Assembly (NCBI GenBank): GCA_964486475.1
Contig: CAZALZ010000013.1
Coordinates: 1 to 29,596 of the forward strand
DNA: 29,596 nucleotides
DNA from: an uncultured Gammaproteobacteria bacterium
GTDB taxonomy: Bacteria; Patescibacteriota; Patescibacteriia; Patescibacteriales; WJLG01
Direction of reading: 5' to 3'
Part shown: positions 1-29,596 of the stretch, one piece after another
How positions within the stretch are numbered: position 1 is the stretch's first letter
Layout: every line of letters starts with the position of its first letter
Made by a program: the position numbers and the translations under genes
Notes under the pieces: generated by a model
Told to the model about the DNA's origin: nothing
Databases searched by the model: none
What the model saw: the letters and a program-made list of their open reading frames with translations, nothing else

Positions 1-381
1 GAACATTGCGGCTATCGGCCAGAAGCTTAGTTTATTTTTTTTACTGTAAATTATTATAGCCAAGAGAGCGCCTATTATTCCTCCATGGATGGCTAACCCG
101 CCTTGCCAAATTTTTAAAACATCCAAGGGATTTGAGACATAATAGCTCCATTCCAGGAGTATATGGTAAAATCTGGCTCCGATTATGCCGCAAATTATCA
201 TCCAAAAAGCTAAATCAAAAGCGTCGTCCGGCTTGATGTTGAAATATTTAGCAATTTTCAAGGAAACGGCCAAACCGGCGGCTATCCCGATAACGATAAA
301 AATTCCATACCAATAAACATTGACAGCTCCAATTGATATTGACAGCGCCGCTGGTTGAAAGTTGTGTAAAAAATTAAACAT
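1..381 (-). CDS. lgt: prolipoprotein diacylglyceryl transferase, N-terminal 127 codons (3' end runs off the window)
   Basis: Not in the ORF track because no stop lies in the window. Reverse-strand ATG at 381..379 stays open to base 1. Translation MFNFLHNFQPAALSISIGAVNVYWYGIFIVIGIAAGLAV...GARFYHILLEW...LKIWQGGLAIHGGIIGALLA carries the Lgt hallmarks (WYG, G-R-Y, W-GG-x-HGG). Confidence 0.8.
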   Translation of the reverse strand, partial: MFNFLHNFQPAALSISIGAVNVYWYGIFIVIGIAAGLAVSLKIAKYFNIKPDDAFDLAFWMIICGIIGARFYHILLEWSYYVSNPLDVLKIWQGGLAIHGGIIGALLAIIIYSKKNKLSFWPIAAMF

Positions 382-473
382 ATTGATTGAGCTTGTTTTA
401 TTAGCTTATATTGTTATTTTGCGGGTTTCTCGGCCGGAAGTCAACATTGTTATTATTATTTTTGACTTTTTTA

Positions 474-501
474 TTGAAAAATGAGATGATTTTCTTATAA
501 A
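474..501 (+). promoter_or_regulatory. candidate sigma70-like promoter for alaS (TTGAAA-16 nt-TATAAA)
   Basis: TTGAAA at 474-479, TATAAA at 496-501, 16-nt spacer, about 30 nt before the alaS ATG. The region is AT-rich, so a chance match is possible. Confidence 0.3.
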
Positions 502-531
502 ATTAAGCTAAACTGCTAAAATAACAATAAT

Positions 532-2397
532 ATGCACTCAGGAGAGATTAGAAAAAAGTATTTGGAATTTTTTAAATCAAGGGGTCATGCGATAATTCCC
601 AGCGCTTCTTTGTTGCCGGAGAACGATTCTTCCACGCTTTTTATCAGTTCCGGCATGCAGCCTTTAGTTCCTTATTTAATGGGAGAAAGACATCCGGCCG
701 GAGTTCGTTTGGCTGATTCCCAAAAATCATTTCGCGCCGAAGATATTGATGAAGTCGGCGATCACCGGCACACGACTTTTTTTGAGATGCTCGGCAATTG
801 GTCTTTGGGAGATTATTTCAAACAGGACCAACTGTTTTGGATTTATGAATTTATGGTGAAAGAAGTCGGTTTGGACCCGAAAAAGCTGTATGCGACCGTT
901 TTCCGCGGCGACGAAAAAATAGGCGTTCCGAGAGATTCTGATTCAGTCGGGTATTTAAAAGAAATTTTTTCTTCTTTCGGTATTGAAGCGAAAGATATTG
1001 ATTTTTCAGAGAGAGACGGTTTGCAAGGCGGAAGGATTTTTTATTATCCGGCGAAAAAGAATTGGTGGTCCCGTTCCGGTTCACCGGAGAAAATGCCGGT
1101 CGGAGAGATCGGCGGTCCGGATAGCGAGATTTTTTACGATTTGGGAGCTGATCTGAAAAAGCATGAAAATTCGATTTATAAAGATCAGCCTTGTCATGTT
1201 AATTGCGATTGCGGCCGTTTTGTGGAAATAGGAAACAGCGTTTTTACTGAGTTCAGGCGAACGGAAAACGGTTTTGAAAAATTAAAACAGCATAATGTTG
1301 ATTTCGGCGGTGGGCTGGAAAGATTCGCAATGGCCTCCCAAGGATTTGATAATATTTTCGAAACTGACCTTTTTATTAACAACATCAAAAAGATAGAAGA
1401 GCTTAGCGGCAAAAAATATAAGGGTAATTACCGACTTTTTGAAATAATTGCCGATCATTTGCGCGCCGCCGTTTTTATAATGGGCGACGACAAAGGAGTT
1501 TCGCCGAGCAATTCCGGGCAAGGCTATGTGGTGCGGCGCTTGGTTCGCCGCGCTATAAATTACGGAAGAAATTTGGGAATAACTTCGGAATCATGGATAA
1601 CTAAAATTGCGGAAACAATTATAAATGATTATGCTGATATCTATCCAGAATTGGGGCGGAATAATGATTTTGTTTTGAACGGTTTGAAAGAAGAAGAGGA
1701 AAAATTCAACCGTACTTTAGAAAAAGGCTTGAAAGAATTTGAGAAATTGGAATCACAGAAAAAGATCAGCGGGCAAGAAGCGTTTAATTTGTTTCAGACC
1801 TACGGTTTTCCGATTGAGATGACGGCAGAATTGGCTTCAGCTAAAGGTTTGTCCGTCGACATGGAAGGATTTAAACAAGAGTCGGCTAAGCATCAAGAAC
1901 TTTCGCGGACAGCTTCGGCCGGAATGTTCAAAGGCGGTTTAGCCGATTCTGGCGTTGAAACAACACGTTTGCATACGGCGGCTCATTTGATGCTTTGCGC
2001 CTTAAGGAAAATTTTGGGCGGCGATGTTTACCAAAAAGGAAGCAATATCACGGCGGAACGTTTGCGTTTCGACTTCACTGCCAAAGAAAAAATGACCTCC
2101 GAACAAATCAAACAAACCGAAGATATGGTAAACGATTTGATCAAAAAAGATTTGCCGGTTGTTTGCGAAGAAATGCCGTTGGAGAAAGCGCGCGAAATCG
2201 GAGCAATGGGCGTCTTTGAATCAAAATACGGCGAGAAGGTCAAAGTCTATACTATCGGAACGGGAGATGATGTTTGCAGTTGCGAGATTTGCGGCGGTCC
2301 CCATGTTGAGCGGACAAGCGAACTCGGGTGTTTTAAAATTATTAAGGAAGAATCTTCCGGCGCCGGAGTCCGGAGAATAAAAGCGATTTTAGAATAG
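532..2397 (+). CDS. alaS: alanine--tRNA ligase, short form (621 aa) ending at the editing domain
   Basis: N-terminus MHSGEIRKKYLEFFKSRGHAIIPSASLLP plus FTNSGM-like SSGMQP and the LERFA motif. The editing-domain end CGGPHVERTSELGCFKIIKEESSGAGVRRIKAILE is followed directly by a stop. Confidence 0.93.
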   Translation: MHSGEIRKKYLEFFKSRGHAIIPSASLLPENDSSTLFISSGMQPLVPYLMGERHPAGVRLADSQKSFRAEDIDEVGDHRHTTFFEMLGNWSLGDYFKQDQLFWIYEFMVKEVGLDPKKLYATVFRGDEKIGVPRDSDSVGYLKEIFSSFGIEAKDIDFSERDGLQGGRIFYYPAKKNWWSRSGSPEKMPVGEIGGPDSEIFYDLGADLKKHENSIYKDQPCHVNCDCGRFVEIGNSVFTEFRRTENGFEKLKQHNVDFGGGLERFAMASQGFDNIFETDLFINNIKKIEELSGKKYKGNYRLFEIIADHLRAAVFIMGDDKGVSPSNSGQGYVVRRLVRRAINYGRNLGITSESWITKIAETIINDYADIYPELGRNNDFVLNGLKEEEEKFNRTLEKGLKEFEKLESQKKISGQEAFNLFQTYGFPIEMTAELASAKGLSVDMEGFKQESAKHQELSRTASAGMFKGGLADSGVETTRLHTAAHLMLCALRKILGGDVYQKGSNITAERLRFDFTAKEKMTSEQIKQTEDMVNDLIKKDLPVVCEEMPLEKAREIGAMGVFESKYGEKVKVYTIGTGDDVCSCEICGGPHVERTSELGCFKIIKEESSGAGVRRIKAILE

Positions 2398-2403
2398 TTT
2401 TTT

Positions 2404-2430
2404 AAAAGCGGTCCCAGCGGCCGCTTTTTT
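2404..2430 (+). terminator. rho-independent terminator after alaS
   Basis: AAAGCGG-tcccagcgg-CCGCTTTTTT sits 7 nt after the alaS stop. Confidence 0.6.
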
Positions 2431-2473
2431 GAAAATATTCCACAAAACCGGCAATCGTGATATTATAAAACAT

Positions 2474-3562
2474 ATGAATTTAAATGATTTAAAACAAATT
2501 AAAAAGCTGGATCCGGGCTGTTTGGCCGAATCTTTGGCTTTGCTGCCGGAGCAGATAAAGAGCGTTCGTTCTGAAGCTGAAAAAATAAAATTTCCAGCTG
2601 ACTATGCCGAAATTGACGAAGTTGTTGTTTTTGGCATGGGCGGATCAAATCTCAGCGCCAGAATTATCTCTTCGCTTTTTAAGGATGAATTAAAAGTGCC
2701 GCTGATTATCGCTCCCGGTTATGATGTTCCGGGTTTTGTTGATAAAAAAACTCTTTGCATTTTGTCTTCTTATTCCGGCAACACCGAAGAAACTTTGTCT
2801 GTTTTGCCGGAAATAAAGAAGAGAAAAGTAAAGATTGTCGCGATCGGTGCGTCTTTGAAAGACAGCCTTTTGAAAGAGTCGGCTGAGAAGGATAAAATTC
2901 CAGGTTTGTTTTTTGATTCTTCCGCCAACTATTCAAACCAGCCCCGCGCCGGTTTGGGATATTCTTTGTTCGGATTGCTGTCGATATTGTTGAAGATTAA
3001 GGTTTTAAAAATAAGTTCGGCGGAAATGGATTCAGCCGCCAAAAAAGCGCAAGAGGCGTCCGTATCTTTTGATACAGAGGCCAAAAACAATAAAGCTAAA
3101 GTTTTGGCGGAGAAAATTTCCGGTCAAGGTGTTGTTATTTTGGGCGGAGATTTATTGGAAGGAAGTTTCCACGCCTTAAGAAATCAAATCAATGAGAATG
3201 GCAAAAATTTTTCCACTTATTTGGTTCTGCCGGAAATGAATCATTATGCCTTGGAAGGATTGTCCTTTCCGGCGGCAATCAAAAAGGAATTGATATTTTT
3301 GGCGTTTAATTCTGATTTGTATAATAGCCGCATAAAACAAAGACTTGAATTGACCAAAAAGGTCATAAAGAAAAACGGTTTTCGTCTGGTTGAATATTCT
3401 TTGTCCGGCAGGAATAAATTGGAGCAAGCGGCGGAGATGCTGGCGTTCGGCGGCTGGCTTACTTTTTATCTGGGGATTTTAAACGGTGTTAATCCGTCGC
3501 TGATACCTTGGGTTGATTGGTTCAAAAAAGAATTGAAAAAGAATAAAAAAACCGGCAATTAA
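2474..3562 (+). CDS. SIS-domain bifunctional phosphoglucose/phosphomannose isomerase-like protein
   Basis: GMGGSNLSA and SSYSGNTEETLS SIS motifs, about 360 aa. Start moved to ATG 2474 (MNLNDLKQ...) because the track start at 2429 lies inside the alaS terminator. Confidence 0.65.
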   Translation: MNLNDLKQIKKLDPGCLAESLALLPEQIKSVRSEAEKIKFPADYAEIDEVVVFGMGGSNLSARIISSLFKDELKVPLIIAPGYDVPGFVDKKTLCILSSYSGNTEETLSVLPEIKKRKVKIVAIGASLKDSLLKESAEKDKIPGLFFDSSANYSNQPRAGLGYSLFGLLSILLKIKVLKISSAEMDSAAKKAQEASVSFDTEAKNNKAKVLAEKISGQGVVILGGDLLEGSFHALRNQINENGKNFSTYLVLPEMNHYALEGLSFPAAIKKELIFLAFNSDLYNSRIKQRLELTKKVIKKNGFRLVEYSLSGRNKLEQAAEMLAFGGWLTFYLGILNGVNPSLIPWVDWFKKELKKNKKTGN

Positions 3563-3575
3563 GCCGGATTTTTAC
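3552..3575 (+). terminator. rho-independent terminator after the PGI/PMI gene
   Basis: CCGGC-aattaa-GCCGG followed by ATTTTT. It overlaps the stop codon region. Confidence 0.6.
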
Positions 3576-3650
3576 TGGTAGTCCCTATGGGAGTCGAACC
3601 CATCTTTTCAGGATGAAAACCTGATGTCCTAACCGATAGACGAAGGGACC
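3576..3650 (-). tRNA. tRNA-Glu (anticodon UUC), CCA encoded
   Basis: The reverse complement is GGTCCCTTCGTCTATCGGTTAGGACATCAGGTTTTCATCCTGAAAAGATGGGTTCGACTCCCATAGGGACTACCA. Acceptor GGTCCCT/AGGGACT. Anticodon stem TCAGG/CCTGA with loop TTTTCAT gives TTC. T-loop GGTTCGACTCC. Confidence 0.9.
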
Positions 3651-3672
3651 GCTTTGCGATTATTGATTTACG

Positions 3673-3688
3673 TCCGCCAGCCGGCGGA
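3673..3688. repeat. GC mini-hairpin TCCGCC-agcc-GGCGGA (first of three related copies)
   Basis: Perfect 6-bp arms. Related hairpins: GTCCGCC-caa-GGCGGAC at 4017-4033 and CCGCCC-a-GGGCGG at 4970-4982. Confidence 0.5.
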
Positions 3689-3712
3689 TTTGAATTGCGA
3701 TTTAGTTTCTAT

Positions 3713-3747
3713 AAAATAAAATCAGCCTTGAGCTGGATTTTATTTTT
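3713..3747. other. terminator-like AT-rich hairpin between divergent tRNA-Glu and tsaD
   Basis: AAAATAAAATCAGC-cttga-GCTGgATTTTATTTT is a 14-bp stem with one bulge, then a T run. No upstream gene on either strand needs terminating here. Confidence 0.35.
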
Positions 3748-3793
3748 AAACTATGATAATAATATAAATGATAATTTAATATTAGTCAATAGT

Positions 3794-4855
3794 ATGATAA
3801 TTTTAGGGATAGAAACAAGTTGCGATGAGACAGCCGCCAGTGTGGTTGATGGTAAAGGAAATAGCGTTAAAGTGCTTTCCAATGTGGTTTCTTCGCAGAT
3901 AGAAATTCATAAAAAATATAATGGCGTGGTGCCGGAAATAGCGGCGCGCGAACATGTTTTAAATATTTTGCCGGTTGTGAATGAGGCTTTGCTTAAAGCC
4001 GGTATAAACCCTCCCCGTCCGCCCAAGGCGGACACCTCTCCAAAGAGGGGAATTAAATTAGACGCTATTGCAATAACGGCCGGACCGGGGTTGATAACTT
4101 CGCTTTTAGTCGGCGTGGAAACCGCCAAGACTTTGGCGTATTCCTGGAATTTGCCTTTAATCGGCGTCAACCATATAGAGGGCCACATCCGCGCGAATTT
4201 TATAAACAACGACGAAAAGATAAAATTGCCGGCGATAATTCTGACTGTTTCCGGCGGACACACGATGCTGGTTTTGATGGATAAAAAAAATAAATTCAAA
4301 ATTATCGGCGAGACGCGCGACGATGCGGCCGGCGAAGCTTTTGATAAAGCGGCTAAGCTTTTGAATCTCGGTTATCCGGGCGGGCCGATAGTTTCTAAAA
4401 CAGCTAAAGAGTTTAATTCTGCTCCGAGAGAAGATATAAAACTGCCGCGGCCGATGTTAAATGACAAAAATTTTGACTTTTCTTTTTCTGGTCTTAAAAC
4501 TGCCCTGCTTTATAAAATAAAAAAAGATGATAGTTGGCAAAAGCGCGTGCCGGAATATTGTTATGAATTTGAGCGCGCGGTTGTAGAAACTTTGGTCGGG
4601 AAAATGATCAAAGCGGCGAAAAAATATCAGGCCAAAACCGTAATGCTTTCCGGCGGCGTGTCGGCCAATTCGGTTTTACGGGAAGAATTTATCAAGGCGG
4701 CTGAGAAAGAAAAATTAAATTATCATATTCCAGAATTGCAATACACGACCGATAATGCCGCCATGATCGCCGCGGCCGGATATTTCCGCGCGAAAGAAAA
4801 AAAGTTCACGCCCTGGAAAAATATCAAAGCTGACTGCAATTTAGAGCTTAAATAA
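3794..4855 (+). CDS. tsaD: tRNA N6-adenosine threonylcarbamoyltransferase TsaD
   Basis: MIILGIETSCDETAASVV, TAGPGL, NHIEGH, DDAAGEAFDKAAKLL, GLDFSFSGLKT-like and GGVSAN motifs. Start set at ATG 3794; the track extension (3695) has no homology-like content. Confidence 0.92.
   Translation: MIILGIETSCDETAASVVDGKGNSVKVLSNVVSSQIEIHKKYNGVVPEIAAREHVLNILPVVNEALLKAGINPPRPPKADTSPKRGIKLDAIAITAGPGLITSLLVGVETAKTLAYSWNLPLIGVNHIEGHIRANFINNDEKIKLPAIILTVSGGHTMLVLMDKKNKFKIIGETRDDAAGEAFDKAAKLLNLGYPGGPIVSKTAKEFNSAPREDIKLPRPMLNDKNFDFSFSGLKTALLYKIKKDDSWQKRVPEYCYEFERAVVETLVGKMIKAAKKYQAKTVMLSGGVSANSVLREEFIKAAEKEKLNYHIPELQYTTDNAAMIAAAGYFRAKEKKFTPWKNIKADCNLELK
4008..4054 (+). repeat. palindromic repeat element copy A, in frame inside tsaD
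   Basis: CCCTCCCC-GTCCGCC-caa-GGCGGAC-a-CCTCT-ccaa-AGAGGGGAATT. It shares the 11-mer AGAGGGGAATT with 19226-19236 and 28975-28985. It encodes NPPRPPKADTSPKRG. Confidence 0.7.
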
Positions 4856-4995
4856 TTGTCATTCCGATGCGAAGCGAGGAATCTGTAAAACCGTTTTGAA
4901 AATTACTGACGCACAATCTATTATCACAAGACAAATTTTATCGCGCGCAGGATTAAGACAGATCCTTCTCCGCCCAGGGCGGATCAGGATGACAA
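4856..4995. repeat. MITE-like element with imperfect terminal inverted repeats, each end a nested hairpin
   Basis: Left end is TTGTCATTCCGATGCGAAGCGAGGAATCTGT. The reverse complement of the right end is TTGTCATCCTGATCCGCCCTGGGCGGAGAAGGATCTGT. Left hairpin ATTCC...GGAAT (4861-4882). Right hairpin ATCCT-tct-CCGCCC-a-GGGCGG-atc-AGGAT (4962-4990). Confidence 0.55.
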
Positions 4996-5006
4996 AATAA
5001 AACAAT

Positions 5007-5207
5007 ATGCGAACAGAACCGCCATTCAATATTGAAACTTTGCCGAATCCTTACGAGATTAAACCGGTGGAAAAAATCCATCTGGTTGATAATGACCAAT
5101 TAAAAGAGGACGAAGCGGAATGGAAAAAAAGAAAAAACCAAAAGAGATCCGTTTTACCGCCGGATCCTTTCGGCGAGAAAGGAAATAAAATAGATATTTT
5201 AGGATAA
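5007..5207 (+). CDS. hypothetical small protein (66 aa)
   Basis: ORF only; no recognisable motif and no clear SD. It starts 12 nt after the MITE-like element. Confidence 0.35.
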   Translation: MRTEPPFNIETLPNPYEIKPVEKIHLVDNDQLKEDEAEWKKRKNQKRSVLPPDPFGEKGNKIDILG

Positions 5208-5239
5208 AAAAAGACAGGATCCGCTAGTGCGAGATCCTG
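5206..5239 (-). terminator. rho-independent terminator for the 5280..5924 gene (weakly bidirectional)
   Basis: CAGGATC-CGC-tagt-GCG-a-GATCCTG at 5215-5239. The A run at 5206-5212 gives a T run on the minus strand. Confidence 0.65.
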
Positions 5240-5279
5240 CTTAGTTAAGGCTGTATAATTCAACGTCTACCGTAATATT

Positions 5280-5924
5280 TTATTCCGCATGACTTTTTAT
5301 AAAATTTCTTACCTCGGGCGATATTCCACCTGTTTCATCTGCATTTTCAGCTGTCACCGAGAGTTCTTGTACTGTCGGATCAGCATCGGTTCCATTATGA
5401 AAATCAAATCTAAAGAATTCACCATTGCTATTCTGCCCCCAAAATGAATTATTGTCGATATTGTCTTGCATTACATTTTTTACTTTGCCAATCTTCTCCT
5501 CCATTTTTGATATTATTTTAACAGTCCATTCACCCTCGCTTTTTTCTGGTTCACTTGAAGATTCACTGATAAAATATATTCCTTGGTTCTCATGATGTTT
5601 TTCTTGTGCTTCAACGAGAGCTGGTGAAATTAAAGAAACGGCTACGGTGGCAATTTTTAAATAGCAATTAATTCTATTTCGAAATTTTTCTACTTTTGAA
5701 GAAATAAAATTTTTTAAATTTTCCGGCCCACCTGTTTTTTGAGATAATTTTTCAACCTCTTTTGCGATTTCTTCTTCTCCAACGCTTTCTTTTTCCATTC
5801 TTTCCGTTAATATGTCTAAAGCCTCTTCTGTTTTTGAAGTATTTTCCAGATTTTCCATTTCAGAAGTTGATTTATCCACCACTTCTCTTTTTGTTGGGTC
5901 AAATTTTTCAAATTCATTTTCCAT
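5280..5924 (-). CDS. hypothetical protein: acidic N-terminal half, one central hydrophobic segment
   Basis: 214-aa ORF with an E/K-rich N-terminus and a hydrophobic stretch IATVAVSLISPALV. No recognised family. Visibly more AT-rich than neighbouring housekeeping genes. Confidence 0.6.
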   Translation of the reverse strand: MENEFEKFDPTKREVVDKSTSEMENLENTSKTEEALDILTERMEKESVGEEEIAKEVEKLSQKTGGPENLKNFISSKVEKFRNRINCYLKIATVAVSLISPALVEAQEKHHENQGIYFISESSSEPEKSEGEWTVKIISKMEEKIGKVKNVMQDNIDNNSFWGQNSNGEFFRFDFHNGTDADPTVQELSVTAENADETGGISPEVRNFIKSHAE

Positions 5925-5989
5925 ACTTTTTGCTATTATAGGTTAATTATACTAATAGTATAGCATAACAAACGTTATTTAGTCAACCG

Positions 5990-6019
5990 AAAAGCGGCTT
6001 TTTAAAAAGAGCCGCTTTT
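5990..6019 (-). terminator. bidirectional rho-independent terminator after ppsA
   Basis: AAAAGCGGCT-ttttaaaaag-AGCCGCTTTT, a near-perfect palindrome 10 nt past the ppsA stop. Confidence 0.7.
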
Positions 6020-6029
6020 AAAATATTTT

Positions 6030-8402
6030 TTATTTTTTTCTCTTTTCAACCTTCAGCACATTCATCGTTGTATCAATCACGGTATCAGGGATTAGAGAAA
6101 TGGAATCGATTTTTTCTTTGACCAGAAATTCCACGAAATCCGGGAAGTCGGACGGAGCTTGTCCGCAAATGCCGACTTTAGTTTTGGTCTTCTTGGCGAT
6201 GCGGATCAGCTCTTTTATTAAAACCTTAACGGCATCATTTTTTTCATTGGAAATTCCAGCCACGCCGAGCATGCTGCCGGAATCGCGATCAATTCCAAGA
6301 GTAAGCTGAGTTAAATCATTGGAACCGATAGAAAAGCCGTCAAATTCTTCAGCGAATTGGTCGGCTAAAATTATATTTGCCGGAATTTCGGCCATGACGT
6401 AAATTTGCAAACCGTCTTTGCCGCGTATCAAGCCGCGTTTAGCCATAAGTGCTTTTACTTTTTGGCCTTCTTCTACCGTGCGGCAGAAGGGGATCATTAT
6501 TTTTAAATTTTTCAGCCCCATTTCTTGGCGGACTTTTTTCATGGCTTGGCATTCCAAATCAAAAGCCGGGATGAATTTTGGCGTGTAATAACGGTTTGCG
6601 CCGCGCCAGCCGATCATCGGATTGGATTCTTTCGGTTCGTATTGCGCGCCGCCGATTAGGTTGGCGTATTCGTTGGTTTTAAAATCCGACAGACGGATGA
6701 TGCAATCTTTAGGATAAACCGAAGCGGCGATCATGGCTACGCCTTCGGCCATTTTTTCCACGAAAAATTGTTTCTTGTCTTTGTGGCCGATTGTAATTTT
6801 ATCTATTTGCGCTTTAATCGTCGCCGGCTGTTTGGCGTAATTTATCAAGGCCAGCGGATGGATTTTGATATAGTTGTTGATGATAAATTCCAAACGCGCC
6901 AAACCGATGCCATCATTCGGGACAAAGGAAGTGGCAAGCGCCATATCCGGTTCGCCGACATTCATCATTATTTTTGTTTTAGGCCGTTTTAGATTTTTAA
7001 TGTTTGATTTGATTATTTTAAAAGGTAATATTCCTTTATAAACAAAACCGTTTTCTCCCTCGGCGCAAGAAACTGTTACGCTTTGCCCGCTGGAAAGCTT
7101 GGTAGAGGCGTTATTGGCTCCGACCACGCAAGGTATCCCGAGCTCGCGCGAAACGATCGCGGCATGGCAAGTCCGCCCGCCTTTATCAGTAATGATGGCT
7201 GAAGCTATTTTCATAATCGGCTCCCAATCCGGATCAGTCATGTCGGTTACTAAAACTTGTCCCGGCTTAAATGATTTTATTCCAGAAACTTCCATAATGC
7301 GGTTAACAATACCGGCGCCGACTTTATTACCGACCGACTGGCCGCTAACCAAAATTTCGCTGCGCTTGTTGATTTTGTATTTTTCCACGATATTGTAATC
7401 GCGCTGGCTTTGCACGGTTTCCGGTCTGGCTTGGATGATATAAAGTTTGCGGGTGCGGCCGTCCATAGCCCATTCCATATCCATTGGTTTATTGTAATGT
7501 TTTTCGATCTCTATTGCCCAATCTGCCAATTTTAAAGCTTCGGCATCGGTGATGGATTGTTTAATGCGTTCTTCCGCCGGAACGGAAATATTTTTAACAG
7601 GGTTGTCGCGGCTGTTATTATATATCATTCTTAGATCTTTTTTCCCGATTTTTTTAGAAATAATGGCGCGCGTCGGCTTGAAGACTAAAAATTCATCAGG
7701 ATTAACTCGTCCTTGCACGATATTTTCACCCAAACCGTAGATGGAGTGGACTAAAACCGTATTTTTAAAGCCGGACTCGGTGTCAATGGAAAACATTACC
7801 CCGGAACAGCCCGTATCCGCGCGGACCATAGTTTGCACGCCGACCGATAAAGCTATTTTAAAATGATCAAAACCTTTGTCGGCGCGATAGGAAATGGCGC
7901 GGTTGGTGAAAAGAGATGCAATGCATTCCTTGACCGCCTCCAAGAGCTGGCGCTCGCCGCGGATATTTAAAAAAGTTTCCTGCTGGCCGGCGAACGAAGC
8001 GTCCGGCAAATCTTCGGCCGTAGCCGAGGAGCGGACAGCTACATCCAAAACGCTGCGTTTTTCTGATTTGCAAAGTTTTTTGTAAGAAGAAACAATCTCT
8101 TTTTTTAATCCTTCCGGCAACTCCGCTTTTAAAATGGCGGCGCGGACTTTTTTGCCGTGATCCATTAGATTGGTTACGTTTTTCGTGTTTAAAGTTTTTA
8201 GAATTTTTTTAATATCCGTTTTTAAGCCGGTTTCCTCCATAAAAAAATTATAAGCTTCGGCCGTGGTGGCGAAGCCGTTGGGAACAGCGATTTTTTTCTT
8301 GGCTAACAAAGAATACATTTCTCCCAGAGAGGCGTTTTTCCCTCCAACCTGCGGCACGTCTTTAATGCGAAGCTCGCTAAAAAATTTAATGAATTTAGAC
8401 AT
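6030..8402 (-). CDS. ppsA: phosphoenolpyruvate synthase (pyruvate, water dikinase)
   Basis: 790 aa. N-terminus VGGKNASLGEM, phosphohistidine swivel motif GGRTCHAAIVSRELGIPCVVG, C-terminal PEP-utilising TIM-barrel motifs (FSIGSNDLTQ). Confidence 0.93.
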   Translation of the reverse strand: MSKFIKFFSELRIKDVPQVGGKNASLGEMYSLLAKKKIAVPNGFATTAEAYNFFMEETGLKTDIKKILKTLNTKNVTNLMDHGKKVRAAILKAELPEGLKKEIVSSYKKLCKSEKRSVLDVAVRSSATAEDLPDASFAGQQETFLNIRGERQLLEAVKECIASLFTNRAISYRADKGFDHFKIALSVGVQTMVRADTGCSGVMFSIDTESGFKNTVLVHSIYGLGENIVQGRVNPDEFLVFKPTRAIISKKIGKKDLRMIYNNSRDNPVKNISVPAEERIKQSITDAEALKLADWAIEIEKHYNKPMDMEWAMDGRTRKLYIIQARPETVQSQRDYNIVEKYKINKRSEILVSGQSVGNKVGAGIVNRIMEVSGIKSFKPGQVLVTDMTDPDWEPIMKIASAIITDKGGRTCHAAIVSRELGIPCVVGANNASTKLSSGQSVTVSCAEGENGFVYKGILPFKIIKSNIKNLKRPKTKIMMNVGEPDMALATSFVPNDGIGLARLEFIINNYIKIHPLALINYAKQPATIKAQIDKITIGHKDKKQFFVEKMAEGVAMIAASVYPKDCIIRLSDFKTNEYANLIGGAQYEPKESNPMIGWRGANRYYTPKFIPAFDLECQAMKKVRQEMGLKNLKIMIPFCRTVEEGQKVKALMAKRGLIRGKDGLQIYVMAEIPANIILADQFAEEFDGFSIGSNDLTQLTLGIDRDSGSMLGVAGISNEKNDAVKVLIKELIRIAKKTKTKVGICGQAPSDFPDFVEFLVKEKIDSISLIPDTVIDTTMNVLKVEKRKK

Positions 8403-8410
8403 AAGTAAAG

Positions 8411-8469
8411 GTAATATGCAGCAAGTAGTATGTAGTATGGGACGCCATACCGCACAAACTATTCCACTG
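8411..8469. repeat. heptad-repeat hairpin element, copy E1 (between the DUF4870-like gene stop and the ppsA start)
   Basis: GTAATATG-CAGCAAG-TAGTATG-TAGTATG-G-gacg-CCATAC-CGCACAAACTATTCCACTG. The core stem is GTATGG/CCATAC. Its left arm is close to copy E4 (ATGCAGCA.G.TAGTATG). Confidence 0.6.
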
Positions 8470-8475
8470 TTTATA

Positions 8476-8796
8476 TTATATTTTTATTTTTTTGCTCCAA
8501 TCGTTAATATAGGGGACTTCCCAGTATTCGCCGGCCAAGACTTTTAATATTCCTATGACCGAAACGATCAAAACAGCCAATCCAATTATTTGTCCAAAAA
8601 AAGGGAACCAGGAAACAAGACTTATAATAAAAAGCACCAATCCTTGTTTGGCGTGGAATTGGCAGAATTTGGAATCTTTTTTTGTTAAAAGCGGAATCAG
8701 AAACAATATCCAAACATAAGAAAGAGCGGCGGAGTGTTTGTTGTTTTCCGCGTCTTTTTTTTCCATAGCAGATAAAACTTTTTTTTCTCTGGGCAT
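8476..8796 (-). CDS. small membrane protein, DUF4870-like
   Basis: MPREKK...AALSYVWILFLIPLL...FHAKQGLVLFIISLV... has two or three TM segments and the HAKQ motif typical of that family. Start moved to ATG 8796 because the track start (8880) overlaps tRNA-Leu. Confidence 0.6.
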   Translation of the reverse strand: MPREKKVLSAMEKKDAENNKHSAALSYVWILFLIPLLTKKDSKFCQFHAKQGLVLFIISLVSWFPFFGQIIGLAVLIVSVIGILKVLAGEYWEVPYINDWSKKIKI

Positions 8797-8811
8797 AGAA
8801 TTGATTTTTAG

Positions 8812-8840
8812 TTGATTATTTGTTATCTTTATATTACTAT
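8812..8840 (+). promoter_or_regulatory. candidate promoter for tRNA-Leu (TTGATT-17 nt-TACTAT)
   Basis: The -35 is at 8812-8817 and the -10 at 8835-8840, 10 nt before the tRNA 5' end. Confidence 0.4.
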
Positions 8841-8850
8841 AGCATAAATT

Positions 8851-8932
8851 GCGGACGTGGTGAAATTGGTATACACGCATGCCTTAGGAGCATGTGGGGC
8901 AACCCATGAGAGTTCAAGTCTCTCCGTCCGCA
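8851..8932 (+). tRNA. tRNA-Leu (anticodon UAG), long variable arm
   Basis: Acceptor GCGGACG/CGTCCGC. D arm GTG..CAC. Anticodon stem CATGC/GCATG with loop CTTAGGA gives TAG. Variable arm TGGGGCAACCCATGA. T arm GAGAG-TTCAAGT-CTCTC. Discriminator A; only CC follows, so the CCA is not fully encoded. Confidence 0.9.
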
Positions 8933-8989
8933 CCGTTCCTGAATATAATTTTGTACTATAACAATTTAACTTTTTAGGAGGGATAGATA

Positions 8990-9736
8990 ATGGAAAGAGA
9001 ATTTTTGATTCACGGAGAAAATTGTTTTACCGAAACAGAACTTTCGAAGTTCGTGATTGTTAATAATCGTTTAAGTTTTTCAGAGGCCAACAGTTATCGC
9101 AGTAATTCATTTAGGGAGTATGTTTTGAGCGATGAAATTTTAAAAATTCTTCGCGAAAAAAATATTGAACCAAGAAAGGCAGATAGTGAAAACGCTTATG
9201 CTATTAGCGACAATAACCCGGGAGAAGCGGGAAGCAATTGGTTTTTTTATCTGGATCAGTATAAAAAAGGGACATTTGACTTGCGGGTTTCTCTAAGCTT
9301 TTCCGTCGAGATAAAAATTAGAAAGAGAGGCATGGTATTTTATCCGCACGCAGAAGCGTGTAGTTCTAACTGTACTTGCGTCTCTCCGAACAGCCGGTCG
9401 GCAAATTTTCGGATGTTTAAAACCTTAATTGACAATAACGCCGATGATGTTCCTGAGATTGCCAAAAGAATGGCTGCCAGTCCTGACGGACAAGTGGTCG
9501 TTAATTGGACGGAATTAGGTCTCGGCGGATTGAGAACACTAAAAGATATATTCTACAATGAATTTGCAAAGGGGAATGAAGCGGTACAAAAACTTACAAA
9601 AGAAACCATCTTTTTTCCAAATCCTTATAACGATTCACGGTACATAACTGAACAGGTACAGTCGATATTGTTTGATGTTTGGGAAGAACAACTTAAAGAA
9701 TATCGAAATAAACTCTATTCTAACTTTGAAGAATGA
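8990..9736 (+). CDS. hypothetical protein (248 aa), no recognised family
   Basis: Strong SD (AGGAGG about 8 nt upstream) and its own terminator. No recognised motif. Cys cluster HAEACSSNCTC. More AT-rich than the flanking tyrS. Confidence 0.7.
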   Translation: MEREFLIHGENCFTETELSKFVIVNNRLSFSEANSYRSNSFREYVLSDEILKILREKNIEPRKADSENAYAISDNNPGEAGSNWFFYLDQYKKGTFDLRVSLSFSVEIKIRKRGMVFYPHAEACSSNCTCVSPNSRSANFRMFKTLIDNNADDVPEIAKRMAASPDGQVVVNWTELGLGGLRTLKDIFYNEFAKGNEAVQKLTKETIFFPNPYNDSRYITEQVQSILFDVWEEQLKEYRNKLYSNFEE

Positions 9737-9752
9737 TATTCGAGATATTAGC

Positions 9753-9785
9753 AAGCCAGCCAGCAACACATGCTGGCTTTTTAAT
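9753..9785 (+). terminator. rho-independent terminator
   Basis: AAGCCAGC-cagcaacacat-GCTGGCTT followed by TTTTAATTTTT. Confidence 0.7.
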
Positions 9786-9790
9786 TTTTC

Positions 9791-9819
9791 TTGATTTTTT
9801 ATAATATTTTAGTTATTAT
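9791..9819 (+). promoter_or_regulatory. candidate promoter for tyrS (TTGATT-17 nt-TATTAT)
   Basis: Hexamers at 9791-9796 and 9814-9819. AT-rich context. Confidence 0.35.
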
Positions 9820-9846
9820 TAAGTAAAATAGTAATAATTAAAATAT

Positions 9847-11061
9847 ATGTCCAAAGTAATTATTGACAAAGAACTAATTGAAAAATTTTTAACTCGTGGA
9901 GTTGAAGCCGTCTACCCGACAACCGACGAATTAAGGGAAAAATTAATGTCCGGCGAACGTTTACGCGTCTACCAGGGTTTTGATCCGACCGGAAAATATC
10001 TACATGTCGGGCACGCCATGGGAATCCGCGCCTTGCGCATTCTCCAGCAACTCGGACACGAAGTGATATTTTTGGTCGGAGATTACACGGCGCGCATCGG
10101 CGACCCGGACAAAGATACCGGCCGCGAAATGTTGACCGAAAAAGAGATCAAAGAAAATCTGGCCGGCTGGAAAGAACAAGCCGCCCAGATGATTGATTTC
10201 GAAGGCGACAATCCGGTGCGTTTTGCTTTCAATAACGAATGGCTGTCAAAACTGAATTTAAACGACTTGATAAAACTAATGTCCAAAATGACCGTCCAGC
10301 AGATGCTGGAGCGCGATATGTTTGAGCGCCGGATGAAAAACGGCGACCCGATCGGTTTGCACGAATTTATTTATCCTTTAATGCAAGGCTACGACGGCGT
10401 GGCCATGGAAGTGGATTTGGAAATCGGCGGCGCTGACCAGACTTTCAATATGCTCAAGGGTCGCGAAATCGTTAAATCGTATTTGAATAAAGAAAAATTC
10501 GTCCGCGCCAATAAAATGATGGATGCCCCGGACGGCCGCACCATGTCCAAAACCAAAGGCAACGGCATTAATCTGGGCGATTCTTCCGAAGATATGTACG
10601 GGAAAGCCATGTCTTACGGCGACGATAAAATTCTCATGGGACTGGAATTGATCACTGATGTTCCCATGGACGCCATCGCCGAGATAAAAAAAGATTTGGC
10701 TAACGGTGCCAACCCGATGCAATACAAGAAAATGCTGGCTTTTGAAATAGTCAAATGCATCCGCGGCGACGAAGAAGCGGCCCGCGCGCAAAAGCATTTT
10801 GAAGACACGGTGCAGAACAAAGAATTGCCGGCGGAAATCGCCGAACTGAAAATGAAAGCCGGAAATTATCATTTGGTTGATGTTATGGTTGAAGCCGGAT
10901 TAGCCGCCTCTAAAAGCGAGGCCGGACGTTTAATTGATCAAGGCGGAGTTAAGGTTGATAATAAAAAAGCAACCGACAAGGAATGCGAAGTGGCGGTTTC
11001 CGATAAGGAGGTTCTTATCCAAAAAGGCAAGAGAGGATTTGTAAAAATCGTGAAGAAATAA
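9847..11061 (+). CDS. tyrS: tyrosine--tRNA ligase
   Basis: YQGFDPTGKYLHVGHAMG (HIGH-type motif), KMSKTKGN (KMSKS), C-terminal S4-like domain (SKSEAGRLIDQGGVKVDN). Confidence 0.92.
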   Translation: MSKVIIDKELIEKFLTRGVEAVYPTTDELREKLMSGERLRVYQGFDPTGKYLHVGHAMGIRALRILQQLGHEVIFLVGDYTARIGDPDKDTGREMLTEKEIKENLAGWKEQAAQMIDFEGDNPVRFAFNNEWLSKLNLNDLIKLMSKMTVQQMLERDMFERRMKNGDPIGLHEFIYPLMQGYDGVAMEVDLEIGGADQTFNMLKGREIVKSYLNKEKFVRANKMMDAPDGRTMSKTKGNGINLGDSSEDMYGKAMSYGDDKILMGLELITDVPMDAIAEIKKDLANGANPMQYKKMLAFEIVKCIRGDEEAARAQKHFEDTVQNKELPAEIAELKMKAGNYHLVDVMVEAGLAASKSEAGRLIDQGGVKVDNKKATDKECEVAVSDKEVLIQKGKRGFVKIVKK

Positions 11062-11086
11062 AAATATTCAAAAAATACTTCAGTTT

Positions 11087-11131
11087 AAAACCGTGAATAA
11101 ATAGCCATTTTTTTGGTTCGTTCACGGTTTT
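11087..11131 (+). terminator. probable terminator after tyrS
   Basis: AAAACCGTGAA ... TTCACGGTTTT has 11-bp arms but a long 23-nt loop. The T tract is part of the stem end. Confidence 0.45.
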
Positions 11132-11169
11132 ATTGATAAAAAAAGAGTACGATAAAATCAGCAAAAACC

Positions 11170-11198
11170 TTGACATTGTATTACCATTGTAATACATT
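11170..11198 (+). promoter_or_regulatory. TA-operon promoter with overlapping palindromic operator
   Basis: TTGACA at 11170-11175, a 17-nt spacer, TACATT at 11193-11198. A perfect inverted repeat TGTATTAC-catt-GTAATACA (11177-11196) fills the spacer and the -10. Confidence 0.55.
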
Positions 11199-11227
11199 TA
11201 TTATATAACAAATTAAATTAAAAGAAT

Positions 11228-11455
11228 ATGCGCCAGGTATTAAGTTTGTCTTTGCCGGAACAAATAACCAAAGAAATCAAAGCTAATTCCAAAAAAAGAG
11301 GTTTTAGTTCTGTTTCCGGCTATGTGAAGTATCTTTTTGAGCTTGATAAGGATTTGATTTCTGAAAAAGAACTGTTAAATTCCGTCAATGAAGCCAGAGA
11401 AGAATACAAAAGCGGCAAAACCGTTAAAGCTAAATCAATAGCCGATCTTTTATGA
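11228..11455 (+). CDS. type II antitoxin, ribbon-helix-helix/RelB-like (75 aa)
   Basis: Small ORF whose stop overlaps the toxin start by 4 nt (ATGA). The N-terminal beta-strand-like segment VLSLSLPEQITKEIK is typical of RHH antitoxins. Confidence 0.7.
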   Translation: MRQVLSLSLPEQITKEIKANSKKRGFSSVSGYVKYLFELDKDLISEKELLNSVNEAREEYKSGKTVKAKSIADLL

Positions 11456-11724
11456 TAGTAAAGGAAATTCATTATTCCAAAAAATTCGTAAAAGAAATAA
11501 AAAAACTTCCTAAAGAAGTTTTTATTTTGGCCGTAAATAAAGAAGAAATATTTAAAAATAACCCTCTTCACCCTTCTTTGCGTTTGCATGAATTGCACGG
11601 GAAATTTAAAGGAATCTGGTCCATTTCTTTGACGAATAATTATAGAATAATATTCGAACGAATGCCGAATGGCGATATATTATTCATCTCTGTCGGCAAG
11701 CACGATATTTATAAGTATTTATAA
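11452..11724 (+). CDS. type II toxin, RelE/ParE superfamily (90 aa)
   Basis: LHELHGKFKGIWSISLTNNYRIIFERMPNGDILFISVGKHDIY matches the RelE/ParE core pattern (L-G-x-W-S-x-R/L...YRIIY...I-x-I...H-x-x-Y). Confidence 0.75.
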   Translation: MIVKEIHYSKKFVKEIKKLPKEVFILAVNKEEIFKNNPLHPSLRLHELHGKFKGIWSISLTNNYRIIFERMPNGDILFISVGKHDIYKYL

Positions 11725-12156
11725 TTATTGCACAACTGATTTCAAGATAAAGTGGACGATGGAATAAGAGGCGAAGATGACCACCAGTCCGACAACCGCC
11801 CAAGCCAGAATATTGCGGCCTTTTTCGACTTTGCTGTCATTGCCGGCGGCTAGCATCCAAGTGAAGCCGCCGTAGATAAACATAATTAAGGCTAAGGAGC
11901 CGACAATACCCAGAAGGGCGTCAATGATTTTTCCGATTAAGGTCGGGACGTCGGTGACGCCGGCGTTTTCTAAAGGGTTTTTCAAGCTGACGGTGTCGCT
12001 TGAGCCGGAATTAGTAGTATTATCTCCTGATCCGCTTATTGTCGTTCCGTTGCTTCCTGAACCGCTTATAGTTTCAGCCAGTGTTTTATTCACAGAAAAA
12101 AAGCCCACTGACATTAAAATACATATAAAACATATAAAAGCAAATTGTTTGGCCAT
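11725..12156 (-). CDS. secreted T4SS-pilin-like (TrbC/VirB2-like) protein common in CPR genomes
   Basis: Signal peptide MAKQFAFICFICILMSVGFFSVNKTLA and a Ser/Gly/Thr-rich linker. Then NPL...VPTLIGKIIDALLGIVGSLALIMFIYGGFTWMLAAGNDSKVEKGRNILAWAVVGLVVIFASYSIV, two TM helices in the VirB2-like layout. Start set at ATG 12156 (the track start is a TTG). Confidence 0.7.
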   Translation of the reverse strand: MAKQFAFICFICILMSVGFFSVNKTLAETISGSGSNGTTISGSGDNTTNSGSSDTVSLKNPLENAGVTDVPTLIGKIIDALLGIVGSLALIMFIYGGFTWMLAAGNDSKVEKGRNILAWAVVGLVVIFASYSIVHFILKSVVQ

Positions 12157-12203
12157 AAATAAATTAAGATTAATTCTTATAATATTATTATAATATAATA
12201 AAT

Positions 12204-12234
12204 AAAAAAGGGAAAGAAACAAAGTTCCTTTCCC
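12204..12234 (-). terminator. rho-independent terminator ending the SPFH operon
   Basis: On the minus strand: GGGAAAG-gaactttgttt-CTTTCCC followed by TTTTTTATTTATT, about 20 nt after the stop at 12254. Confidence 0.75.
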
Positions 12235-12253
12235 CGAGTAAAGACAGCGAGTG

Positions 12254-12934
12254 TCAGAGATATTTTACATCTACTAATATGCTGTCCAAGCGGTCTTCTA
12301 ACGCGACCAGCTTGAATTTAACTTGTCGCGACGGCTTGTTGCCGTAGGTTGACTGGTCCCAGGCTTTTATGGTATCACCTGAGCTGTAGACGACCAGCAA
12401 TTTTTCTGACACACAGCGGCTTGTGTTTATGTCGTAATTATATTTCCTTCCTTGTTTGAAGTATAACCATTCACTCTCTCTGTGAGGAGAAAGCGAAATA
12501 AAATATTTTCCTTCTTCGAACCCTTTTTCTGGTATAGAAACTTTTTTTACCGCTCCCCCCCCCAAATCTTCTTTTACAGTCGAAAGGGAAAAATTAGGAA
12601 AAAAGATTTTAACGACAATCATTATTGCCGCCATAGCGATAATGATCCCGTCAAGTCTCGCCACCGTTTCCAGCATTATCTTTCCCTTGTAAATCCCAAA
12701 GAAAGCTAACGAAAGGGAACAGCCAAGAATAACCAAGAAAAAACCGTTTTTCAGCACATTGAACCCGACAAGTTGGGATAGAGTCCAAGTTCCTGCGACA
12801 ATCATAATTAAAGTTAAAATTATCGCCAACAACCAATTTCCTTCTTGAAGGACGGAGCGGACTCTTTCTCCATCCCTTTCCATTGGTTGTTCAACTGCTG
12901 TTTCTCCGAAAATTCTGCGATCGCGTATTGCCAT
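12254..12934 (-). CDS. membrane protein (226 aa): three N-terminal TM helices plus an uncharacterised C-terminal soluble domain; SPFH operon partner
   Basis: SD GGAGA 7 nt upstream. TM segments WLLAIILTLIMIVAGTW, FFLVILGCSLSLAFFGIY, GIIIAMAAIMIVVKIFF. The C-terminal roughly 95 aa look beta-rich, with no recognised motif. Contains a G9 tract. Confidence 0.75.
   Translation of the reverse strand: MAIRDRRIFGETAVEQPMERDGERVRSVLQEGNWLLAIILTLIMIVAGTWTLSQLVGFNVLKNGFFLVILGCSLSLAFFGIYKGKIMLETVARLDGIIIAMAAIMIVVKIFFPNFSLSTVKEDLGGGAVKKVSIPEKGFEEGKYFISLSPHRESEWLYFKQGRKYNYDINTSRCVSEKLLVVYSSGDTIKAWDQSTYGNKPSRQVKFKLVALEDRLDSILVDVKYL
12555..12563 (-). repeat. G9 homopolymer (C9 on the plus strand) inside the 226-aa gene
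   Basis: The coding strand reads GAT TTG GGG GGG GGA GCG GTA AAA AAA (DLGGGAVKK). This is the longest G/C run I found in the window, in an AT-rich genome. Confidence 0.9.
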
Positions 12935-12979
12935 AGATATTCTCCTTTTTTGTGGCAGTTAACCGCGATCGAGATCGCG

Positions 12980-14230
12980 TCACTTGCCGGTTGTTGGTTG
13001 TTTTGATTGTTCGCGGTTGCGATAATCTCCTTGGTCTCGCCGATGATATCCGTGACGAAAACCAGTTCCTTGAGCCGCTCCATTGAAAGCATGGTTTGAT
13101 CCGCCTTCGCCCACAATATGGTCGATGTTTGGATTTCCCCATTTTTCCATTTCTTCCAGATGACGTATCGCTCGTTCTCCCTTTATTCCTTTGATATCAA
13201 GCATCGAAACGAGTTCGGCAATTCCCATTGCTTTTTCTTCAATAGCGATTCTTTCGGCCTTTGCCAGCCGTTCATTAGCCGCTCCTTGCCCCTCAGCTCT
13301 TTTTGCGATCGCATTTGCTTCGTGTGCCGCCGCTTCCGATTTTTTGGAAGCTTCCAGAACACTGTTTAAAGCATTCCGTTGGCTTTCCGTAAGAACGAAA
13401 TCGTAAACCTTTACAGTCTGGACTTTAATTCCCAACTTCAGAAGCTCCTCATTTTCAGGGGAAGTGATGAATTGCTCTGATAAATCATTCCCCTTTTTTT
13501 TCATAGCTTCTTCCATTTCTTCCGGAATGACCGCGCGGACAAAAGATTCTAAATAGCGAATCGTCGCTTTTATAGAATCTTCTTGACAGTAGACGGCCCG
13601 ATAGAGACTGTTGACTTTAAAGAATACATCGGCATAAATTGGCACTGAAGCATTTTTAAAGTCAATCAGCACTACTTGTTCAACACCGGCATTGTCTATG
13701 TAGCGGAAAAGATTTTTTCGGCGTTGACCCATAAATCCGAGAACTGTGGTTACCCAACCGAAATACGGAAAGAAGAAATACCATCCGCCCTCGGTTGCAG
13801 TGTAGGTGTAATTACCGAAAAGTTCCACAAGACGATTGTGGTTTTCCGACAGAGGAGTAAACCCCAACCAGAGAGCGTGAAAAACCAACCCGATAAAAAT
13901 AACAACAGCTAAGATTCCCACTGGAAATTTTTCCAACGCTTCAATGTTAGTAAATCCAACCGCCCACTTCAAGAGAAGCGCCGTCATAATTGATATAATA
14001 GCATCAACTCCGAATGAAATCATCCAAAGGTTTTTCGGGAAAAACCTTGGACCTCCCAGATTTTCTTTTTCTCCGTTTCCTTTTTTGGCCATAGCCATAG
14101 AAAGTAATGTTTTTTCTATTTTCATTACTTCTTCGTTTTTGCTTTTGTTTTTTTTCCGACTTGCGAAAAATTTCCCCAAAGAAAAGACAAAAAGAATGGA
14201 AACAACCACAATCGCCACTAACTTTTCCAT
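12980..14230 (-). CDS. SPFH/band-7 (stomatin/prohibitin/flotillin-like) domain membrane protein
   Basis: Three N-terminal TM helices, then an SPFH core (NRLVELFGNYTYTATEGGWYFFFPYFG ... LGIKVQTVKVYDFVLTE). Next comes the characteristic Ala/Glu-rich helix (SEAAAHEANAIAKRAEGQGAANERLAKAERIAIEEKA). Start set at ATG 14230 (SD AAGGAG 5-6 nt upstream); the track start at 14257 is a TTG. Confidence 0.8.
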   Translation of the reverse strand: MEKLVAIVVVSILFVFSLGKFFASRKKNKSKNEEVMKIEKTLLSMAMAKKGNGEKENLGGPRFFPKNLWMISFGVDAIISIMTALLLKWAVGFTNIEALEKFPVGILAVVIFIGLVFHALWLGFTPLSENHNRLVELFGNYTYTATEGGWYFFFPYFGWVTTVLGFMGQRRKNLFRYIDNAGVEQVVLIDFKNASVPIYADVFFKVNSLYRAVYCQEDSIKATIRYLESFVRAVIPEEMEEAMKKKGNDLSEQFITSPENEELLKLGIKVQTVKVYDFVLTESQRNALNSVLEASKKSEAAAHEANAIAKRAEGQGAANERLAKAERIAIEEKAMGIAELVSMLDIKGIKGERAIRHLEEMEKWGNPNIDHIVGEGGSNHAFNGAAQGTGFRHGYHRRDQGDYRNREQSKQPTTGK

Positions 14231-14308
14231 AACAACTCCTTTGTTTTTAATTTTCAAGGTTCTTTTAGTTTCTAAAACGTTAATTTTAGTAGTGTTTTAG
14301 ATATATAA

Positions 14309-14337
14309 ATAATATCATATTTTATAAAAAAAGTCAA
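14309..14337 (-). promoter_or_regulatory. candidate promoter of the SPFH operon (TTGACT-17 nt-TATTAT on the minus strand)
   Basis: The minus strand reads TTGACT (14337-14332), a 17-nt spacer, then TATTAT (14314-14309), about 80 nt upstream of the ATG at 14230. Confidence 0.5.
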
Positions 14338-14387
14338 TATTTATATAGTTATAAAGTTGCTATTTCAGCAGTTGCTAAAGTTAAAAA

Positions 14388-14429
14388 AGAAAAAATAAAA
14401 AGGGCCGGAAAACTTTCATTTTCAGGCCC
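14388..14429 (-). terminator. rho-independent terminator after the 230-aa gene
   Basis: Minus strand: GGGCCTGAAAA-tgaaag-TTTTCCGGCCC (one mismatch) followed by TTTTTATTTTTT. Confidence 0.7.
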
Positions 14430-14438
14430 TTGAGAAGC

Positions 14439-15131
14439 TCACGCAGCTGCTTCTTCTAAAACGACGGCCACTTGAGCCGTGTTTCCCGCCGCTTCAATCC
14501 TTTTTCCCAGCGCAAAGGTCTCTTGGGAAGTTTTTCGCGCATTTTCTCCGTGCGATATTCTTTCCGCCCCAATTTCCAGGAGCCTATTTTTGGCATCCCT
14601 TTTTGCTTCTTCAAGGGATACCATGGCGTTGATTATCACTTTCGCAGTTTTTGAAGCCTCTTGCAGGACATTTCCTGCAGCTCTGATTTGCGGAACGACA
14701 TCAACGAGCCTCTCTTCTTTTAGCCTCTCACTCTCGAAGATTTCAATCAACCTCTCGGAAATTCTCGCGGAAAAAGAGAGATCATCAATTTTTTTTACTT
14801 CTTCGGCATTTAGAGAGGAAACAGCTTCCATTGCTTCTTTAATCTCCCTAATCTCCCTTGCTCTCATTTTGAGGGTTCTTTGTCTCTCGACAATTTCCCT
14901 CGCAATGTTTTTTTGCTCTTCTTCTTTTCGCCTCACTTCTTTTTCTCTTTGATAAATATTTTTAATGCCCGGCAATACGGAACGGAGAAAAAAAACAATT
15001 CCTCCGCTGACAGCAACACTCGCCGCCATGAACAGTCCATACTTGCCACTGAACTCCATTGCCACAACAAAAAGTATGGCTAAAATCACTACTATACCGG
15101 CAATCTTCCCACTCATCTTTAAAAAATTCAT
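14439..15131 (-). CDS. membrane-anchored coiled-coil protein (230 aa), uncharacterised
   Basis: Two N-terminal TM helices (IAGIVVILAILFVVAM, LFMAASVAVSGGIVFFL), then about 170 aa of E/R/K/A-rich heptad-like sequence. No recognised family. Confidence 0.7.
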   Translation of the reverse strand: MNFLKMSGKIAGIVVILAILFVVAMEFSGKYGLFMAASVAVSGGIVFFLRSVLPGIKNIYQREKEVRRKEEEQKNIAREIVERQRTLKMRAREIREIKEAMEAVSSLNAEEVKKIDDLSFSARISERLIEIFESERLKEERLVDVVPQIRAAGNVLQEASKTAKVIINAMVSLEEAKRDAKNRLLEIGAERISHGENARKTSQETFALGKRIEAAGNTAQVAVVLEEAAA

Positions 15132-15302
15132 AAAAACCCCTTTCTGTAAGGTTTTTTTGTTTATTGAATTGTTAAAGAGCGGGAAGAAAATTTTAGGCCT
15201 CGCGGCCGATTCTTTCTAGAATCACAATATCTTATCATAAAAGATATTTTTTGTCAACAAAAGTTAAAGTTATATTAAAAAACGTTTTTTTTGTTAAAAT
15301 AT

Positions 15303-15329
15303 TTAGCACTCTTGACAATAGAGTGCTAA
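15303..15329 (+). promoter_or_regulatory. CIRCE operator (HrcA binding site), perfect match to consensus
   Basis: TTAGCACTC-TTGACAATA-GAGTGCTAA equals the consensus TTAGCACTC-N9-GAGTGCTAA. It ends 18 nt before the hrcA ATG. Confidence 0.92.
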
Positions 15330-15347
15330 TTGAGATATTATGGTGTT

Positions 15348-16055
15348 ATGGATAGAAAACATCAAATACTTGAAGCTATTATTAAAGAACACATCGCATC
15401 CGGCACGCCGGTCGGGTCTTCTGTTTTGGTGGAAAAATGCGGCCTGGATTGCTCACCGGCAACCGTGCGCAATATTATGGTTGAATTGGAAGAAGAAGGG
15501 TTAATCATGCAACCGCACACATCAGCCGGACGCGTGCCGACCGAAGCCGCTTATAACCTATTTATAGAAGAACTGAAAAACGGCCAGCGTAAATTGAAAA
15601 AAGCGCGCGAAAAAGAGCTGAAAGAATTGGATGATAGTTTTTCCGGAGAGGATGAAACAGCCATGCGCGAAACAGCCAAGGCTTTGGCGGCTCTGACCAA
15701 TTCCGCGGTTTTCTGGGCTTTTCATAAAAATAATTTGTATTATACCGGTTTGTCCAATCTTTTTTCCCAGCCGGAATTTATAAATTCCGGTTTGGTCTAT
15801 AATGTTTCAGCGGTGATCGATCGGATGGACGAAATTATTGATTCTATTTTTGAAAAAGTCTCGAGTTCGCCAGGGGGCGGAGCGCAAGTTTTTGTCGGCG
15901 AAGAAAATCCGTTCGGCAATTTCTGCGGTTCTGTTATTGCCAAGTATCGCCTCGGAAATCAAACCGGACTGTTCGGGATTCTCGGACCGATTAGAATGGA
16001 CTATGAGAGGAACTTGGGGCTGGTGGAATATATACTTAATAAGTTGAGGAAATAA
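15348..16055 (+). CDS. hrcA: heat-inducible transcription repressor HrcA, short form (235 aa)
   Basis: N-terminal wHTH (ILEAIIKEHIASGTPVGSSVLVEKCGLDCSPATVRNIMVELEEEGLIMQPHTSAGRVPT) and C-terminal GILGPIRMDYERNLGLVEYI. Start set at ATG 15348 (the track start at 15330 is a TTG abutting CIRCE). Confidence 0.88.
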   Translation: MDRKHQILEAIIKEHIASGTPVGSSVLVEKCGLDCSPATVRNIMVELEEEGLIMQPHTSAGRVPTEAAYNLFIEELKNGQRKLKKAREKELKELDDSFSGEDETAMRETAKALAALTNSAVFWAFHKNNLYYTGLSNLFSQPEFINSGLVYNVSAVIDRMDEIIDSIFEKVSSSPGGGAQVFVGEENPFGNFCGSVIAKYRLGNQTGLFGILGPIRMDYERNLGLVEYILNKLRK

Positions 16056-16079
16056 TTTTTATTATAATAACTGAAAAAA

Positions 16080-16150
16080 GAAAAATGAAATGTGAAAAAT
16101 GAGTAAAGATAAAATTTTTATCATTTTTCATGTTTCTTGTTTCATATTTC
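16080..16150 (+). other. long AT-rich imperfect hairpin between hrcA and grpE
   Basis: The inner arms TGAAAAATGA (16093-16102) and TCATTTTTCA (16121-16130) are perfect. The outer arms GAAAAATGAAA (16080-16090) and TTTCATATTTC (16140-16150) have one mismatch. It ends 7 nt before the grpE ATG. Confidence 0.6.
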
Positions 16151-16157
16151 AAAAGCT

Positions 16158-16628
16158 ATGTCCGAAGAAAAAAAAGTTAAAACAGAAGAAAAAACTGTTG
16201 ACGAGAAAATTCTCGAATTAGAGGCCGAACTGAAGGACGCTAACGATAAGTATATGCGCGCGTTGGCTGAACAGCAGAATCTGGTCAAACGCCAAGCGAG
16301 TGAGAAAGAAGAATTTATCAAATACGCCAACCAGGAAATCATTTTAGAATTCTTAAGCGTTTATGATCACTTGAGAATGTCAATAGATTTCTTGCCGGCC
16401 GAAGAAAAGGACAATGCTTGGGTTAAGGGAGTTGAAATGACGATCAAGCAATTTAAAGATTTATTAAATGTGAATGGCGTGGAAGAAATAAAAACCGTTG
16501 GCGAGAAATTCGACCCGAATACTATGGAAGCCACCGAAGGCACGGGGGAGAAGGTCGCGAAAGAAATTATGGCGGGGTATAAGCTGAATGGGAAAGTAAT
16601 TCGCGCCGCTCGAGTTTTGTTAGAATAA
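16158..16628 (+). CDS. grpE: nucleotide exchange factor GrpE
   Basis: Coiled-coil N-terminus (LELEAELKDANDKYMRALAEQQNLVKR), C-terminal beta domain (FDPNTMEA...GYKLNGKVIRAARV). Start at ATG 16158. Confidence 0.9.
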   Translation: MSEEKKVKTEEKTVDEKILELEAELKDANDKYMRALAEQQNLVKRQASEKEEFIKYANQEIILEFLSVYDHLRMSIDFLPAEEKDNAWVKGVEMTIKQFKDLLNVNGVEEIKTVGEKFDPNTMEATEGTGEKVAKEIMAGYKLNGKVIRAARVLLE

Positions 16629-16638
16629 ATAAATATTT

Positions 16639-16707
16639 GTAGCAGGTAGTATGTAGTATGCAGTATGGAATCTAGACCATACTACTTACTACATATTCCA
16701 TACTACC
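16639..16707. repeat. heptad-repeat hairpin element, copy E2 (grpE stop to hsp20 start)
   Basis: TAGCAGG TAGTATG TAGTATG CAGTATG G-aatctaga-C CATACTA CTTACTA CATATTC CATACTA CC. The outer arms GGTAGTATG (16645-53) and CATACTACC (16699-707) are a perfect 9 bp. The inner arms AGTATGG/CCATACT give 7 bp. Confidence 0.75.
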
Positions 16708-16715
16708 AAAATTAT

Positions 16716-17147
16716 ATGCCTAATTTAATTAAATGGAGTCCATTTTTCGACGGGTTCGAAGATATGGACAAAATGTTTTCCGAATTTGTGCCGGTTGTCA
16801 GACGCGGCGACGCTGGCGGGTTTGTTCCGGCTATCGACGTCTATGAAGACAAAGGCAATCTGATCGTGGAAACGCAATTGGCCGGAATCGATCCGGAAAA
16901 AGTTTCCATCGCCATTGAGAATGATGTTTTAACCATCAAGGGCGAGAGCGAAAAGAAAAGCGAAGTCGAGGATAAAGATTATTATAGAAAAGAAATTAGG
17001 CGCGGTTCGTTTTTCCGCACGATCCAGTTGCCGGCCCATGTTGATGGCGATAAAGCTTCGGCCATTTCCGAGTCAGGTATTTTGAAAATTTCTATCCCGA
17101 AGCGGGAAGAATCCCAACCAAAAACAATTAAAATTGAAAAAAAATAA
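16716..17147 (+). CDS. Hsp20/alpha-crystallin family small heat-shock protein
   Basis: Alpha-crystallin domain: PAIDVYEDKGNLIVETQLAGIDPEKVSIAIENDVLTIKGE...RGSFFRTIQLP...GILKISIPK. Start at ATG 16716; the track extension translates the hairpin. Confidence 0.9.
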   Translation: MPNLIKWSPFFDGFEDMDKMFSEFVPVVRRGDAGGFVPAIDVYEDKGNLIVETQLAGIDPEKVSIAIENDVLTIKGESEKKSEVEDKDYYRKEIRRGSFFRTIQLPAHVDGDKASAISESGILKISIPKREESQPKTIKIEKK

Positions 17148-17150
17148 TAT

Positions 17151-17220
17151 TAGCTGTTGGCAATATGTAGTATGTAATATGGAATTTAAACTATACACCA
17201 TACTGCATATCCCATGCTAC
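17151..17220. repeat. heptad-repeat hairpin element, copy E3 (hsp20 stop to dnaK start)
   Basis: TAGCTGTTGG CAATATG TAGTATG TAATATG G-aatttaaa-CTATACA C CATACTG CATATCC CATGCTA C. GTAGTATG (17167-74) pairs with CATACTGC (17199-206), and TAGC (17151-54) pairs with GCTA (17216-19). Confidence 0.7.
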
Positions 17221-17234
17221 AATTATAAAATTCT

Positions 17235-19154
17235 ATGAGTAAAATATTAGGAATCGACCTAGGAACAACTAACAGTGCCATGGCCATAATCGAAGGCGGA
17301 GCGCCTAAGATTCTGGAGAATGCCGAAGGAATGAGAACAACTCCTTCCATTGTCGCAATCTCTAAATCCGGCGAATGGCTGGTTGGCGCTGCGGCTAAAC
17401 GTCAGGCTGTCACCAATCCCGAGAACACCATCTTTGAGATGAAACGTTTGATCGGCCGTCACTTCAATGACGAAGAAGTTCAGCGCGATTTGAAGAATAT
17501 GCCTTACAAGATCGTGCAGGCCGGAGAAGGCGTGAAAATCATTGTTTCCGGAAAAGAATACACTCCGCAGGAAATTTCTGCCAAGGTTTTGGCGAAATTG
17601 AAAGCTGATGCTGAAGCTCGTTTGGGCGAAAAAATTACCGAAGCGATCATTACTGTTCCGGCTTATTTTGATGATTCTCAAAGACAAGCCACTAAGGATG
17701 CTGGTCAGATCGCCGGTTTGAATGTTAAGCGTATCATCAATGAGCCAACCTCAGCCGCTTTGGCTTACGGTTTGGACAAGAAGCACGGCCATCAAATCGT
17801 TGTCTACGATTTGGGCGGCGGAACTTTTGATGTTTCCATTCTTGATGTCGGCGGCGATAGCGTTATGGTTAAAGCAACTAATGGCGACACTCATTTAGGC
17901 GGCGCGGATTTTGACCAGCGCGTTATCAATTGGATTTTAGAAGAATTCCGCAAAGAGGAAGGCGTCGATCTTTCCAAAGATCCGTTGGCTTTGCAGAGAA
18001 TCAAGGAAGCGGCCGAGAAAGCCAAGATCGAATTGTCTTCTTCTATGGAGACAGAAATCAATCAGCCGTTCATAACTGTTGGTGCTGAAGGTCCGAAACA
18101 TTTAGTTAAAAAAATGACTCGCGCGAAATTGGAAGAGTTGGTCGGCGATTTGGTCGAGAAAACCATTGAGCCTTGCAAAAAGGCTTTGACCGATGCCGGT
18201 TTGAAAGTGGAGGATTTGGAAGAAGTTGTTTTGGTTGGCGGTATGACTCGTATGCCAATGGTGCAAAAATTGGTTAAAGACTTCTTTAAGAAAGAACCGA
18301 ATATGTCGGTTAATCCGGACGAAGTGGTTGCAGCTGGCGCCGCTGTTCAGGGCGGTGTCTTGCAGGGTGATGTTAAAGATATTTTGCTTTTGGATGTTAC
18401 TCCGTTGACTTTAGGTATTGAAACTTTGGGCGGCGTGGCCACTCCATTGATTGAACGCAATACCACTATCCCGACTCAAAAATCGCAAATATTTTCTACC
18501 GCAGCTGATTCTCAGACCAGCGTGGAAATCAAAGTCGTTCAAGGCGAACGCCCGATGGCGGCTGACAATAAAGTCCTGGGCAATTTTATGCTCGACGGAA
18601 TTCCGCCGGCTCCTCGCGGCGTTCCACAGGTTGAAGTTAAATTCGACATTGACGCTAACGGAATTCTGAATGTTTCCGCGATGGACAAAGCTTCCGGTAA
18701 AACTCAGAATATTACTATCACTGCTTCTTCCGGACTTTCCAAGGAAGAAGTGGAGAAGATGAAAAAAGAAGCTGAAGCGCACGCCGAGGAAGACAAGAAA
18801 AAGAAAGAAAAAATAGATTTGAAGAATCAGGCCGATGCCGCGGTTTTCCAAACCGAGAAATTGATCAAAGATATGGGCGCGAAAATGTCGCCAGAAGATG
18901 TCAAAACTTTGACCGACCATGTTGAAGATTTGAAAAAGATCAAAGACGGTGATGACATTGAAGCGATCAAAAAGAAATTGGAAGAAATGAACCAGGCTGC
19001 GCAGACCATCGGCGGGAAAATGTACCAATCCGCCCAGGGCGGACAAGCAGCCGGCGCTCAACCGGGAGCTGAACAAGCTGGCGCCGAACAACCAAAGTCC
19101 GAAGATAAAAAAGACGAAGGCCCAGTTGAAGGTGAATACGAGGAGAAAAAGTAA
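17235..19154 (+). CDS. dnaK: molecular chaperone DnaK (Hsp70)
   Basis: [29 protein letters not shown] and the other canonical Hsp70 signatures; 639 aa. Confidence 0.97.
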
Positions 19155-19165
19155 TTTTCTTATAG

Positions 19166-19197
19166 ACCAACTTTTATCTTTTGATAAAGGTTGGTTT
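19166..19197 (+). terminator. terminator after dnaK
   Basis: ACCAACTTTTATC-tttt-GATAAAGGTTGGT is a 13-bp stem with one mismatch/wobble, followed by a short TTT. Confidence 0.6.
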
Positions 19198-19212
19198 GCT
19201 AAGAAAGTTAAT

Positions 19213-19236
19213 AATTCCCCTCTCAAGAGGGGAATT
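19213..19236. repeat. palindromic repeat element copy B (intergenic, perfect 24-bp palindrome)
   Basis: AATTCCCCTCT-ca-AGAGGGGAATT, 5 nt before the ATG at 19242. Confidence 0.8.
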
Positions 19237-19241
19237 AATTT

Positions 19242-19880
19242 ATGCCTCTATCAGCCAGCCACATAAAATTCGCGCTTGATATGAAAGATTATTTCAAGCC
19301 GAAAAATTTGCAGGAATATTTTTCCGGCGCGGTTTATCCCGATAGCCGTTATTTCAGCGGGCTTGATAGAAAAAAGACTCATAATGAAAATTTTTGGCCG
19401 GAAGAATTTTGGCGCGGCGATGATTTTAAAAAGGGCTGGGCTTCGCACTGCATTTCCGATAGAGCATATACGATAGGAATGAAAAAAATTTTTCCTGCTT
19501 GGGTTGATTTGAATAATAATTTAGTAAAGATTGAAAATACCGCAGTAAAAATTCTTGGCGACATTTTTTCATTCGACGATCCGGAAATTAAAAAAATTAT
19601 TGATTTAATCGAAAATATTTCCGGCTTTAACAATGAAAGCCAAGAAGTAATGAAAGACCACTTGCAAACCATGAAATATTGCTATAAAAAGAGCGGTAAA
19701 GGGGAAATTTCCGATTATTCAAAGGCTATGCGGAAAACTTTGGGGGAGGAGATGGCTGAAAAGGTTATTTCTAAAGCGGAATTTTTTAATGAAGATAATG
19801 AGTTGTTAAAGGCGATAAAGAATTTTTTTCAAGAAGGAATTAAGATTGAGATTAAAAATATTTCGGCTAATTTAAATTAG
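19242..19880 (+). CDS. hypothetical protein (212 aa); weak resemblance to the zinc-dependent phospholipase C-like fold
   Basis: The spacing of His/Asp-containing segments (SASHIKFAL, GAVYPDSRY, KKTHNE, GWASHCISDR) resembles Zn-PLC-like families. The assignment is by eye only. Confidence 0.6.
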   Translation: MPLSASHIKFALDMKDYFKPKNLQEYFSGAVYPDSRYFSGLDRKKTHNENFWPEEFWRGDDFKKGWASHCISDRAYTIGMKKIFPAWVDLNNNLVKIENTAVKILGDIFSFDDPEIKKIIDLIENISGFNNESQEVMKDHLQTMKYCYKKSGKGEISDYSKAMRKTLGEEMAEKVISKAEFFNEDNELLKAIKNFFQEGIKIEIKNISANLN

Positions 19881-19887
19881 TATTTTT

Positions 19888-20637
19888 ATGAAAAAGCATA
19901 CTTTGCGTACAAGATTCAAAAAAGACATCGTCTGTGAATTTGTCGCGCCAAATAAAACATCTAATAAGGTGGCGATAGTTTGCGGTGGTATGCCAGGTTA
20001 TCCTGGTAGAAATAATGAATTGCTTTTTTGGCTGGCGCGTCGCGAGTATTGGGCCTTTTTGCCGAGATATCGCGGTACCTGGGAAAGCAACGGAAAATTT
20101 TTAGAAAAATCTCCGCAGCAAGACATTTTAGATATTATTAATGAGTTGCCGAAAGGTTTTAATAATTTATGGAATGGCGAAATTTTAAAAATAAAAAACC
20201 CGCAGATATATTTGTTCGGTTCCAGTTTTGGCGGACCGGCCGTTATTCTTAACTCCGGAGATCTGAGAATAAAAAAAGCAATAGTTTTTTCTCCGGTTGT
20301 TGATTGGCGCAAAGAAAGCAGGGTTGAACCGCTGGAGTGGATGGGGAAATTTGCCAAATCGGCTTTTGGCAACGGTTATCGTTTTGACAAAAAAGATTGG
20401 CGGAAGTTATCCAGTGGAAAATTTTACAATCCGGCAACGGCAACAGAAAAAATTAATCCGAAAAAAGTTTTGATTTTTCATGCCAAAGACGATAAAATTG
20501 TGGAGTTTAATCCGGTTAAAGAATTTGCCGAAAAAACGGGCTGCCGTTTCATTGCCTTAAATAAAGGCGGGCATATATCGTTTCGGAATATTATGAAGCC
20601 GGAATTTTGGAAAAAAATTAAAAAATTTATAAAATAA
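19888..20637 (+). CDS. alpha/beta-fold hydrolase (esterase/peptidase-like)
   Basis: Nucleophile elbow G-S-S-F-G-G (LFGSSFGGP), an acid candidate in HAKDDKIV, and a His in NKGGHISF, in the canonical order. Confidence 0.75.
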   Translation: MKKHTLRTRFKKDIVCEFVAPNKTSNKVAIVCGGMPGYPGRNNELLFWLARREYWAFLPRYRGTWESNGKFLEKSPQQDILDIINELPKGFNNLWNGEILKIKNPQIYLFGSSFGGPAVILNSGDLRIKKAIVFSPVVDWRKESRVEPLEWMGKFAKSAFGNGYRFDKKDWRKLSSGKFYNPATATEKINPKKVLIFHAKDDKIVEFNPVKEFAEKTGCRFIALNKGGHISFRNIMKPEFWKKIKKFIK

Positions 20638-20642
20638 AATTT

Positions 20643-21047
20643 ATGGAAAAATTAACAATGAAAACCGGTGAGGAAGTTGACAATTCGAAAATCGAAGAAA
20701 GAAAAATCGCAATTGATCCGGAAACATCAGAAATATTTAAAGAATTTCCAGTTAATAGCGATTTTGGCATAAACTGCTGGCAAGGTCCGCACTTTTTTAA
20801 TTTGGTCATTCCAAAGAATATTTTTAAAAAAATCGGGCCGGGCGATCCGCGCATAGAAGCTTTGTCAAAGACTTTCGGTGCCAAAGAAGATGCTGATGTT
20901 TACTCCGTTAAATTACCGCTTTCCGCCTCTGAGGGTAAGGTTTTAGAATCTCCGGAAGAGACAGAAGCGAGAATTCAAAAAATAATTGATGTTATAGAAA
21001 GAGCGTATAAGGATAGTTTAGCGGGTAATTTAAAAGAAATAAAATAA
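20643..21047 (+). CDS. hypothetical protein (134 aa)
   Basis: ORF 5 nt after the previous stop; no recognised motif. Confidence 0.6.
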   Translation: MEKLTMKTGEEVDNSKIEERKIAIDPETSEIFKEFPVNSDFGINCWQGPHFFNLVIPKNIFKKIGPGDPRIEALSKTFGAKEDADVYSVKLPLSASEGKVLESPEETEARIQKIIDVIERAYKDSLAGNLKEIK

Positions 21048-21082
21048 TAGTCGAAGAATGTTTTAATAAATAAAATATTAAT

Positions 21083-21370
21083 ATGGAAAACAATCAAAAC
21101 AAGCCGCCAGAAATTAAAATCGCGGATAATCTTCCAGGCGGCGAATACGCCAATGCCATGCAGGTAATTTTCAGCAAAGACGAATTTACCTTGCCGTTTT
21201 TTAATTTAGTCGGCAATACCGGCCGCGTGGTGGCGAAAATTATTTCCAATCCCGGCCATTACAACAGAATGGTTGCGGTTATGGAAAAATCTCTGAAGGA
21301 ATATGAAGGTAAATTCGGCGCGATTAAAGAGGCGGCGGAGTTGAATAAAGAGATTGGATTTAAAGCTTAA
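21083..21370 (+). CDS. DUF3467 domain protein (95 aa)
   Basis: The pattern GEYANAMQVIFSKDEFTLPFF...GRVVAKIISNPGHYNRMVAVMEKSLKEYEGKFGAIKE matches the DUF3467 signature as I recall it (Y-x-N...EF-x-LDF...P-x-HAK...YE-x-x-FG-x-I). Confidence 0.7.
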   Translation: MENNQNKPPEIKIADNLPGGEYANAMQVIFSKDEFTLPFFNLVGNTGRVVAKIISNPGHYNRMVAVMEKSLKEYEGKFGAIKEAAELNKEIGFKA

Positions 21371-21372
21371 TA

Positions 21373-21444
21373 GTAGCATGCAGCAGATAGTATGGTATAT
21401 GGTTTTTGCAACCGCCATATTACATGCCGCATATTCCATACTAC
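21373..21444. repeat. heptad-repeat hairpin element, copy E4 (DUF3467 stop to dnaJ start)
   Basis: GTAGCATG CAGCAGA TAGTATG GTATATG G-tttttgcaaccg-CCATATTA CATGCCG CATATTC CATACTA C. The outer arms GTAGCATG/CATACTAC match 7 of 8. The inner arms ATATGG/CCATAT give 6 bp. It ends 4 nt before the dnaJ ATG. Confidence 0.7.
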
Positions 21445-21448
21445 AAAA

Positions 21449-22525
21449 ATGAGTAAAGATTATTATAAAATTTTAGGAGTGGAAAGAAGTGCCGGCGCTG
21501 ATGAAGTCAAGAAGGCGTTTTTAAGGTTGGCTCATGAATATCATCCCGATAAGACCGGCGGCGACGATGCGAAATTTAAAGAAATTAATGAGGCCTACCA
21601 AGTTTTGGGAAATAAAGAAAAACGCGCGCAATATGATCAATTCGGCTCGGCGGGACCGAACATGGGAGGATTTGGCGCCGGTCGAGGATTTGGCGGTTTT
21701 CAGGGTGGAGGAATGAATATTAATATGGATGATCTGGGTGAAATGTTCGGGGGATTCGGGGATATTTTCGGTTTTGGCTCTTCTCGCTCTAGTCGCGGAA
21801 AATCAAGGCGCGGAGCAGATATCGAAGCTGAACTGACCGTTGACTTTGAAGAAGCGGTTTTCGGCGCGGAAAAGGAAGTTTCTTTGCGTAAAAAAATAAT
21901 TTGCGATCGTTGCCATGGTTCCGGCGCCGAGCCAGGAGCGAAAATGGAAAACTGCTCCACTTGCGGCGGACGCGGGAGGATTCGTTATGTCCAACAAACC
22001 ATTTTGGGTGATATTCAAACCGAAACCACTTGCCGCGCCTGCAACGGCGAAGGAAAGATTCCTTCTCAGAAATGCGCTAAATGCCACGGGAGCGGGGCAA
22101 TTAATGACAGTGTTAAATTTAAAGTTAAAATTCCGGCCGGCGTGGATGATGGCGGACGCATCCGCTTAGCCGGTTATGGCGAAGCCGGAGATAAAGATGC
22201 CGGTGCCGGTGATTTGTATTTAAATATCCGCGTGCGCCATAGTTCCAAATTTGTCCGAGAAGATTATGATATTCTTACTAAAAAAGAAATAACTTTTACT
22301 CAGGCGGCCTTGGGTGATAAAGTGGAAATTGAAACCATCCACGGTAAAGTGGAGTTGAAAATCCCGGAAGGCACTCAGTCGGGAACGGTTTTCAAATTAA
22401 AAAATAAAGGGATTCCGCATATCGGCAGTAAAATTACGGGCGATCATTTGGTGGAGATCATAATTAAAACGCCTAAAAATTTAACTGGTAAGCAGAAAAA
22501 AACTTTAAAAGAATTAAACATTTAA
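21449..22525 (+). CDS. dnaJ: molecular chaperone DnaJ (type I)
   Basis: J domain (DYYKILGV...YHPDK), G/F-rich region, four CxxCxGxG zinc-finger repeats (CDRCHGSG, CSTCGGRG, CRACNGEG, CAKCHGSG). Start at ATG 21449. Confidence 0.95.
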   Translation: MSKDYYKILGVERSAGADEVKKAFLRLAHEYHPDKTGGDDAKFKEINEAYQVLGNKEKRAQYDQFGSAGPNMGGFGAGRGFGGFQGGGMNINMDDLGEMFGGFGDIFGFGSSRSSRGKSRRGADIEAELTVDFEEAVFGAEKEVSLRKKIICDRCHGSGAEPGAKMENCSTCGGRGRIRYVQQTILGDIQTETTCRACNGEGKIPSQKCAKCHGSGAINDSVKFKVKIPAGVDDGGRIRLAGYGEAGDKDAGAGDLYLNIRVRHSSKFVREDYDILTKKEITFTQAALGDKVEIETIHGKVELKIPEGTQSGTVFKLKNKGIPHIGSKITGDHLVEIIIKTPKNLTGKQKKTLKELNI

Positions 22526-22584
22526 TTTTAAATTTTATTTTAACGTAGGAACAGAGAGGGTATTTCCGATTTAGCAGTAAAAAT

Positions 22585-24090
22585 ATGAGTAATAAAGTTT
22601 TATTGATAATTTGCGACGGTTTGGGATATAGCGAAAATATTAAATATAATGCCGTAATGGAGGCCAACACTCCGAATTTGGATGAGTTTTATAAAAAATA
22701 TCCATATGCCCTTTTAGCGGCTTCCGGAGAGGCAATTGGCTTGCCGGAAGGCCAGATGGGGACATCTGAAGCTAATCATTTGGTAATTGGTTCCGGCAGG
22801 GTCGTTTATCAAAATTTAGTTAAAATTAATCGCGCCGTGAAATCTGGAGAATTAAAAAGCAACCCGGCCATAATTGAAGCTTTTAATCATGTTAAAAAAT
22901 ATAATAGCGTTTTGCATATCAAAGGGATTCTCGGTCCGGGCGGAGTTCATGGTCACAGCGATCATATTAAGGGCTTAATAAAGGCCGCTAAAGATTTCGG
23001 AGTAAAAAATATTTTATTGCATCTCTTTACCGACGGCCGTGATACCGCTCCGCGAAGCGCCTTGGAATATATCGCCGATCTGGAAGGATTTTTCGCAGAG
23101 GAGGGTATTGGGAAAATCGCTTCTTTGGGGGGGCGCTATTATGGTATGGATAGAGATAACAACGCGGACCGCACGGAGAAACATTTTAAAATAATGACAG
23201 CGAAGGACGGACCGAAATATCCGAGCGCCAAAAAAGCGATAGAAGAGGCTTATAAAAATAATTTAACTGATGAGTTTATTGAGCCGGCTTTGATAGAAAT
23301 CGGACCCGGTGAATATGGCTGCGTTCAGTCTAATGACGCTGTTATTTTCGCCAACTTCCGCTCCGACCGCGCCAAACAACTGGCTAAGCGTTTTGTTAAC
23401 GGCGGGTTTAAAAATTTACAATATGTCGCGATGACCAAATATGACGACGACCTTGATATTCGCACGGCTTTTCCGCCGGAAGAAATAAGAAATACTTTAA
23501 GCGAGGTTGTTTCTCAAAACGGTTTAAAGCAATTAAAAATCACTGAAACGGAAAAATTTACTCATCTGACTTTTTTCTTTAATGCGCAAAAATATGAAGC
23601 CGAAAGCGGCGAGGAGAGAATTTTGATTGATAGCAATAAAGACGTGAAGACTCATGATGAAAAACCGGAGATGAAAGTTTTTGAAATCGCAGAGGAATTA
23701 GAGAAGGCTTTAGCCGAGAATAAATATGATTTTATCGCCGCCAATTTGGTAAATTGCGATATGGTCGGGCATACGGGGAATTCTTCCGCTATAATCAAGG
23801 CGGTTGAAGCGGTGGATGAAGTTTTGGGAAAAATTTTTAAAGCCGCCCGTTCCGCCGGGTATGAAGTTATTATTACCGCTGATCATGGTAATGCCGAGCA
23901 GATTTTTGATGAGTTTTCCGGCCAAGTCATGACCTCGCATACTTTAAATCCCGTGCCGTTTATTCTTCTTTCTGAAAAATATGAAAAATTAAACAAACCA
24001 GAGGGATTGCTTTCCGATGTGGCGCCGACAATTTTGAAAATAATGGGTTTGCCGGTACCGACTGAGATGACTGGGCGTCCTTTAATTTGA
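22585..24090 (+). CDS. gpmI: 2,3-bisphosphoglycerate-independent phosphoglycerate mutase
   Basis: LIICDGLGYS N-terminus, catalytic-Ser region TSEANHLVIGSGR, GGVHGH, TDGRDT, C-terminal ADHGNAE; 501 aa. Confidence 0.9.
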   Translation: MSNKVLLIICDGLGYSENIKYNAVMEANTPNLDEFYKKYPYALLAASGEAIGLPEGQMGTSEANHLVIGSGRVVYQNLVKINRAVKSGELKSNPAIIEAFNHVKKYNSVLHIKGILGPGGVHGHSDHIKGLIKAAKDFGVKNILLHLFTDGRDTAPRSALEYIADLEGFFAEEGIGKIASLGGRYYGMDRDNNADRTEKHFKIMTAKDGPKYPSAKKAIEEAYKNNLTDEFIEPALIEIGPGEYGCVQSNDAVIFANFRSDRAKQLAKRFVNGGFKNLQYVAMTKYDDDLDIRTAFPPEEIRNTLSEVVSQNGLKQLKITETEKFTHLTFFFNAQKYEAESGEERILIDSNKDVKTHDEKPEMKVFEIAEELEKALAENKYDFIAANLVNCDMVGHTGNSSAIIKAVEAVDEVLGKIFKAARSAGYEVIITADHGNAEQIFDEFSGQVMTSHTLNPVPFILLSEKYEKLNKPEGLLSDVAPTILKIMGLPVPTEMTGRPLI

Positions 24091-24095
24091 ATTTA

Positions 24096-24132
24096 AAAAA
24101 ATCGGCGAGTCGAAAGGCTTGCCGATTTTTTT
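24096..24132 (+). terminator. rho-independent terminator after gpmI
   Basis: AAAAATCGGC-gagtcgaaaggctt-GCCGATTTTTTT. Confidence 0.75.
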
Positions 24133-24190
24133 ATAATTATTCGTTTAAGCGGCTATTTTAAAAATCTATCTTTTCTGTTATTCTTAACAT

Positions 24191-25282
24191 ATGAAAAAAT
24201 TAATAATATTGTTTTTATTTTTTATTCCTTTTTTAACTGTTAAGGCTCAAGATTCTGGTAGTATCGAGAATTTTGAAGCGCAAGTTGTGGAAGTGATAGA
24301 ACAGAAAAAATTTACCGATCAGAACGGAGAAGAAAATATCCGGCAGAATTTGCTTTTGCGCGGTCTGAGCGGTTCTTGGCGCGGAGAAGAGATAAGGTAT
24401 GACGGAATTGGTGCGGCCGACACCGTTAGCGCCCAGCTTTATGAAGTGGGCGATAAAGTTTTGGTGCAGAAAACAACCACGCCGGAAGGCGAGAGCAATT
24501 TTTACATCACCGATTATGTCCGCCGCGGCTGGCTTTATCTTTTGACTGTTATTTTTTGTTTGATTGTTTTGGCGGTCGGCGGCTGGAAGGGCGGCCGGTC
24601 CTTATTGAGTTTAGTTTTAAGCTTTTTTGTAATAATAAAATTCGTAATTCCCCTTATTGTTTCCGGATACAGTCCGCTTTTGGTTTCACTTTTCGGTTCC
24701 TTTATTATTTTGGGTTTGTTGATATATGTAACCGAAGGTTTTAGTATTAAATCGCATTTGGCAATGGTTTCCATGTTTTTTTCTTTAGCCGCTACTTTGG
24801 GTTTGTCAGTTTTGTTTTCCGGCTTGGCTCGTTTAACCGGATTAGCTAGTGAAGAAGCTGGTTTTTTAATCGGTTTAACCGATTCGCCGATAAATTTCCG
24901 CGGTTTGCTTTTGGCCGGTTTTTTAATCGGTGCCGTCGGGGTTTTGGATGATGTGGTCGTTGGTCAGATTGAGGCGGTGCGCCAAATAAAAGAAGCCAAT
25001 CCTTATATGTCTTTTTGGAAACTTTTTCGTTCAGCTTATAAAGTCGGCAACACCCATTTAAGCGCCATAGTCAATACTTTGTTTTTGGTTTATGCCGGCG
25101 CGTCATTGCCGTTATTAATTCTTTTTTCTTTAGGAGAGAATTCATCCATTACTTTCTCGGGAGCTCTTAATAATGAATTAATAGCCACGGAAATCGTTCG
25201 TACCTTAGTCGGCTCAATCGGCGTAGCTTTATCTATCCCGATTTCCACTTTACTGGCGGCAAAATGGCTGAAGATTAAATGA
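24191..25282 (+). CDS. YibE/F-like multi-pass membrane protein
   Basis: Signal peptide and an extracytoplasmic N-domain, then about 7 TM helices. Motifs GAVGVLDDVVVGQIEAV, YKVGNTHLSAIVNTLFLVYAGASLPLL resemble YibE/F. Confidence 0.6.
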   Translation: MKKLIILFLFFIPFLTVKAQDSGSIENFEAQVVEVIEQKKFTDQNGEENIRQNLLLRGLSGSWRGEEIRYDGIGAADTVSAQLYEVGDKVLVQKTTTPEGESNFYITDYVRRGWLYLLTVIFCLIVLAVGGWKGGRSLLSLVLSFFVIIKFVIPLIVSGYSPLLVSLFGSFIILGLLIYVTEGFSIKSHLAMVSMFFSLAATLGLSVLFSGLARLTGLASEEAGFLIGLTDSPINFRGLLLAGFLIGAVGVLDDVVVGQIEAVRQIKEANPYMSFWKLFRSAYKVGNTHLSAIVNTLFLVYAGASLPLLILFSLGENSSITFSGALNNELIATEIVRTLVGSIGVALSIPISTLLAAKWLKIK

Positions 25283-25310
25283 TTTTTCAATAATTCGGCG
25301 CGATATTTTA

Positions 25311-25339
25311 TTCAAGCTCTTGCAAGAAAAATTTATAAT
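25311..25339 (+). promoter_or_regulatory. candidate promoter (TTCAAG-17 nt-TATAAT)
   Basis: A perfect -10 TATAAT at 25334-25339, about 90 nt before the ATG at 25431. Confidence 0.4.
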
Positions 25340-25430
25340 CGGCGTATTATCAGGCAGAAGAGCTCTCTTAATAAATTAATATTTCGCCGAAATGTTAAAG
25401 GGTTTCTTTGATATTTCGAAAAGAATATTC

Positions 25431-25925
25431 ATGAAAAATAAAAAAATTATCATTGCCGGTTTGGCTTTGCTGGCTTTAGGAGTCGTTTCTTGCCCATTCT
25501 ATGCCAATGCTTCTACTGATTCTTCTGCTGGTTCGAATCGAAAAATGAGGGGCGGTGAAAAGCCTGACAATCGCCCAGAAATGGCTTCAACGACTTCTGT
25601 TGAATTTGAACAGAAAAAAGCCGAGCAGGAGGCCAAGCAAGAGGCGCTAAACGAAGCTTTGTCCAGCGGCGATTATAATGCTTGGACAGAAGCTGTTGGT
25701 AGTGATGGTAAAATGTTTGATAAAATAACCGCTGATAATTTTTCCAATCTTTCTGAAGCTTATAAGCTAATGAAAGAGGCTGAAAGTTTGCTGGAAGATG
25801 CCGGACTGGATGGCGGAATGGGGATTTTAAACGGTTTTGGTTTAGACGGTCGACATGGGGGATTTCATGATTTTAAAAAATTGGAGGCGGGGCAAAATAG
25901 CGCGGAGCAACAAATAAATAATTAA
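25431..25925 (+). CDS. secreted hypothetical protein (164 aa)
   Basis: Signal peptide MKNKKIIIAGLALLALGVVSCPFYANA, then a low-complexity/helical region. Start moved to ATG 25431. Confidence 0.65.
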   Translation: MKNKKIIIAGLALLALGVVSCPFYANASTDSSAGSNRKMRGGEKPDNRPEMASTTSVEFEQKKAEQEAKQEALNEALSSGDYNAWTEAVGSDGKMFDKITADNFSNLSEAYKLMKEAESLLEDAGLDGGMGILNGFGLDGRHGGFHDFKKLEAGQNSAEQQINN

Positions 25926-25941
25926 TTTAAATTTTCCGTTT

Positions 25942-25970
25942 AAGCTTGTTTCTTTTGAAACAAGCTTTTA
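25942..25970 (+). terminator. rho-independent terminator
   Basis: AAGCTTGTTTC-tttt-GAAACAAGCTT is a perfect 11-bp stem followed by TTT. Confidence 0.75.
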
Positions 25971-25984
25971 CAGCTACGGAGAAT

Positions 25985-26419
25985 ATGCTTACTGATAAAA
26001 AGAATGTTATAATAACCGCCGTTGTTTTGGTTTTAATAGTGACGGCTGCCGGGTCTTTTTTTGCAGGAGTGTCTTTCGGTAAGGGTAAGAATACCCGCGG
26101 AAATTTTTCTAATGACGGTAATTTTCAGGGTAAAATCAACCAAGGTTCCGACGCCGGCATGATCAGCGGCGAAGTGATCGGCATAGCCGGAGATAATATT
26201 ATTATCAGCCAGGGCGATGGTACAGAAAGAAAAATCAATATTTCCGAGGCCGTTGTTACTATTACTGAAATTATTAACAAATCCATAGATGATTTAGCTG
26301 TCGGTCAATCCGTAATAGTTAATGGTTCTACTGATTCTGATGATAATTTTTCCGCCACGATCGTGCAGATTCGTTCTAAAGAAGATATGCCCGCGCCGGC
26401 GCAAAACAGACAACCGTAA
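25985..26419 (+). CDS. membrane-anchored hypothetical protein (144 aa), possibly with a small beta domain
   Basis: N-terminal TM helix VIITAVVLVLIVTAAGSFFAGV, then G-x-V-x-x-I...V-x-x-G-x-x-V-x-V-x-G type beta-strand repeats. The SD-like GGAGA lies 3 nt upstream, closer than usual. The track start is a TTG inside the upstream terminator. Confidence 0.6.
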   Translation: MLTDKKNVIITAVVLVLIVTAAGSFFAGVSFGKGKNTRGNFSNDGNFQGKINQGSDAGMISGEVIGIAGDNIIISQGDGTERKINISEAVVTITEIINKSIDDLAVGQSVIVNGSTDSDDNFSATIVQIRSKEDMPAPAQNRQP

Positions 26420-26452
26420 GATGGCGCTCCGGCCGCCAGATAATAAGAATTT

Positions 26453-26477
26453 AAAAAAACAACCTCAGTTGTTTTTT
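26453..26477. terminator. bidirectional terminator between convergent genes
   Basis: AAAAAACAAC-ctca-GTTGTTTTTT, perfect and symmetrical. Confidence 0.75.
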
Positions 26478-26494
26478 AAAATAAGCGGTTTTGT

Positions 26495-27223
26495 TTATTT
26501 TTTTGAAAAGAATCTTTCGCTATAATATTTTCTTTCTTCTGGGTTTCCGCCATCCGCGGCGCTTTTTTTGGTTAGTTGGCCGGGGTGGACGCGGTAGAGG
26601 CAAAGATAACCTTCAATTAAATATGGTTTGAATTTTTTTTCCGCCAGCCTCAACCAAAGATCGTAATCTTGTGTACGCAATTTTTCACCCCAGCCGCCGA
26701 CTGTTTTTATGCAAGAACGGTCGATTGTTGCAGTGCCGTTGGGAACGAAACAGCGTTTTAAAAGGCTTTGAAAGGCATTTTTAGCTTGAGGGCGATAAAT
26801 ATTGTATTCTCCCAAATTTTCCAATAATTTGTTATTTTTATTGATAAATAAAGAGCGTCCGTAAGTCCATTGGGCGCGCGGATTTTTCTTGAGAAAATTA
26901 TATCTGATTTGCAGGCTGGAGCGCGGCAGTAGATCGTCGTCGTCCAGCGGAACAATGAATTTTCCTTTGGATTTTTTGAAAGCGATATTTAAGGCGTCGC
27001 CCGGGCCGAAGTTGCGGTTGTTTTTTATGTAAATAATTCTTTTGTCTTCGCGCACGAATTTTTTAGCGATTTTGGCAGTGTCGTCGGTTGAGTTATTATC
27101 TACGATGATGTGTTCGTGGGTAAAGCCTTCTTCTTTCTGGTTTTGGATGCTTCTGATATTAGCCGTCAGGAATTCCGCGCGGTTATGGGTTGGGGTGAGA
27201 ATAGAGAAAAAAGGCTTTTTCAT
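26495..27223 (-). CDS. family 2 glycosyltransferase
   Basis: FSILTPTHNRAEFL, IIVDNNSTDDT, the DxD region VPLDDDDLL; typical GT-A GT2 layout. Confidence 0.85.
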   Translation of the reverse strand: MKKPFFSILTPTHNRAEFLTANIRSIQNQKEEGFTHEHIIVDNNSTDDTAKIAKKFVREDKRIIYIKNNRNFGPGDALNIAFKKSKGKFIVPLDDDDLLPRSSLQIRYNFLKKNPRAQWTYGRSLFINKNNKLLENLGEYNIYRPQAKNAFQSLLKRCFVPNGTATIDRSCIKTVGGWGEKLRTQDYDLWLRLAEKKFKPYLIEGYLCLYRVHPGQLTKKSAADGGNPEERKYYSERFFSKK

Positions 27224-27225
27224 AA

Positions 27226-28596
27226 TTATTTTATTTTTCCCACAAAGTATTTTACCAATTCATCGGCGCCGACGCGTTCTTGAGCCATGGTGTCGCGGTC
27301 GCGGATTGTGACGGTATTGTCTTTTTCAATGGTATCAAAATCAACGGTTACGCAATAAGGCGTGCCGATTTCGTCCTGGCGGCGGTAGCGTTTGCCGACA
27401 TTGCCGTTGTCGTCAAATTCGCAAGTCCAATTTTTCTTTAAAGTGTTGAAAATTTCCTGCGCTTTTTCGACGAGAGCGGGTTTATTCTTTAATAATGGAA
27501 AGACGGCAATTTTTATCGGGGCGACTGTCGGCGGGAATTTAAGGACGACGCGTTCGTCATCTTCTATTTTTTCTTCGGTATAAGCCGAGCAGAGAACGGC
27601 CAGAAGCGCGCGGTCGAGGCCCATGGAAGGCTCAATAACGTGCGGGAGATATTTTTTGGCGTTGTCATTCGGGTCGCTGTAGCGCAGATCGGCGCCGGAA
27701 AATTTGGCATGCTGCGAAAGATCAAAATCGCCGCGATGCGCCAAACCGCAAAGTTCGCTTTGGCCGAATGGATATTCAAATTCCAGATCAACGGTTTTGC
27801 GGGAATAATGGGAAAGTTTTTCTTTCGGATGTTCAAAACGGACGACTTTTTTCATGTCAACGCCGACGGCGGAAAAAAATTCTTCCTGATTTTTCAGCCA
27901 GCTTTCAAACAGCGGCTGCCAATCAGCTTCCGGATCAAAAAAATATTCTATTTCCATTTGCTCAAATTCGCGCGTGCGGAAAATAAAATTGCGGGCGATT
28001 ATTTCGTTGCGGAAAGCTTTTCCGATTTGGGCGATGCCGAAAGGAATTTTGACGCGAGTGGAATCCAGGACATTTTTGAAATCAGAAAATATCGCGCCGG
28101 CGGTTTCTGGCCTTAGATATATCGGTTCGTTGATGCCGTTCATTTCGGTTTTAAACATCATATTCAGAGTGCGGACTTCGGTCCAATCGGATTTGCCGCA
28201 TTCCGGGCATTTTTGCCCTTGCAACGCTTGATTCATTCCTTCCAGATTTCCTTCCAAGTCTTTACCGGTTAATTCTTCAACCAAATGGTCGGCGCGGAAA
28301 CGTTTCTGGCAGGCTTTGCAGTCAACCATCGCATCGTTAAAACCGGTGGTGTGGCCGGAAGCTTCCCAGAGTTTCGGATGCAAAAGGATCGGACCGTCGA
28401 GGCCGACAATGTCTTCGCGTTCTTCTACGAATTTTTTCCACCAAATATCTTTGATGTTTTTTTTGAGTTGAACGCCGTAAGGGCCGTAAGAATAGGCATT
28501 AGCCAAACCGCCGTAAATTTCACAAGCTGGGAAAATAAAGCCTCTTCTTTTACAAAGAGAAACTATCTTTTCCATTTGTTCGTTTTGTTCGGTCAT
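27226..28596 (-). CDS. glyQS: glycine--tRNA ligase (alpha2 homodimeric type)
   Basis: IVSLCKRRGFIFPACEIYGGLANAYSYGPYG, FRADHL, class II motifs (FRNEI, GLDR), C-terminal anticodon-binding domain; 456 aa. Confidence 0.93.
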   Translation of the reverse strand: MTEQNEQMEKIVSLCKRRGFIFPACEIYGGLANAYSYGPYGVQLKKNIKDIWWKKFVEEREDIVGLDGPILLHPKLWEASGHTTGFNDAMVDCKACQKRFRADHLVEELTGKDLEGNLEGMNQALQGQKCPECGKSDWTEVRTLNMMFKTEMNGINEPIYLRPETAGAIFSDFKNVLDSTRVKIPFGIAQIGKAFRNEIIARNFIFRTREFEQMEIEYFFDPEADWQPLFESWLKNQEEFFSAVGVDMKKVVRFEHPKEKLSHYSRKTVDLEFEYPFGQSELCGLAHRGDFDLSQHAKFSGADLRYSDPNDNAKKYLPHVIEPSMGLDRALLAVLCSAYTEEKIEDDERVVLKFPPTVAPIKIAVFPLLKNKPALVEKAQEIFNTLKKNWTCEFDDNGNVGKRYRRQDEIGTPYCVTVDFDTIEKDNTVTIRDRDTMAQERVGADELVKYFVGKIK

Positions 28597-28650
28597 ATGA
28601 GTATAAAACTAAATTTTAAAATTTAAAATTGTGATTTGAGATTTTCAAGT

Positions 28651-29596
28651 CTACATTTCTTCAACCACTTCAATCCCCAACAACCCTAATCCATTTTTTA
28701 TAGTTTCTGAAACAGAATTAAGCAGGGTCAGGCGGGCATTTTTGGTTTCTTCGTCAGCTTGCAAAACCGGAACGGCGTGGTAGTAATCGTTTAACATCTG
28801 TGCCAACTCGTAAATATATTTAGCGATTTCTGATGGGTCGTAATTCTTGCCGGCGGTTTCTATAATTTCTGGATATAAAGCAAGTTTTTTAATTAATTCT
28901 ATTTCTTTATTGTTGTTCAGTTTTTCTGCAAAGTTTAACACATCCCGCCTCGGAGTACAGAACCACCCCTCTCGAGAGGGGAATTCTTTATGAAAAATTG
29001 ATTGTATTCTGGCGTAGGCGTATTGGATGTAGGTAGAGGTGAAACCTTCCAGAGCGAGCGCTTTTTCAATATCAAAAGTGATAATGCTTTTAGCGCCGAC
29101 TTTAAGCATTTCGAATTTCATCGCGCCAACGGCGATTTTTTTGGAATTTTCCAGGATTTTTTCTTCGCTCCAATCTTCATGGCGTTTTTTTGTTTCCGCA
29201 ACGCATTTAGACAGAATATCTTGTTTTAATTCTTTGTAAGTGATGACATTGCCGGTGCGGGAGGACATCATACCGGTTGGAAGTTTAACAAAATCGTAGC
29301 CGAGGTGGACAAAATTTTCTTTGAAGCCGGAGAGTTCAAGAATTTTGAACAGTTGTTTGAAATAAAATTCTTGGCGGATATCAACAATAACAATGGAAGT
29401 ATCAGGGGAAAACCGGCGGTGTTTTTCTTTCGCCAAAGCTAAGTCGGCGACAGCATAAGCGGCGGTGCCGTTAGAGCGCGCAACAACCAAGACGTCCAAG
29501 CCGTATTCTTTTAAGTCGGCGATGATAGCGCCTTCGCTTTTTTTCAGAATGCCTTTTTCCAAAAGGGCCGCTGTGTCTATAACAGAGCCTTTTTCA
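28651..29596 (-). CDS. argS: arginine--tRNA ligase, C-terminal about 315 codons (5' end off window)
   Basis: The frame stays open to the window edge (the track start at 29562 is an internal TTG). MSSRTGNV (KMSKS-equivalent region), YIQYAYARIQSI, C-terminal DALR anticodon-binding domain ending ...GIEVVEEM. Confidence 0.9.
   Translation of the reverse strand, partial: EKGSVIDTAALLEKGILKKSEGAIIADLKEYGLDVLVVARSNGTAAYAVADLALAKEKHRRFSPDTSIVIVDIRQEFYFKQLFKILELSGFKENFVHLGYDFVKLPTGMMSSRTGNVITYKELKQDILSKCVAETKKRHEDWSEEKILENSKKIAVGAMKFEMLKVGAKSIITFDIEKALALEGFTSTYIQYAYARIQSIFHKEFPSREGWFCTPRRDVLNFAEKLNNNKEIELIKKLALYPEIIETAGKNYDPSEIAKYIYELAQMLNDYYHAVPVLQADEETKNARLTLLNSVSETIKNGLGLLGIEVVEEM
28941..28985 (+). 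repeat. palindromic repeat element copy C, inside argS (antisense to the gene)
   Basis: CATCCCGCCTCGGAGTACAGAACCA-CCCCTCT-cg-AGAGGGGAATT. It encodes EFPSREGWFCTPRRD in ArgRS on the minus strand. Confidence 0.65.

Follow-up and report, generated by a model that had tools for sequence, protein, structure and literature searches.

The analysed stretch of DNA (hereafter the window) covers 29.6 kb of the source genome, and this is the reach of every within-genome count given below. The gene of the tRNA t6A37 threonylcarbamoyltransferase TsaD (tsaD) occupies positions 3794-4855 of the forward strand and appears in the ORF list as a protein of 353 aa read from the ATG at 3794. Its homologs carry PF00814/PF22521 and are named TsaD, and solved TsaD structures match it with E 7e-86. 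At the far end, argS (arginine-tRNA ligase) lies on the reverse strand at 28651-29596, where the C-terminal 314 codons are present before the gene runs off the window end; it was identified by its translation and by homologs with PF00750/PF05746 named arginyl-tRNA synthetase. Between the two genes, Pfam places dnaK at 17235-19154 and a further ORF at 19242-19880.

The first-pass annotation, made from the sequence alone, had reported an 11-mer that recurs with a partner arm at three places and had judged chance recurrence negligible. Both claims hold. In a window scan, AGAGGGGAATT was found exactly on the forward strand at 4044-4054, 19226-19236 and 28975-28985, with its reverse complement at 19213-19223, and none of 100 dinucleotide shuffles reached four or more matches at one mismatch or fewer. 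The 11-mer is the 3' arm of a hairpin in all three copies; the paired arms are CCTCT-ccaa-AGAGG (4035-4048), CCCCTCT-ca-AGAGGGG (19217-19232) and CCCCTCT-cg-AGAGGGG (28966-28981). Within the window, the 7-mer AGAGGGG on the forward strand is confined to these three copies, and AATTCCCCTCT is the sole non-AT-rich 11-mer that has four occurrences. A search of GC peaks and C/G runs of the window for further degenerate copies gave none beyond the three. Rfam at the gathering threshold, applied to the window and to nine unit-bearing loci, returned two tRNAs only and no family for the unit.

Units of the same design are found far outside this genome. When one genome of each GTDB species was scanned with the pattern CCCCTCTNNAGAGGGGAATT, at least 120 loci were found, with about 17 chance matches estimated for the 18 fixed bases of the pattern. 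Among the matches listed are Bacteroidota (the genera Mucilaginibacter, Pontibacter, Flavobacterium, Lutibacter and Chitinophaga), Ignavibacteria, Brocadia/Planctomycetota, Desulfobacterota, Nitrospinota, Pelosinus, WOR-3, Zixibacteria and Patescibacteria. We observed that the conservation extends upstream of the searched pattern, outside the searched letters. The layout is a leader ACACACCCC, an optional GC hairpin, the invariant hairpin CCCCTCT-NN-AGAGGGG and then AATT, with a total length of 32-50 nt. Among at least 131 units, the short form (n=70) reads aACACACCCC-TAA/TA/TAG-hairpin, and the long forms (n=57) have aACACACCCC and a longer insert before the hairpin, in many cases G, a GC hairpin and CA. 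This inner hairpin varies in sequence and length with the pairing kept: both sides change in 6 of 8 pairs, none of 500 shuffles scores as high in covariation, and slid controls score far lower. UUCG-like loops are common in the family.

REP-like repeats are not usually conserved in sequence across phyla as this unit is. A BLAST search with the unit gave one weak Nostoc match among plasmids and none among phages; thus, no obvious vehicle is seen. As candidate identities of the unit, CRISPR repeats, attC sites of integrons, dif sites, riboswitches and terminators were rejected, since the conservation is restricted to the 32-50 nt unit, the spacing is irregular and the context does not fit. For the matches described below we used a covariance model (CM R1) trained on 21 long-form units, all from phyla other than that of the window.

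The copy in tsaD is a full-length but decayed long-form unit at 4007-4054 on the forward strand. It consists of the leader AACCCTCCCC (4007-4016), the inner hairpin GTCCGCC-caa-GGCGGAC (4017-4033), which had already been noted as a second hairpin, and the outer hairpin CCTCT-ccaa-AGAGG (4035-4048) with the tail GGAATT to 4054. CM R1 matches it at 35.6 bits (E 1.3e-7) over model positions 1-44 of 44. Compared with the consensus there are three substitutions, situated in the 5' arm and the loop of the outer hairpin. Folded as single-stranded DNA, the copy forms two hairpins with -11.9 kcal/mol (z = -3.8). A check of the reading frame confirmed that the block is translated in frame as NPPRPPKADTSPKRGI. 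The palindromic block had been sized at 39 nt, which is too short, as the unit has 48 nt, or 16 codons. The companion claim, that the TsaD segment is 13 residues longer than usual, depends on the reference: the alignment with the solved TsaD of T. maritima (6nak_B) does show 13 gap positions in the insert region, whereas the excess over the commonest uninterrupted Patescibacteria orthologs (AGIKREEAAKKID) is 9 residues. An independent assembly (Logan DRR835036) carries identical tsaD DNA including the insert, next to a different upstream spacer, and an assembly chimera is therefore excluded.

In the AF2 model of TsaD (mean pLDDT 90.8), residues 69-90 are a coil between the helix 48-68 and the strand 91-97, with pLDDT below 50 at residues 78-82. 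The insert thus models as a disordered surface loop, the location that the first-pass annotation had anticipated. In a syntenic genome (GCA_030154545.1, locus L203) with an 81% identical TsaD, the orthologous insert is present at equal length and is more decayed; hence the insertion is older than the split of the two genomes. The decayed copy in L203 retains a different 5-bp hairpin, CCCTT-tt-AAGGG.

The best 120 TsaD homologs were aligned; those with a named source are mostly Patescibacteria/Parcubacteria MAGs. In about half of them the stretch from the long helix to the strand ahead of GPGL is short and uninterrupted (KAGIKREEAAKKIDAIAV); in the rest it is longer by 5 to 40 residues, among which motifs recur, for instance NTPRPRGAATPLERG, TPALSLSRRG and IPLAPFDKGG. 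The insert of the window is absent from orthologs that are 75-77% identical (P0006, P0008, L122, L123), and related or different hairpin units are located at its position in other orthologs. A segment of the same length and similar sequence was looked for in unrelated orthologs and was not found. A neighbour-joining TsaD tree, for which the loop was masked, needs at least 26 changes to account for the presence and absence of inserts. The data therefore support the reading of this copy as a dispersed palindromic repeat tolerated in frame inside an essential gene: a model built outside the phylum matches it from end to end, its occurrence among orthologs is patchy, and the loop that it encodes is predicted to be disordered.

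The copy in argS (28937-28985 on the forward strand, 49 nt) is also a full-length long-form unit, AACACATCCCG..CA-CCCCTCT-cg-AGAGGGG-AATT, and is better preserved than the one in tsaD. CM R1 covers it over the whole model (45.2 bits, E 4.8e-10), and the recurrence of the element beyond tsaD thereby extends to a second full-length unit. It is situated inside argS, whose coding strand is the reverse one, and is coding in frame there, read as EFPSREGWFCTPRRDV. Its loop is CG instead of the usual CA, which removes the TGA that the consensus would place in the argS frame. The nearest ArgRS ortholog (P0121/L202, 82% identity) is without this copy and has RKIINYQSPAINIDFN there; the remaining aligned ArgRS homologs are also without the motif. 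The argS insertion, absent from the 82% identical ortholog, is recent. The 49-nt unit brings a net gain of 21 nt, which means that about 28 nt of the former linker have been lost.

In-frame copies recur among relatives. Of 80 Patescibacteria TsaD loci, about 25 have palindrome-bearing inserts in the loop described above (loop 1). Several sister families are present there: CCCCTCT/AGAGGGG, CCCTCTCC/GGAGAGGG with a CTCACCCC leader, and CCCCCTTT/AAAGGGGG with a TCCCCC leader; two units are sometimes placed in tandem. Two further TsaD loops also carry units, which makes three loops in total, with a patchy distribution among relatives, and other genes on the same contigs carry units as well. Unique hairpins fell inside long open frames in 43 of 57 cases, a coding fraction that is biased because the loci were chosen for TsaD. 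In this TsaD-biased sample the leader was on the coding strand in 22 of 25 orientable cases (binomial P 0.015 against the 2:1 ratio expected from stop-free frames). Outside the TsaD sample, 114 of the 131 units listed were situated outside long open frames. The in-frame examples elsewhere include a DNA methylase gene (L042) and the T9SS C-terminal domain of three different Ignavibacteria proteins.

Clustering of the ORFs within 1 kb of the 131 or more units gave one strongly recurrent family, a protein of about 125 aa. It was the most enriched neighbour, at about 13 of the 120 listed loci, and no other gene family was enriched beside the units at these loci; a '23S rRNA IVS four-helix-bundle' protein as the associated gene was rejected on this ground. 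Pfam assigns the protein to PF04480 (DUF559, Vsr-like PD-(D/E)xK fold) with E from 1e-27 to 3e-30, and PF18741 also matches. A survey of PD-(D/E)xK proteins (PMC3424549) places DUF559 in one group with Vsr and with the homing endonuclease I-Bth0305I. The DUF559 HMM had no match in the window, nor in the roughly 500 kb that the Patescibacteria TsaD loci span.

The DUF559 ORF stands between two units in inverted orientation, most clearly at L053, L060, L057, L096, L099 and L120. The left end of such a cassette is (A)ATT-CCCCTCTTGAGAGGGG-TTAGGGGTGTGT followed by 14-70 nt and the ORF; on the right, the ORF is followed by 3-60 nt and then by ACACACCCCTAA-CCCCTCTCAAGAGGGG-AATT. The stop codon of the ORF is often inside the right-hand unit. 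An independent sample of the best 120 DUF559 homologs, chosen by protein similarity alone, showed a translated unit as the C-terminus in 94 proteins: 59 end in HTPNPSQEG[NS], 20 in ..THP, where the stop is the unit's own TAA, and 3 have TPLTPLKRG, while 12 are partial. A survey of programmed inversions found DUF559 proteins enriched (odds ratio 14) among predicted inversion targets flanked by inverted repeats (PMC9881135). This is the only published hint that we found.

Occupied and empty sites could be compared at a single locus, in Arenibacter; an MgsA-type ATPase gene lies on one side of it and a rhomboid gene on the other, and the DUF559 protein encoded there is P0336. Repeats of ~165 bp that share the same flanks make up an array at this locus, and one, two or three cassettes are present depending on the strain or assembly. 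Empty repeats read aataagtt-CCCCTCTTGAGAGGGG-agctgaat, and filled repeats read aataagtt-CCCCTCTTGAGAGGGG-ctaggggtgtgt...ORF...acacacccccga-CCCCTCTCAAGAGGGG-agctgaat. From this comparison, the cassette is in or beside a leaderless palindrome, with the 16-bp hairpin on both sides. The 16-bp hairpin is the only duplicated sequence of the filled site; there is no other target-site duplication.

The remaining copy of the window has a different status, being a palindrome without a leader. It is a perfect 24-bp palindrome, AATTCCCCTCT-ca-AGAGGGGAATT, at 19213-19236, without a strand of its own and intergenic, with dnaK upstream and the ORF at 19242-19880 on the other side. CM R1 matches its hairpin part only (19217-19232), on both strands, and the fold has -10.1 kcal/mol (z -4.1). 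Elsewhere, cassettes are bordered by (A)ATT-hairpin on one side and hairpin-AATT on the other, and at the Arenibacter locus the empty sites consist of a hairpin that has no leader. Given these outer flanks, ATT and AATT, the copy at 19213-19236 with its AATT-hairpin-AATT looks like an unoccupied palindromic site.

Taken together, we consider the tsaD block a likely fossil, left by a small mobile hairpin unit that was copied into the gene in frame. In its autonomous form, this unit would be the terminal inverted repeat of a DUF559 cassette. More tentatively, and at somewhat less than even odds in our judgement, DUF559 genes would be the autonomous form of an unrecognised class of mobile elements that targets a short palindrome and regenerates it, crosses phyla and sheds single hairpin ends into intergenic DNA and into surface loops of essential proteins of the gene-dense Patescibacteria. 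We infer the following course of events. The DUF559 nuclease would cut at or beside the palindrome, and repair of the break would copy the cassette ends in, as in homing. Abortive, one-ended or off-target events would leave a single end, that is, a leader plus a hairpin. In essential genes the survivors would be those that met a permissive, purine-rich loop coding for Lys/Arg/Glu, had a stop-free frame and kept the frame by their length.

Both coding copies resemble replacements and not clean insertions: in argS, 49 nt stand for about 28 nt, and in tsaD 9 residues were gained for 16 codons. This look gives a slight preference to break repair over cut-and-paste transposition. The window reads AAAGAGGGGAA in place of the AAAGAGAAGAA of uninterrupted tsaD, and AATTCCCCTCTCGAG in place of the AATTATCAATCTCCAG of the argS ortholog. 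From these two post-hoc comparisons we hypothesize that purine-rich half-sites made of Lys/Arg/Glu codons may have been accidental targets.

Single leader-plus-hairpin units are not accounted for by simple cassette insertion, and neither the window nor the Patescibacteria TsaD loci (about 500 kb) gave a DUF559 gene as a partner; both points speak against the main reading. The main rival explanation is that DUF559 merely homes into palindromes spread by something else: the units would be REP/REPIN-like and moved by a RAYT-type or other enzyme or by slippage, and DUF559 would parasitise the palindrome as a homing site. We regard this as unlikely. Among the 131 or more units, single units and doublets, including gene-less pairs, far outnumber cassettes. 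Left+right pairs without a gene are present in a Patescibacteria MAG (L003, L050) and outward-facing pairs at L118 and L022, with one more doublet at L216. Tandem arrays of units (L063, L046) suggest slippage, and leaderless palindromes do exist empty. IMG/VR contigs have convergent doublets and dense clusters of up to 14 units in 10 kb, and no DUF559 gene was found on the contigs with such clusters. On the other hand, no gene other than DUF559 stands out beside the units at the listed loci, and nearly four in five of its best homologs carry the unit (94 of 120). Furthermore, the leader is the cassette side of a filled site and yet it is present in single units, which ties the single units to cassette ends.

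A second rival would have the tsaD hairpins kept for a function, either as mRNA structure (pausing, stability or regulation) or as a Pro/Arg-rich interaction loop. Hairpin-forming inserts do occur in the same TsaD loop across many lineages, and the family of the unit shows covariation in its inner helix and frequent UUCG-like loops; the small, different hairpin retained in L203 at the orthologous place may be a sign that the structure is under selection and not decaying neutrally. However, close TsaD orthologs do well without the insert, and the inserts of this loop stem from several unrelated repeat families, including heptamer repeats. The copy of the window has also lost three outer-stem positions, its loop is predicted to be disordered, and in unrelated phyla the unit is mostly intergenic. 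We find a retained function improbable; the tsaD copy is probably without function now. That the block is an ordinary, lineage-specific expansion of the loop which resembles the unit by chance, or an artefact of assembly, is hardly credible: loop length does vary among TsaD proteins, but an externally built model matches the block end to end (E 1e-7), the shuffles did not reproduce the recurrence of the 11-mer (0 of 100), and an independent assembly has the identical DNA, which together rule this reading out.

If the fossil-copy reading and the proposed role of DUF559 are correct, DUF559, a large family annotated in thousands of genomes without an assigned role, gains a concrete and testable one. 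The puzzle posed by the Rickettsia palindromic elements (RPEs), namely how palindromes enter essential genes in frame, would gain a candidate enzyme and abundant pairs of insertions and empty sites. Part of the odd Pro/Arg/Gly-rich inserts and of the length variation in Patescibacteria core proteins would be explained, and these inserts bear on alignments, phylogenies, structure prediction and gene calling. Annotated proteins also acquire false C- and N-terminal extensions from the units, for example ..HTPNPSQEGN. The first-pass annotation was not aware of a description for such genomes; we likewise found no published description of the unit, including for Patescibacteria, in the openly searchable literature, which covers few subscription journals, so that an earlier description is possible.

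Among known systems, homing endonucleases of the Vsr/EDxHD type, such as I-Bth0305I (PDB 3r3p; PMC3424549), share with the cassettes a small gene of a Vsr-fold nuclease (here PF04480 DUF559 and PF18741) and a site that may be occupied or empty, as observed at one Arenibacter locus. Their difference, as far as sequence comparison tells, is that the candidate target here would be a self-regenerated palindrome and not a conserved host gene, and that the cassettes have inverted terminal repeats and single-end derivatives. Bacterial MITEs are also known inside genes, as in the QMITEs of Coxiella (PMC5896051) and the enterobacterial RU elements (PMC2759123). They resemble the units as small, non-autonomous, hairpin-capable repeats with in-frame read-through. 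However, MITEs measure 100-300 bp and have IS-derived terminal inverted repeats and target-site duplications, whereas most copies here are single ends of 32-50 nt. Gene-less left+right pairs also exist (L003/L050), and the 16-bp hairpin is the sole duplication at the filled Arenibacter site.

The likeness to REP/REPIN-RAYT systems consists in short GC-rich hairpins, dispersed as single units and inverted doublets (observed among the 131 or more units), in a small gene bracketed by them and in a high copy number in some genomes. In contrast, the bracketed gene codes for a Vsr-like PD-(D/E)xK nuclease (DUF559, PF04480, E 1e-27) and not for a RAYT, an IS200/IS605-type tyrosine (HUH) transposase, and the 5' part of the unit is ACACACCCC instead of the GTAG tetranucleotide. 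Besides, REPs are extragenic and species-specific, whereas the unit is not extragenic here and is common to many phyla.

RPEs were reportedly described by Ogata et al. in 2000. They are about 100-150 bp long, restricted to Rickettsia and divided into families RPE-1 to RPE-8, and we know of no gene associated with them. The likeness lies in palindromic repeats that enter protein-coding genes, including essential ones, in frame, encode surface peptides and are patchy among orthologs. Both tsaD (4007-4054) and argS (28937-28985) are read through their copies, and insert-free orthologs exist. RPEs are mentioned in PMC1779305. The unit, on the other hand, has 32-50 nt and makes up the ends of a DUF559 cassette; besides the Patescibacteria-like host, it is present in Bacteroidota, Ignavibacteria and other groups. 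Given the size and host range of RPEs, it is not a member of that family. The first-pass annotation had called the tsaD repeat RPE-like; this is apt for its behaviour, and as to membership the repeat belongs to a cross-phylum family tied to DUF559. A behaviour best known from Rickettsia is thus seen in a Patescibacteria-like genome. If DUF559 genes are indeed the autonomous form of the element, this would be a second, independent and far more widespread RPE-like phenomenon, one with an identifiable enzyme.

Within a single population, two groups of TsaD alleles (loci L150, L157, L166 and L175 vs. L152, L154, L155, L164 and L168) were compared at loop 3, one of the segments that carry inserts in Patescibacteria. 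While the genes themselves were 93–99% identical, the loop 3 sequences, from GGP to LPRPM, were entirely unlike between the two groups: one group carried a hairpin unit, whereas the other had (CTCGCAG)x4 and unrelated sequence. Such wholly different segments within nearly identical genes indicate that the inserts of this loop are swapped at the allele level. In loop 1 of other TsaD loci (L126/L128 and L153) we observed small repeat families other than the unit, namely AACGCAA-tatc-TTGCGTT, present twice and read as NAISCVPES..KYCVPT, together with a long inverted repeat, GTCATTTCGAC...GTCGAAATGAC.

The unit was also found in frame in the T9SS C-terminal sorting domain of Ignavibacteria proteins (L086, L104 and L117, as well as L041), where it is read as QIPLSRGVSEGRGV. 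Its position within this domain was identical in three proteins, while their N-terminal parts differed. Tandem arrays with one unit per repeat were seen with periods of 100 bp (L063, 7493–7712), 68 bp (L046, 559–644) and 230 bp (L229, 7567–8272).

The spacer upstream of tsaD differed between the window and the independent Logan contig L001, the two being otherwise identical. A tRNA gene lies between pgi and tsaD (3579–3650, minus strand); another is located at 8851–8932 (plus strand). The argS gene of L202, the contig of the nearest ArgRS ortholog, adjoins a defence-type island (L202, 1–6400) with genes for SduA (Shedu), a type I R-M HsdM/HsdS fragment, Schlafen/AlbA_2 and RadC; gene calls were fragmented for several genes of this region, including argS.

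In the dnaK C-terminal tail, TCCGCCCAGGGCGGAC (19026–19045) showed 15/16 identity to the tsaD unit's inner hairpin, TCCGCCCAAGGCGGAC (4018–4033), a match that could be due to chance or could be a leftover of another unit. Near the heat-shock genes, GTAGTAT-like heptamers make up an inverted repeat roughly 80 nt long (..GTAGTATGTAGTATGCAGTATGG-8 nt-CCATACTACTTACTAC..), located in the grpE/hsp20 gap (16632–16713), in the hsp20/dnaK gap (17144–17226) and directly upstream of dnaJ (21376–21450), with one additional site at 8410–8440; hrcA (15330–16055) adjoins this region. The repeat may be a heat-shock operator, or else a different repeat family; if it is an operator, it differs from CIRCE.

Follow-up and report, generated by a model that had tools for sequence, protein, structure and literature searches.

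The closest described system is the Ssn nuclease and its motif in Neisseria. The NTS (CGTCATTCCCGCGMAVGCGGGAATCYRG) is a longer oriented motif that contains the Neisseria dRS3 repeat (Chenal et al. 2025, Nat Commun, PMC11893778). In many phyla, motifs that resemble the NTS ("Ssn-related motifs" or SRMs) flank homologues of SsnA, a GIY-YIG protein of 94 amino acids (CDD cd10448). SsnA binds the hairpin solely as single-stranded DNA and cuts 3 nucleotides upstream of the motif; it does not bind RNA, and it is inactive on double-stranded DNA, on RNA, and on the complementary strand. For cutting, the three nucleotides before the palindrome weigh most, and for binding, it is the C just after the palindrome. 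In N. meningitidis, cleavage by Ssn at the NTS reduces the integration of transforming DNA that bears an NTS. Mobilisation of the motifs by Ssn is only a hypothesis in that study, with no transposition activity demonstrated, and its main text does not mention Patescibacteria. The published search string for SRMs is HGTCWYN(0-2)YYVSBRHN(0-5)WNVSBRGN(0-2)RNCYNB (all from PMC11893778).

In the NIME units of Neisseria (dRS3-RS-dRS3), copies of the 20-bp dRS3 (ATTCCC-N8-GGGAAT) enclose a spacer of 19-214 bp with lower GC content (Bentley et al. 2007, PMC1797815). REP doublets (BIMEs or REPINs) are inverted pairs of extragenic palindromes with an oriented, conserved flank; they can persist at one locus over long divergence, and versions that carry a gene are flanked by the repeats (Bertels & Rainey 2011, PMC3116915). 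MITEs such as the Correia elements of Neisseria are intergenic and non-coding, are roughly 100-150 bp long, and have terminal inverted repeats.

We analyzed a 29,596-nucleotide stretch of DNA (29.6 kb, hereafter "the window"), which is a whole contig from a metagenome-assembled genome of the Patescibacteria. The stop codon of tsaD (TAA) is at 4853-4855, and a 140-bp element begins at the next base (4856). As an earlier note on this DNA had described, both of the element's termini are inverted nested hairpins, with GCGAAGC in the left end and CCGCCC-a-GGGCGG nested within ATCCT/AGGAT in the right end (Table 1). The earlier note called the element MITE-like and listed a small RNA gene and a recombination site as other candidates. 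We think that it is probably a pair of SRMs that face each other, with the architecture of a cassette that lacks its gene, which was inserted at the tsaD junction in an ancestor and on which Ssn would act by analogy with Neisseria. This adds one more example to a known system (the SRM/NTS hairpin pair) and is not a new kind of element.

Table 1. The 140-bp element and its two neighboring genes, with positions in the window.
Feature	Position	Strand	Description
tsaD	3794..4855	+	353 aa; from translation; homologues with PF00814, named TsaD in their sources
Left SRM hairpin	4856..4886	+	TTGTCATTCCGATGCGAAGCGAGGAATCTGT; TT-GTC-[ATTCC]-GA-T-[GCGAAGC]-GA-[GGAAT]-C-TGT
Left SRM core	4858-4883	+	C4883 directly follows the palindrome on its 3' side
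GCGAAGC inner mini-hairpin of left SRM	4869..4875	+	Direct reading
Spacer (center)	4887..4957	strand-neutral	AT-rich, 71 nt, GC 0.35
Promoter-like match TTGAAA-17-TATTAT	4896..4924	+	Sigma-70 consensus only, 10/12 positions; toward the downstream small gene
Right SRM hairpin	4958..4995	-	Minus-strand reading 4995-4958 is TTGTCATCCTGATCCGCCCTGGGCGGAGAAGGATCTGT
Right SRM layout	4958..4995	-	TT-GTC-[ATCCT]-GA-[TCCGCCCTGGGCGGA]-GA-[AGGAT]-C-TGT; core 4961-4993
Inner palindrome TCCGCCCAGGGCGGA of right SRM	4969..4983	strand-neutral	The same 15-mer occurs again at 19029-19043
Conserved small gene	5007..5207	+	66 aa, MRTEPPFNI...DPFGEKGNKIDILG

Judging by their sequences, both termini are copies of an oriented hairpin motif that is found across phyla, (Y)GTCAT-stem-[inner hairpin]-stem-ATC-Y-R, of the Neisseria NTS/dRS3 type. 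They are not the ends of a lineage-specific MITE. The oriented 5' flank (HGTCWY) is present right before the palindrome, as TGTCAT on both arms. Under DNA folding parameters, both arms are nested hairpins, and each contains an imperfect palindrome of 20-50 nucleotides that can form a hairpin in single-stranded DNA. The C directly 3' of the palindrome is also present and is followed by Y-R (GGAAT-C-TG and AGGAT-C-TG). The published SRM string matches the NTS consensus and both motifs of a relative, L140 (see below), but it matches neither arm in the window, nor the common GAGCGAAGCGA GA...GA type. The arms in the window fail because of their GA...GA loop and their longer inner hairpins. We treat these arms as a variant class of SRM, whose putative link to Ssn comes from our analysis of neighboring genes and not from the published pattern.

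The element's terminal inverted repeat is 16 nucleotides long with 13/16 positions complementary (81%), and the repeat search also found the nested palindrome of the right arm. The stems of the two arms differ (TCC/GGA versus CCT/AGG), yet each is self-complementary, so the functional unit is the local hairpin and not pairing between the arms. The right hairpin folds well as DNA (-9.5 kcal/mol, z = -3.5), while the left hairpin has just -2.8 kcal/mol (z = -0.4). Nearest-neighbor parameters miss the unusual stability of d(GCGAAGC) and of tandem G.A pairs, so the energy for the left hairpin is probably an underestimate.

The GC content of the left arm, center, and right arm is 0.54, 0.35, and 0.64, and the cores of the two SRMs are 77 nucleotides apart. 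The earlier note gave a center of 74 nucleotides with no open reading frame. We also found no ATG-started ORF in the center, but by our boundaries it is 71 nucleotides long. The only ORFs that overlap it are mechanical, TTG-started ones on the minus strand (4859-5029 and 4953-5099). The center folds as DNA no better than shuffled sequence. Neither the window nor about 270 fetched loci held a copy of the center, except for itself and an identical contig (Logan contig L001). Over the 701 bases that we compared, L001 matches the window at 100% identity, so it comes from the same organism and is uninformative for comparison. Rfam had no match in the window at gathering thresholds and none overlapping 4856-4995 at E ≤ 10. 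The small gene downstream has no Pfam family.

We used a strict pattern for the motif, TTGTCAT-YCY-GA-N6-30-RGR-ATCTGT, with the requirement that the stem be complementary. It occurs twice in the window. Only one pair is present in 29.6 kb, and the whole unit is single-copy there. (We took a match to a looser pattern, at 16386-16441, as due to chance: its "loop" is 46 nucleotides long and unstructured, and simulations have 0.2 loose matches per window.) Beyond the window, TTGTCAT-YCY-GA-N(6-30)-RGR-ATCTGT matched 17 loci in viral contigs and at least 120 loci in genome contigs, and a narrower version with GAT matched at least 120 loci in metagenomes. In all, the motif family has at least several hundred loci, in many phyla. 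The hosts among the listed genome matches include Acidobacteriota, Bacteroidota (Pedobacter, Mucilaginibacter, and Prevotella), Treponema, Nitrospira, Chloroflexi, Planctomycetes, Proteobacteria, Clostridia, and several Patescibacteria. A search of the literature for the literal motif sequence returned only irrelevant matches to primers.

The stems of the family covary. Among the listed metagenome matches, 105/122 have complementary stems, versus about 25% expected by chance, and all four combinations of the three-base stem are present (CCT/AGG, TCT/AGA, TCC/GGA, and CCC/GGG). The modal form of the family is a 25-mer, GTCATCCTGAGCGAAGCGAAGGATC, whose inner part is GCGAAGC; the commonest inner sequence is GAGCGAAGC (22/247 instances). 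We also considered motifs in the same loci that lay outside the selection of the scan. Among these, position -1 is T (83%) or C (13%), for a total of 96%; the first position after the closing C is T or C in 95%, and the second is G or A in 72%. In 58% of them, each half of the outer stem has GA directly on its inner side, so the GA...GA form is the majority of these sampled motifs. As for the arms themselves, the 31-mer of the left arm has an identical copy in a metagenome locus (L245), and two further loci (L174 and L187) have copies with one mismatch. For the right arm, there is a copy in L194 with 92% identity over 39 aligned bases, and metagenome loci also contain many GATCCGCC...GGCGGAGA variants of the right-arm type.

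To see which genes lie near the motif, we clustered, without bias, the ORFs within 300 nucleotides of motifs, at 137 loci to begin with and then at all 257 loci (918 ORFs). The top cluster is a GIY-YIG protein of about 90-110 amino acids, which is found at 10 of the 257 loci; PF01541 was confirmed in three of these proteins. We read two of the loci (L096 and L056) base by base. In both, a plus-strand motif precedes the GIY-YIG gene and a minus-strand motif follows it, and the motifs on both sides are of the GA type. The ends of these cassettes are TTGTCAT...ATCTGT on the left and ...AGAT...ATGACA (...GATGACA) on the right, which is the same layout as in the window. In other words, gene-carrying versions with the same terminal architecture do exist, as SRM-ssn-SRM cassettes. 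Five more loci have a motif together with an Ssn-like gene (L150, L205, L208, L250, and L253). Searches of the PDB and NCBIfam gave no family for these neighbors, and the closest was a weak match to UPF0213. We call them Ssn-like, as their putative link to N. meningitidis SsnA and to cd10448 rests on the identity of the motif and on the architecture. The 29.6-kb window itself has no ssn gene, by tblastn or by hmmsearch with an Ssn profile (best E = 2).

We also considered whether UPF0213-like GIY-YIG genes that lie by tRNA-Glu (in L142, L145, and L272) might encode the cognate enzyme. These genes have no SRMs within 400 nucleotides, and the hairpins that flank them are different (TCACCC...GGGTGA in L142), so we rejected them.

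Across the 257 loci, adjacent motifs form 80 convergent, 24 divergent, and 39 direct pairs. The spacers of the convergent pairs have a median length of 26 nucleotides. Seven of these pairs have spacers of 61-150 nucleotides, which is the class of the pair in the window, and the class of 151-500 nucleotides takes in the ssn cassettes. A metagenome-assembled genome of the Parcubacteria (L049) has a 146-bp pair of SRMs with an AT-rich spacer of 96 nucleotides, and that spacer does not align with the center of our element in either orientation. Pairs within one genome can have spacers in common (L032, L039, and L027), as is also the case for REPINs.

How does the locus compare to the described systems? 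Like the NTS, its arms are oriented hairpins with 5' (C/T)GTCAT, a palindrome, and ATC-Y-R; the copies are intergenic and face each other, as in NTS-ssnA-NTS; the same class of motif flanks GIY-YIG genes of about 90-110 codons in other genomes that we fetched; and at the orthologous site in the relative L140, the motifs fit the published pattern. It differs from the Neisseria system in its GA...GA loop and longer inner hairpins, with which the arms fail that pattern, in its host (a metagenome-assembled genome of the Patescibacteria, with no ssn gene within the available 29.6 kb), and in having one pair in 29.6 kb instead of hundreds of copies. Like the dRS3-RS-dRS3 units (PMC1797815), it has two inverted hairpin repeats, a high-low-high profile of GC content, and a spacer within the range of 19-214 bp (77 nucleotides between cores). 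Unlike them, its arms are ATTCC-N12-GGAAT and ATCCT-N19-AGGAT, which do not match the dRS3 consensus; it is isolated instead of being part of an array; and its spacer does not belong to any repeated RS family in the present data.

To trace the history of the site, we compared the tsaD neighborhoods of ten relatives. The relatives of the window's TsaD are named Patescibacteria. In most of the ten, tsaD is followed by the same small gene, MRT(E/D/N)PPF...GxKGxxID (homologues are in L140, L145, L267, L270, L271, and L272). In four of these genomes, the site is empty: the gaps between tsaD and the small gene are just 12, 10, 11, and 23 nucleotides (L267, L270, L271, and L272, respectively), and the first three have a GGAG ribosome-binding site in the gap. 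In its ancestral position, the small gene lies 10-23 nucleotides past the end of tsaD, which makes it the right-hand limit of the insertion site, and the 71-nucleotide center of the element is not ancestral intergenic DNA. In L142 and L145, the gap is filled by a different GC-rich element. In L140/L141, a pair of SRMs is present at the orthologous position, with a spacer of 29 nucleotides; both the old 3' end of tsaD (TTAGAGCTTAAATAA) and the left motif can be aligned to the window, and the motifs depart from the NTS consensus at 1/24 bases. In L139, the small gene is deleted and the SRM is absent.

In a tree of TsaD, the window groups with L139 and L140 in one clade, and the genomes with empty sites make up the other. 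The simplest reading is that there was a single insertion after the tsaD stop in the ancestor of this clade, that the features of the hairpins were kept while the spacer and inner hairpins changed, and that L139 later lost the small gene. The pair is common to relatives that are about 17% apart in TsaD, so it is old and may by now have no nuclease that acts on it. The small gene in the window does not have the GGAG ribosome-binding site of the empty sites.

The empty sites support the view that this is a discrete, acquired unit. The earlier note had set against its own reading a single copy with no related termini and no empty site; the termini proved to be related to a family at hundreds of loci, and four relatives have the empty site. 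A classical MITE would derive by deletion from a DDE-type insertion sequence, would be mobilised in trans via its terminal inverted repeats, and would leave a target-site duplication. Along with the empty sites, the size of 140 bp and the inverted repeat (13/16 complementary) fit this, and AATAA is present on both flanks, as a duplication might be. But both flanks are rich in A, and the one on the right is similar to TAAAAYAT, the ancestral sequence before the small gene in the empty sites, so part of the AATAA context was there before the insertion and no clear duplication can be demonstrated. Unlike in Correia elements and other MITEs, each end folds on its own and belongs to a hairpin motif that is found across phyla, with its own internally complementary stem, and the interior is not conserved between copies: there is one pair in 29.6 kb, and the center has no second copy among about 270 loci. 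Also, no transposase family recurs beside the motif. The gene family that does recur encodes a GIY-YIG nuclease of the single-strand type and is not a demonstrated transposase. So, the part of the MITE-like reading that holds up is that of an acquired, non-coding unit with hairpin ends, and a MITE in the strict sense is quite improbable. A REP doublet that is maintained by RAYT (an IS200/IS605-type Y1 HUH transposase) would have the same architecture, with two inverted hairpin repeats and a conserved oriented 5' flank; the spacers that are shared within genomes and the long persistence at one locus would fit as well. However, GIY-YIG proteins are at the top of the clusters and none of the 918 ORFs near motifs at 257 loci form a cluster of Y1 transposases. 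Furthermore, SRMs are conserved across phyla while REPs are species-specific, and the motif is of the NTS/SRM type, which was shown biochemically to be a substrate of Ssn (PMC11893778). We consider a RAYT-maintained doublet to be very improbable.

Another view is that the element acts in cis as RNA, either at the 3' end of the tsaD mRNA (as a stabiliser or terminator) or as a promoter or small RNA for the small gene, perhaps as a secondary role of an SRM pair. Its position directly after the stop codon, the promoter-like match in the center, the loss of the small gene's GGAG site relative to the empty sites, and the folding of the whole element as RNA (z = -2.4 and -2.7) are consistent with such a role. 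Against it, the 29-nucleotide spacer of L140 is too short for a promoter, and the small gene there is intact. A terminator as the primary function can be rejected, as there is no U-tract and L140 must read through its pair. A small RNA gene, as the earlier note suggested, does not agree with the lack of any Rfam match (even at E ≤ 10) or with a center that folds no better than shuffled sequence. GCGAAGC is a stable hairpin that is specific to DNA. Ssn does not bind RNA (PMC11893778). Overall, an RNA element seems unlikely. The other candidate of the earlier note, a recombination site, is close to the role of the motif in Neisseria, where cleavage by Ssn lowers the integration of transforming DNA (PMC11893778). 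Finally, the weak left hairpin (z = -0.4 by nearest-neighbor energies) might suggest that an inverted repeat arose by chance in ordinary intergenic DNA. The strict motif, which we observed twice in the window, did not appear even once in 200 first-order Markov simulations, and exact or near-exact copies of both arms are present in unrelated metagenome contigs, so the probability of a chance repeat is negligible.

In the reading that we favor, the element is a facing pair of SRMs. Each arm is an oriented DNA hairpin with (T)GTC at its 5' end, an outer stem of 5 bp (ATYCY/RGRAT), a GA...GA internal loop around a variable inner hairpin, and then C-T-G. By analogy with Neisseria, a small single-domain GIY-YIG nuclease (Ssn), encoded elsewhere in the genome, would recognise each arm solely as single-stranded DNA; it would bind the hairpin and then nick about 3 nucleotides 5' of the motif. 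Given the offset in Neisseria, the top strand would be cut near 4853/4854 and the bottom strand near 4997/4998, which places both predicted cuts directly beyond the ends of the element. The pair is laid out like an SRM-ssn-SRM cassette minus the gene, so it would be a non-autonomous unit, like a REPIN or the dRS3-RS-dRS3 of Neisseria. This unit would have entered the junction between tsaD and the small gene in the ancestor of the clade, and it would have retained the features of its hairpins since then, with an altered spacer. A more speculative idea is that SRM pairs are non-autonomous mobile elements that Ssn moves in trans via single-stranded DNA intermediates, which would make them the equivalent of REPINs and RAYTs with a different superfamily of nuclease (GIY-YIG instead of Y1 HUH). 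We view this as possible but doubtful.

Hairpin repeats that are linked to Ssn now reach the candidate-phyla bacteria (Patescibacteria). Also, the common GA...GA form of the motif, which is found in Acidobacteriota, Bacteroidota, and others in our sample, escapes the published pattern and yet flanks Ssn-like genes. This class may define a large, uncharted branch of Ssn specificities. The tsaD junction is a dated insertion, with four relatives that have the empty site and two members of the clade that have the filled site, and with conserved hairpins around a spacer that has turned over. Evidence of this kind, from filled and empty sites, is required to tell whether such pairs count as selfish mobile DNA or as maintained target sites of a nuclease. 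For annotation, pairs of SRMs explain a class of spurious small ORFs and of "MITE-like" calls in metagenome-assembled genomes. Patescibacteria are thought to be dependent on the uptake of DNA, and in these bacteria, as in Neisseria, the system could act on single-stranded DNA that enters the cell.

Among the relatives, the interval from tsaD to the PPDK gene varies over its full length. In the window, it holds the facing pair of SRMs (Ssn-related motifs, which are oriented DNA hairpins), a small gene, and a 214-aa ORF for which a domain search gave no confident domain. In the closest relative (L139), the interval is 87 bp only, and the other relatives have different ORFs there. The small gene is conserved 3' of tsaD across this lineage of Patescibacteria, and it matched no family in a search of Pfam. 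At empty sites, where tsaD and the small gene lie 10-23 nt apart without the SRM pair, the gene has a GGAG ribosome-binding site in three of four relatives; in the window and in the relative L140, this site is replaced by the SRM pair. In two other relatives (L142 and L145), the gap between tsaD and the small gene is occupied by CACCCCTCCC..GGAGGGGAAT sequences, which are similar to the CCCCTCTC-N-GAGAGGGG palindromes of the window.

In L140 (and also in L141), the present stop codon of tsaD is directly followed by an insertion that is about 125 nt long, GC-rich, and strongly self-complementary. A search of Rfam with this insertion gave no match. The present 3' end of tsaD in L140 and L141 is a new copy that arrived with the insertion. 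The old 3' end (AAAGCGATTGTAGCTTAGAGCTTAAATAA) persists as a remnant immediately 5' of the left SRM.

Coordinates of palindromes and genes in the window and in relatives
Feature	Position	Strand	Context
15-nt palindrome TCCGCCCAGGGCGGA	window 4969-4983		inner hairpin of right SRM
TCCGCCCAGGGCGGA, identical second copy	window 19029-19043		within 639-aa ORF 17235-19154; codes for SAQGG
TCCGCCCAGGGCGGA variant	window 3673-3688		between tRNA-Glu and tsaD
TCCGCCCAGGGCGGA variant	window 4017-4033		inside tsaD
Nested palindrome CCCTCCCC-GTCCGCCcaaGGCGGAC-ACCTCTCCAAAGAGGGG, GC-rich	window 4008-4052		inside tsaD, in frame
CCCCTCTC-N-GAGAGGGG	window 4036-4052		within tsaD insert
CCCCTCTC-N-GAGAGGGG	window 19217-19232		intergenic, directly before ORF starting 19242
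CCCCTCTC-N-GAGAGGGG	window 28966-28981		inside ORF 28651-29562 (-), encoding PSREG
Conserved small gene, MRTEPPFNI...DPFGEKGNKIDILG	window 5007-5207	+	60-73 aa across lineage
214-aa ORF	window 5280-5924	-	tsaD-PPDK interval
Self-complementary insertion	L140 5099-5253		after tsaD stop codon
UPF0213-like GIY-YIG gene, 84-86 aa	L142 3484-3830		between tRNA-Glu and tsaD
UPF0213-like GIY-YIG gene, 84-86 aa	L145 3475-3806		between tRNA-Glu and tsaD
UPF0213-like GIY-YIG gene, 84-86 aa	L272 970-1230		between tRNA-Glu and tsaD

On the other side of tsaD, three relatives have a UPF0213-like GIY-YIG gene, which is absent from the window. In L142 and L145, this gene comes with an incomplete second copy of the 5' portion of tRNA-Glu, which suggests a GIY-YIG cassette with the tRNA gene as its insertion site. 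The nested hairpin that flanks the gene in L142 (TCACCC-A-GGCCGAAGGCC-GTCC-GGGTGA) differs from the SRMs, which are not found there as flanks.

In Bacteroidota-like contigs (L187 200-680 and 4860-5290; L067 960-2415), SRMs sit within larger mosaic repeats, which have sub-blocks such as ATGGGCAGTGCGGnCTnnAGCCGCAnTGCCCTC in common, and tandem arrays of SRMs adjoin an ssn-like gene. This organization resembles the NIME arrays of Neisseria.

Small palindromes also recur within the window. The 15-nt palindrome of the right SRM has an identical second copy, and by a rough estimate, it is very unlikely that such a GC-rich 15-mer would recur by chance at 41% GC. A second family of small palindromes consists of CCCCTCTC-N-GAGAGGGG followed by AAT. 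The nested palindrome inside tsaD translates to PPRPPKADTSPKRG, and this stretch of TsaD shows indel variation: the insert is missing from two of the relatives compared (P0006 and P0008), and four others (P0003, P0012, P0014, and P0015) carry differing inserts. It looks like a palindromic element that inserted into an essential gene, and in lying within a gene, it would resemble the palindromic elements of Rickettsia.

Follow-up and report, generated by a model that had tools for sequence, protein, structure and literature searches.

A putative three-gene membrane module combining a divergent SPFH protein, a partner of a new small family and a VirB2-like pilin

The window, i.e., the whole 29.6-kb stretch of DNA that was analyzed, carries on its minus strand two adjacent genes for membrane proteins. 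The first codes for a divergent SPFH protein. The product of the second belongs to a new small family, and none of the tests that were run identifies it as NfeD. The pair is followed by a gene for a VirB2-like pilin, and gene order in related loci indicates that the conserved unit consists of three genes (SPFH, partner and pilin). That the SPFH and partner genes are located directly upstream of this particular pilin gene suggests a dedicated scaffold for the pilin. We tentatively propose a three-gene membrane module in which the SPFH-partner scaffold has the linked pilin as its client, a reading to which we assign somewhat less than an even chance. SPFH proteins occur in all domains of life, and their clients and partner logic are mostly unclear. 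To our knowledge, NfeD is essentially the only recognized prokaryotic SPFH partner family.

The SPFH gene (12980..14230, minus strand) codes for a stomatin/QmcA-like protein of 416 residues and has an ATG start codon that is preceded by AAAGGAG. A divergent SPFH protein had been proposed in the initial annotation, with an HMM search as the means to check it. In this search, Pfam PF01145 (Band_7) matches residues 129-307 with 25.4 bits (GA 23.6). PH stomatin (3bk6) also matches the protein (E=6e-4), and the family profile aligns to E. coli QmcA over 205 columns (hhalign, 98.5% probability, E=1.5e-15). The ortholog from locus L012 matches Band_7 better (55 bits, E=1e-14), and a precomputed Band_7 annotation exists for L003, L006, L013, L016 and P0003. 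The L005 protein is below the Band_7 threshold; it aligns with the family and is 15% identical to the window protein in the multiple alignment. According to hydropathy, the window protein has three N-terminal hydrophobic segments (4-22, 68-90, 104-122), while relatives have one to four. They are followed by the SPFH domain (~129-307) and, after a helical region, by a basic C-terminal tail of low complexity. A loop rich in K/R precedes the transmembrane hairpin in the SPFH proteins, and the prediction places the SPFH domain on the cytoplasmic side.

The partner gene (12254..12934, minus strand) codes for a protein of 226 residues, which consists of a charged N-terminal tail, three transmembrane segments (35-53, 64-82 and 94-112 by hydropathy) and a beta-sandwich C-terminal domain of ~100 residues. 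In an AF2 model of the last ~100 residues, which is of medium confidence (pLDDT 73, built from 10 sequences), seven beta strands form a jelly-roll/GOLD/cupin-like sandwich. This agrees with the three transmembrane helices and the beta-rich C-terminal domain seen initially. The partner has no Pfam or NCBIfam assignment. PF01957 (NfeD) has no match at E<=1 in eight members of the partner family, and profiles of the full-length protein and of the C-terminal domain reach only 0.1% hhalign probability against E. coli YbbJ. The initial annotation had noticed no NfeD motif; we reject NfeD identity on the basis of these sequence comparisons and of the predicted fold, which is a 7-stranded sandwich and not a 5-stranded OB barrel. 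The likeness to NfeD is one of architecture only (transmembrane helices plus a small beta-rich C-terminal domain), and it comes with an NfeD-type gene context, as a multi-transmembrane partner adjoins the SPFH gene and is probably transcribed with it. The analogy to SPFH-NfeD pairs drawn initially is thus valid for the architecture, but it does not extend to the predicted fold or to the membrane side: the C-terminal domain is predicted to be outside of the cell, while the SPFH domain would be in the cytoplasm. The N-terminal tail and the second loop are rich in K/R, and positive-inside counts across the family predict an N-in/C-out orientation; an additional N-terminal transmembrane segment in the family member P0014 is consistent with this. 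A similarity of the C-terminal domain profile to the galectin congerin II (E=2e-4) consists of two weak matches (i-E 17 and 0.35) that overlap on the same profile region. It was rejected as generic similarity of sandwich strands.

Nearly all sequence features listed in the initial annotation were recovered in place or within a few bases. On the minus strand, the two genes together make up one unit that runs from a promoter to a terminator. The sigma-70-like promoter TTGACT-17-TATTAT (14309..14337, minus strand) is present as described, with 10 of 12 consensus matches and a TG extension, and TTGAC(A/T)...TATAAT-like boxes are also found 5' of the SPFH gene in L003, L005, L006, L012, L013 and L016. 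The intrinsic terminator (12200..12235, minus strand) has its stem at 12235-12209, followed by a T-run. It has a dG of -18 kcal/mol and a z-score of -4.8, and none of 200 shuffled sequences was equally stable. A GC hairpin plus T-run is located 3' of the partner gene in all seven other loci for which DNA sequence is available. The gene upstream of the operon has its own terminator (z-score -2.8). The layout of promoter, SPFH gene, partner gene and terminator recurs in seven other loci and is therefore more than chance. Taken together, these signals indicate that the two genes are co-transcribed, as initially proposed.

The gap between the SPFH and partner genes in the window contains the palindrome CGCGATCTCGATCGCG (CGCGATC-TC-GATCGCG, 12979-12964; 12964..12979, minus strand), which is not followed by a T-run. 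The hairpin had been described before, but the gap has 45 nt rather than 46 and the loop reads TC rather than GA. As RNA, it forms a 6-bp stem, and its local z-score (-1.6) is not significant on its own. Across the loci, the gaps span 0-68 nt; hairpins also occur in the two other long gaps (L001, L005), while in the remaining loci the gaps are 0-26 nt long and contain no hairpin. All loci have strong Shine-Dalgarno sequences. HIP1-like enrichment of GCGATCGC was considered and rejected (2 copies versus 0.8 expected, not significant). No Rfam family was found in positions 11000-15500, and the SPFH 5' UTR has no notable structure. Control of the operon by HrcA was also rejected; there is no CIRCE operator at the SPFH promoter, and the window has just one CIRCE, which is located at hrcA.

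The third gene (11725..12156, minus strand) codes for a T4SS_pilin of 143 residues of the VirB2/TrbC-like type. It matches PF18895 with E=4e-13 (49.6 bits versus a GA of 26.6) and falls just short of the threshold for TrbC (PF04956; 25.8 versus 27.9). The protein has a signal peptide, a linker rich in S/G/T, an NPL motif and two transmembrane helices. By hydropathy and charge, the signal peptide, the two helices and a short basic cytoplasmic loop of the VirB2 type are common to all eight orthologs. A putative -10 box (TATAAT, 12187..12192, minus strand), as read from the sequence, is located 31 nt upstream of the pilin ATG, with no Shine-Dalgarno sequence in between. A TATAAT-like box is found directly 3' of the terminator T-run in eight of eight loci, from which we infer that the pilin gene has its own promoter and is a separate transcription unit. 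The window pilin is 40-53% identical to the pilins at the same position in seven other loci (multiple alignment; 42-57% in local pairwise comparison) and only 25% identical to a second PF18895 copy in L003. The operon-linked pilin thus represents a distinct orthologous group within PF18895, and its gene is better conserved than those of the SPFH protein and the partner. No T4SS core gene (VirB4 etc.) was found among the 20 larger ORFs scanned in the 29.6-kb window (those outside of 26495-29562), nor in the flanks of L003, L012 and L013, where only an SLT (VirB1-like) gene upstream in L012 was seen.

The initial annotation would have failed if the partner belonged to a well-known family unrelated to SPFH biology, or if the pair were not conserved as neighbors in other genomes. 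Neither is the case: the partner has no family assignment, and the SPFH gene is directly upstream of the partner gene in seven other distinct loci; in L008, the upstream fragment is not assignable. The description as a "self-contained two-gene" operon holds for the transcription unit but not for the conserved neighborhood, which includes the pilin gene initially regarded as a flank. In eight further distinct loci with visible downstream DNA, the partner gene is followed by the orthologous PF18895 pilin gene after 89-116 nt, and this junction, with its terminator and -10-like box, is kept in all eight loci, the window among them, for which DNA sequence is available. The complete order of SPFH, partner and pilin is found in the window and in L003/L004, L005, L006, L012, L013/L014 and L016; partner and pilin are found in L007, L008 and the P0004 contig, and the SPFH gene with the start of the partner in L001. 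A weak partner homolog (P0010, L015) has neither an SPFH nor a pilin gene adjacent; its contig measures 1.7 kb, and its neighbor there is a resolvase. The trio occurs in at least three genomic contexts (TyrRS and hrcA; BrnT/BrnA; DEAD helicase and P-type ATPase). The window, L012, L016 and L005 occupy the same chromosomal site adjoining TyrRS. Therefore, part of the conservation of the trio is synteny by descent, and the retained TyrRS adjacency illustrates that such synteny can persist without function. Among these four loci, TyrRS is 68-77% identical, compared to 23-35% for the SPFH protein and 25-40% for the partner.

The partner family is tiny (~11 members), with about a dozen loci found in billions of proteins, and the trio has so far been seen only in Patescibacteria-type contigs. 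A scan of metagenomes with the partner profile had no match, and word-index searches with single proteins had almost none. SPFH-profile scans of genomes and metagenomes returned only L003 and L001 again, plus a fragment (L011).

The flanks are as initially described. On one side are the pilin-like gene and a HigB/YafQ-like toxin-antitoxin pair; on the other side is a gene for a coiled-coil protein with two transmembrane segments, divergent from hrcA. The latter was rejected as a fourth conserved gene: the window protein (230 residues) is unrelated to the L012 protein at the same position (292 residues). The hrcA-grpE-hsp20-dnaK-dnaJ stress cluster adjoins the locus in the window and in L012. 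Variable extras at the TyrRS site are the toxin-antitoxin pair in the window, an SLT gene in L012 and, in L016, a fragment of an rve integrase, while BrnT/BrnA is located 3' of the trio in L003 and L008. A defense or phage origin was rejected; PADLOC reports only a weak SPFH-type match (PDC-S72, E=4e-4). Neither partner nor pilin has a match in PHROGs or, by tblastn, in plasmids, and the partner has none in phages; a scan of IMG/VR with the pilin profile was likewise negative. There is no anomaly in GC content at the locus.

In our working model, the SPFH protein would be anchored by its transmembrane hairpin (with an extra N-terminal segment in the window copy), with the SPFH and helical regions in the cytoplasm. 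By analogy to HflK/C, flotillin and stomatin, it may oligomerize into a cage around a separate patch of membrane. The partner would place its three transmembrane helices inside this patch, keep its short charged N-terminal tail in the cytoplasm and display the jelly-roll beta-sandwich of ~100 residues on the outer face of the membrane. The pilin, whose gene starts directly past the operon terminator with its own putative promoter, would be the client: the complex may collect, stabilize or hand over the membrane-embedded pilin pool, and the partner ectodomain may interact with the N-terminal portion of the pilin, which is exposed, or with the cell wall. We counted against the client role that the pilin gene is separately transcribed behind a terminator with its own putative -10 box, that four of the loci share one chromosomal site, that the C-terminal domain model is of medium confidence, that P0010 has no SPFH or pilin neighbor and that VirB4 and other T4SS core genes were not found in the scanned ORFs of the window.

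Other readings of the locus have to be weighed. The SPFH protein and its partner may be a generic membrane-quality-control pair with a lineage-specific accessory subunit and many substrates, the pilin adjacency being inherited synteny. We regard this as unlikely, though it is a serious contender. The separate promoter of the pilin behind a strong terminator speaks for it, as does the TyrRS adjacency, kept in the same four loci without an obvious functional link, and the neighboring stress cluster; SPFH-partner pairs are also generally tied to membrane protein homeostasis (PMC11222466, PMC8656257). Inherited synteny does not easily account, however, for a trio kept in at least three unrelated contexts and despite divergence of the SPFH protein and the partner to 23-40% identity, nor for a terminator-plus-promoter junction of 89-116 nt that is kept in eight of eight loci. 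Moreover, the sole CIRCE of the window belongs to hrcA and not to the SPFH promoter.

The partner could also be an NfeD protein diverged beyond recognition, with a cytoplasmic C-terminal domain docking on the SPFH coiled coil in a classical SPFH-NfeD operon. A protein with transmembrane helices and a beta-rich C-terminal domain is indeed encoded immediately 3' of an SPFH gene of the QmcA type, which matches the arrangement in qmcA-ybbJ, these genomes evolve fast, and the C-terminal domain model has medium confidence only; given the negative NfeD comparisons, we nevertheless consider this reading highly improbable. Somewhat less improbable is a fast-evolving accessory cassette at a variable chromosomal spot, with a role at the surface, in host interaction or in defense, which is exchanged or diversified among related episymbionts and is not a housekeeping scaffold. 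This would fit the predicted exposure of the partner ectodomain, the strong divergence of SPFH protein and partner next to a well-conserved TyrRS and the variable extras, including BrnT/BrnA and the resolvase beside P0010. On the other hand, PADLOC found nothing beyond the weak PDC-S72 match, there are no homologs in plasmid, phage and viral collections and the GC content is inconspicuous. Such a cassette describes an evolutionary mode more than a mechanism and is compatible with the scaffold-client explanation.

It is tempting to speculate further that some Patescibacteria tie an SPFH cage firmly to a single client. A cytoplasmic stomatin-like scaffold and a new ectodomain adaptor would then jointly serve one conserved VirB2-like pilin as a membrane depot or as a platform for its assembly, and this pilin would act with no T4SS cluster linked to it. 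We consider this rather doubtful; if true, SPFH protein, adaptor and client would be a trio defined by genetics, in which the adaptor is not NfeD and which evolves unusually fast at the envelope facing the host. The partner represents a second SPFH partner family, unrelated to NfeD, with a different predicted fold and probably on the opposite membrane side, and the gene neighborhood supplies a candidate SPFH client. For one subgroup of the many "orphan" VirB2-like pilins that Patescibacteria have, the locus also provides a first hint from gene context. The rarity of the loci is the main limit, and all functional statements made here are inferred.

Among known systems, the closest layout is that of QmcA-YbbJ. 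The initial annotation had considered the gene order as reversed; however, the SPFH gene comes first in E. coli qmcA-ybbJ and also in Agrobacterium Atu3772-Atu3773, where a stomatin-type SPFH gene is followed by a short NfeD gene (PMC8656257), so that SPFH-first is normal for QmcA-type pairs. As in these operons, the second gene codes for a small multi-transmembrane protein with a beta-rich C-terminal domain. Further similarities are the alignment of the SPFH family profile to QmcA (98.5% probability) and the predicted cytoplasmic location of the SPFH domain. The differences from QmcA-YbbJ are the missing NfeD sequence signal, the predicted seven-stranded sandwich in place of a five-stranded OB barrel and the predicted extracytoplasmic position of this domain. 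In addition, the SPFH protein has an anchor of two to three transmembrane segments instead of one, and a pilin-like gene is adjacent wherever downstream DNA is visible (L015 excepted).

FloA-NfeD and FloT-YuaF of Firmicutes also combine an SPFH scaffold with a dedicated membrane partner (PMC11222466). They are proposed to confine and stabilize client membrane proteins, as described for FloA-NfeD, and our working model is borrowed from there (PMC11222466). The first gene of these operons codes for NfeD, which binds to the coiled coil of the flotillin through a cytosolic OB-like domain (PMC11222466). Gene order, partner fold and predicted membrane side all differ in the locus described here.

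HflK/C face the periplasm, and their client is an AAA protease. HflK/C-FtsH is the nearest precedent for a cage and a client or partner domain on opposite membrane faces: the cage encloses the transmembrane part of the client, while the other domain of the client is on the opposite face (see also PMC13220708). No protease is encoded in our locus.

In Agrobacterium, components of the T4SS are recovered together with SPFH proteins in the detergent-resistant membrane fraction, which is a precedent in favor of the client role proposed here; T4SS function did not require the SPFH proteins, which counts against it (PMC8656257). VirB2-like pilins are widespread in Patescibacteria (PMC12102498), and their genes are essential within the T4SS cluster of one cultured member (PMC10633639). 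What they contribute to the epibiotic lifestyle is an open question (PMC12102498, PMC10633639), and the terms SPFH, Band 7, stomatin and flotillin are absent from both papers. Among the PF18895/PF04956 pilins, the product of the third gene described here clearly belongs to PF18895, and its topology is VirB2-like. It differs from the pilin arrays of Patescibacteria in being a single, comparatively conserved ortholog outside of an array, with no virB4 found in the scanned ORFs of the window.

The F plasmid codes for TraQ, a small inner-membrane chaperone (~94 residues, one transmembrane segment) that is needed for accumulation of the TraA pilin. TraQ has no sequence or architectural similarity to the proteins described here, and an SPFH protein is not involved. 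The likeness lies in the concept that the membrane pool of a VirB2-family pilin is managed by a dedicated membrane protein whose gene is nearby, as may be the case for the SPFH-partner complex.

The SPFH gene (12980-14230, minus strand, 416 aa) starts with an ATG after AAAGGAG, and the partner gene downstream of it (12254-12934, minus strand, 226 aa) with an ATG after AAAAGGAG. The two are enclosed by a promoter-like site (TTGACT-17-TATTAT with a TG extension, 14337-14309, minus strand) and a terminator made up of a 12-bp GC-rich hairpin and a T-run (12235-12200, minus strand; dG -18 kcal/mol, z -4.8, 0 of 200 shuffles equally stable). This minus-strand unit is as described in the initial annotation. 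The palindrome reported between the ORFs also exists (CGCGATC-TC-GATCGCG, 12979-12964), but the gap is 45 nt rather than 46, and the loop sequence differs; taken alone, the palindrome is not significant (z -1.6). The SPFH-partner gap spans 0-68 nt in the eight loci with DNA. Long gaps (45-68 nt) contain a hairpin without a clear T-run (L001 1525-1560, L005 1598-1640, window 12964-12979), and gaps of 0-26 nt contain none. Possible roles of the long-gap hairpin are mRNA processing, mRNA stability or partial attenuation, the last setting the ratio of SPFH to partner.

The third gene codes for a PF18895 pilin-like protein (11725-12156, minus strand, E=4e-13). In the loci compared (window 12157-12199, L003, L005, L006, L008, L012, L013 and L016), the partner-pilin gap is 89-116 nt long (8 of 8) and in each case holds a strong GC hairpin with a T-run, followed at once by a TATAAT-like box. 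A Shine-Dalgarno sequence is absent before the pilin gene and strong before the SPFH and partner genes. This layout suggests that the terminator tail serves the pilin promoter as its upstream element and that the leader is short and AT-rich. The SPFH and partner genes are one transcription unit with a conserved terminator, while the pilin gene has its own putative promoter. With the terminator after the partner gene kept in all eight loci, the proposed two-gene operon is right at the level of transcription.

The genomic places of all retrievable partner-family members were examined. Genes for a Band_7 protein, the partner and a PF18895 pilin follow one another in the related loci L003/L004 (Band_7 of 362 aa), L006/L007 (398 aa), L012 (474 aa, E=1e-14), L013/L014 (342 aa) and L016 (527 aa). 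In L005, a 386-aa SPFH-like protein precedes partner and pilin, and in L008 a truncated upstream ORF does so. On a JGI contig (P0004), the partner is cut by the contig end and is followed by the pilin; L001 has a Band_7 protein (35% identical to the window protein) and then the first 36 partner codons (MKDRIVIGETLEQ... against MAIRDRRIFGETAVEQ...). The only exception is L015, a 1.7-kb contig, where the weakest family member (P0010) has a resolvase on one side and a TPR-like ORF on the other. The conserved unit consists of three genes (SPFH, partner, pilin). The pair had been called self-contained, which holds for its transcription but not for its conserved neighbourhood, to which the adjacent pilin gene belongs despite its own putative promoter.

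In the window, L012, L016 and L005, the trio lies at one and the same chromosomal site, with a convergent TyrRS gene downstream of the pilin gene; hrcA-grpE-dnaK is upstream of the trio in the window and L012. BrnT/BrnA is found downstream in L003 and L008, in place of TyrRS, and the trio of L013/L014 is flanked by genes for a DEAD helicase and a P-type ATPase. This makes at least three contexts for the trio. Among the loci of the TyrRS group, sequence identity is 68-77% for TyrRS, 42-57% for the pilin, 25-40% for the partner and 23-35% for the SPFH protein. Therefore, the SPFH and partner proteins either evolve apart at a remarkable rate or undergo cassette replacement. The TyrRS site carries variable extras: a TA pair in the window, an SLT gene in L012 and an integrase fragment in L016. 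The window TA pair (11228-11724, plus strand; a 75-aa antitoxin-like ORF and a 90-aa HigB/YafQ-like toxin), between TyrRS and pilin, looks like an insertion, because TyrRS directly follows the pilin in L012, L016 and L005. In L003 and L008, the corresponding position is taken by another TA pair, BrnT/BrnA. The SLT lytic transglycosylase gene (VirB1-like function; L012 2936-3511) is directly upstream of the SPFH gene and occurs in L012 only.

Upstream of the window trio, a 230-aa protein (14439-15131, minus strand) has two N-terminal TM segments, a long coiled coil and its own terminator (z -2.8); its family matches are sub-threshold only. It was considered as a conserved fourth gene, but the protein that takes this position in L012 (292 aa) is unrelated. 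The window has a single CIRCE operator, a perfect one (TTAGCACTC-N9-GAGTGCTAA, 15303-15329), where 0.01 would be expected by chance. It overlaps the hrcA promoter (TTGACA) and heads the hrcA-grpE-hsp20-dnaK...dnaJ cluster (15330-22525). Elsewhere, tRNA-Leu(TAG) (8851-8934, plus strand) overlaps the 5' end of an unassigned 134-aa ORF (8476-8880, minus strand), which may have a mis-set start or be spurious.

The 416-aa protein had correctly been assigned to SPFH. Pfam Band_7 (PF01145) is narrowly over threshold (25.4 vs 23.6 bits, residues 129-307), phmmer matches Pyrococcus stomatin 3bk6 (E=6e-4), and a four-member family profile matches QmcA of E. coli across 205 columns (98.5% probability), covering the SPFH domain and reaching into the helical region. 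By these matches, it is classed as a divergent, QmcA/stomatin-like SPFH protein. Hydropathy gives hydrophobic segments at 4-22, 68-90 and 104-122, the last two being mostly kept in relatives as a hairpin. The SPFH domain is probably cytoplasmic, because charge counts place the pre-hairpin loop there.

For the partner, Pfam, NCBIfam, PADLOC and PHROGs gave no assignment, and a word-indexed search of 5.8 billion proteins returned only the partner itself. Exhaustive phmmer against 1.84 billion cluster representatives gave nine matches, seven of them proteins of 188-244 aa (six clearly of the same architecture), and a profile search added two members. Common to the family are a charged N-tail and three hydrophobic segments, followed by a conserved C-domain (consensus Y-x-x-G-x-Y-x-I-S-L...G-E-E-S-x-W-I...V-V-Y-S-x-G...W...F-K-L). 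AF2 was weak for the whole partner (pLDDT 62); the C-domain alone (10 sequences) gave seven strands (pLDDT 72.6, pTM 0.65). A weak sequence match to galectin dissolved on inspection. Charge counts over the family predict an N-in/C-out orientation, both the N-tail and the second loop being rich in K/R, and the extra N-terminal TM in family member P0014 agrees with it. This predicted topology would put the beta-sandwich of the C-domain model on the outer side of the membrane and the SPFH domain on the inner one.

The window pilin has a signal peptide, an S/G/T-rich linker, an NPL motif and two TM helices with a basic loop. By local pairwise alignment, it is 42-57% identical to same-position pilins, compared to 25% (multiple alignment) for a second PF18895 gene in L003 (6577-7044, minus strand, 3 kb from the trio). 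Thus, the linked pilin is a distinct orthologous group, and the genomes carry several diverged copies. VirB2-like pilins are reported to be widespread in Patescibacteria, often arrayed and often near virB4 (PMC12102498); for one cultured Saccharibacterium they are essential (PMC10633639). The words SPFH, Band 7, stomatin and flotillin occur in neither paper, and literature searches returned no report tying SPFH proteins to Patescibacteria or to VirB2-like pilins. Pfam scans of 20 larger window ORFs (a set without those at 26495-29562) detected no T4SS core gene.

The analysis establishes homologies, the order of the genes, their transcription signals and the fold class; topology, oligomerisation and all contacts are inferred in the following four-part model, which we tentatively regard as the best-supported reading. 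The SPFH protein would form a cytoplasm-facing cage that fences off a membrane patch. The co-translated partner would sit within this patch, with its N-tail reaching into the cage and its sandwich on the outer face; its short semi-conserved N-terminal motif (R-I-x-I-G-E-T and variants) is a candidate docking strand. The linked pilin would be the client: the complex would gather its membrane pool, stabilise it or pass it on.

A generic quality-control pair, for which the pilin synteny is only incidental, is a less probable competitor; the trio recurs in at least three contexts. A fast-evolving accessory or host-interface cassette, to which the uneven identities would also conform, is less probable still and overlaps with the cage model. 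That the partner is an NfeD protein diverged beyond recognition is the least probable: PF01957 matched none of eight members even at E<=1, and hhalign of the full-length or C-domain profile with the E. coli NfeD protein YbbJ gave 0.1% probability. NfeD membership fails on the two computationally testable features, sequence match and C-terminal OB fold. The suggested new partner family is supported as a small one. It is rare (about a dozen loci), and any function is a candidate one.

What the analysis chiefly adds is that an SPFH pair has a conserved link to one specific VirB2-like pilin, and that this pair diverges unusually fast. Its gene order had been considered reversed, which applies to flotillin-type operons, where NfeD comes first (PMC11222466), but not to QmcA-type pairs. 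The E. coli QmcA-type pair (qmcA, then ybbJ) has the same SPFH-first order as the window, as does the Agrobacterium pair (atu3772, then atu3773; PMC8656257), so that this order is ordinary for a QmcA/stomatin-like protein. NfeD has its OB-like domain in the cytosol, where this domain binds the coiled coil of flotillin (PMC11222466), whereas the C-domain of the partner is predicted to be outside.

Follow-up and report, generated by a model that had tools for sequence, protein, structure and literature searches.

The gene at 12254..12934 on the reverse strand of the window (the whole 29.6-kb stretch of DNA that was analysed) carries a run of nine G residues in its coding strand, and this run (G9) is genuine, correctly assembled and in-frame. 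With a probability of about one half, we regard it as a tract that is specific to this lineage, prone to slippage, and tolerated because the gene is an accessory one, not as an evolved switch. Its interpretation in terms of phase variation, suggested by a sequence-only reading of the same DNA, is plausible and unproven.

Position of the Tract and Effects of Its Length

The nine C residues at 12555-12563 of the forward strand correspond to G9 on the coding strand of a 226-aa ORF, 12254..12934(-), where they occupy nucleotides 372-380 of the 681 nucleotides of the gene, that is, codons 124-127. The local codons, GAT TTG GGG GGG GGA GCG GTA AAA AAA, encode D-L-G-G-G-A-V-K-K, and hence both the coordinates and the frame (TTG GGG GGG GGA, LGGG) given by the sequence-only reading are exact. 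The tract is located mid-gene, at 55% of the ORF.

12555..12563, reverse strand: G9 homopolymer (third base of Leu124 TTG, then GGG GGG, then GG of GGA)
12542-12548, coding on the reverse strand (T7 on the forward strand): A7 run (GTA AAA AAA), 6 nt downstream of G9

The same reading had noted an A7 run 5 nt after the tract; the run does exist, but the spacing is 6 nt (AGCGGT). A7/T7 runs are common, with 51 runs of exactly seven in the window. According to the count of runs in the 29.6-kb window, G9 is the longest G/C run, as had been claimed, and the G7 previously noted in gpmI (the iPGM gene; 23127-23133) is the sole other G/C run of at least six. The homopolymeric G/C tracts that characterize contingency loci have a length of approximately 7-8 or more and are located in an ORF or a promoter; G9, being intragenic, is of this kind.

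In-silico editing of the tract shows that G8 leads to a stop after 128 aa and G10 to a product of 154 aa, the C-terminal beta domain being absent from both, while G6, G9, and G12 keep the reading frame and yield the full-length protein. Thus, the expectation that a change of one nucleotide would truncate the protein past its third transmembrane (TM) helix and remove the C-terminal domain holds in silico, and, likewise in silico only, a ±1 repeat change behaves as an ON/OFF change. The combination of G10 and A6 again encodes the full-length protein, with AV replaced by SG, as -1 in the A7 run compensates for +1 in the G-run; the G8 frame encounters a TAA stop ahead of the A7 run, and so the A-run cannot rescue it.

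The 226-aa Membrane Protein and Its Linker

12254..12934, reverse strand: ORF of 226 aa, the tract-bearing gene; its product belongs to a rare family of Patescibacteria, in which three TM helices are followed by a disordered linker and, at the C-terminus, a beta-sandwich domain
12602..12835, reverse strand: three predicted TM helices (residues 34-56, 64-82, 88-111), AlphaFold model
12533..12589, reverse strand: low-confidence linker (residues 116-134, pLDDT < 50 in the model), of varying length and sequence among homologs
12257..12520, reverse strand: C-terminal beta domain (residues 139-226), according to the model and the P0008 alignment

The AlphaFold model was obtained from a 10-sequence alignment and has the mean pLDDT of 65. 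In the beta domain, whose strands begin at residue 142, pLDDT is mostly about 75-84, with two 10-residue blocks at 59-65. Codons 124-127, containing G9, fall in the middle of the linker, between the helix 88-111 and the beta domain and in the segment with pLDDT < 50, in agreement with the previously proposed location of the tract at the junction of the TM and soluble parts. The distribution of Lys and Arg (six in the N-terminal tail, one in the loop 57-63, and three in the loop 83-95) suggests, via the positive-inside rule, an N-in/C-out topology, with the beta domain outside the cell.

No significant Pfam or NCBIfam match was found for the protein, and the fold matches of the beta domain are weak, to cupin/GOLD-like jelly rolls. 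We considered and rejected its identity as NfeD: there is no match to the Pfam NfeD family (PF01957) at E ≤ 0.1, and the folds are weak cupin/GOLD-like ones, not OB.

When 1.84 billion representatives were searched exhaustively with HMMER, nine hits were obtained at E ≤ 0.001. The best homolog, P0008, is 52% identical and is ended by a contig edge; six further homologs of 215-244 aa are 24-39% identical to the studied protein, and one family member carries the label “Patescibacteria group bacterium.” The protein is a member of a rare, Patescibacteria-specific family. The alignment with P0008 continues through the C-terminal domain, which aligns across the family, and the linkers differ: P0008 has NTCGKKAEVTTPATT in place of EDLGGGAVKK, and among the homologs the linker length differs by many residues, with no sequence in common. 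No G/C run of at least six is present in the homologous gene of the relatives (at most 52% identical), and the sole G/C run of at least five, which is the G5 of L009/L010, is located away from the linker, at codon 83. The sequence-only reading had suggested a comparison of the tract in close relatives, with its replacement by interrupted GGN codons and a lack of frameshifted alleles speaking against a switch. LGGG is replaced by unrelated linker residues, which points mildly toward refutation, but relatives of at most 52% identity are too distant to be called close.

Gene Neighbourhood and a Conserved Cassette

12980..14257, reverse strand: SPFH/Band_7 membrane protein gene, 425 aa from a TTG start, 45 nt upstream of the start codon of the tract-bearing gene
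11725..12156, reverse strand: VirB2-like T4SS pilin gene, 143 aa from ATG, downstream of the tract-bearing gene; the third cassette member
14309..14337, reverse strand: promoter-like site preceding the SPFH gene (TTGACT and TATTAT with a 17-nt spacing and TG); consensus match only
12209..12235, reverse strand: terminator-like hairpin followed by a T-run, 19 nt past the stop of the tract-bearing gene; 12 pairs, -18 kcal/mol, z = -5.2

The product of the upstream gene matches PF01145 at residues 138-316 (25.4 bits against the cut-off of 23.6) and is homologous to the Band_7-annotated neighbours in the relatives. Together with adjacency in L006, L007, L008, L009, and L010, this confirms that the tract-bearing gene is a conserved neighbour of an SPFH gene, as had been assumed. 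For the SPFH protein as a candidate component of a defence system, there is one weak PADLOC match (PDC-S72, E = 5e-4).

Because a promoter-like site precedes the SPFH gene and a terminator-like hairpin follows the tract-bearing gene, the two genes are suggested to form a bicistronic unit and may be co-transcribed, whereas the hairpin between the tract-bearing and pilin genes suggests that the pilin gene is transcribed apart from this unit. The pilin matches PF18895 (49.1 bits against the cut-off of 26.6) and also, under the cut-off of that model, NF045849, a pilin-like conjugal transfer protein (E = 3e-7). VirB2-like pilins are widespread in Patescibacteria (PMC12102498).

The order of genes, SPFH, then a member of the studied family, then the T4SS pilin, is found again in four further gene sets of Patescibacteria that are distant from one another (L006, L007, L008, and L009/L010), with all three components homologous across the loci according to pairwise phmmer comparisons; in the P0008 contig, the part of the cassette from the studied family to the pilin is seen. 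The literature search found no description of a cassette consisting of an SPFH protein, a 3-TM protein with a beta domain, and a VirB2-like pilin.

Cassette in the window: 11725-14257, reverse strand
Cassette in L006: 3730-6340
Cassette in L007: 437-2843
Cassette in L008: 558-3365
Cassette in L009: 4946-7194

In L006, an SLT (VirB1-like) gene is located upstream, and the cassette adjoins hrcA-grpE, as it does in the window. The rest of the window is housekeeping (alaS, pgi, tsaD, ppdK, tyrS, hrcA-grpE-hsp20-dnaK-dnaJ, gpmI, and tRNA synthetase genes). Directly upstream of hrcA (start at 15330), a perfect inverted repeat, TTAGCACTC-N9-GAGTGCTAA, is located at 15303-15329 and overlaps a promoter-like TTGACA; we take it to be a match to the CIRCE operator consensus, and it was also picked up as a hairpin in the scan for terminators. 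Elsewhere in the window, the listed ORF 8476..8880(-) shares its 5′ end with tRNA-Leu(TAG), located at 8851-8934; the counterpart of this ORF in the relatives is a shorter, 106-aa protein of the MamF_MmsF family, and hence the true start codon of the ORF is probably further downstream.

A Strain-Variable Island

Close relatives were collected via the TyrRS cluster at ≥90% identity (loci L002-L005). In all of them, tyrS is retained, as is the pilin gene over its 3′ half, and both the tract-bearing and SPFH genes are missing; in the nearest ones, e.g., L002 (GCA_030154545.1), tyrS is about 89% identical at the DNA level. The nearest relatives have a Fic gene instead of a toxin–antitoxin pair, and unrelated ORFs instead of the SPFH, tract-bearing, and 230-aa genes. 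As a close relative, L002, is devoid of both genes at the syntenic site, the module formed by them is dispensable and strain-variable. Judging from this comparison of gene content, the SPFH gene and its partner are part of a strain-variable island.

The island is bounded by tyrS and hrcA, at 11141-15131 in the window and 11291-17049 in L002. Of the island, the 3′ half of the pilin gene alone is conserved in the relatives, with about 81% identity. The toxin–antitoxin pair of the window is at 11228-11724, the toxin being YafQ/RelE-like and its gene having a 4-nt overlap with the antitoxin gene. A 388-aa ORF found in the relatives at the position of the tract-bearing gene was considered as its possible counterpart and rejected, with no homology detected (hhalign probability 3.4%).

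Is the Tract Expected by Chance?

G9 is a genuine outlier for this window, the degree depending on the null chosen. Under a first-order Markov model, 0.10 G/C runs of at least nine are expected per window. When synonymous codons are shuffled across the 28 genes, one or more such runs appear with P = 0.034, a value to be read bearing in mind that G9 was picked post hoc, as the longest run of the window; for G/C runs of at least eight in the same genes, P = 0.13. The codon-shuffle null corresponds to a chance frequency of roughly one tract of this kind in each Mb of genome. The deviation is far stronger when G9 is compared with the run-length decay of the window itself: the numbers of G/C runs of lengths from two to nine are 2159, 276, 47, 6, 0, 1, 0, and 1, with a decay of about 0.14 per base, and extrapolation yields approximately 0.003 expected runs of at least nine. 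In the window together with the related loci (85 kb in total), there is one G/C run of at least eight.

Codon usage shows the same tendency. GGG is the rarest Gly codon (12% of Gly codons), and the tract uses it twice running, while 47 of the 63 Gly–Gly pairs in the coding regions of the window open with GGC, which breaks G-runs. All the other listed runs of at least three Gly in the window and the related loci (18 out of 18, a few of them duplicated across loci) have interrupted codons, the longest G-run being five. The window has no G/C run of exactly six or exactly eight. This codon choice and the absence of G6 and G8 suggest a general avoidance of G-runs in the window, against which G9 stands out.

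For long runs of any base, the genes differ. In the 25 other genes of the window that were scored, mostly housekeeping, five runs of at least eight were observed vs. 14.7 expected by shuffling (P < 0.0005), and in the module formed by the 230-aa (cc230), SPFH, and tract-bearing genes, five vs. 2.9 expected. Hence, long runs are strongly avoided in the former and are not avoided in the latter. Five out of ten intragenic runs of at least eight in the window are inside this 2.65-kb module; further A/T runs of eight upstream of the tract-bearing gene are at 13494-13501 and 14148-14155 in the SPFH gene (both A8 on the coding strand) and at 14789-14796 and 14988-14995 in the 230-aa gene. The non-avoidance fits relaxed constraint on an accessory module and selection for mutability equally well.

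Search for Variant Alleles

A word-index search of 5.8 billion protein clusters retrieved the protein itself only and no truncated allele. The exact look-up yielded one further contig, from the Logan assembly of run SRR8925806, produced by a different assembler and equal to the window over 2936 bp, with identical G9; the NCBI and Logan contigs may stem from the same run, and thus their agreement is not fully independent. The run belongs to a study of full-scale anaerobic digesters with public reads (PRJNA533495; Illumina HiSeq X10, 2 × 150). No matches were obtained when GTDB representative genomes were scanned with the SPFH protein, when JGI metagenomes were scanned with the alignment of the studied protein and P0008, or when JGI metagenome and GTDB genome contigs were searched for the DNA flanking the tract on both sides, with a gap of 7-13 nt allowed in between. 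Overall, the collections searched contained no conspecific genome and no frameshifted allele.

Interpretation of the Tract

Given the similarity of G9 to the tracts of Campylobacter jejuni, it is very probably a hot spot of slipped-strand mispairing, the likely elevated rate being judged by analogy with G9 tracts in other bacteria. In C. jejuni, slippage of G9 has been measured at about 2e-4 (to G8) and about 1e-3 (to G10) per division (PMC3401435). If comparable processes operate here, anchor-only variants of 128 or 154 aa are expected to appear, and to revert, at rates far above those of ordinary mutants. Within the favoured explanation, that of a tolerated tract, it may have arisen neutrally by codon drift and slippage, e.g., from G6 to G9, in what would be the least constrained part of an accessory gene, where in-frame changes of length would merely add or remove a glycine.

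Several observations speak for such a tolerated tract. It is identical in two assemblies and in frame; it lies in a segment with low model confidence that varies among homologs, and G6 and G12 keep the frame; no homolog has a G/C run of at least six, and G9 is the only one of at least eight in 85 kb; the module is dispensable; the codon shuffle predicts that a tract of this kind occurs by chance about once per Mb, and long runs are not avoided in the module. Selected SSRs have been reported to concentrate near N-termini (PMC3315296), and therefore the mid-gene position is counted on the same side. Against it are the expectation of about 0.003 derived from the run-length decay, two consecutive GGG codons where all 18 other runs of at least three Gly are interrupted, and the gap at G6 and G8 followed by a coding-strand G9, as described for C. 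jejuni contingency tracts; the gene class is also typical of contingency loci, the product being a membrane protein one domain of which is likely exposed, and the gene being located beside that of a pilin in a strain-variable island.

The closest competitor, which we consider possible and less probable than a tolerated tract, is an evolved contingency locus, in which slipped-strand mispairing in G9 would switch the gene between the full-length (ON: G9, G6, G12) and anchor-only (OFF: G8, G10) states. In this way, a pilin-associated SPFH module would vary the display of its exposed beta domain, e.g., for evasion of phage or host recognition by an episymbiont, and the A7 run would provide a second route of reversion, G10 with A6 restoring the frame. 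This is consistent with the outlier status of G9 and the double use of the rarest Gly codon; with its placement on the coding strand inside the reading frame and the modal length of the C. jejuni tracts, which are likewise weakly conserved between strains (PMC3401435); with the loss of the whole C-terminal domain upon a ±1-nt change and the possible compensation by A7; with a membrane protein encoded beside a VirB2-like pilin in a region differing between close relatives; and with long runs being not avoided in the three-gene module and avoided elsewhere in the window. On the other hand, no length polymorphism is seen, with G9 in both assemblies and no truncated allele in the 5.8 billion protein clusters; the 29.6-kb window contains a single tract, located mid-gene and chosen post hoc as the longest run; the linker tract is found in no homolog; and the full-text literature search revealed no SSR phase variation in Patescibacteria/CPR that could serve as a precedent in the phylum. 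The stronger claim, that G9 is a true contingency locus and the first SSR phase variation described in Patescibacteria (CPR), switching the exposed beta domain of an undescribed cassette of SPFH, 3-TM, and VirB2-like pilin proteins, is slightly less probable, and we put it forward as tentative.

It is very improbable that the run is an artefact of assembly or sequencing, with the true length differing from nine or the run itself made by error or polishing. Sequencing errors are frequent in homopolymers, whose length MAG consensus calling can also get wrong, and the two contigs possibly share their source run; but G9 keeps the frame open into the C-terminal domain that aligns with P0008 and across the family, which ±1 would break, and two assemblers yielded identical sequence over 2936 bp. 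Moreover, the SRR8925806 study used HiSeq X10, 2 × 150, whose chemistry is four-colour, so the dark-cycle poly-G artefact does not apply; we rejected a poly-G sequencing artefact on the basis of this source and the preserved open frame.

Programmed recoding, i.e., -1 ribosomal frameshifting on G_GGG_GGG or A_AAA_AAA, or transcriptional slippage, leading to a second functional product, is the least credible explanation: both runs formally fit the zero-frame X_XXY_YYZ heptamer, but the alternative frames are short, one ending after two codons and the other after a basic, unconserved tail of 27 codons, runs of this sort are absent from the same position in the homologs, and the A7 run is not special among the 51 A7/T7 runs of this length in the window. 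A programmed -1 frameshift site is expected to have a conserved extended ORF in the alternative frame, and, the frames here being short and unconserved, this candidate was rejected.

If G9 is a true switch, the known range of poly-G contingency loci would come to include the Candidate Phyla Radiation, and a surface module consisting of an SPFH scaffold, a beta-domain membrane protein, and a VirB2-like pilin would be indicated as a target of variable selection in not-yet-culturable episymbiotic bacteria; these ultrasmall episymbionts would then use stochastic surface variation toward hosts or phages. If it is not, G9 is a mutational hot spot of an ordinary kind, found in an accessory gene, and mostly a caution for MAG annotation, since a gene with sites prone to frameshifts can be mistaken for a pseudogene.

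Comparison With Known Systems

The polyG/polyC contingency loci of C. jejuni include cj0031 (G9), cj1139 (G8), and capA (G11); coding-strand G9/G10 tracts dominate there, G6-G8 are rare, and conservation between strains is poor (PMC3401435). The gene studied here resembles these loci in having a coding-strand G9 within an ORF, truncation by ±1 nt, and an envelope protein as its product, as well as in the scarcity of shorter G-runs (G6-G8) around the tract and in the tract being not conserved in relatives. It differs from them in the mid-gene position, in one tract being known in 29.6 kb, and in the single tract length observed, both assemblies having G9.

In the phase-variable, pilus-associated pilC gene of Neisseria, the poly-G tract is located in the signal-peptide region, and OFF variants make no protein. 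Common features are the poly-G in the coding region and the link of the gene to a pilus or pilin locus; in contrast to pilC, the OFF state here would leave an anchor-only fragment, and the pilin is a VirB2-like T4SS one, not a component of a type IV pilus.

Homopolymeric gene inactivation is also known for inlA of Listeria monocytogenes, via a 5′ poly(A) tract (PMC2831843). Both cases feature an intragenic homopolymer, with frameshifts reversibly inactivating a surface protein, which for the gene studied here is predicted; the inlA case has been demonstrated experimentally and by recurrent frameshifted alleles, whereas the present gene is known from the G9 allele alone.

Finally, NfeD (PF01957) is the classical membrane-anchored partner of SPFH proteins. 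Similarly to NfeD, the 226-aa protein is small and membrane-anchored, with TM helices in its N-terminal part and a beta domain in its C-terminal part, and its gene is located beside an SPFH gene, with which it is apparently co-transcribed. In contrast to NfeD, it has no PF01957 match, its weak fold similarity is to cupin/GOLD-like domains and not to OB, its beta domain is likely outside the cell, and its cassette includes a VirB2-like pilin.

Follow-up and report, generated by a model that had tools for sequence, protein, structure and literature searches.

A probable self-repressed promoter module with a short HrcA at the head of a Patescibacterial chaperone gene cluster

The window, that is, the whole 29.6-kb stretch of DNA analysed here, carries on its + strand a chaperone gene cluster for which Pfam gave the order hrcA-grpE-hsp20-dnaK...dnaJ (Table 1). 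The start of hsp20 was revised because the frame upstream of it is closed by a stop in L201, a locus whose HrcA is 94% identical to that of the window. The start of dnaJ was also revised, and the J domain begins at residue 23 of the longer dnaJ open reading frame. The other genes of the window are housekeeping genes, and a T4SS pilin gene is present.

Table 1. Features of the hrcA promoter region and of the chaperone gene cluster, in window positions
Feature	Positions	Strand	Remarks
CIRCE operator	15303..15329	+	exact consensus, sole site in window
CIRCE left arm, TTAGCACTC	15303..15311	+	
CIRCE spacer, TTGACAATA	15312..15320	+	
-35 hexamer TTGACA	15312..15317	+	inside CIRCE spacer
CIRCE right arm, GAGTGCTAA	15321..15329	+	
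Alternative -10, TG-extended GATATT	15334..15339	+	16-nt spacing
-10 hexamer TATTAT	15336..15341	+	18-nt gap after TTGACA
Predicted transcription start, A of hrcA ATG	15348	+	from geometry; leaderless or leader of at most 2 nt
hrcA	15348..16055	+	ATG in frame, 235 aa
beta1-turn-beta2 hairpin AVFWAF-HK-NNLYYTG of HrcA	15705..15746	+	residues 120-133; MAFFT alignment
grpE	16158..16628	+	Pfam PF01025; ATG start; open reading frame list extends to TTG 16137
hsp20	16716..17147	+	Pfam PF00011; revised start, 143 aa
dnaK	17235..19154	+	Pfam PF00012, 858 bits
dnaJ	21450..22525	+	Pfam DnaJ domains; revised start MSKDYYKILGV

Reading of the sequence between 15000 and 16300 confirmed every position that the preliminary description of this DNA had given for the CIRCE element, the TTGACA in its spacer, the TATTAT and the hrcA start codon. 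The operator is an inverted repeat with 9-nt arms exactly 9 nt apart and has zero mismatches to the consensus. When the CIRCE pattern was searched with up to 3 mismatches, this site was the single match in the window, where 0.01 would be expected by chance. A relaxed scan of the 29.6 kb with up to 4 mismatches gave no further site at 9-nt spacing and one other CIRCE-like match, at 22571, with 4 mismatches and a spacer of 7 nt, and no half-site with at most 1 mismatch was found elsewhere in the window. The earlier remark that no second CIRCE precedes grpE, hsp20, dnaK or dnaJ accords with these scans. The broader claim that CIRCE occurs only at hrcA holds within the window but is not a genome-wide statement, groES and groEL not being among the genes of the 29.6 kb.

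Of the + strand sequences in this region, the TTGACA/TATTAT pair comes closest to a sigma-70-type promoter, agreeing with the consensus at 11 of 12 positions. At the composition of the window (41% GC), the chance of TTGACA falling inside a 9-nt spacer is ~1.3e-3. The pair might still be accidental in AT-rich sequence, with the true promoter lying further upstream and CIRCE in the transcribed leader, as in the Bacillus-type layout; AT-rich intergenic DNA does give chance promoter-like matches, 5.3 of them being expected in the scanned 2.5 kb. Against this layout, the intergenic stretch before CIRCE holds no promoter-like site on the + strand. A candidate upstream promoter near 15253 (TTGTCA, + strand) was rejected, as it is actually a minus-strand TTGACA (15257-15252) serving the divergent gene. 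A role of the CIRCE hairpin as a minus-strand terminator was rejected as well, because no minus-strand gene ends there.

The gaps between the genes of the cluster hold conspicuous hairpins. No inverted repeats in the window are longer than the two in the hrcA/grpE and grpE/hsp20 gaps (arms of 36-37 nt, loops of 8 nt), and like hairpins are found upstream of dnaK, dnaJ and ppsA. Their arms are 7-nt tandem repeats, either GTAGTAT/CATACTA or GAAAAAT/TCATGTT, and every hairpin ends 6-16 nt upstream of the following start codon. Folding energies of the four hairpins in the operon range from -22 to -27 kcal/mol (z-scores between -2.2 and -5.0), and the hairpin of ppsA is weaker (-16.1 kcal/mol, z -1.1). 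In L201 a hairpin built from another heptad occupies the equal hrcA-grpE position, and the heptad motif is limited to this species group. A search of the operon against Rfam gave sub-threshold, spurious hairpin matches only. Patescibacteria at large do not share a strong hairpin downstream of hrcA, since the percentiles scatter from 0 to 0.9. The heptad hairpins may act in translational control or in processing and stabilisation, or they may be small mobile palindromes, and those located 6-15 nt ahead of grpE, hsp20, dnaK and dnaJ might form a second control layer at the level of translation or mRNA processing.

The HrcA encoded in the window comprises a wHTH (residues 1-77), linker helices (~78-117) and a GAF-like domain (~103-235). 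Its residues 2-82 align to residues 17-97 of Thermotoga maritima HrcA (1STZ) with an E value of 2.5e-14, and the wHTH motif S-x-A-T-(I/V)-R-N...P-H-T-S-A-G-R-(I/V)-P-T is invariant in 69 homologs; the Pfam match of the wHTH to PF03444 is sub-threshold (17.6 vs 21). The C-terminal GAF-like domain is present with its GPxRMxY motif, which is invariant in the homologs, and the cognate CIRCE at the gene's own promoter and the linkage to grpE and dnaK are likewise present and conserved in relatives. The database search found no record of the exact sequence of the window HrcA, and a homolog of 94% identity was taken in its place.

What this protein lacks is a domain that long HrcAs carry inside their GAF-like domain, between strands beta1 and beta2. 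When 21 short and 20 long HrcA forms were aligned (MAFFT, E-INS-i), one contiguous gap of ~100-115 aa appeared between beta1 (AVFWAF, 120-126) and beta2 (NLYYTG, 129-133), so that the loss is internal, as the preliminary description had proposed, and consists of a single block. A two-residue turn stands where long HrcAs carry ~100 aa, and in the close set W123, A124 and Y131-G134 are invariant and no other C-terminal segment is as conserved as the hairpin. In long forms the absent block consists of three predicted strands followed by helices. Alignment with Thermotoga HrcA, made through the long form L071, places it at ~1STZ residues 140-235, with ~105 residues unaligned. We take the missing part to be the "inserted dimerizing domain" (IDD) of Liu et al. 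2005, who reportedly found the crystal dimer of T. maritima HrcA to be held mainly by this domain. A structural survey records the insertion in d1stza2, the GAF-like domain, in a table of structural outliers. An AF2 model of the window HrcA, built from 69 homologs, has a pLDDT of 88 and a pTM of 0.85 with a clean beta-hairpin at the junction, and a Foldseek search with this model gave an E value of 4e-12 with TM scores of 0.78 when normalised by the query and 0.58 when normalised by the target.

Short proteins of this kind are common. A word-indexed search returned more than 7,800 HrcA homologs, the best 120 of which are nearly all ~225-251 aa long. An exhaustive HMMER search of 1.84 billion representatives at 50% identity gave 9,640 clusters with E <= 1e-3, of which 311 reach E <= 1e-30; the 150 top-ranked of the 9,640 align end to end and almost all measure ~220-245 aa. 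In 58 loci with a complete gene, taken from one genome per GTDB species, the short HrcA is 224-249 aa long, except that the open reading frame of L040 reads 284 aa, and the loci that rank next, which belong to Actinobacteria, Myxococcota, Proteobacteria and Clostridia, have HrcAs of 329-367 aa. Patescibacteria is the label of the closest homologs, with Falkowbacteria, Uhrbacteria, Magasanikbacteria, Kuenenbacteria, Saccharibacteria, Peregrinibacteria, Kazan and others among them. The window HrcA is therefore short in comparison with 1STZ (338 aa) and the long forms, but the rarity that the preliminary description had implied does not hold in this phylum, 235 aa being normal for the lineage.

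A decayed, truncated or mis-assembled HrcA facing a relic CIRCE would be another explanation of the short length. NCBIfam TIGR00331 matches the window HrcA with 172.4 bits, under its cutoff of 197.2, in two stretches with a break at residue 121, and homologs are named "hypothetical protein" at NCBI because this cutoff is missed; both facts would suit a decaying gene. Yet length and architecture are common to 150 or more clusters at 50% identity as well as to the 58 species genomes, the AF2 model keeps its confidence through the junction, and the wHTH and GPxRMxY motifs are invariant. In addition, perfect CIRCEs persist in genomes in which a short HrcA is the sole HrcA detected, with zero mismatches in most lineages, an observation that also speaks for CIRCE binding by the short form itself. 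With hundreds of independent homologs sharing the length, a frameshift or an assembly artefact does not account for it, and this reading, to which we give next to no probability, is effectively refuted. As judged from the sequences, the short HrcA is genuine and lineage-typical in Patescibacteria. In a crude neighbour-joining tree without support values, the Patescibacterial short HrcAs group together and two Omnitrophota-labelled short HrcAs (L051 and L068) stand among long forms, a placement which hints that the IDD may have been lost more than once.

How a repressor of this architecture would bind a palindrome is a separate question. Because the domain that reportedly holds most of the 1STZ dimer together is missing, dimeric binding by the short HrcA is an assumption; on this assumption it would bind CIRCE as a dimer through another interface, the most plausible contacts being GAF-GAF or the conserved aromatic hairpin. 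We suggest, tentatively and as something that on balance we doubt, that the Patescibacterial protein is a "core" HrcA for which the IDD is dispensable in CIRCE recognition and which dimerises through the FWAF-HK-NNLYYTG hairpin or through GAF-GAF contacts. The short HrcA might instead not be a self-sufficient homodimer, but act as two weakly cooperating monomers or with a partner such as GroEL or another factor, in which case its regulation would be mechanistically unlike that of canonical HrcA. Such a reading would fit the absence of the domain that reportedly makes the main dimer contact in 1STZ (Liu et al. 2005) and the resemblance of the wHTH plus GAF-like architecture to IclR-type regulators, which oligomerise differently. 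It is nevertheless unlikely, considering that the operator is a perfect 9-9-9 palindrome as a symmetric dimer would need, that GAF-like motifs common to the long forms are kept in the short HrcA, and that no conserved candidate partner gene lies beside hrcA except grpE and dnaK.

To describe the promoter layout beyond the window, the 58 species-level genome loci and the window were each annotated for the start codon of hrcA, the best-matching CIRCE and the best-matching -35/-10 pair. A CIRCE with up to 3 mismatches lies upstream of hrcA in 57 of the 58 short-HrcA genome loci, and the operator overlaps the core promoter in every case (58 genomes and the window). The counts of this comparison are not phylogenetically independent. 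Three types were distinguished. Type A, with TTGAC(A) within the CIRCE spacer, comprises 31 of the 59 loci including the window; type B, found at 7 loci, has TATAAT or TATACT within the spacer and TTGACA 16-18 nt upstream; in type C (20 loci) the promoter is upstream and its -10 abuts or overlaps the left arm, which gives the operator its classical position over the start site. Counted from where CIRCE begins, the -10 is found at +32 to +36 in all 31 type-A loci. TTGAC takes up one of three registers within the spacer, and the position of the -10 shifts accordingly, from +32/33 at register 9 to +33-35 at register 11 and +36 at register 13, so that the -35/-10 spacing stays at 16-18 nt whatever the register. 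This covariation is expected of a working promoter rather than of a conserved operator flank. At long-form hrcA genes, TTGAC was found in none of 14 CIRCE spacers; several actinobacterial long-form spacers hold a TAnnnT-like hexamer.

The same design was searched for in metagenomes with the pattern TTAGCACTC-TTGACNNNN-GAGTGCTAA, which matched at least 120 loci, 116 of them with downstream sequence. Among the matches listed, 97 of the 116 TTGAC-CIRCEs (84%) have a TAnnnT -10 at +31 to +33. The gene downstream is hrcA at no fewer than 38 loci (37 of short-form length or ended by the contig) and dnaK at 25 or more, in most of which a second CIRCE follows right after the -10. Other downstream genes are groES (at least 5 loci), hsp20 (at least 3) and, confirmed by Pfam, clpP (at least 8), Clp ATPases (clpB; at least 11) and groEL (at least 1). 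Since several chaperone and Clp genes stand behind a TTGAC-CIRCE, this appears to be a promoter design that these organisms use generally for control by HrcA, beyond hrcA.

These comparisons return to the Bacillus-type layout considered above. It can draw on the 20 of 59 loci of type C, where the promoter is upstream and CIRCE covers the start site, and on L028 and L032, which have an upstream promoter plus TTGAC in the spacer. As an account of the window it is nonetheless improbable, in view of the conserved spacer TTGAC, the -10 that tracks it through three registers and the correctly spaced -10 in most of the metagenomic TTGAC-CIRCEs listed. The promoter-in-operator layout is thus, to judge from its conservation, not due to chance, and the proposal that HrcA would bind across its own -35 gains from it: the layout is kept in the 31 type-A loci and in the 97 listed metagenomic sites, and binding is predicted.

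In the window, 6 nt separate the end of TATTAT from the hrcA ATG and the -10 stands at -12 to -7 relative to its A, which had led to the suggestion that hrcA is possibly leaderless. This geometry recurs. Among the 31 genomic type-A loci, the -10 ends 6-9 nt before the ATG in 13 and 11 nt before it in one more, the distances in the remainder being scattered from 18 to 159 nt; among the metagenomic matches listed, it is 4-9 nt at 17 of 38 hrcA loci and 6-9 nt at 5 of 8 clpP loci. The dnaK and groES distances among the matches listed range overall from 33 to 117 nt, with a dnaK cluster at 83-86 nt and groES itself at 33-117 nt. In ~40-45% of the hrcA cases, therefore, the -10 ends 4-11 nt before the sole usable ATG, and the suggestion of a possibly leaderless hrcA is strengthened by its recurrence at 14 of 31 genomic and 17 of 38 listed metagenomic loci, the start itself being predicted.

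A further reading places the start codon upstream. The hrcA open reading frame is open back to TTG 15330, and translation from there would yield 241 aa from a leadered transcript originating elsewhere. This TTG, however, lies inside the promoter, between the right arm of CIRCE and the -10, HrcA homologs begin with M-D/E-x-R-K, and of the 14 loci that share the close geometry, 12 have an in-frame stop 6-21 nt upstream that bars such an extension; initiation at the TTG is very improbable. The next in-frame ATG in the close-geometry loci is at about codon 44, within the recognition helix of the wHTH. With a stop upstream and the next ATG so far inside the gene, a transcript from the embedded promoter would start at the ATG or a few nt from it. 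The lack of a Shine-Dalgarno sequence at hrcA was rejected as evidence for leaderlessness; most genes of the window are without one, so that its absence is uninformative. Leaderlessness is also neither universal nor essential, because the nearest relatives, L201 and L097 (HrcA 80% identical), have the same CIRCE/-35/-10 module followed by a ~110-nt GC-rich insertion before the ATG, that is, a leader of ~110 nt. The leaderless geometry thus appears to be labile.

Sequence features, their conservation, positional covariation, a unique usable start codon and domain architecture are the observations on which a proposal for this locus can draw. We consider it probable that they reflect a compact, self-repressed promoter module of the Patescibacterial hrcA-grpE-hsp20-dnaK(-dnaJ) cluster with an IDD-less HrcA. 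HrcA bound to both arms of CIRCE, which extends from about -45 to about -19 with respect to the predicted transcription start, would sterically bar RNA polymerase from the -35, and through this occlusion the chaperone cluster would be under negative autoregulation. Any transcript made despite repression would begin at or within ~2 nt of the ATG and give a leaderless hrcA message, which would then be translated without a leader. Under heat or protein-folding stress, HrcA activity would be lost and the cluster derepressed, as in the GroE titration model (PMC6032397).

HrcA/CIRCE is a textbook system and among the most widespread bacterial heat-shock circuits. To our knowledge, only one structure of HrcA exists, an apo form whose dimer is held by the domain that Patescibacteria lack. 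The literature searched for HrcA together with the candidate phyla radiation yielded no paper, and for HrcA together with Patescibacteria only an unrelated study of oral microbiota; no description of an IDD-less norm, of promoter hexamers in the spacer or of a recurrent leaderless geometry was found in it. New here are these three, namely the IDD-less form as a lineage norm, the systematic occurrence of promoter hexamers in the spacer and the recurrence of the leaderless geometry, in what is a variant of a known system. If the proposal is correct, a core HrcA, a -35 inside the operator and a leaderless message would make up about the smallest self-contained heat-shock switch known. A 235-aa HrcA facing a perfect palindrome would allow a direct test of which parts dimerisation, DNA binding and chaperone sensing require, and the two-domain protein may be more tractable for a co-structure with DNA. 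The -35/-10 hexamers in and after the spacer and the leaderless geometry provide concrete predictions of promoters and transcription starts for organisms in which experimental genetics is nearly absent. For annotation, the short HrcAs that NCBI pipelines now name "hypothetical" fall under the TIGR00331 cutoff.

The best-known counterpart is the B. subtilis-type control of the hrcA-grpE-dnaK-dnaJ operon by HrcA and CIRCE, reportedly described by Zuber & Schumann 1994. The window shares with it an identical operator consensus, TTAGCACTC-N9-GAGTGCTAA, the position of hrcA as first gene of a chaperone operon and, as proposed here, negative autoregulation by steric interference at the core promoter. 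It differs in that the window operator encloses the -35, whereas the B. subtilis-type operator is at or after the start site, and in that hrcA is predicted to have no leader and to encode a repressor ~100 aa shorter. The GroE titration model of the B. subtilis system has been summarised (PMC6032397, PMC7464140). In comparison with T. maritima HrcA (1STZ, 338 aa), it is the IDD that has no counterpart in the window protein.

Other short HrcAs are already catalogued, in the NCBIfam "HrcA family" model NF003033 (PRK03911, 264 positions), which is presumably the Epsilonproteobacterial short HrcA family. The window HrcA, unlike these, matches the model over residues 1-98 only, and with 65.7 bits against a cutoff of 248 it is no member. 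C. jejuni and H. pylori HrcA are also below the 340-aa norm, and their CIRCE-like repeats overlap the core promoter, with footprints that cover the start site or the core promoter (PMC7464140); in contrast to the window, no spacer-embedded -35 is described there. Mollicutes resemble the window in having CIRCE upstream of the chaperone -10, reduced genomes and HrcA among the few regulators retained (PMC4245973, PMC5138195), the Mycoplasma CIRCEs being upstream of chaperone promoters (PMC4245973), but a -35 embedded in the spacer is not reported in these two papers. Searches of Pfam and NCBIfam gave no match of the window HrcA to IclR HTH or effector domains, and its domain orientation differs from that of the IclR regulators TtgV (2XRN) and T. 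maritima IclR (1MKM), with a TM score of ~0.27. The likeness to the IclR family is therefore at the level of the fold only, and the operator and the genomic context of the window are of the HrcA type.

The intergenic region upstream of hrcA also contains a minus-strand promoter (TTGACA, a 17-nt spacer and TAAGAT, with an upstream TG) that is a good match and faces a minus-strand gene encoding a 230-aa protein. Because of this divergent promoter, the region holds two promoters arranged back to back. The loci of the two closest relatives, L201 (700-865) and L097, retain the same CIRCE/-35/-10 module, and both carry about 110 nt of inserted GC-rich DNA between the -10 and the hrcA ATG; in L097, the CIRCE lies at 5255 with the ATG at +153. 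The insertion, which contains short direct and inverted repeats such as GCGAACGGGACA present twice, turns the predicted leaderless hrcA layout into a leadered one.

Among the metagenome loci listed, L081, L095, L096, L100, L102, L109, L115, L126, L149, L155 and others carry two CIRCEs per dnaK promoter. TTGAC is located within the spacer of the first CIRCE, and the second, TTGGCACTC-N9-GAGTGCTAA, begins about 46 nt after the first, directly past the -10 and across the predicted start site; the -10 lies approximately 83-86 nt upstream of dnaK. In a second design, seen in Uhrbacteria and Peregrinibacteria-like genomes (loci L034, L035, L043, L047, L049, L050, L052 and L057), the CIRCE spacer holds a -10 hexamer (TATAAT or TATACT) and not the -35. 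The two such CIRCEs of L057 (3383 and 7652) are upstream of clpB and dnaK, and no CIRCE was found directly upstream of its hrcA.

Long hairpins whose arms are 7-nt tandem repeats (GTAGTAT/CATACTA or GAAAAAT/TCATGTT) precede grpE, hsp20, dnaK, dnaJ and ppsA in the window, and each of these start codons lies 6-16 nt downstream of its hairpin. Two of these hairpins exceed every other inverted repeat of the window in length. The four operon hairpins have folding energies of -22 to -27 kcal/mol, the ppsA hairpin one of -16 kcal/mol, and the motif CATACTACATACTAC occurs 11 times versus 0.1 expected. The heptad hairpins are restricted to the window's own species group (L201-L204) and no Rfam match to them was found. 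Candidate roles are translational control, mRNA processing, or that of small mobile palindromes. The hsp20-dnaK spacer of L201 (2645-3000) contains an additional 70-aa ORF between inverted heptad-repeat arms (GCTAAAT GATGAAT GCTAAAG ... / ...ATTTAGC ATTCATC ATTTAGC), which is missing from the window and looks like a small inserted element.

Features in the hrcA intergenic region, heptad-repeat hairpins and preferred gene starts of the window
Feature	Position	Strand	Remark
Divergent promoter	15257-15229	minus
Gene facing divergent promoter	14439-15131	minus
Hairpin before grpE	16072-16151
Hairpin before hsp20	16639-16706
Hairpin before dnaK	17151-17219
Hairpin before dnaJ	21371-21443
Hairpin before ppsA	8419-8469	minus
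grpE start	16158		preferred over mechanical 16137
hsp20 start	16716		preferred over mechanical 16665; 143 aa
dnaJ start	21450		preferred over mechanical 21392; MSKDYYKILGV

The mechanical ORF starts of hsp20, dnaJ and grpE were placed too far 5', and the surplus 5' stretches are hairpin arms. The hsp20 gene most likely starts at 16716, with the same length as in L201, where a stop closes the frame upstream of the 143-aa start. A Shine-Dalgarno sequence is recognisable at only about 3-4 of the 28 gene starts of the window, and TAnnnT hexamers lie no more than about 10 nt from the ATG at many genes. Translation initiation in this organism seems to be largely Shine-Dalgarno-independent and is possibly often leaderless.

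Short HrcAs lacking the inserted dimerising domain (IDD) are not limited to records with a Patescibacteria label: two records labelled Candidatus Omnitrophota (L051, L068) and one labelled Bdellovibrionales (L042) also have them. Since L051 and L068 group among the long forms in a crude NJ tree, repeated loss of the IDD is possible, as is contamination of the bins.

The short HrcAs (window 15348-16055; homologs P0006, P0023, P0025, P0033 and others) are named "hypothetical protein" in NCBI records because the window HrcA scores 172 bits against TIGR00331, below the cutoff of 197. This annotation gap extends across the whole phylum; JGI names the short homologs heat-inducible repressor.

Follow-up and report, generated by a model that had tools for sequence, protein, structure and literature searches.

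The analysed window (the whole 29,596-nt stretch of DNA) carries a heat-shock locus in which hrcA (identified by a HrcA Pfam match), grpE, hsp20 and dnaK follow one another, with dnaJ further downstream. Its intergenic spacers hold the following hairpins, repeat arrays and control sites.

8410-8469, unstranded: E1, half-decayed copy in the spacer between a MamF-like gene and PPDK (ppsA)
15303-15329, plus strand: perfect CIRCE operator, TTAGCACTC-N9-GAGTGCTAA, directly upstream of hrcA
16072-16151, unstranded: AT-only heptad hairpin (GAAAAAT / TTTTTCA type) in the hrcA-grpE spacer
16639-16707, unstranded: E2, best-preserved copy, in the grpE-hsp20 spacer
17153-17220, unstranded: E3, more degenerate copy, in the hsp20-dnaK spacer
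19155-19237, plus strand: two very stable hairpins after dnaK, together -42.9 kcal/mol (z -9.62)
21373-21444, unstranded: E4, in the DUF3467-dnaJ spacer
28610-28630, unstranded: possible further array of AT-type heptads, three TAAAATT units, between ArgRS and GlyRS

The CIRCE operator at hrcA is the single match in the window (0 mismatches, 0.01 expected), even when up to 3 mismatches are allowed, as the initial annotation had it, and overlaps the region's best sigma-70-like promoter (TTGACA-18-TATTAT, 15312-15341, scoring 11/12 in the promoter scan). Judged from sequence, it appears to be the sole recognisable heat-shock control site in the window, and heat-shock control of the hrcA operon would be explained by this CIRCE/HrcA operator at the hrcA promoter. 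At the other end, a terminator-like site was scored at 19212-19237, and the two hairpins after dnaK likely mark the end of an hrcA-grpE-hsp20-dnaK transcription unit.

A covariance model built from family members recovers exactly four copies in the window, in agreement with the four heptad-built imperfect hairpins first described. These are imperfect palindromes of 60-72 nt in which each arm consists of 3-4 tandem heptads, the left of the form GYAGYAD and the right its complement; because the right arm is the mirrored complement of the left, a hairpin of 21-28 bp can form on either strand. E2 scores highest (50.9 bits on the plus strand, 44.9 on the minus strand), followed by E3 (38.5), E4 (33.4) and E1 (17.8; E=0.034). 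The window contains the heptad TAGTATG 10 times where 0.97 would be expected (0/100 shuffles reach 10), and Tandem Repeats Finder places arrays of period 7 at 8425-8439, 16121-16151, 16638-16667 and 17162-17185, with 4.3 copies of the unit in E2. Predicted fold energies are -27.0 kcal/mol for E2 (z -4.05), -22.8 for E3 (z -3.14) and -22.5 for E4 (z -2.18).

In E2, the heptads GTAGCAG, GTAGTAT, GTAGTAT and GCAGTAT and a final GG lead into an 8-nt loop, AATCTAGA, from which the other arm emerges as CC, ATACTAC, TTACTAC, ATATTCC, ATACTAC and C. The outer arms GGTAGTATG / CATACTACC form a perfect 9 bp and AGTATGG / CCATACT a further 7 bp. E2 fills the grpE-hsp20 spacer, beginning 10 nt past the grpE stop and leaving 8 nt to the hsp20 ATG (16716), while E3 begins 5 nt past the hsp20 stop and ends 14 nt from the dnaK ATG (17235), and E4 begins 2 nt past the DUF3467 stop and ends 4 nt from the dnaJ ATG (21449). 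Both the E2 pairings and these three distances to start codons had been reported initially, and they check out in the sequence. E1 precedes the PPDK/ppsA start (8402, minus strand; identity supported by PPDK domains) by 7 nt, and its other neighbour is the minus-strand MamF-like gene, whose stop is at 8476 and whose ORF was judged real; given these two neighbours, E1 is not at a stress gene. Its ppsA-side arm is intact and its distal arm degenerate, with a fold z of only -1.4 to -2.4.

The hrcA-grpE spacer was also said to carry a different, AT-only hairpin, which we find 6-7 nt before the grpE ATG (16158) and which is itself heptadic (Tandem Repeats Finder period 7, 4.4 copies; fold -24.9, z -4.93). 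The array in the ArgRS-GlyRS spacer is likewise reported at period 7 (3 copies), and no strong hairpin is predicted in that spacer (MFE -4.1, z 0.0).

Scanning with the covariance model and with patterns yielded about 40 further copies in Patescibacteria contigs. Covariance model matches in L130, L176, L157, L148, L111, L040, L087 and others reached E-values of 1e-5 to 1e-13, as against two weak matches (E 0.03 and 0.47) in a 673-kb control set of unrelated genomes each containing the seed 15-mer, and a degenerate pattern scan found no match in the 820-kb control and none with opposite chirality. A contig scan with a 14-base pattern was unspecific (at least 120 loci); among its listed matches, those in L087, L040 and L111 were real copies and the remainder were reused as a negative control. 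The viral contigs scanned for the element gave 0 matches. None of the 32 placed copies lies inside an ORF; flanking genes are co-directional at 18 of them, divergent at 3 and convergent at no more than 1, and the gap from copy to start codon is mostly 1-17 nt. Stems across the family range from -16 to -38 kcal/mol. In L040, a 9-unit array adjoins an N run, an example of how heptad arrays can break assemblies.

The genes beside these copies are mostly housekeeping genes (PorA, GatC and MurB twice each, GlyRS, RecR, PheT, TrpRS and PPDK), joined by a GT2 glycosyltransferase and a pilin. Folding and protease genes outside the window (GroES, DnaK, GrpE, ClpP and a cyclophilin) make up 5 of about 29 neighbours, or about 1 in 6, a share that looks higher than their share of a genome. 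The initial annotation held that copies scattered through intergenic regions with no bias toward stress genes would speak against a regulatory role; the scatter is borne out, with the apparent one-in-six share of folding and protease genes as a partial exception.

The left-arm logo reads G1 Y2 A3 G4 with a 7-nt period over 3-4 units, the GYAG core being near-invariant and heptad positions 5-7 variable. The left arm is nearly free of C and the right arm nearly free of G, neither is self-complementary, and a single chirality is seen, with the GTAG arm first and the CTAC arm second. The two arms co-vary, a check on the stems that had been proposed at the outset: in a fixed-phase alignment, 87.1% of cells pair compared to 80.2% in shuffles, and 52 cells show double changes compared to 20.4 in shuffles (0/500 shuffles reach 52). 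Swapping heptads within elements reduces pairing (p=0.0004). No bias toward the transcribed strand was found, the sense RNA being the stabler in 10/29 copies (p=0.30) and G-U pairs showing no excess on that strand (53 vs 58 in the sense/antisense comparison). Relative to gene direction, conservation does not differ between 5' and 3' arms over 31 copies (p=0.25), and the better conservation of the start-proximal arm hinted at by the ppsA and porA pairs was not significant over that set.

The 7-nt period is more widespread than the GYAG core. Inverted period-7 pairs number 25 in 256 kb of related loci, the AT-only hairpin among them, compared to 0-3 for periods 5, 6, 8, 9 and 10, and 10 of the 25 use unrelated heptads. 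Heptad hairpins with other units, such as CGTATTT, ACAAATT and GAAAAAT, lack AG or GTAG, and some hairpins of other heptads are placed between a terminator and a TTGACA promoter.

Occupancy of the heat-shock spacers turns over among relatives. L123, L127, L174 and L175 share the heat-shock synteny of the window without any copy; the equivalent spacers contain drifted or different heptads in L130 and L176 and MITE-like palindromes in L127 and L157. The unit is common to dispersed loci within one genome and varies by lineage (GTAGTAT in the window, GTAGCTG in L130 and L176), and L136 and L148 are identical apart from one additional GTAGCAG unit. Some positions are nonetheless shared: copies of the family of E3 lie upstream of dnaK in L157 and L176, L169 has a copy in the spacer equivalent to that of E1, and the ppsA, dnaK, gatC, porA and murB spacers are occupied across species with only 41-46% identity at four-fold degenerate sites. 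Such occupancy counts against plain junk, which would predict shorter persistence or less targeted reinsertion, an argument qualified by the fact that these loci were found via a family-specific pattern. A further qualification is that most copies sharing a spacer have their closest relatives elsewhere; vertical inheritance, read from same-spacer copies being nearest relatives, holds for porA alone. No direct-repeat flanks of the MITE type were seen at the elements, where a T-rich left flank and an A-rich right flank extend the palindrome.

Comparison with described regulatory sites gave no assignment. E1-E4 contain no CIRCE, and 3-mismatch matches to the CtsR box (RGTCAAA-NAN-RGTCAAA) and HAIR (CTTGAGT-N7-ACTCAAG) occur at or below chance, none of them inside elements, in keeping with the initial annotation, which had recognised none of the three. 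Rfam returned only two tRNAs for the window at E <= 1 and only tRNAs for five related loci at the gathering score. An intrinsic terminator was rejected for E2-E4, which have no terminator-like site, no U tract and A-rich right flanks; in the window's actual terminators a U tract follows a GC stem. CATACT and TAGTAT look like -10 boxes, yet the scan finds no promoter inside the elements, and a 16-18 nt promoter spacer is missing because 7-nt phasing cannot yield one. A literature search on the unit sequence, or on such repeats in the Candidate Phyla Radiation, found nothing relevant.

Two heat-shock-specific cis-regulatory roles were among those initially proposed: a translational RNA thermometer, and an array of operators bound by some unknown regulator of the stress response. 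Of the four copies in the window, three do sit in heat-shock spacers near start codons, together with the AT-type hairpin, and scanning of relatives, as suggested at the time, did find copies before dnaK, grpE, groES and clpP on other contigs; the majority of copies, though, precede housekeeping genes, and L123, L127, L174 and L175 lack the element in the equivalent spacers. A thermometer is further opposed by the position of the AUG 4-14 nt 3' of the stem, and hence outside it, by the lack of any SD-like motif to mask upstream of hsp20, dnaK and dnaJ (no peculiarity of element-adjacent genes, since SDs are present in only 4/27 window genes), and by predicted melting, in which the main stems retain an MFE of -13 to -16 kcal/mol at 55 C and 19-25 pairs at 75 C, stay folded above 65 C and let start-region accessibility climb only gradually. 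The same observations speak against RNA thermometers of the ROSE and fourU types alike; the elements had not been recognised as ROSE at the outset either. With control already accounted for by CIRCE, CtsR-box and HAIR matches no better than chance, no Rfam match and no promoter-like site, we regard a heat-shock-specific function as largely refuted and extremely unlikely: the hairpins at hsp20, dnaK and dnaJ belong to a dispersed family found near many kinds of genes and are therefore not a heat-shock switch.

Two other readings assign the hairpins a function. A selected intercistronic RNA element in the hrcA-grpE-hsp20-dnaK transcript, whose 21-28 bp stem governs processing or stability (as the target of an RNase III-type enzyme or as a block to 3' exonucleases), would allow one promoter yet differing levels of repressor, co-chaperone and DnaK. 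It draws on the location of E2 and E3 within an apparent operon whose single strong promoter is at CIRCE and whose terminator-like hairpins come only past dnaK, on arm co-variation, on a strong hairpin of unrelated sequence in the hrcA-grpE spacer of 6/8 related genomes, and on the precedent of B. subtilis, where HrcA is uncoupled from the other members of the dnaK operon by cleavage between hrcA and grpE (PMC11313650). Against it, the transcribed strand shows no excess of G-U pairs or stability, relatives with 2-18 nt spacers manage without a hairpin, the family occurs at many unrelated genes and in divergent spacers, and hairpins of other heptads lie between terminator and promoter; we consider it rather unlikely, and of the processing or stability role first suggested there survives a possible generic effect, with no transcribed-strand signature. 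Less likely again is an array of binding sites for a sequence-specific factor reading GYAG every 7 nt, be it a ring-shaped RNA-binding protein (HutP/TRAP-like) whose binding to the 5' arm melts the stem, or a Y1-type nuclease akin to RAYTs, by which GTAG-tagged REPs are recognised. The near-invariant G-Y-A-G beside variable positions 5-7, the single chirality, a unit common to a genome's dispersed loci and differing between lineages, and the precedents of HutP (NAG triplets 7 nt apart; PMC2425495) and RAYT (GTAG tag cleavage; PMC3733652) speak for such a factor. Yet the co-resident CGTATTT, ACAAATT and GAAAAAT hairpins would each require a factor of their own, arms and strands show no asymmetry, GTAG is paired and repeated here instead of forming an unpaired tag, and the arms are not palindromic. 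The window has no transposase, Y1_Tnp domains are absent from its proteins and from annotated neighbours, and tblastn with approximate IS200 TnpA, YafM and HutP queries gave only chance matches (E >= 0.6) in 308 kb. In its broadest form, as an undescribed Patescibacteria-wide system for which the heptad hairpins are the cis-sites, GYAG reading is a long shot; it may involve a ring protein that opens intercistronic stems for operon stoichiometry or a RAYT-like nuclease that copies and homogenises arrays, and, if true, it would explain the invariant core, the single chirality, the unit shared by dispersed loci, and the sharing of spacers despite near-saturated synonymous divergence.

On balance, and with moderate confidence, we favour the reading of E1-E4 as a dispersed REP-like family of intergenic DNA palindromes in Patescibacteria, built by heptanucleotide slippage; a generic REP-like repeat was the initial annotation's own alternative, and the evidence supports it. 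Arrays appear to gain and lose units in the 7-nt steps seen among close relatives, presumably by replication slippage, and arm complementarity may be upheld either by hairpin-templated correction or by selection for pairing. Copies are seen to survive in non-coding spacers only, where they typically occupy the entire spacer between co-directional genes and therefore abut start codons. The hrcA-grpE-hsp20-dnaK...dnaJ spacers, which would be long and permissive in this clade, may gather palindromes of several unrelated families. A co-transcribed copy would form a very stable stem-loop without a U tract, with possible generic effects as an exonuclease barrier, a target of double-strand RNase or a translation decoupler. 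Folding predictions suggest that the element is not a temperature sensor, and any effect on expression would be that of generic intercistronic structure. The analysis identified neither an enzyme that could mobilise the family nor a way in which it spreads from locus to locus.

For annotation, the dispersed-repeat reading keeps the family from being labelled a heat-shock regulator at a locus whose regulatory site is CIRCE. It also means that very small, compact Patescibacteria genomes retain several heptad-hairpin families in their few spacers, some holding equivalent gene junctions in deeply diverged species. An influence on mRNA processing or on the coupling of translation, if the hairpins have one, would give organisms that possess few regulators and seldom use SDs a cheap, evolvable means of tuning operon stoichiometry. 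Purely selfish hairpins would instead be a clean natural system in which to study how 7-nt slippage proceeds and how palindromes are maintained.

Several known systems share parts of this design. In the hut terminator hairpin of B. subtilis, the three NAG triplets bound by HutP follow one another at a spacing of exactly 7 nt (PMC2425495), and the left-arm logo similarly presents at least three NAG triplets per site at a fixed 7-nt period, in or beside a hairpin. The HutP target, however, stands alone as a regulatory site and comes with its own protein and an intrinsic terminator, whereas the E-family comprises dozens of dispersed copies without a U tract, and no HutP homologue was detected in 308 kb with an approximate query. 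In Beggiatoaceae, cyanobacteria and Bacteroidetes, start codons can be preceded by TAACTGA direct repeats (MacGregor 2015, PMC4679880), which are alike in consisting of 2-6 heptamers that end a few nt before the start codons of mostly SD-less genes with no functional pattern; they are one-stranded and oriented to the gene, whereas the E-family is mirrored, folds into a stable hairpin and has no preferred orientation.

Closest of all known systems are REP/REPIN elements and the inverted GGGAATC heptamer arrays of Xanthomonas. Like REPs, which carry a GTAG tag cleaved by RAYT (Di Nocera et al. 2013, PMC3733652), the E-family consists of dispersed, strictly extragenic hairpin palindromes (0/32 copies in ORFs, counted across contigs), mostly between co-directional genes, with GTAG present, a doublet-like long hairpin, a patchy distribution among relatives and plausible co-transcription. 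Each REP unit forms a palindrome of 20-40 bp by itself and bears a lone, unpaired GTAG at one end, whereas here GTAG recurs every 7 nt, paired to CTAC, and each arm is non-palindromic; and REP/REPINs have an associated RAYT, of which none was found in window proteins, annotated neighbours or the 308-kb tblastn search. Tandem heptanucleotide repeats of Calothrix are known as STRR. Heptanucleotide repeats are over-represented in bacteria, with the Calothrix repeats cited as a case (PMC4692102), and Xanthomonas has 70-75 convergent GGGAATC array pairs, intergenic and varying in length between species (Rehm et al. 2015, PMC4692102). Both systems combine tandem 7-nt units (typically about 4 per array in Xanthomonas), a convergent pair of arrays per intergenic spacer, stem-loop potential, length change between close relatives (one unit step between L136 and L148) and flanking genes without a functional theme. 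The Xanthomonas unit is G-rich, whereas GYAGYAD, hosted by Patescibacteria, is A/T-rich and therefore has no quadruplex potential; and, unlike in Xanthomonas, several unrelated heptad hairpins occur here side by side, filling very short spacers and abutting start codons.

The heptad hairpins described by the initial annotation were confirmed by direct reading, by an excess of TAGTATG (10 occurrences in the window versus 0.97 expected) and by period-7 arrays detected with Tandem Repeats Finder at the positions of the elements. The four intergenic copies, E1–E4, and their surroundings are as follows.

Heptad hairpins and neighbouring genes in the window
6030-8402, minus strand: pyruvate phosphate dikinase/PEP synthase (ppsA/PPDK), Pfam
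8410-8469: E1, 7 nt upstream of the minus-strand ppsA/PPDK start and after the MamF-like gene; one arm decayed
8476-8880 as listed, minus strand: MamF/MmsF-like membrane protein ORF, 134 aa; from homologue alignment, missed by Pfam
15330-16055: hrcA, Pfam-confirmed
16072-16151: AT-only hairpin, also heptad-built, in the hrcA-grpE spacer; -24.9 kcal/mol, z -4.93
16158 (ATG): grpE, Pfam-confirmed
16639-16707: E2, by direct reading GTAGCAG GTAGTAT GTAGTAT GCAGTAT GG, loop AATCTAGA, CC ATACTAC TTACTAC ATATTCC ATACTAC C
16716-17147: hsp20, Pfam-confirmed
17153-17220: E3, E2 design with more substitutions
17235-19154: dnaK, Pfam-confirmed
21373-21444: E4, E2 design with more substitutions
21449-22525: dnaJ, Pfam-confirmed

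The 9-bp and 7-bp pairings proposed for E2 were exact, the distances to the ATGs of hsp20 (8 nt), dnaK (14 nt) and dnaJ (4 nt) were as claimed, and the AT-only hairpin at hrcA-grpE was present. CIRCE, said to occur at hrcA alone, has one perfect window site, which overlaps the region's top promoter-like site. Predicted folds of E2, E3 and E4 reached -27.0, -22.8 and -22.5 kcal/mol (z -4.05, -3.14 and -2.18).

The source genome is a low-G+C Patescibacteria (CPR); close Hsp20 homologues carry the source labels Patescibacteria, Parcubacteria or Falkowbacteria, and two near-identical Logan contigs hold the same sequence as the window. Other window genes encode tRNA synthetases, glycolytic enzymes, pilin and hypothetical proteins, with no transposase among them. 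The MamF-like gene is genuine (58-78% identity to homologues at related loci L123 and L169), and its ORF's overlap with tRNA-Leu is an artefact of an over-long start call, homologues placing the true start near residue 29. Separately, an AT-only 18-bp perfect hairpin (ATATTTTAGTTATTATTA / TAGTAATAATTAAAATAT; 9804-9846), immediately preceded by a canonical terminator, reaches exactly to the TyrRS start codon. The post-dnaK spacer (19155-19237) holds two highly stable hairpins (-42.9 kcal/mol, z -9.6) whose outer sequences (TTTTCTTATAGAC...TTTGCTAAGAAAG, CCCCTCT-N-AGAGGGG) are shared with relatives' post-dnaK spacers (L123 13513-13734; L127 12993-13324); the pair could be a terminator or RNA module that is conserved, or else belong to a separate repeat family.

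A covariance model with three heptads per arm recovered exactly the four window copies, plus those in relatives, and only two weak matches in 673 kb of unrelated genomes, all with the seed 15-mer; plus- and minus-strand scores were similar, in line with a palindrome. The left-arm heptad, GYAGYAD, reads G1 (101/102), Y2 (T 83, C 17), A3 (102/102), G4 (100/102), Y5 (T 71, C 29), A6 (92/102) and D7 (T 64, A 23, G 13), and it is mirrored in the right arm; chirality is single, with the GTAG arm leading (opposite chirality, 0). No description of this family was found in Rfam or the searchable literature. Across 256 kb of studied loci, inverted tandem pairs numbered 25 at period 7 and 0-3 at periods 5, 6, 8, 9 and 10; unrelated units make up ten of the period-7 pairs (CGTATTT in L087 and L150, ACAAATT, GAAAAAT, TGTATTA).

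Metagenomes were scanned with a specific two-arm pattern, which gave 43 loci, 29 of them true family members. Genuine copies also lie in MAGs of Patescibacteria (L087, flanked by an rfbA-like gene and a glycosyltransferase), Saccharibacteria (L040) and Peribacteria (L111). None of 32 placed copies falls inside an ORF; 18 occupy co-directional, 3 divergent and at most 1 convergent spacers. Start-adjacent genes encode PorA, GatC and MurB (twice each), GlyRS, PheT, TrpRS, RecR, PPDK, a GT2 glycosyltransferase, a DD-carboxypeptidase, a PD-(D/E)XK nuclease, pilin, DUF167 and several unknowns, together with GroES, DnaK, ClpP and cyclophilin; L157 has an additional copy in hrcA-grpE. Folding and protease genes make up about one-sixth of these varied neighbours, which may be a modest excess, but the family clearly does not constitute a stress regulon. 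In L040 (5905-6022), a perfect 9-unit GTAGTAT array abuts an N run, so that assemblies are apparently broken or masked by long arrays of this kind. In L141 (45-133), groES has both a family hairpin and a canonical AGGAGG SD upstream; no other gene adjoining an element was observed with a clear SD. A different conserved sequence (GGAAATGTAGCGTTGTAGTATGTTGTATGGTGCTACTACATACTACAA; for example L145 3300-3400) in ~50% G+C contigs (L131, L132, L135, L144, L145, L156, L158, L171; the only labelled one, L131, comes from a human gut metagenome) matched the search pattern by chance; it has no Rfam match.

In syntenic loci, located via Hsp20 homologues, the hrcA-grpE-hsp20-dnaK...dnaJ order is preserved whereas the heptad element is not, which counts against heat-shock specificity. 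No family copy occurs in syntenic L123 (Hsp20 92% identical), L127 (91%), L174 (74%) or L175 (72%), and L130 (88%) and L176 (83%) carry heptad hairpins of different units in the corresponding spacers (GTAGCTG in hrcA-grpE, after hsp20 and before dnaK; ACAAATT/ACAATTT in grpE-hsp20). Spacers that hold heptad hairpins in the window contain unrelated MITE-like palindromes, with ends TTTGTCATTGCGAGG / TTTGTCATCCTGAGCGAAGG ... GGATGACAAAA, in L127 (8637-8763, 9778-10001, 10432-10651) and L157 (3411-3548). The L174 hrcA-grpE spacer (9215-9260) has a G+C-rich perfect palindrome, GTAG first and CTAC last (TGTAGGAACAGGGCATTGCCCTGTTCCTACA), which resembles a classical GTAG-tagged REP more closely than the heptad elements do. 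Also in L174 (11440-11490), four CGTTAYG heptads, direct rather than inverted, lie 10 nt upstream of dnaK, matching E3 in position. The spacer upstream of dnaK in L130 (11552-11704) carries a duplicate of a dnaK 5′ fragment (ATGTCAAAAATATTAGGTATCGATTTAGG) and, after it, a G+C-rich insert, which hints at an earlier insertion or rearrangement where dnaK starts. Small DUF559/MTES_1575 (Vsr-like endonuclease) genes, absent from the window, are dispersed in relatives' heat-shock neighbourhoods (L127 14321-14713; L130 2356-2739, 14080-14436; L174 13531-13893; L176 9792-10178, 11409-11618), often adjoining G+C-rich CACACCCCG...CCCCTCT...AGAGGGG repeats.

The proposed role as an RNA thermometer fared poorly, as the stem neither includes the AUG nor has an SD to mask, and at 75 C 19-25 pairs are predicted to remain while start-region accessibility climbs only gradually. 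With SD-like motifs (AGGA/GGAG/GAGG) ahead of just 4 of 27 window protein genes, and A/T-rich sequence upstream of the genes, initiation seems to be largely SD-independent. A promoter or terminator role was rejected, no such site occurring within E2–E4; genuine window terminators have a G+C-rich stem followed by a U tract. No match to a CtsR box or HAIR rose above chance, consistent with the initial annotation, which recognised neither. Sense RNA is the stabler strand in only 10 of 29 copies with known transcribed strand (Wilcoxon p=0.30; G-U pairs, 53 versus 58), and 5′ and 3′ arms do not differ in conservation relative to gene direction (p=0.25). Other-unit heptad hairpins are probably not always transcribed, since in L164, L170 and L155 they have a terminator on one side and a TTGACA box on the other.

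The arms co-vary: in a fixed-phase alignment, itself engineered and with arm pairs picked for best pairing, 87.1% of cells are paired versus 80.2% with partners shuffled, and double-change cells number 52 versus 20.4 (0/500 shuffles reach the observed value). Swapping neighbouring heptads within an element reduces pairing (p=0.0004), and L136 and L148 are identical throughout the locus save one additional GTAGCAG unit, a sign of slippage. Occupied spacers are shared between species at ppsA (window, L169), dnaK (window, L157, L176), gatC, porA and murB, the metagenome loci having been chosen by a family-specific pattern. As shared flanking genes in four closer pairs retain just 41-46% identity at four-fold degenerate sites, this occupancy is better explained by prolonged retention, by homogenisation or by targeted reinsertion; same-spacer copies are mutual nearest relatives for porA only. 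Patchy absence in close relatives L123 and L127 shows that turnover is also fast.

Taken together, the analyses confirm the hairpins and lend no support to reading them as heat-shock elements. The elements are most likely a REP-like dispersed repeat family of heptanucleotide arrays, the alternative raised at the outset, in keeping with copies at many gene types and patchy presence in heat-shock spacers. Arrays would change by 7-nt slippage, with the arms staying complementary through templated correction or selection for pairing, and copies restricted to permissive spacers; the clade's unusually long heat-shock spacers may gather palindromes from several unrelated families, which would account for three copies in 5 kb. 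Co-transcribed copies would necessarily fold into long stems, and a generic intercistronic role is plausible by analogy with B. subtilis, where cleavage within the hrcA-grpE spacer uncouples HrcA from the remaining operon (PMC11313650). The tests run gave no sign of selection for such a role, nor of a temperature link.

Heptamer repeats are over-represented in bacteria, the background to arrays known from Xanthomonas. The HutP site, with NAG every 7 nt (PMC2425495), formally resembles the family's left arm in an intriguing way, and a factor-dependent system therefore keeps a small residual chance. TAACTGA repeats (PMC4679880) share the start-codon position and lack of SD but, unlike the heptad hairpins, are oriented direct repeats. 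GTAG-tagged REPs/REPINs (PMC3733652) are closest in biology, although the heptad elements do not have their defining unit structure and no RAYT gene was found in the loci searched. Closest in architecture are the convergent GGGAATC heptamer-array pairs of Xanthomonas, intergenic, length-variable and present at 70-75 per genome (PMC4692102).

Follow-up and report, generated by a model that had tools for sequence, protein, structure and literature searches.

The window (the whole stretch of DNA analysed, 29,596 nt) contains hrcA, grpE, hsp20 and dnaK in sequence and, further downstream, dnaJ. Each of these genes except hrcA is preceded by a hairpin built of 7 nt repeats; the one before dnaJ, designated E4, is the main subject here. 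The features referred to below are:

8403-8470, - strand: GTAGTAT-family copy before ppsA (PEP synthase/PPDK-like; ATG at 8402, - strand), inverted relative to the gene
15303-15329, + strand: perfect copy of CIRCE, the canonical heat-shock operator, upstream of hrcA; not one of the heptad hairpins
16072-16151, + strand: hairpin of a second type, TGAAAAA/TTTTTCA, filling the hrcA-grpE spacer; grpE ATG at 16158
16633-16713, + strand: GTAGTAT-family copy filling the grpE-hsp20 spacer; hsp20 ATG at 16716
17147-17226, + strand: GTAGTAT-family copy filling the hsp20-dnaK spacer; dnaK ATG at 17235
19155-19237, + strand: two strong terminator-like hairpins directly after dnaK
21083-21370, + strand: DUF3467 gene, directly upstream of dnaJ; stop codon (21368-21370) 2 nt before E4
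21373-21444, + strand: E4, heptad-repeat hairpin in the DUF3467-dnaJ spacer
21373-21402, + strand: E4 5' arm, four heptads (GTAGCAT GCAGCAG ATAGTAT GGTATAT) followed by GG
21403-21414, + strand: E4 apex or loop, TTTTTGCAACCG, 12 nt, holding a small GGTT/AACC mini-stem
21415-21444, + strand: E4 3' arm, CC followed by ATATTAC ATGCCGC ATATTCC ATACTAC
21445-21451, + strand: AAAA linker and start of dnaJ, with the true ATG at 21449
21449-22525, + strand: dnaJ, 358 aa, protein start MSKDYYKILGV

E4 is an imperfect hairpin of GTAGTAT/ATACTAC heptads, with four tandem heptads per arm, that is, direct 7 nt units near a start codon. Because the DUF3467 stop codon sits where it does, the element fills the 78 nt spacer; only the 4 nt AAAA linker separates its 3' end from the dnaJ ATG. 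No Shine-Dalgarno (SD) sequence precedes this ATG, and genes in the window mostly lack one. Within E4, whose apex is 12 nt long, there is no ORF. Its predicted folding energy is -24.8 kcal/mol (range -22 to -25), against -16.6 +/- 2.7 for shuffled sequences (z = -3.1); a hairpin ending directly before dnaJ, as reported in a preliminary description of this DNA, is thus confirmed by both sequence and folding. A search of the window for CCATACTAC with at most one mismatch gave 15 matches where 1.7 were expected, a number reached in 0 of 100 shuffles. All but one of the 15 are in four clusters (8425-8440, 16646-16706, 17167-17220, and 21387-21444), and the GTAGTAT copies in the window are likewise four, before ppsA, hsp20, dnaK, and dnaJ. 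The irregular ATATTCC heptad in the 3' arm of E4 is common to other copies.

Searches for known elements returned little. At the gathering threshold, Rfam models found only two tRNAs in the whole window, with no family for E4 and no rRNA; at a permissive threshold, positions 15900-21600 gave only chance-level matches (E about 0.4-0.5), all to models of miRNA or snoRNA precursors. The CIRCE pattern (TTAGCACTC-N9-GAGTGCTAA, up to three mismatches) has a single match in the window, the operator at 15303-15329, and E4 does not match it. A promoter within the element was considered and rejected: hexamer matches picked out by eye vary between copies, and a scan for sigma-70-type promoters found none inside or adjoining E4.

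The dnaK gene ends at 19154, and dnaJ follows 2.3 kb downstream with four ORFs in between, as originally described. These four were taken to be unrelated genes, which does not hold for DUF3467: DUF3467-dnaJ is a conserved gene pair in many Patescibacteria. Given the terminator-like hairpins after dnaK, dnaJ is therefore placed in a separate downstream transcription unit.

The element also complicates annotation, as had been recognized from its six-frame translation. An in-frame ATG at 21392 adds a false N-terminal MVYGFCNRHITCRIFHTTK ahead of the true DnaJ start, and a deposited public protein from a close relative (P0001, 377 aa) carries the same false extension. Heptad stems are similarly misread as N-terminal extensions of hsp20 in the window and of the gene after a 23S_rRNA_IVP gene at another locus (L004). 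They probably also break assemblies.

Distribution and turnover among Patescibacteria

Identical-protein look-ups with the DnaJ and DnaK of the window gave no match; loci from relatives were gathered via homologues (about 80 Patescibacteria dnaJ loci, about 1 Mb). About 12 of 76 of these loci have a heptad hairpin or array immediately 5' of dnaJ, built from many different heptads. Units found include GTAGTAT, ATGCTAA, TGAAAAA, AAGAATT, and TAATACA, among others. Most occur in inverted pairs; in many arrays the units run in one direction, without an inverted partner. Seven is the favored period: with the same window size and threshold applied to every period in these loci, there are 29 regions of period 7, at most six at any other period between 5 and 13, eight at period 14, and none or one in shuffled sequences.

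Their distribution among genes is uneven. Period-7 arrays occur within 100 nt 5' of 10/54 DnaK, 5/29 Hsp20, and 9/76 DnaJ genes in this ~1 Mb, compared with 26/737 other genes and 0/42 hrcA genes. Among spacers of at least 60 nt, the figures are 17/81 for dnaK, dnaJ, and hsp20 and 16/364 for other genes (odds ratio 5.8, p = 6e-6), from rough ORF calls by the analyst in loci that are phylogenetically related. Heptad stem-loops are thus about five times commoner before these chaperone genes than before others. In the window itself, they precede all four of grpE, hsp20, dnaK, and dnaJ, ending 2-14 nt ahead of the ATG, and one or two of about 23 other spacers.

They are by no means restricted to chaperone genes. 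The GTAGTAT family is also found before pheT and an unknown gene (L088), ruvC (L087), and an aminoacyl-tRNA synthetase gene (L081), the ruvC copy being inverted relative to the downstream gene like that before ppsA; other heptad stems precede yidC, murJ, lepA, glyA, scpA/B, dus, and atpE. L081 has five heptad elements over 17.6 kb, and L088 has two over 8 kb. A purely selfish element does not account for the excess at chaperone genes. A strict GTAGTAT-family pattern run against 185,579 species genomes gave two true matches and two chance matches, in Bacteroidota coding DNA; with so few matches, the range of the family must be under-sampled.

Placement within spacers is also non-random. Arrays begin no more than about 10 nt after the preceding stop codon and finish a few nt before the next ATG, and they are under-represented in convergent spacers (1/44, against an expected 13.8%; p = 0.012). 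At L004, dnaJ is divergent from its neighbor, with no cistron upstream, and a hairpin sits 11 nt ahead of it in the shared spacer; the element therefore goes with the gene start, in agreement with the preliminary description. The further suggestion of a link to the chaperone gene, beyond chance, stands as far as the enrichment is concerned and fails as to specificity: relatives whose DnaJ is 75-79% identical (L001, L085/L086, L093) have no element at dnaJ, and heptad elements are found at genes other than dnaJ (L085, L038, L079). This is the very observation that the preliminary description had named as refuting its idea. Nor does the occurrence of the same family before ppsA, pheT, ruvC, and an aminoacyl-tRNA synthetase gene bear out the preference expressed there for a function of the chaperone gene over REP-like placement.

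The elements turn over between close relatives. E4 and its counterpart in L081, where DnaJ is 97% identical, match at 74 of 78 positions, and three of the four substitutions maintain or increase base pairing in the sense strand; conservation of E4 is not above that of neighboring spacers. The grpE-hsp20 hairpin is one heptad shorter in L081 and otherwise identical at 77 of 80 positions, whereas third-codon identity in the flanking genes is only 0.62-0.66, which points to homogenization or recent copying. Whole families have been exchanged at other sites: the grpE spacer has a TGAAAAA-type hairpin in the window and a GTAGTAT-type in L081; the dnaK spacer has a GTAGTAT-type in the window and ATGCTAA-type arms with a 70 aa ORF in L081; and the heptad family in an aminoacyl-tRNA synthetase spacer is swapped as well. 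Four contigs from the L081 population are 99.96-100% identical and therefore carry no information on copy-number variation.

Irregular details (an ATATYCC heptad, CATATTCCATACTAC) are shared by copies in different spacers and genomes, so the copies go back to a single element and did not originate independently. No target-site duplication was identified, the alignment of empty and filled aminoacyl-tRNA synthetase-argS spacers being too poor, and no mobility enzyme was identified in the window or the relatives' loci. The asymmetry between strands that selection on the RNA would be expected to leave is weak, with 39 G:U pairs in sense and 27 in antisense orientation and better folding of the sense strand in only 10 of 18 elements. 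RNAalifold, given 11 GTAGTAT-family copies, chose a shifted register with no usable covariation, because heptads permit several pairing registers. On sequence grounds, the element is best classed as a dispersed repeat of REP, MITE, or IVS-like character found preferentially at chaperone genes, and not as a chaperone-specific regulatory site, because dnaJ copies are absent in relatives, the family occurs at other genes, and families are exchanged.

23S_rRNA_IVP cassettes and a possible nature for E4

At seven loci (L002, L004, L055, L073, L091, L095, and L099), inverted heptad arms inside operons enclose a 23S_rRNA_IVP (PF05635, S23p) gene, whose product is an Avd-like four-helix-bundle protein. 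All of these cassettes are co-oriented with the host operon. Duplexes of the flanking arms are predicted at -29 to -38 kcal/mol, compared with -12 to -18 for shuffles. The L004 arms align with those of E4, the E4 5' arm matching the left arm A2 of L004, and these full-length relatives of E4 are 370-440 nt long. Many homologues of the IVP gene are on very short contigs, as repeats are. In Coxiella, the 23S rRNA intervening sequence (IVS) is a selfish element of 428-444 nt with an S23p ORF and a 28 bp terminal stem cut by RNase III (PMC4990558).

The reading preferred here, with a probability of about one half, is that E4 is an ORF-less foldback element, IVS-like or MITE-like, carried on the dnaJ transcript and probably processed there as double-stranded RNA. 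The GTAGTAT family belongs to a wider class of heptad stems that colonize transcribed spacers between Patescibacteria genes. Over short evolutionary times these are copied or replaced, and their size changes by whole heptads; the full-length members carry the IVP gene between their arms, as do RNase III-cut intervening sequences of 23S rRNA. E4 would be transcribed as part of a DUF3467-dnaJ(-iPGM) message and would form a regularly mismatched stem of about 30 bp, 4 nt ahead of an AUG lacking an SD. If handled as double-stranded RNA, this stem could be cleaved by an RNase III-type enzyme or persist as a stable structure, in either case separating or insulating the dnaJ cistron, setting its 5' end and the accessibility of its start to ribosomes, and so possibly influencing dnaJ expression. 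Such an element might be tolerated before essential genes because the lesion would be removed, or be harmless, at the RNA level. RNase III (rnc) gave no tblastn match in the relatives' loci, which are genome fragments, and none was located in the window.

Heptad stem-loops resemble ORF-less rRNA intervening sequences more than a chaperone-specific switch. That they are roughly five times more frequent before dnaK, dnaJ, and hsp20 points to chaperone operons as preferred places of insertion or retention, or to co-option there. A much more speculative extension, to which only a small chance is given, would make heptad stems Patescibacteria-wide mobile "operon intervening sequences" of polycistronic mRNAs, with or without an IVP gene, neutralized or exploited by double-strand-specific RNA processing. 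Given slippage-prone heptads in their arms and the exchange of entire families, they might then serve as fast-evolving modules for tuning the cistron behind them; hosts might preferentially keep them before dnaK, dnaJ, and hsp20 as post-transcriptional control of chaperones complementing HrcA/CIRCE, and the Avd-like IVP protein might recognize or propagate the stems.

Alternative explanations

A cis-regulatory RNA linked to chaperone genes, either a heat-responsive thermometer or a translational gate, could bring dnaJ, which is outside the CIRCE operon, under the same control as hsp20, dnaK, and grpE. The start-adjacent hairpins of all four non-hrcA chaperone genes would fit this, as would the five- to six-fold enrichment before dnaK, dnaJ, and hsp20, the absence of arrays before hrcA, which has CIRCE, and the position of dnaJ behind a terminator without a CIRCE of its own. 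However, the main stem of E4 is predicted to leave the AUG outside and to remain folded across 10-55°C: the paired fraction of the core is predicted at 0.60-0.68 for GTAGTAT copies throughout this range, falling from 0.79 to 0.63 for the grpE hairpin, and only weak local pairings near the AUG are predicted to melt. With the AUG unsequestered, no SD in the stem, and a fold predicted stable to 55°C, a classic RNA thermometer is not supported. A stem in the ribosome footprint could conceivably gate initiation at SD-less genes, and the different families at the same chaperone spacers look as though any stem would suffice; but the GTAGTAT family also stands before ppsA, pheT, ruvC, and an aminoacyl-tRNA synthetase gene, other stems are at yidC, murJ, and further genes, and several close relatives have no element at dnaJ. 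Chaperone-linked regulation is therefore regarded as fairly unlikely.

At the DNA level, E4 could be a REP/REPIN-like single-stranded DNA element, the substrate of an HUH (RAYT-type) or other transposase, without a role in RNA and with the dnaJ site simply an insertion-tolerant spacer. Its arms begin with GTAG, as do E. coli REPs. The copies are imperfect palindromes of REP size, several per 30 kb, alike within a genome and unlike between genomes, and they take either orientation to the downstream gene (those at ppsA and ruvC are inverted); the arm-gene-arm layout recalls REPtrons, and the short contigs bearing IVP homologues are also repeat-like. Yet no Y1/HUH transposase was seen among the scanned genes of the window, beside the elements, or in the relatives' loci examined, and the gene that the arms bracket encodes a four-helix-bundle protein rather than a nuclease. 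Convergent spacers, where REPs typically accumulate, are depleted; every IVP cassette is co-oriented with its host operon; and the chaperone enrichment is left unexplained. This possibility is considered unlikely.

An effect on translation might also come from a coupling or insulating stem, either freeing the dnaJ start when a ribosome terminating on DUF3467 melts the base of the stem or keeping an AU-rich start unpaired, or from a binding site for an S1/Csp-like repeat-binding protein of the kind put forward for TAACTGA repeats. TAACTGA heptamers in Beggiatoaceae stand no more than a few nt from start codons that have no ribosome-binding site (PMC4679880), and heptamer repeats near Nostoc start codons affected reporter output (bioRxiv 10.1101/2022.06.06.494920), as such a role would have it; so would the mostly SD-less genes here and arrays spanning the distance from at most about 10 nt past one stop codon to a few nt before the next ATG. 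Compaction alone would yield such tight spacing, though, the L004 hairpin has no upstream cistron to couple to, and the heptads are too varied for one protein. The idea is accordingly thought improbable.

Very little probability is assigned to a neutral by-product of heptamer-favoring replication slippage and template-switch inversion in AT-rich spacers, with neither mobility nor function. Among the long simple-sequence repeats of prokaryotes, heptanucleotides are the most common, with polymerase slippage proposed as their cause, according to Mrazek (2007) as cited in PMC4679880, and both the whole-heptad indel between the window and L081 at hsp20 and the many direct-only arrays would be natural outcomes. 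Slippage would not be expected, however, to produce the same irregular ATATYCC and CATATTCCATACTAC details from spacer to spacer and genome to genome, to exchange whole families at orthologous sites, to leave a hairpin far more conserved than flanking synonymous sites, or to produce chaperone enrichment and depletion from convergent spacers.

A DNA operator for a heat-shock repressor, defining a second regulon beside HrcA/CIRCE, is close to refuted: CtsR operators are heptad repeats, and inverted heptads before four chaperone genes might pass for similar half-sites, but grpE has a different heptad family in the same genome, L081 has other families at grpE and dnaK, the dnaJ hairpins of relatives have unrelated heptads, the same family precedes pheT, ruvC, and ppsA, and a promoter would not fit where most copies are, between co-transcribed genes. 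Any sequence-specific operator was rejected on the differences in family within a genome and between near-identical genomes.

Comparison with known systems

Like CIRCE, which acts with HrcA in the dnaK operon, E4 is an inverted repeat upstream of a heat-shock gene, but it lacks the CIRCE consensus. It shares its position upstream of heat-shock genes with RNA thermometers (ROSE, fourU) but sequesters neither AUG nor SD.

REP/REPIN elements and the Correia/NEMIS elements of Neisseria are short imperfect extragenic palindromes, similar within a genome, in either orientation and often co-transcribed; Correia/NEMIS elements are MITEs that share transcripts with their neighbors and are cleaved by RNase III. 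Heptad hairpins are likewise dispersed extragenic palindromes, and their arm-gene-arm version resembles a REPtron. They differ from REP/REPIN in that neither a transposase, RAYT or other, nor a target-site duplication turned up in the window or the relatives' loci, and in their periodic heptad arms, depletion from convergent (3'-3') spacers, and bracketing of an Avd-like four-helix-bundle gene.

TAACTGA repeats (Beggiatoaceae, cyanobacteria, Bacteroidetes) and those of the STRR type are also tandem 7 nt units, in two to six copies, mostly a few nt upstream of starts lacking a canonical ribosome-binding site, with no functional theme among the downstream genes (PMC4679880; bioRxiv 10.1101/2022.06.06.494920). 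These have a fixed unit (TAACTGA, STRR1-3) and are direct only, whereas heptad stems come in many families, usually as inverted pairs. The host phylum (Patescibacteria), the association with IVP cassettes, and the enrichment at dnaK, dnaJ, and hsp20 also set heptad stems apart.

Patescibacteria have tiny genomes with few known regulators, and their gene regulation is almost uncharted; one candidate means of post-transcriptional control is a start-adjacent heptad stem, five-fold enriched at chaperone genes.

The 23S rRNA intervening sequences of Coxiella, Leptospira, and Salmonella have complementary termini forming a stem of about 28-35 bp with a few mismatches, and the folding of E4 is in keeping with a stem of at least 20 bp. 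The full-length relatives of E4 carry a PF05635 gene co-oriented with host transcription, short ORF-less versions exist in both cases, and both have a sporadic, selfish-looking distribution (PMC4990558). Unlike these intervening sequences, E4 and related copies lie between protein-coding genes and not in helix 25 or 45 of 23S rRNA, and the arms of heptad elements are tandem heptad arrays of several families. E4 has no S23p ORF, which only some intervening sequences possess. Intervening sequences are excised from 23S rRNA by RNase III, whereas for E4 excision is a candidate process, suggested by analogy. E4 may then be seen as a variation on kinds of element already known, with a mechanism that we infer. 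The IVP tie joins three poorly understood phenomena, rRNA intervening sequences, the widespread genes for "four-helix-bundle proteins," and start-codon heptamers, which can be tested together.

The hairpin before dnaJ and its surroundings

The source of the window is a member of the Patescibacteria (CPR), and the top relatives of its DnaJ are all from Patescibacteria or Parcubacteria MAGs. The chaperone genes and foldback elements are arranged as follows:

4856-~5000, foldback element TTGTCATTC...GGATGACAA, distinct from the heptad hairpins
15303-15329, perfect CIRCE ahead of hrcA; then grpE (ATG 16158), hsp20 (ATG 16716) and dnaK (17235-19154)
16072-16151, second heptad hairpin, TGAAAAA/TTTTTCA, in the hrcA-grpE spacer, equal in size to E4
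19155-19237, two strong terminator-like hairpins after dnaK
between dnaK and dnaJ, four ORFs: an unknown protein, an alpha/beta-hydrolase, a second unknown protein and DUF3467
21373-21444 (+), heptad hairpin E4: 5' arm GTAGCAT GCAGCAG ATAGTAT GGTATAT GG; loop TTTTTGCAACCG; 3' arm CC ATATTAC ATGCCGC ATATTCC ATACTAC
21449, dnaJ ATG, with iPGM next downstream

The 78-nt spacer between DUF3467 and dnaJ consists of E4, then AAAA, then the ATG, which agrees with the preliminary description in placing the element 4 nt ahead of dnaJ and dnaJ four genes away from dnaK (19154 to 21449). The E4 region has a predicted folding energy of -24.8 kcal/mol, below the -16.6 +/- 2.7 of shuffled sequences (z = -3.1). 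With up to one mismatch, CCATACTAC has 15 matches in the window (1.7 expected), 14 of them in four clusters: before ppsA (minus strand), hsp20, dnaK, and dnaJ. Since the grpE spacer also holds a heptad hairpin, ending 6 nt from the ATG, a heptad stem stands ahead of each of the four non-hrcA chaperone genes. The remaining spacers hold ordinary GC-rich terminators, another foldback element, or nothing.

Genes upstream of dnaJ are joined by spacers of 5-35 nt, no terminator precedes dnaJ, and one follows iPGM; the E4 spacer is therefore almost certainly transcribed together with dnaJ. Most genes in the window have no Shine-Dalgarno sequence. The 19-residue N-terminal "extension" of dnaJ is, as had been proposed, a mistranslation of the element, from an in-frame ATG in the E4 5' arm; the deposited 377-aa DnaJ of a close relative (P0001) carries the same false extension. 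Through in-frame ATGs in 5' arms, gene callers extend dnaJ (21392-21448), hsp20 (16665-16715), and other genes, such as one in locus L004 (15442-15478).

Several other features were noted. DUF3467 (21083-21370) and the dnaJ directly downstream form a pair that is conserved in Patescibacteria (20 of the sampled loci), which hints at a functional link between the small protein and DnaJ. The TTGTCATTC...GGATGACAA foldback also flanks hsp20 in L085 (3585-3790 and 4240-4400) and lies 5' of dnaJ in the distant loci L010, L026, L035, L044, and L065; it is another dispersed palindrome family landing in the same spacers as the heptad stems. The CIRCE (TTAGCACTC-N9-GAGTGCTAA) has TTGACA in its spacer and TATTAT 18 nt downstream (15303-15341); as this -10 hexamer falls within the hrcA ORF called from TTG 15330, the true hrcA start is probably further downstream. 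Small adjacent ORFs at ~11226-11450 and ~11452-11724 (region 11062-12222) resemble, by eye, a toxin-antitoxin pair, and an adjoining 165-aa ORF matches T4SS pilin (PF18895).

Distribution and turnover of heptad elements

Among 80 metagenomic dnaJ loci, with further loci from exact-protein look-ups, hairpins or arrays of 7-nt period recur directly 5' of dnaJ with unrelated unit sequences: GTAGTAT, the family shared with the window (L004), ATGCTAA/TTAGCAT (L005), AAGTTAT (L007), TATCACA/TATGAGT (L008), TAATACA (L020), ACGAAAC (L022), TTATCAT (L002), AATTCTT (L073), CGTAAAT (L049), and GGACGTC (L060). At a single window length and threshold, period 7 accounted for 29 regions, other periods from 5 to 13 for at most 6 each, and period 14 for 8; shuffles gave 0-1. 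The expectation that the element stays with dnaJ in relatives failed: several close ones have none there, with a GC-rich hairpin instead in L001 and L085/L086 (DnaJ identity 79%) and a spacer of only 18 nt in L093 (75%). In L091 (77%) the array at dnaJ is decayed.

There is nonetheless a clear excess of arrays at chaperone genes. The share of genes with an array in the 100 nt 5' of their start is 10/54 for DnaK, 5/29 for Hsp20, 9/76 for DnaJ, 2/44 for GrpE, 0/42 for HrcA, and 26/737 for other genes; when only spacers of 60 nt or more are counted, dnaK, dnaJ, and hsp20 together have 17/81 and other genes 16/364 (odds ratio 5.8, Fisher p=6e-6), counts that come from our own rough ORF calls on related loci whose heptad families mostly differ. 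Convergent spacers are depleted of arrays (1/44 against 13.8% expected, p=0.012), and the L004 dnaJ hairpin stands in a divergent spacer with 11 nt between it and the ATG; arrays therefore go with gene starts and transcribed spacers rather than 3' ends.

The idea that the element tracks the chaperone gene thus holds statistically, but the same family also precedes ppsA, pheT, and ruvC. A strict GTAGTAT-family pattern scan (one genome per species) found copies in the pheS-pheT spacer and ahead of a further gene of Patescibacteria MAG STD1_31 (L088), and an inverted copy in the yebC-ruvC spacer of a Candidatus Taylorbacteria MAG (L087). Genes preceded by heptad stems in the dnaJ-centred loci further include murJ, lepA, glyA, scpA, scpB, ybaK-like, yidC (twice), dus, miaB-like, atpE, and DUF2127; these non-chaperone genes have no functional theme.

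Turnover is seen against L081 (GCA_030154545.1), with the same gene order and a DnaJ 97% identical to that of the window. The dnaJ hairpins are identical at 74/78 positions, three of the four substitutions keeping or adding sense-strand pairs; the hsp20 hairpin in L081 has exactly one 5'-arm heptad fewer and is otherwise 77/80 identical, while third-codon identity in the flanking grpE and hsp20 is only 0.62-0.66. The grpE spacer has a GTAGTAT-type hairpin in L081 and the TGAAAAA type in the window; the dnaK spacer has ATGCTAA/TTAGCAT arms (the L005 dnaJ family) in L081 and a GTAGTAT-type hairpin in the window; and the spacer between an aminoacyl-tRNA synthetase gene and argS has a GTAGTAT-type hairpin only in L081. 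These swaps at orthologous spacers rule out a sequence-specific operator. Irregular details such as an ATATYCC heptad in the 3' arm are common to copies across sites and genomes, which are therefore copies of one element and not independent slippage products. Together with the swaps and the one-heptad indel, this shows that heptad elements are copied, exchanged, and resized.

Nucleotide identity to L081 is ~83% over 15340-19203 (hrcA-dnaK; third-codon identity 0.58-0.66) and 91-96% over 19868-29565, a jump that suggests a recombination or replacement event spanning the hrcA-dnaK block. A 212-aa ORF at 19242-19880 is missing from L081.

Heptad arms enclosing IVP genes

At several loci, inverted heptad arrays enclose a small gene in place of a short loop. 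The enclosed gene encodes a PF05635 23S_rRNA_IVP protein ("four helix bundle", bAvd-like) in seven independent cases and invariably reads in the direction of the host operon; an eighth case has weak arms:

L004 15040-15476, IVP between ABC_transp_aux and the next gene; 437-nt cassette
L095 3985-4387, IVP at the L004 site; arm duplex -28.8 kcal/mol (shuffles -11.7 +/- 3.0)
L099 3936-4401, IVP at the L004 site; GAACAT-type arms
L091 2811-3250, IVP between grpE and hsp20; ATGATAA arms, -37.8 kcal/mol (shuffles -18.1 +/- 4.1)
L002, IVP, then TTATCAT array, then dnaJ
L073 9532-9992, AAGAATT array, IVP, AATTCTT array, then dnaJ
L055 12650-13135, IVP ahead of dus
L097, IVP between gatC and gatA; weak arms (eighth case)

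The L004 arm duplex is predicted at -37.1 kcal/mol, against -14.3 +/- 3.3 for shuffles (-12.4 +/- 3.3 with changed flank lengths), and its arms (A2, A3) align with both arms of E4. Every heptad family occurs both as solo hairpins and as arms flanking an ORF. In L081 (2650-2995) the dnaK-spacer arms are ~290 nt apart and enclose a 70-aa ORF with a hydrophobic C-terminus and no Pfam match, possibly another type of cargo for such a cassette. The IVP genes in operons have a strong Shine-Dalgarno sequence (AAGGAGGG), unlike most of the host genes. Contigs of just 0.5-2 kb hold hundreds of Patescibacteria IVP homologues, the pattern expected from repeats that break metagenome assemblies.

Complementary arms around an IVP gene are also how 23S rRNA intervening sequences (IVSs) with an ORF are built. 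The Coxiella IVS is a selfish element of 428-444 nt with an S23p ORF, excised by RNase III, its terminal stem of 28 bp having one mismatch and one bulge; other bacteria have short IVSs without an ORF (PMC4990558).

Interpretation and likeness to known systems

E4 belongs to a foldback family with heptad arms that is dispersed and rapidly exchanged, and this identity is well supported. We put at about one in two the joint reading that it is an ORF-less, IVS-like or MITE-like stem, of a mobile family statistically concentrated at chaperone genes, and that it is handled as dsRNA. By analogy with IVS stems, E4 RNA would form a stem of ~30 bp that is cleaved or bound as dsRNA; this would set the dnaJ cistron apart or insulate it, and processing would leave a short, unstructured dnaJ leader lacking a Shine-Dalgarno sequence. 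Such handling would account for the tolerance of insertions 2-14 nt before essential start codons. Counting against an RNA-level role, G:U asymmetry is weak in heptad elements, and the GTAGTAT family yielded no covariation that could be scored.

An IVS-like model alone does not account for the five-fold excess at dnaK, dnaJ, and hsp20, which may arise because elements insert or are kept in highly transcribed operons, or because they have genuinely been co-opted. The preliminary description favored a gene-linked function over chance REP placement: chance REP placement is indeed not the explanation, but neither is E4 a chaperone-specific regulatory site. An RNA thermometer is not supported, the AUG lying outside the stem and the core being predicted to stay folded up to 55 C.

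A full-text literature search gave no account of stems with heptad arms, or of IVP cassettes, in operons of Patescibacteria, and no transposase for the stems was found among the window genes or those adjoining elements. By behavior, the nearest known systems are REP/REPIN sequences and co-transcribed MITEs. By sequence organization, they are heptamer tandem repeats beside start codons: TAACTGA in Beggiatoaceae, cyanobacteria, and Bacteroidetes (PMC4679880), and those of Nostoc (bioRxiv 10.1101/2022.06.06.494920). Those repeats are direct and of a fixed unit, unlike the inverted arms of several families here. By architecture, rRNA IVSs are nearest: E4 lies outside 23S rRNA, their defining location, and its excision by RNase III is putative, but it has their stem, and its family has their IVP gene.

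Follow-up and report, generated by a model that had tools for sequence, protein, structure and literature searches.

A 48-nt hairpin repeat arm lies within the arginyl-tRNA synthetase gene (argS) of the analyzed window, a metagenome-assembled stretch of 29,596 nt, where it occupies positions 28938-28985 of the + strand, antisense to argS and in frame with it. We consider it likely that this segment is one arm of a dispersed repeat that entered a permissive loop of the enzyme and persists there as selfish DNA, with a DUF559 nuclease as its likely engine. In other genomes, inverted arms of this family tightly flank ~125-aa DUF559 (Vsr-like) endonuclease genes, and the whole resembles a very small form of selfish DNA that has not been described before. 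Selfish DNA within essential proteins, known from Rickettsia, would also operate in the reduced genomes of Patescibacteria, with two housekeeping enzymes (ArgRS and TsaD) affected in a single 30-kb window.

A sequence-only reading of the window had described a palindromic element at 28941-28985 (CATCCCGCCTCGGAGTACAGAACCACCCCTCTCGAGAGGGGAATT on the + strand), antisense in argS, with a GC-rich 5' flank. The sequence is as described, but the arm starts 3 nt earlier, at 28938, and the flank, which is present, is in fact the conserved head of the family (ACACATCCCG vs the consensus ACACACCCCG) followed by a spacer. The complete order is ACACATCCCG, a 16-nt spacer, CA, CCCCTCTCGAGAGGGG and AATT (Table 1). 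The core palindrome is intact at 16/16 positions despite its coding position, and the GC content of the arm is 0.58 vs 0.41 in the remaining argS. Folding found no clean stem in the spacer CCTCGGAGTACAGAAC, unlike in most hairpin-class arms; the inner hairpin defines one class of arms only, not the whole family. On the minus strand, the argS ORF reads ...YAYARIQSIFHKEFPSREGWFCTPRRDVLNFAEK... across the arm, ends with a stop at 28651 and runs past the window end. This reading confirms the proposed location in the ArgRS linker, just after YAYARIQSI. The arm peptide is (E)FPSREGWFCTPRRDV(L), its translation being deduced from ORF continuity only.

Table 1. Positions of the argS arm, its parts and the related copies in the window
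Feature	Position	Strand	Remarks
Second in-frame copy, sense in tsaD (NPPRPPKADTSPKRGI)	4007..4054	+	Profile matches core only, E=0.0086
Intergenic core-only copy, perfect palindrome AATTCCCCTCTCAAGAGGGGAATT	19213..19236	.	Profile E=6.7e-7; fold -16.7 kcal/mol
argS (arginyl-tRNA synthetase), 3' part	28651..29596	-	PF00750 + PF05746 homologs; PDB matches 2zue, 6ao8
Complete solo arm in argS	28938..28985	+	Profile match end to end, E=7.1e-8; GC 0.58
Head motif ACACATCCCG (family consensus ACACACCCCG)	28938..28947	+	Sole >=9/10 match in window
Variable spacer CCTCGGAGTACAGAAC, then conserved CA	28948..28965	+	Inner hairpin degenerate in argS copy
Core hairpin CCCCTCTC-G-AGAGGGG, loop base G	28966..28981	+	XhoI-like CTCGAG inside
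AATT tail of arm	28982..28985	+	Common to all three window copies

Judged by its sequence, the argS segment belongs to a genuine dispersed repeat family. Genome contigs were scanned with the 19-base core CCCCTCTCNAGAGGGGAATT, and the counts that follow refer to the matches listed. Among these, >120 loci from >10 phyla carry the core, vs ~4 expected by chance (our estimate); the phyla include Bacteroidota, Ignavibacteria, Patescibacteria, Nitrospinota, Planctomycetota, Desulfobacterota, Bacillota, Nitrospirota and others. The family is also present in complete isolate genomes, for example in Mucilaginibacter chromosomes (sp. SMC90 and E4BP6) and in Lutibacter and Pontibacter, and 34 stretches of viral contigs contain an arm. 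Such conservation of sequence across phyla is unusual for REP- or MITE-like elements, which points to horizontal spread or to a conserved protein partner. The suggestion that the element is a repeat of the RPE type is thus supported by a family that extends far beyond the window, the likeness being one of behavior. A looser pattern, CCTCT-N(1-6)-AGAGGGGAATT, gave 88 single matches in viral contigs, about the level estimated for chance, and was dropped in favor of the 19-base core.

The argS copy matches the family core, CCCCTCTC-N-AGAGGGG followed by A(A/C/G)TT, exactly at 28966-28985. There is some circularity in this match, as the core of the window itself served to retrieve the family. The head is independent evidence of membership, since it was absent from the search pattern: ACAC[ACT]C[CT]C precedes the core in 121/131 arms elsewhere among the matches listed, and in argS the motif ACAC[ACT]C[CT]C(C) is found at 28938-28947, 18 nt upstream of the core and on the correct strand, with CA directly before the core. 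An nhmmer profile built from 72 unique arms of other genomes is matched by the argS copy over all model positions 1-45. A full-text search returned no literature match to the sequence of the element. Literature searches on DUF559, Vsr-like homing endonucleases and palindromic elements in Patescibacteria turned up no account of the repeat or of its link with DUF559, and an Rfam scan of the window and seven arm-bearing loci at gathering threshold returned two tRNAs only and no family for the arm.

Arms of the family measure 32-48 nt. Head and core are joined either directly (3-6 nt) or via G-[hairpin]-CA, with 69 arms having the 3-6 nt spacer only. The tail AATT is not conserved family-wide, AACT, AGTT and AAGT being seen as well. 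Two head/core variants were observed, ACACACCCC/CCCCTCTC and ACCCACCCC/CCCCTCCC. Most copies among the matches listed are intergenic (123/131); in-frame copies outside the window occur in a DNA methyltransferase (L129) and in T9SS C-terminal domains (L168, L185). By arrangement (n=182), 109 arms are solo, 54 stand in head-to-head pairs and 19 in tail-to-tail pairs.

It had been proposed that the element can be read in both orientations without stops, the property that would let repeats of the RPE type survive in ORFs. Six-frame translation bears this out more strongly than claimed, with all six frames open in the copies of argS and of tsaD. Peptide signatures of the arm in its six frames include NTPRP..TPLKRGI, IPLLRGV..GRGV and FPSREGW. 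The family consensus closes one frame only (TCT TGA, with loop base A), and this is the frame used by argS. There, the loop base of the copy is G, a minority choice in the family (A 102, G 16, T 9 and C 4 among 131 listed arms), which gives CGA where the consensus A would give a TGA stop.

The alignment of ArgRS orthologs that the sequence-only reading had called for did not show the segment to be conserved ancestral sequence: FPSREGWFCTPRRD is found in the window ArgRS alone among 120 homologs. It is absent from P0001 (82% identity, at the syntenic locus L001) and from P0002 (69%), the two orthologs nearest to the window ArgRS, whose linker is unrelated in sequence and 7 aa shorter. On this comparison, the argS segment is an insertion or a replacement. 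The net length change is +21 nt (7 codons) for a 48-nt arm, so that a simple insertion is insufficient and ~27 nt of the old linker would have been lost or overwritten. The timing of the event is coarse, because the closest ortholog is only 82% identical. Neither a target-site duplication nor a clean pair of empty and filled sites was found among the window copies and 34 canonical DUF559 units.

Within ArgRS, the arm falls where the DALR anticodon-binding domain begins, in the loop that follows the YAYARIQSI helix. In an AF2 model (mean pLDDT 90.7), the insert forms a coil between helices 187-204 and 217-225, and the block 211-220 has a pLDDT of 56. The linker is predicted to be a permissive site, a low-confidence loop in an otherwise confident model. 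In three further CPR orthologs of ArgRS, this linker is occupied by GC-rich hairpin inserts of other kinds, and it would have been invaded independently by at least four different hairpin families.

We further examined the copies outside argS. The palindrome is no chance match: allowing <=3 mismatches, CCCCTCTCGAGAGGGG occurs at two window sites (19217 and 28966) vs 0.02 expected, and CCCTCT-N(0-12)-AGAGGG occurs twice vs 0.00 expected; the exact 11-mer AGAGGGGAATT is present at three loci (4044, 19213/19226 and 28975). The copy in tsaD, taken by the sequence-only reading to be the same element, is of the same family and of a different subtype. It is laid out as head AACCCTCCCCG, inner hairpin TCCGCC-CAA-GGCGGA, CA, core CCTCTC-CAA-AGAGGGG and AATT, and differs from the argS copy in its head ACCCTCCCCG, its clean inner hairpin and this core. 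Because the subtypes differ, neither copy derives from the other. The tsaD copy corresponds to a 9-aa gap against T. maritima TsaD, and about half of the Patescibacteria TsaD orthologs have an insert at the same site (N[TP]PRP...TPLERG[IL]K). It is present at 100% identity in an independent Logan assembly (L294) and is decaying in a close relative (L295). The intergenic copy follows the dnaK stop (19154) and precedes the next ATG (19242). As an RNA thermometer sequestering the Shine-Dalgarno sequence in this heat-shock cluster, its stem seems too stable. No other arm at E<0.1 and no DUF559 gene was found in the window, in L001 or in L295.

These observations weigh on three other accounts of the argS segment. 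That it is ancestral ArgRS linker, with a likeness to the repeat that is fortuitous or due to convergence in GC-rich codon use, is highly improbable. The linker does vary in length, and the P. horikoshii ArgRS aligns across the segment without a gap. Against this, the arm matches the profile end to end (E=7e-8), its head is unique in the window and correctly placed, the closest orthologs are without the segment, and a core identical to that in argS recurs in non-coding DNA and in the opposite orientation within the same window. An assembly artefact, either two argS fragments chimerically joined at a repeat or spurious sequence, might be suspected in a metagenome-assembled contig, since repeats can cause mis-joins, and neither an independent assembly of the window argS nor the neighboring GlyRS protein was found in the assemblies searched. 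However, the two flanks of the arm are about equally identical to P0001 (86% and 84%) and to P0002 (75% and 74%), which argues that the contig is not chimeric. The reading frame is kept, the tsaD copy of the same contig recurs unchanged in an independent assembly, and the family occurs in complete isolate genomes, so that we give this account hardly any weight.

Exaptation of the hairpin is the least implausible of these accounts, and still improbable: as an RNA or DNA structure it could stop antisense transcription or modulate translation or stability of the argS mRNA, or it could alter ArgRS through its peptide. The intact core within coding sequence would fit such a role, as would the terminator-like + strand, where CCCCTCTCGAGAGGGG is followed by AATTCTTTAT, and the retention of the tsaD insert at one site in many Patescibacteria. 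Yet the insert is missing from all other ArgRS examined, unrelated hairpins at the same ArgRS site in other lineages indicate a permissive site and not a required function, and the insert is of low AF2 confidence. The decay of the tsaD copy in a close relative and the lack of a nearby + strand gene in need of termination also speak against it. We favor the arrival of a repeat arm in a tolerant loop.

The product of the gene bracketed by inverted arms is DUF559 (PF04480, E=1e-27). In 871 kb around the motif matches listed, 11/12 DUF559 genes lie <=61 nt from an arm. The association holds in the reciprocal direction: among 80 metagenome loci picked by DUF559 protein similarity alone, arms are present on both sides in 47/80, and the strict geometry, with a minus-orientation arm upstream and a plus-orientation arm downstream, is seen in 34/80 (median unit 491 bp), while 17/80 are without arms. 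Some canonical units are nested in a larger palindrome. The fit can be tight, as in L138, where ~10 nt separate one arm from the ATG and the stop codon abuts the other arm. Profile comparison matched DUF559 to 3hrl (E=6e-25) and, in the homing endonuclease I-Bth0305I, to the catalytic domain (3r3p, E=1e-4). The bracketed proteins have a nuclease domain of the Vsr type in which acidic and His residues are conserved, with D57, E62, E68 and H74 invariant. L329, a Patescibacteria contig in synteny with the window, combines an arm-bracketed DUF559 gene with an in-frame arm in tsaD of the same sequence variant. No other gene or transposase family was found to recur beside the arms.

How DUF559 acts on the arms, as mobilizer or as homing parasite, may be read in two ways. 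Its gene is flanked by the two heads of a doublet, a geometry suggestive of homing into an unoccupied target. DUF559 could be a free-standing homing endonuclease gene that parasitizes the arms, cutting the center of a head-to-head doublet and being copied in, while the arms spread by other means (an enzyme in trans, or recombination and templated repair). This we regard as rather unlikely. Gene-less head-to-head doublets are common, with 36 arms in pairs <=60 nt apart (e.g., in the Patescibacteria loci L092 and L136), and in L138 the gene occupies exactly the position of the doublet spacer; the kinship with the EDxHD homing endonuclease I-Bth0305I (PMC3239194, PMC2677866) and the arms without DUF559 in our window point the same way. 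However, this scheme leaves unexplained how solo arms (109/182) spread over phyla with such sequence conservation, and no alternative enzyme recurs beside them. The matching variants around DUF559 and in tsaD of L329 are compatible with either model. A broader reading, tentative and short of probable, takes the arms as the ends or recognition sites of unrecognized minimal mobile elements of ~0.45-0.65 kb that have DUF559 as their only gene and would have spread horizontally over >10 phyla; arms without a gene would then be the source of REPIN-like doublets and of in-frame insertions in essential genes such as argS and tsaD.

We propose the following history for the argS segment. An arm with the order head ACACACCCC, inner hairpin (optional), CA, core CCCCTCTC-N-AGAGGGG and AATT would have moved, by a mobility event, into the variable surface loop that follows the YAxARxxSI helix, once this lineage had split from its nearest sampled relatives. 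It would have replaced ancestral linker sequence, and would now be transcribed and translated within ArgRS as FPSREGWFCTPRRDV. Its persistence may have three sources: a loop tolerant of changes in length and sequence; a copy free of stops in the reading frame, where the loop base G avoids the consensus TGA; and the argS sense direction, which is not terminator-like because no T-run follows the arm. An intrinsic terminator pattern was found on the + strand only, antisense to argS. Translational bypass or RNA-level excision of the insert is unneeded, as the frame is open. A benefit to the host would not be required, and the insert is probably functionally neutral, the arm behaving as selfish DNA in the manner of the Rickettsia RPEs. 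The engine would be a ~125-aa DUF559 endonuclease of the Vsr-like PD-(D/E)XK type, encoded head-to-head between two inverted arms and presumably cutting or nicking at them. From these ~0.45-0.65 kb units, arms that stand alone and doublets without a gene would derive as non-autonomous forms or footprints.

Through the reciprocal association of DUF559 with the arms, a large domain family of unknown function gains a function that can be tested, and a new type of mobile element with a nuclease only may have come to light. If the broader reading is true, the DUF559 family would drive a repeat system that crosses phyla, or would be its homing parasite. Arm inserts also matter for sequence analysis: they make proteins look more divergent than they are, yield spurious 'PLSRGE/SPLERG/IPLLRGV' peptides and can give rise to errors of assembly and annotation in metagenome-assembled genomes.

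The closest parallel in behavior is with the RPEs, reportedly described by Ogata and colleagues in 2000 as palindromic selfish repeats that are found between genes and, in either orientation, in frame within essential genes, where they occupy permissive surface positions and are translated as additional peptide segments. RPEs measure ~100-150 bp; to our knowledge they are restricted to Rickettsia, and no enzyme has been firmly linked to them. The arm is likewise in frame, stop-free and in either orientation (antisense in argS, sense in tsaD), and translated at a permissive position. It differs in its length of 32-48 nt, its spread over >10 phyla, its Patescibacteria host and its link to DUF559; the comparison with RPEs, which are mentioned in PMC10969869 and PMC1779305, is by description, in the sense of 'works like'.

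In REP/REPIN systems, a small enzyme gene (RAYT) is flanked by inverted repeat copies (PMC3116915, PMC3733652). The arms share with these the short GC-rich hairpins occurring as singlets and inverted doublets, and the geometry of a gene bracketed by inverted arms. The bracketed gene, however, is a DUF559 nuclease and not a Y1 (HUH) transposase of the IS200/IS605 type. The GTAG/CGTC tag that marks REPs (PMC3733652) is absent from 131 aligned arms, which run from ACACACCCC to AGAGGGGAATT. Each REP family is confined to a lineage and to extragenic DNA, whereas the arm family crosses phyla and enters ORFs.

On the nuclease side, free-standing members are known in the EDxHD/Vsr-like homing endonuclease lineage (PMC3239194, PMC2677866). 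DUF559 shares the E-x-D-G-x-x-H region with them, in line with its profile match to the I-Bth0305I catalytic domain. In contrast to these and to 'fractured gene' HEGs, the predicted nuclease DUF559 spans ~125 aa without the NUMOD/HTH N-terminal DNA-binding region and lies outside introns and inteins, between two hairpin arms that are dispersed repeats in their own right.

Small non-autonomous repeats with inverted ends, such as Correia, ERIC and RU-1/2/3, can lie within genes and have more than one open frame (PMC2759123, PMC2229807, PMC10969869), as can the arm, itself small. The arms differ from MITEs of this kind in that no parent DDE transposase and no target-site duplication was found for them, and in that their unit is a single hairpin arm and not a 100-300 bp element with terminal inverted repeats.

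The GC-rich hairpin clusters of fungal mitochondria are short palindromes that invade coding regions in an AT-richer genome. Palindromic repeats are on record in organelle genes (PMC2670323). Our arm is, like these clusters, a short GC-rich palindrome invading a coding region of an AT-richer genome, while the clusters belong to organelles and have no sequence relationship to it. Certain clusters need translational bypass, which the argS insert does not, because it is open in frame.

The sequence-only reading had placed a palindromic element at 28941-28985, on the antisense strand of argS. Read directly, the window has the palindrome there and the ORF gives the reported translation (...YAYARIQSIFHKEFPSREGWFCTPRRDVLNFAEKLNNNKEIELIKK...), while the element itself starts 3 nt earlier, at 28938 (Table). 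Its host is a minus-strand ORF that runs past the window end and encodes the 3' part of an arginyl-tRNA synthetase (PF00750 and PF05746 in its homologs; matches to PDB 2zue and 6ao8). The palindrome greatly exceeds chance expectation: its 16-mer, allowing at most 3 mismatches, occurs twice in the window versus 0.02 expected, and CCCTCT-N(0-12)-AGAGGG twice versus 0.00 expected. The exact 11-mer AGAGGGGAATT is present at three window loci, in tsaD, in the spacer downstream of dnaK and in argS. GC content is 58% in the element versus 41% in the remainder of argS. No T-run follows the hairpin on the argS sense strand; it looks terminator-like only on the antisense (+) strand.

Table. Coordinates of repeat copies and associated features (window positions unless a contig is named)
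Feature	Position	Strand or setting	Details
argS element	28938-28985	+, antisense to argS	ACACATCCCG-CCTCGGAGTACAGAAC-CA-CCCCTCTCGAGAGGGG-AATT
tsaD copy	4007-4054	sense to tsaD, in frame	translated NPPRPPKADTSPKRGI
Intergenic copy	19213-19236	spacer downstream of dnaK	perfect 24-nt palindrome
TCCGCCCARGGCGGA	4018-4033	inner hairpin of tsaD arm	
TCCGCCCARGGCGGA	4969-4984	in intergenic MITE-like element	
TCCGCCCARGGCGGA	19029-19044	low-complexity C-terminal tail of dnaK	
MITE-like element	4857-4995	intergenic, right after tsaD	hairpin ends TGTCATTCCGATGCGAAGCGAGGAATCTG ... CAGATCCTTCTCCGCCCAGGGCGGATCAGGATGACA
AT-rich palindromic repeats	8410-8440; 16632-16713; 17144-17226; 21376-21450	intergenic	GTAGTATGTAGTATG ... 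CCATACTACWTACTAC
GIY-YIG gene	L329 3719-4057	directly upstream of tsaD	
GIY-YIG gene	P0142 contig 9488-9742	directly upstream of tsaD	
L329 arm	L329 3568-3610	between SOD and GIY-YIG gene	
Satellite with arm	L148 7493-7712		three copies

We scanned 185,579 species-representative genomes with the query CCCCTCTCNAGAGGGGAATT and obtained at least 131 copies at no fewer than 120 loci, against about 4 chance hits estimated from the collection size. Listed hosts include Bacteroidota isolates, some with complete genomes (Mucilaginibacter, Pontibacter, Flavobacterium, Lutibacter, Pedobacter), and MAGs, to which many of the hosts outside Bacteroidota belong (Ignavibacteria, Chlorobiota, Patescibacteria/Paceibacterota, Nitrospinota, anammox Planctomycetota, Desulfobacterota, Bacillota, Thermodesulfovibrionia, Neomarinimicrobiota, Zixibacteria, Aminicenantes, Pseudomonadota). 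The core in the window itself served as the query that collected the family, so core matches are circular. A conserved head, ACAC[ACT]C[CT]C, was absent from the search pattern and emerged from the aligned flanks upstream of the core in 121 of the 131 listed copies. Among the matches listed, head and core are joined in three ways: directly, by 3-6 nt (69 arms, typically aACACACCCCtaaCCCCTCTCaAGAGGGGAATT); by G-[hairpin]-CA, where hairpin sequence and length vary, pairing is kept and loops are often TTC(G); or by an unstructured 22-25 nt spacer specific to Mucilaginibacter. The argS copy shares this layout of head (ACACATCCCG), spacer, CA and core. From 72 unique arms, all of other genomes, we built a profile HMM. 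It matched the argS copy end to end (model positions 1-45, E=7.1e-8) and the tsaD copy weakly (E=0.0086); in the intergenic copy its match was limited to the core (E=6.7e-7). An Rfam scan returned no matching family, and a full-text literature search for the element sequence found no paper. Arms also occur, some densely, in 34 stretches of predicted viral contigs, with 13 copies in 10 kb of the IMG/VR contig L299, which suggests phage or provirus carriage. In some genomes an arm lies within a 100-nt tandem satellite, whose copies in contig L148 are spaced exactly 100 nt apart.

Whether the argS element was an insertion had been left undecided, as the linker was thought to vary in length between species. 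It does: linkers of P. horikoshii and other distant ArgRS are equally long, so that the event is revealed by close relatives only. A search of 5.8 billion proteins yielded 552 ArgRS relatives, the top ones all Patescibacteria-like, and in an alignment of the best 120 around the YAxARxxS motif none carried the FPSREGWFCTPRRD segment. The nearest of the 552, P0001 (82% identity), lies on a contig (L001) syntenic with the window (argS, glyS, glycosyltransferase) and has FRKIINYQSPAINIDFNKL at the position of the window's FHKEFPSREGWFCTPRRDVLNFAEKL; P0002 (69% identity) is equal to P0001 in length. The DNA of the three genes aligns well as far as ...TTYCGNAAA, and good alignment resumes at ...AAACTN..AAAGAAATAGA. 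The stretch between these points is 21 nt longer in the window gene than in both relatives and is unrelated to their linkers; as the element is 48 nt long, it replaced about 27 nt of older linker and was not simply added. Judged from these alignments, the insertion is specific to the window's lineage.

We consider it highly probable that the argS element is a solo arm of the hairpin repeat and was inserted. Chance resemblance of an ancestral ArgRS linker to the repeat is contradicted by the missing segment in the aligned relatives, by the end-to-end profile match and by the head, since ACACACCCCG at 9/10 or more matches occurs once in the whole window, as the argS head, on the correct strand and 18 nt upstream of the core. 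Assembly artifact is contradicted as well: the two flanks match each relative to the same degree (86% and 84% for P0001, 75% and 74% for P0002), which speaks against a chimeric join, and an independent Logan assembly contains the tsaD copy at 100% identity. Exaptation, with the hairpin kept in argS for some use, is possible but unsupported. On the reading that we favor, the element would be a selfish, translated passenger, a solo arm from a mobile hairpin repeat, fixed in a permissive ArgRS loop.

The sequence-only reading described the element as stop-free both ways, sense in tsaD and antisense in argS, and all six frames of both copies are indeed open. Six-frame translation of the hairpin-class consensus with loop base A shows one closed frame, FPS*EG, which is the frame used by argS. 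There, the loop base is the minority G (A 102, G 16, T 9, C 4 among listed copies), giving CGA instead of a stop, as selection against stops would leave. An AlphaFold2 model of a 314-aa ArgRS fragment was built with 46 homologs and has a mean pLDDT of 90.7. It shows the insert, residues 205-219, as coil between helices 187-204 and 217-225, with pLDDT down to 56 in block 211-220; this predicted structure agrees with a surface loop, tolerant of change, where the chain enters the anticodon-binding domain. The linkers of three ArgRS orthologs (P0103, P0073, P0011) hold three other, unrelated GC-rich hairpin inserts, and the linker is a recurrent landing site. The in-frame insert of the Patescibacteria ortholog P0073 (contig L212, VILEGAERPIGS) is of the GTCATCC...GGATC hairpin type, a family common to it and the window's MITE-like element. 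The close relative L295 does not align to window 4845-5990. In the P0103 gene (contig L211), the hairpin insert CCTCTGGGCCGGGCCCAACGGGCCGGAGGC lies about 30 nt past the YAYARIQSI codons. The 14-nt direct repeat on either side of it, AATTTCCAATTTCC, looks like a target-site duplication, the sole such signature in this analysis.

The family is mainly intergenic: 8 of the 131 listed copies are in-gene candidates, with an open frame of at least 60 aa on both sides. Copies lie in frame in a DNA methyltransferase (L129, ...LSFEHTPNPSREGNFEMD...) and in Ignavibacteria T9SS C-terminal domains (L168 and L185, ...FQIPLSRGVSAEGGRGVSVRLTVYD...). About half of the top 50 Patescibacteria TsaD orthologs carry an insert at the site of the window copy, reading N[TP]PRP...TPLERG[IL]K, the +1 frame of the arm; the remainder lack it, and T. 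maritima TsaD has a 9-aa gap there. Given this distribution and a decayed tsaD copy in L295 (82-93% nucleotide identity to window 1-11994), the tsaD insertion is old. Head, spacer and core all differ between the argS and tsaD copies, which are therefore family relatives, neither copied from the other. A second palindrome, TCCGCCCARGGCGGA, occurs at three places in the window (6 matches on both strands versus 0.15 expected).

ORF clustering near the 131 listed copies gave one clearly recurrent neighbor, a gene for a protein of about 125 aa at 12 loci. It encodes DUF559 (PF04480, E=1e-27), a Vsr-like PD-(D/E)XK nuclease domain that a review groups with Vsr and a group I intron homing endonuclease (PMC3424549). 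The DUF559 profile matches PDB 3hrl (E=6e-25) and also 3r3p (E=1e-4), the catalytic domain of the EDxHD homing endonuclease I-Bth0305I (PMC3239194). An inverted arm (AATTCCCCTCTTGAGAGGGG-TTA-GGGGTGTGT) ends 10-100 nt ahead of the DUF559 ATG and a forward arm begins at or right after its stop codon (for example in L138, L145, L177, L180 and L142). Within 871 kb of listed loci, 11 of the 12 detectable DUF559 genes have an arm at most 61 nt away. Reciprocally, among 80 metagenome loci chosen by DUF559 protein similarity alone, arms lay within 250 nt on both sides in 47, on one side in 16 and on neither in 17; 34 showed the strict geometry, in which the upstream arm has minus and the downstream arm plus orientation, in units of 438-665 bp (median 491). 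The link is also seen in the clade to which the window belongs. On L329, a contig of Patescibacteria that shares synteny with the window (PGI, TsaD, PPDK, TyrRS, T4SS pilin), hairpin-class arms of a ACCCACCCC/CCCCTCCCAAGAGGGG variant bracket a DUF559 gene, and an arm of this variant stands in frame in the tsaD of L329. No DUF559 gene was found in the window, L001 or L295. In the L225, L234 and L235 units, sequences just outside the arms are mutually reverse-complementary (for example gagtgtagct ... agctacactc), so that the whole unit sits within a larger palindrome, possibly because it went into the loop of a hairpin already present. Small GIY-YIG nuclease genes (84-112 aa) lie directly upstream of tsaD in two syntenic relatives and are absent there from the window, another small stand-alone nuclease at a variable spot.

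How arms move, and what DUF559 does, we infer from sequence. DUF559 acting on arms would be the engine, much as in REPIN-RAYT; alternatively, it would be a putative homing endonuclease invading head-to-head doublets, which are common (36 arms in pairs at most 60 nt apart). Solo arms number 109 of 182. Engine and homing models fit the data alike, because target duplications were found neither at the ends of the 34 canonical DUF559 units nor at those of the window copies, and empty/filled site pairs were not found among the loci compared.

The window also contains AT-rich palindromic repeats of 31-94 nt per copy. Three are found between genes within the hrcA-grpE-hsp20-dnaK-...-dnaJ cluster and could be shared terminators or operators of heat-shock genes. 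At the intergenic palindrome, the 3' half AGAGGGG lies 9-10 nt upstream of an ATG at 19242, so the hairpin would bury a Shine-Dalgarno-like GAGGGG ahead of the gene that follows dnaK. On the + strand, AATTCTTTATG likewise comes after the argS copy, where it opens only a 3-codon ORF.

The RPE-type behavior proposed from the sequence alone is borne out by the repeat nature, the insertion and the in-frame open copies. No description of the repeat or its DUF559 link was found in the literature searched, a scope short of proving novelty. The family belongs to neither RPEs nor REPINs. The argS and tsaD copies behave like RPEs in function, whereas the arm differs in size and hosts from RPEs. The genomic anatomy of the arms is REPIN-like, but they have no GTAG/CGTC tag and no RAYT; their enzyme partner, DUF559, is instead a member of the Vsr/EDxHD nuclease lineage.
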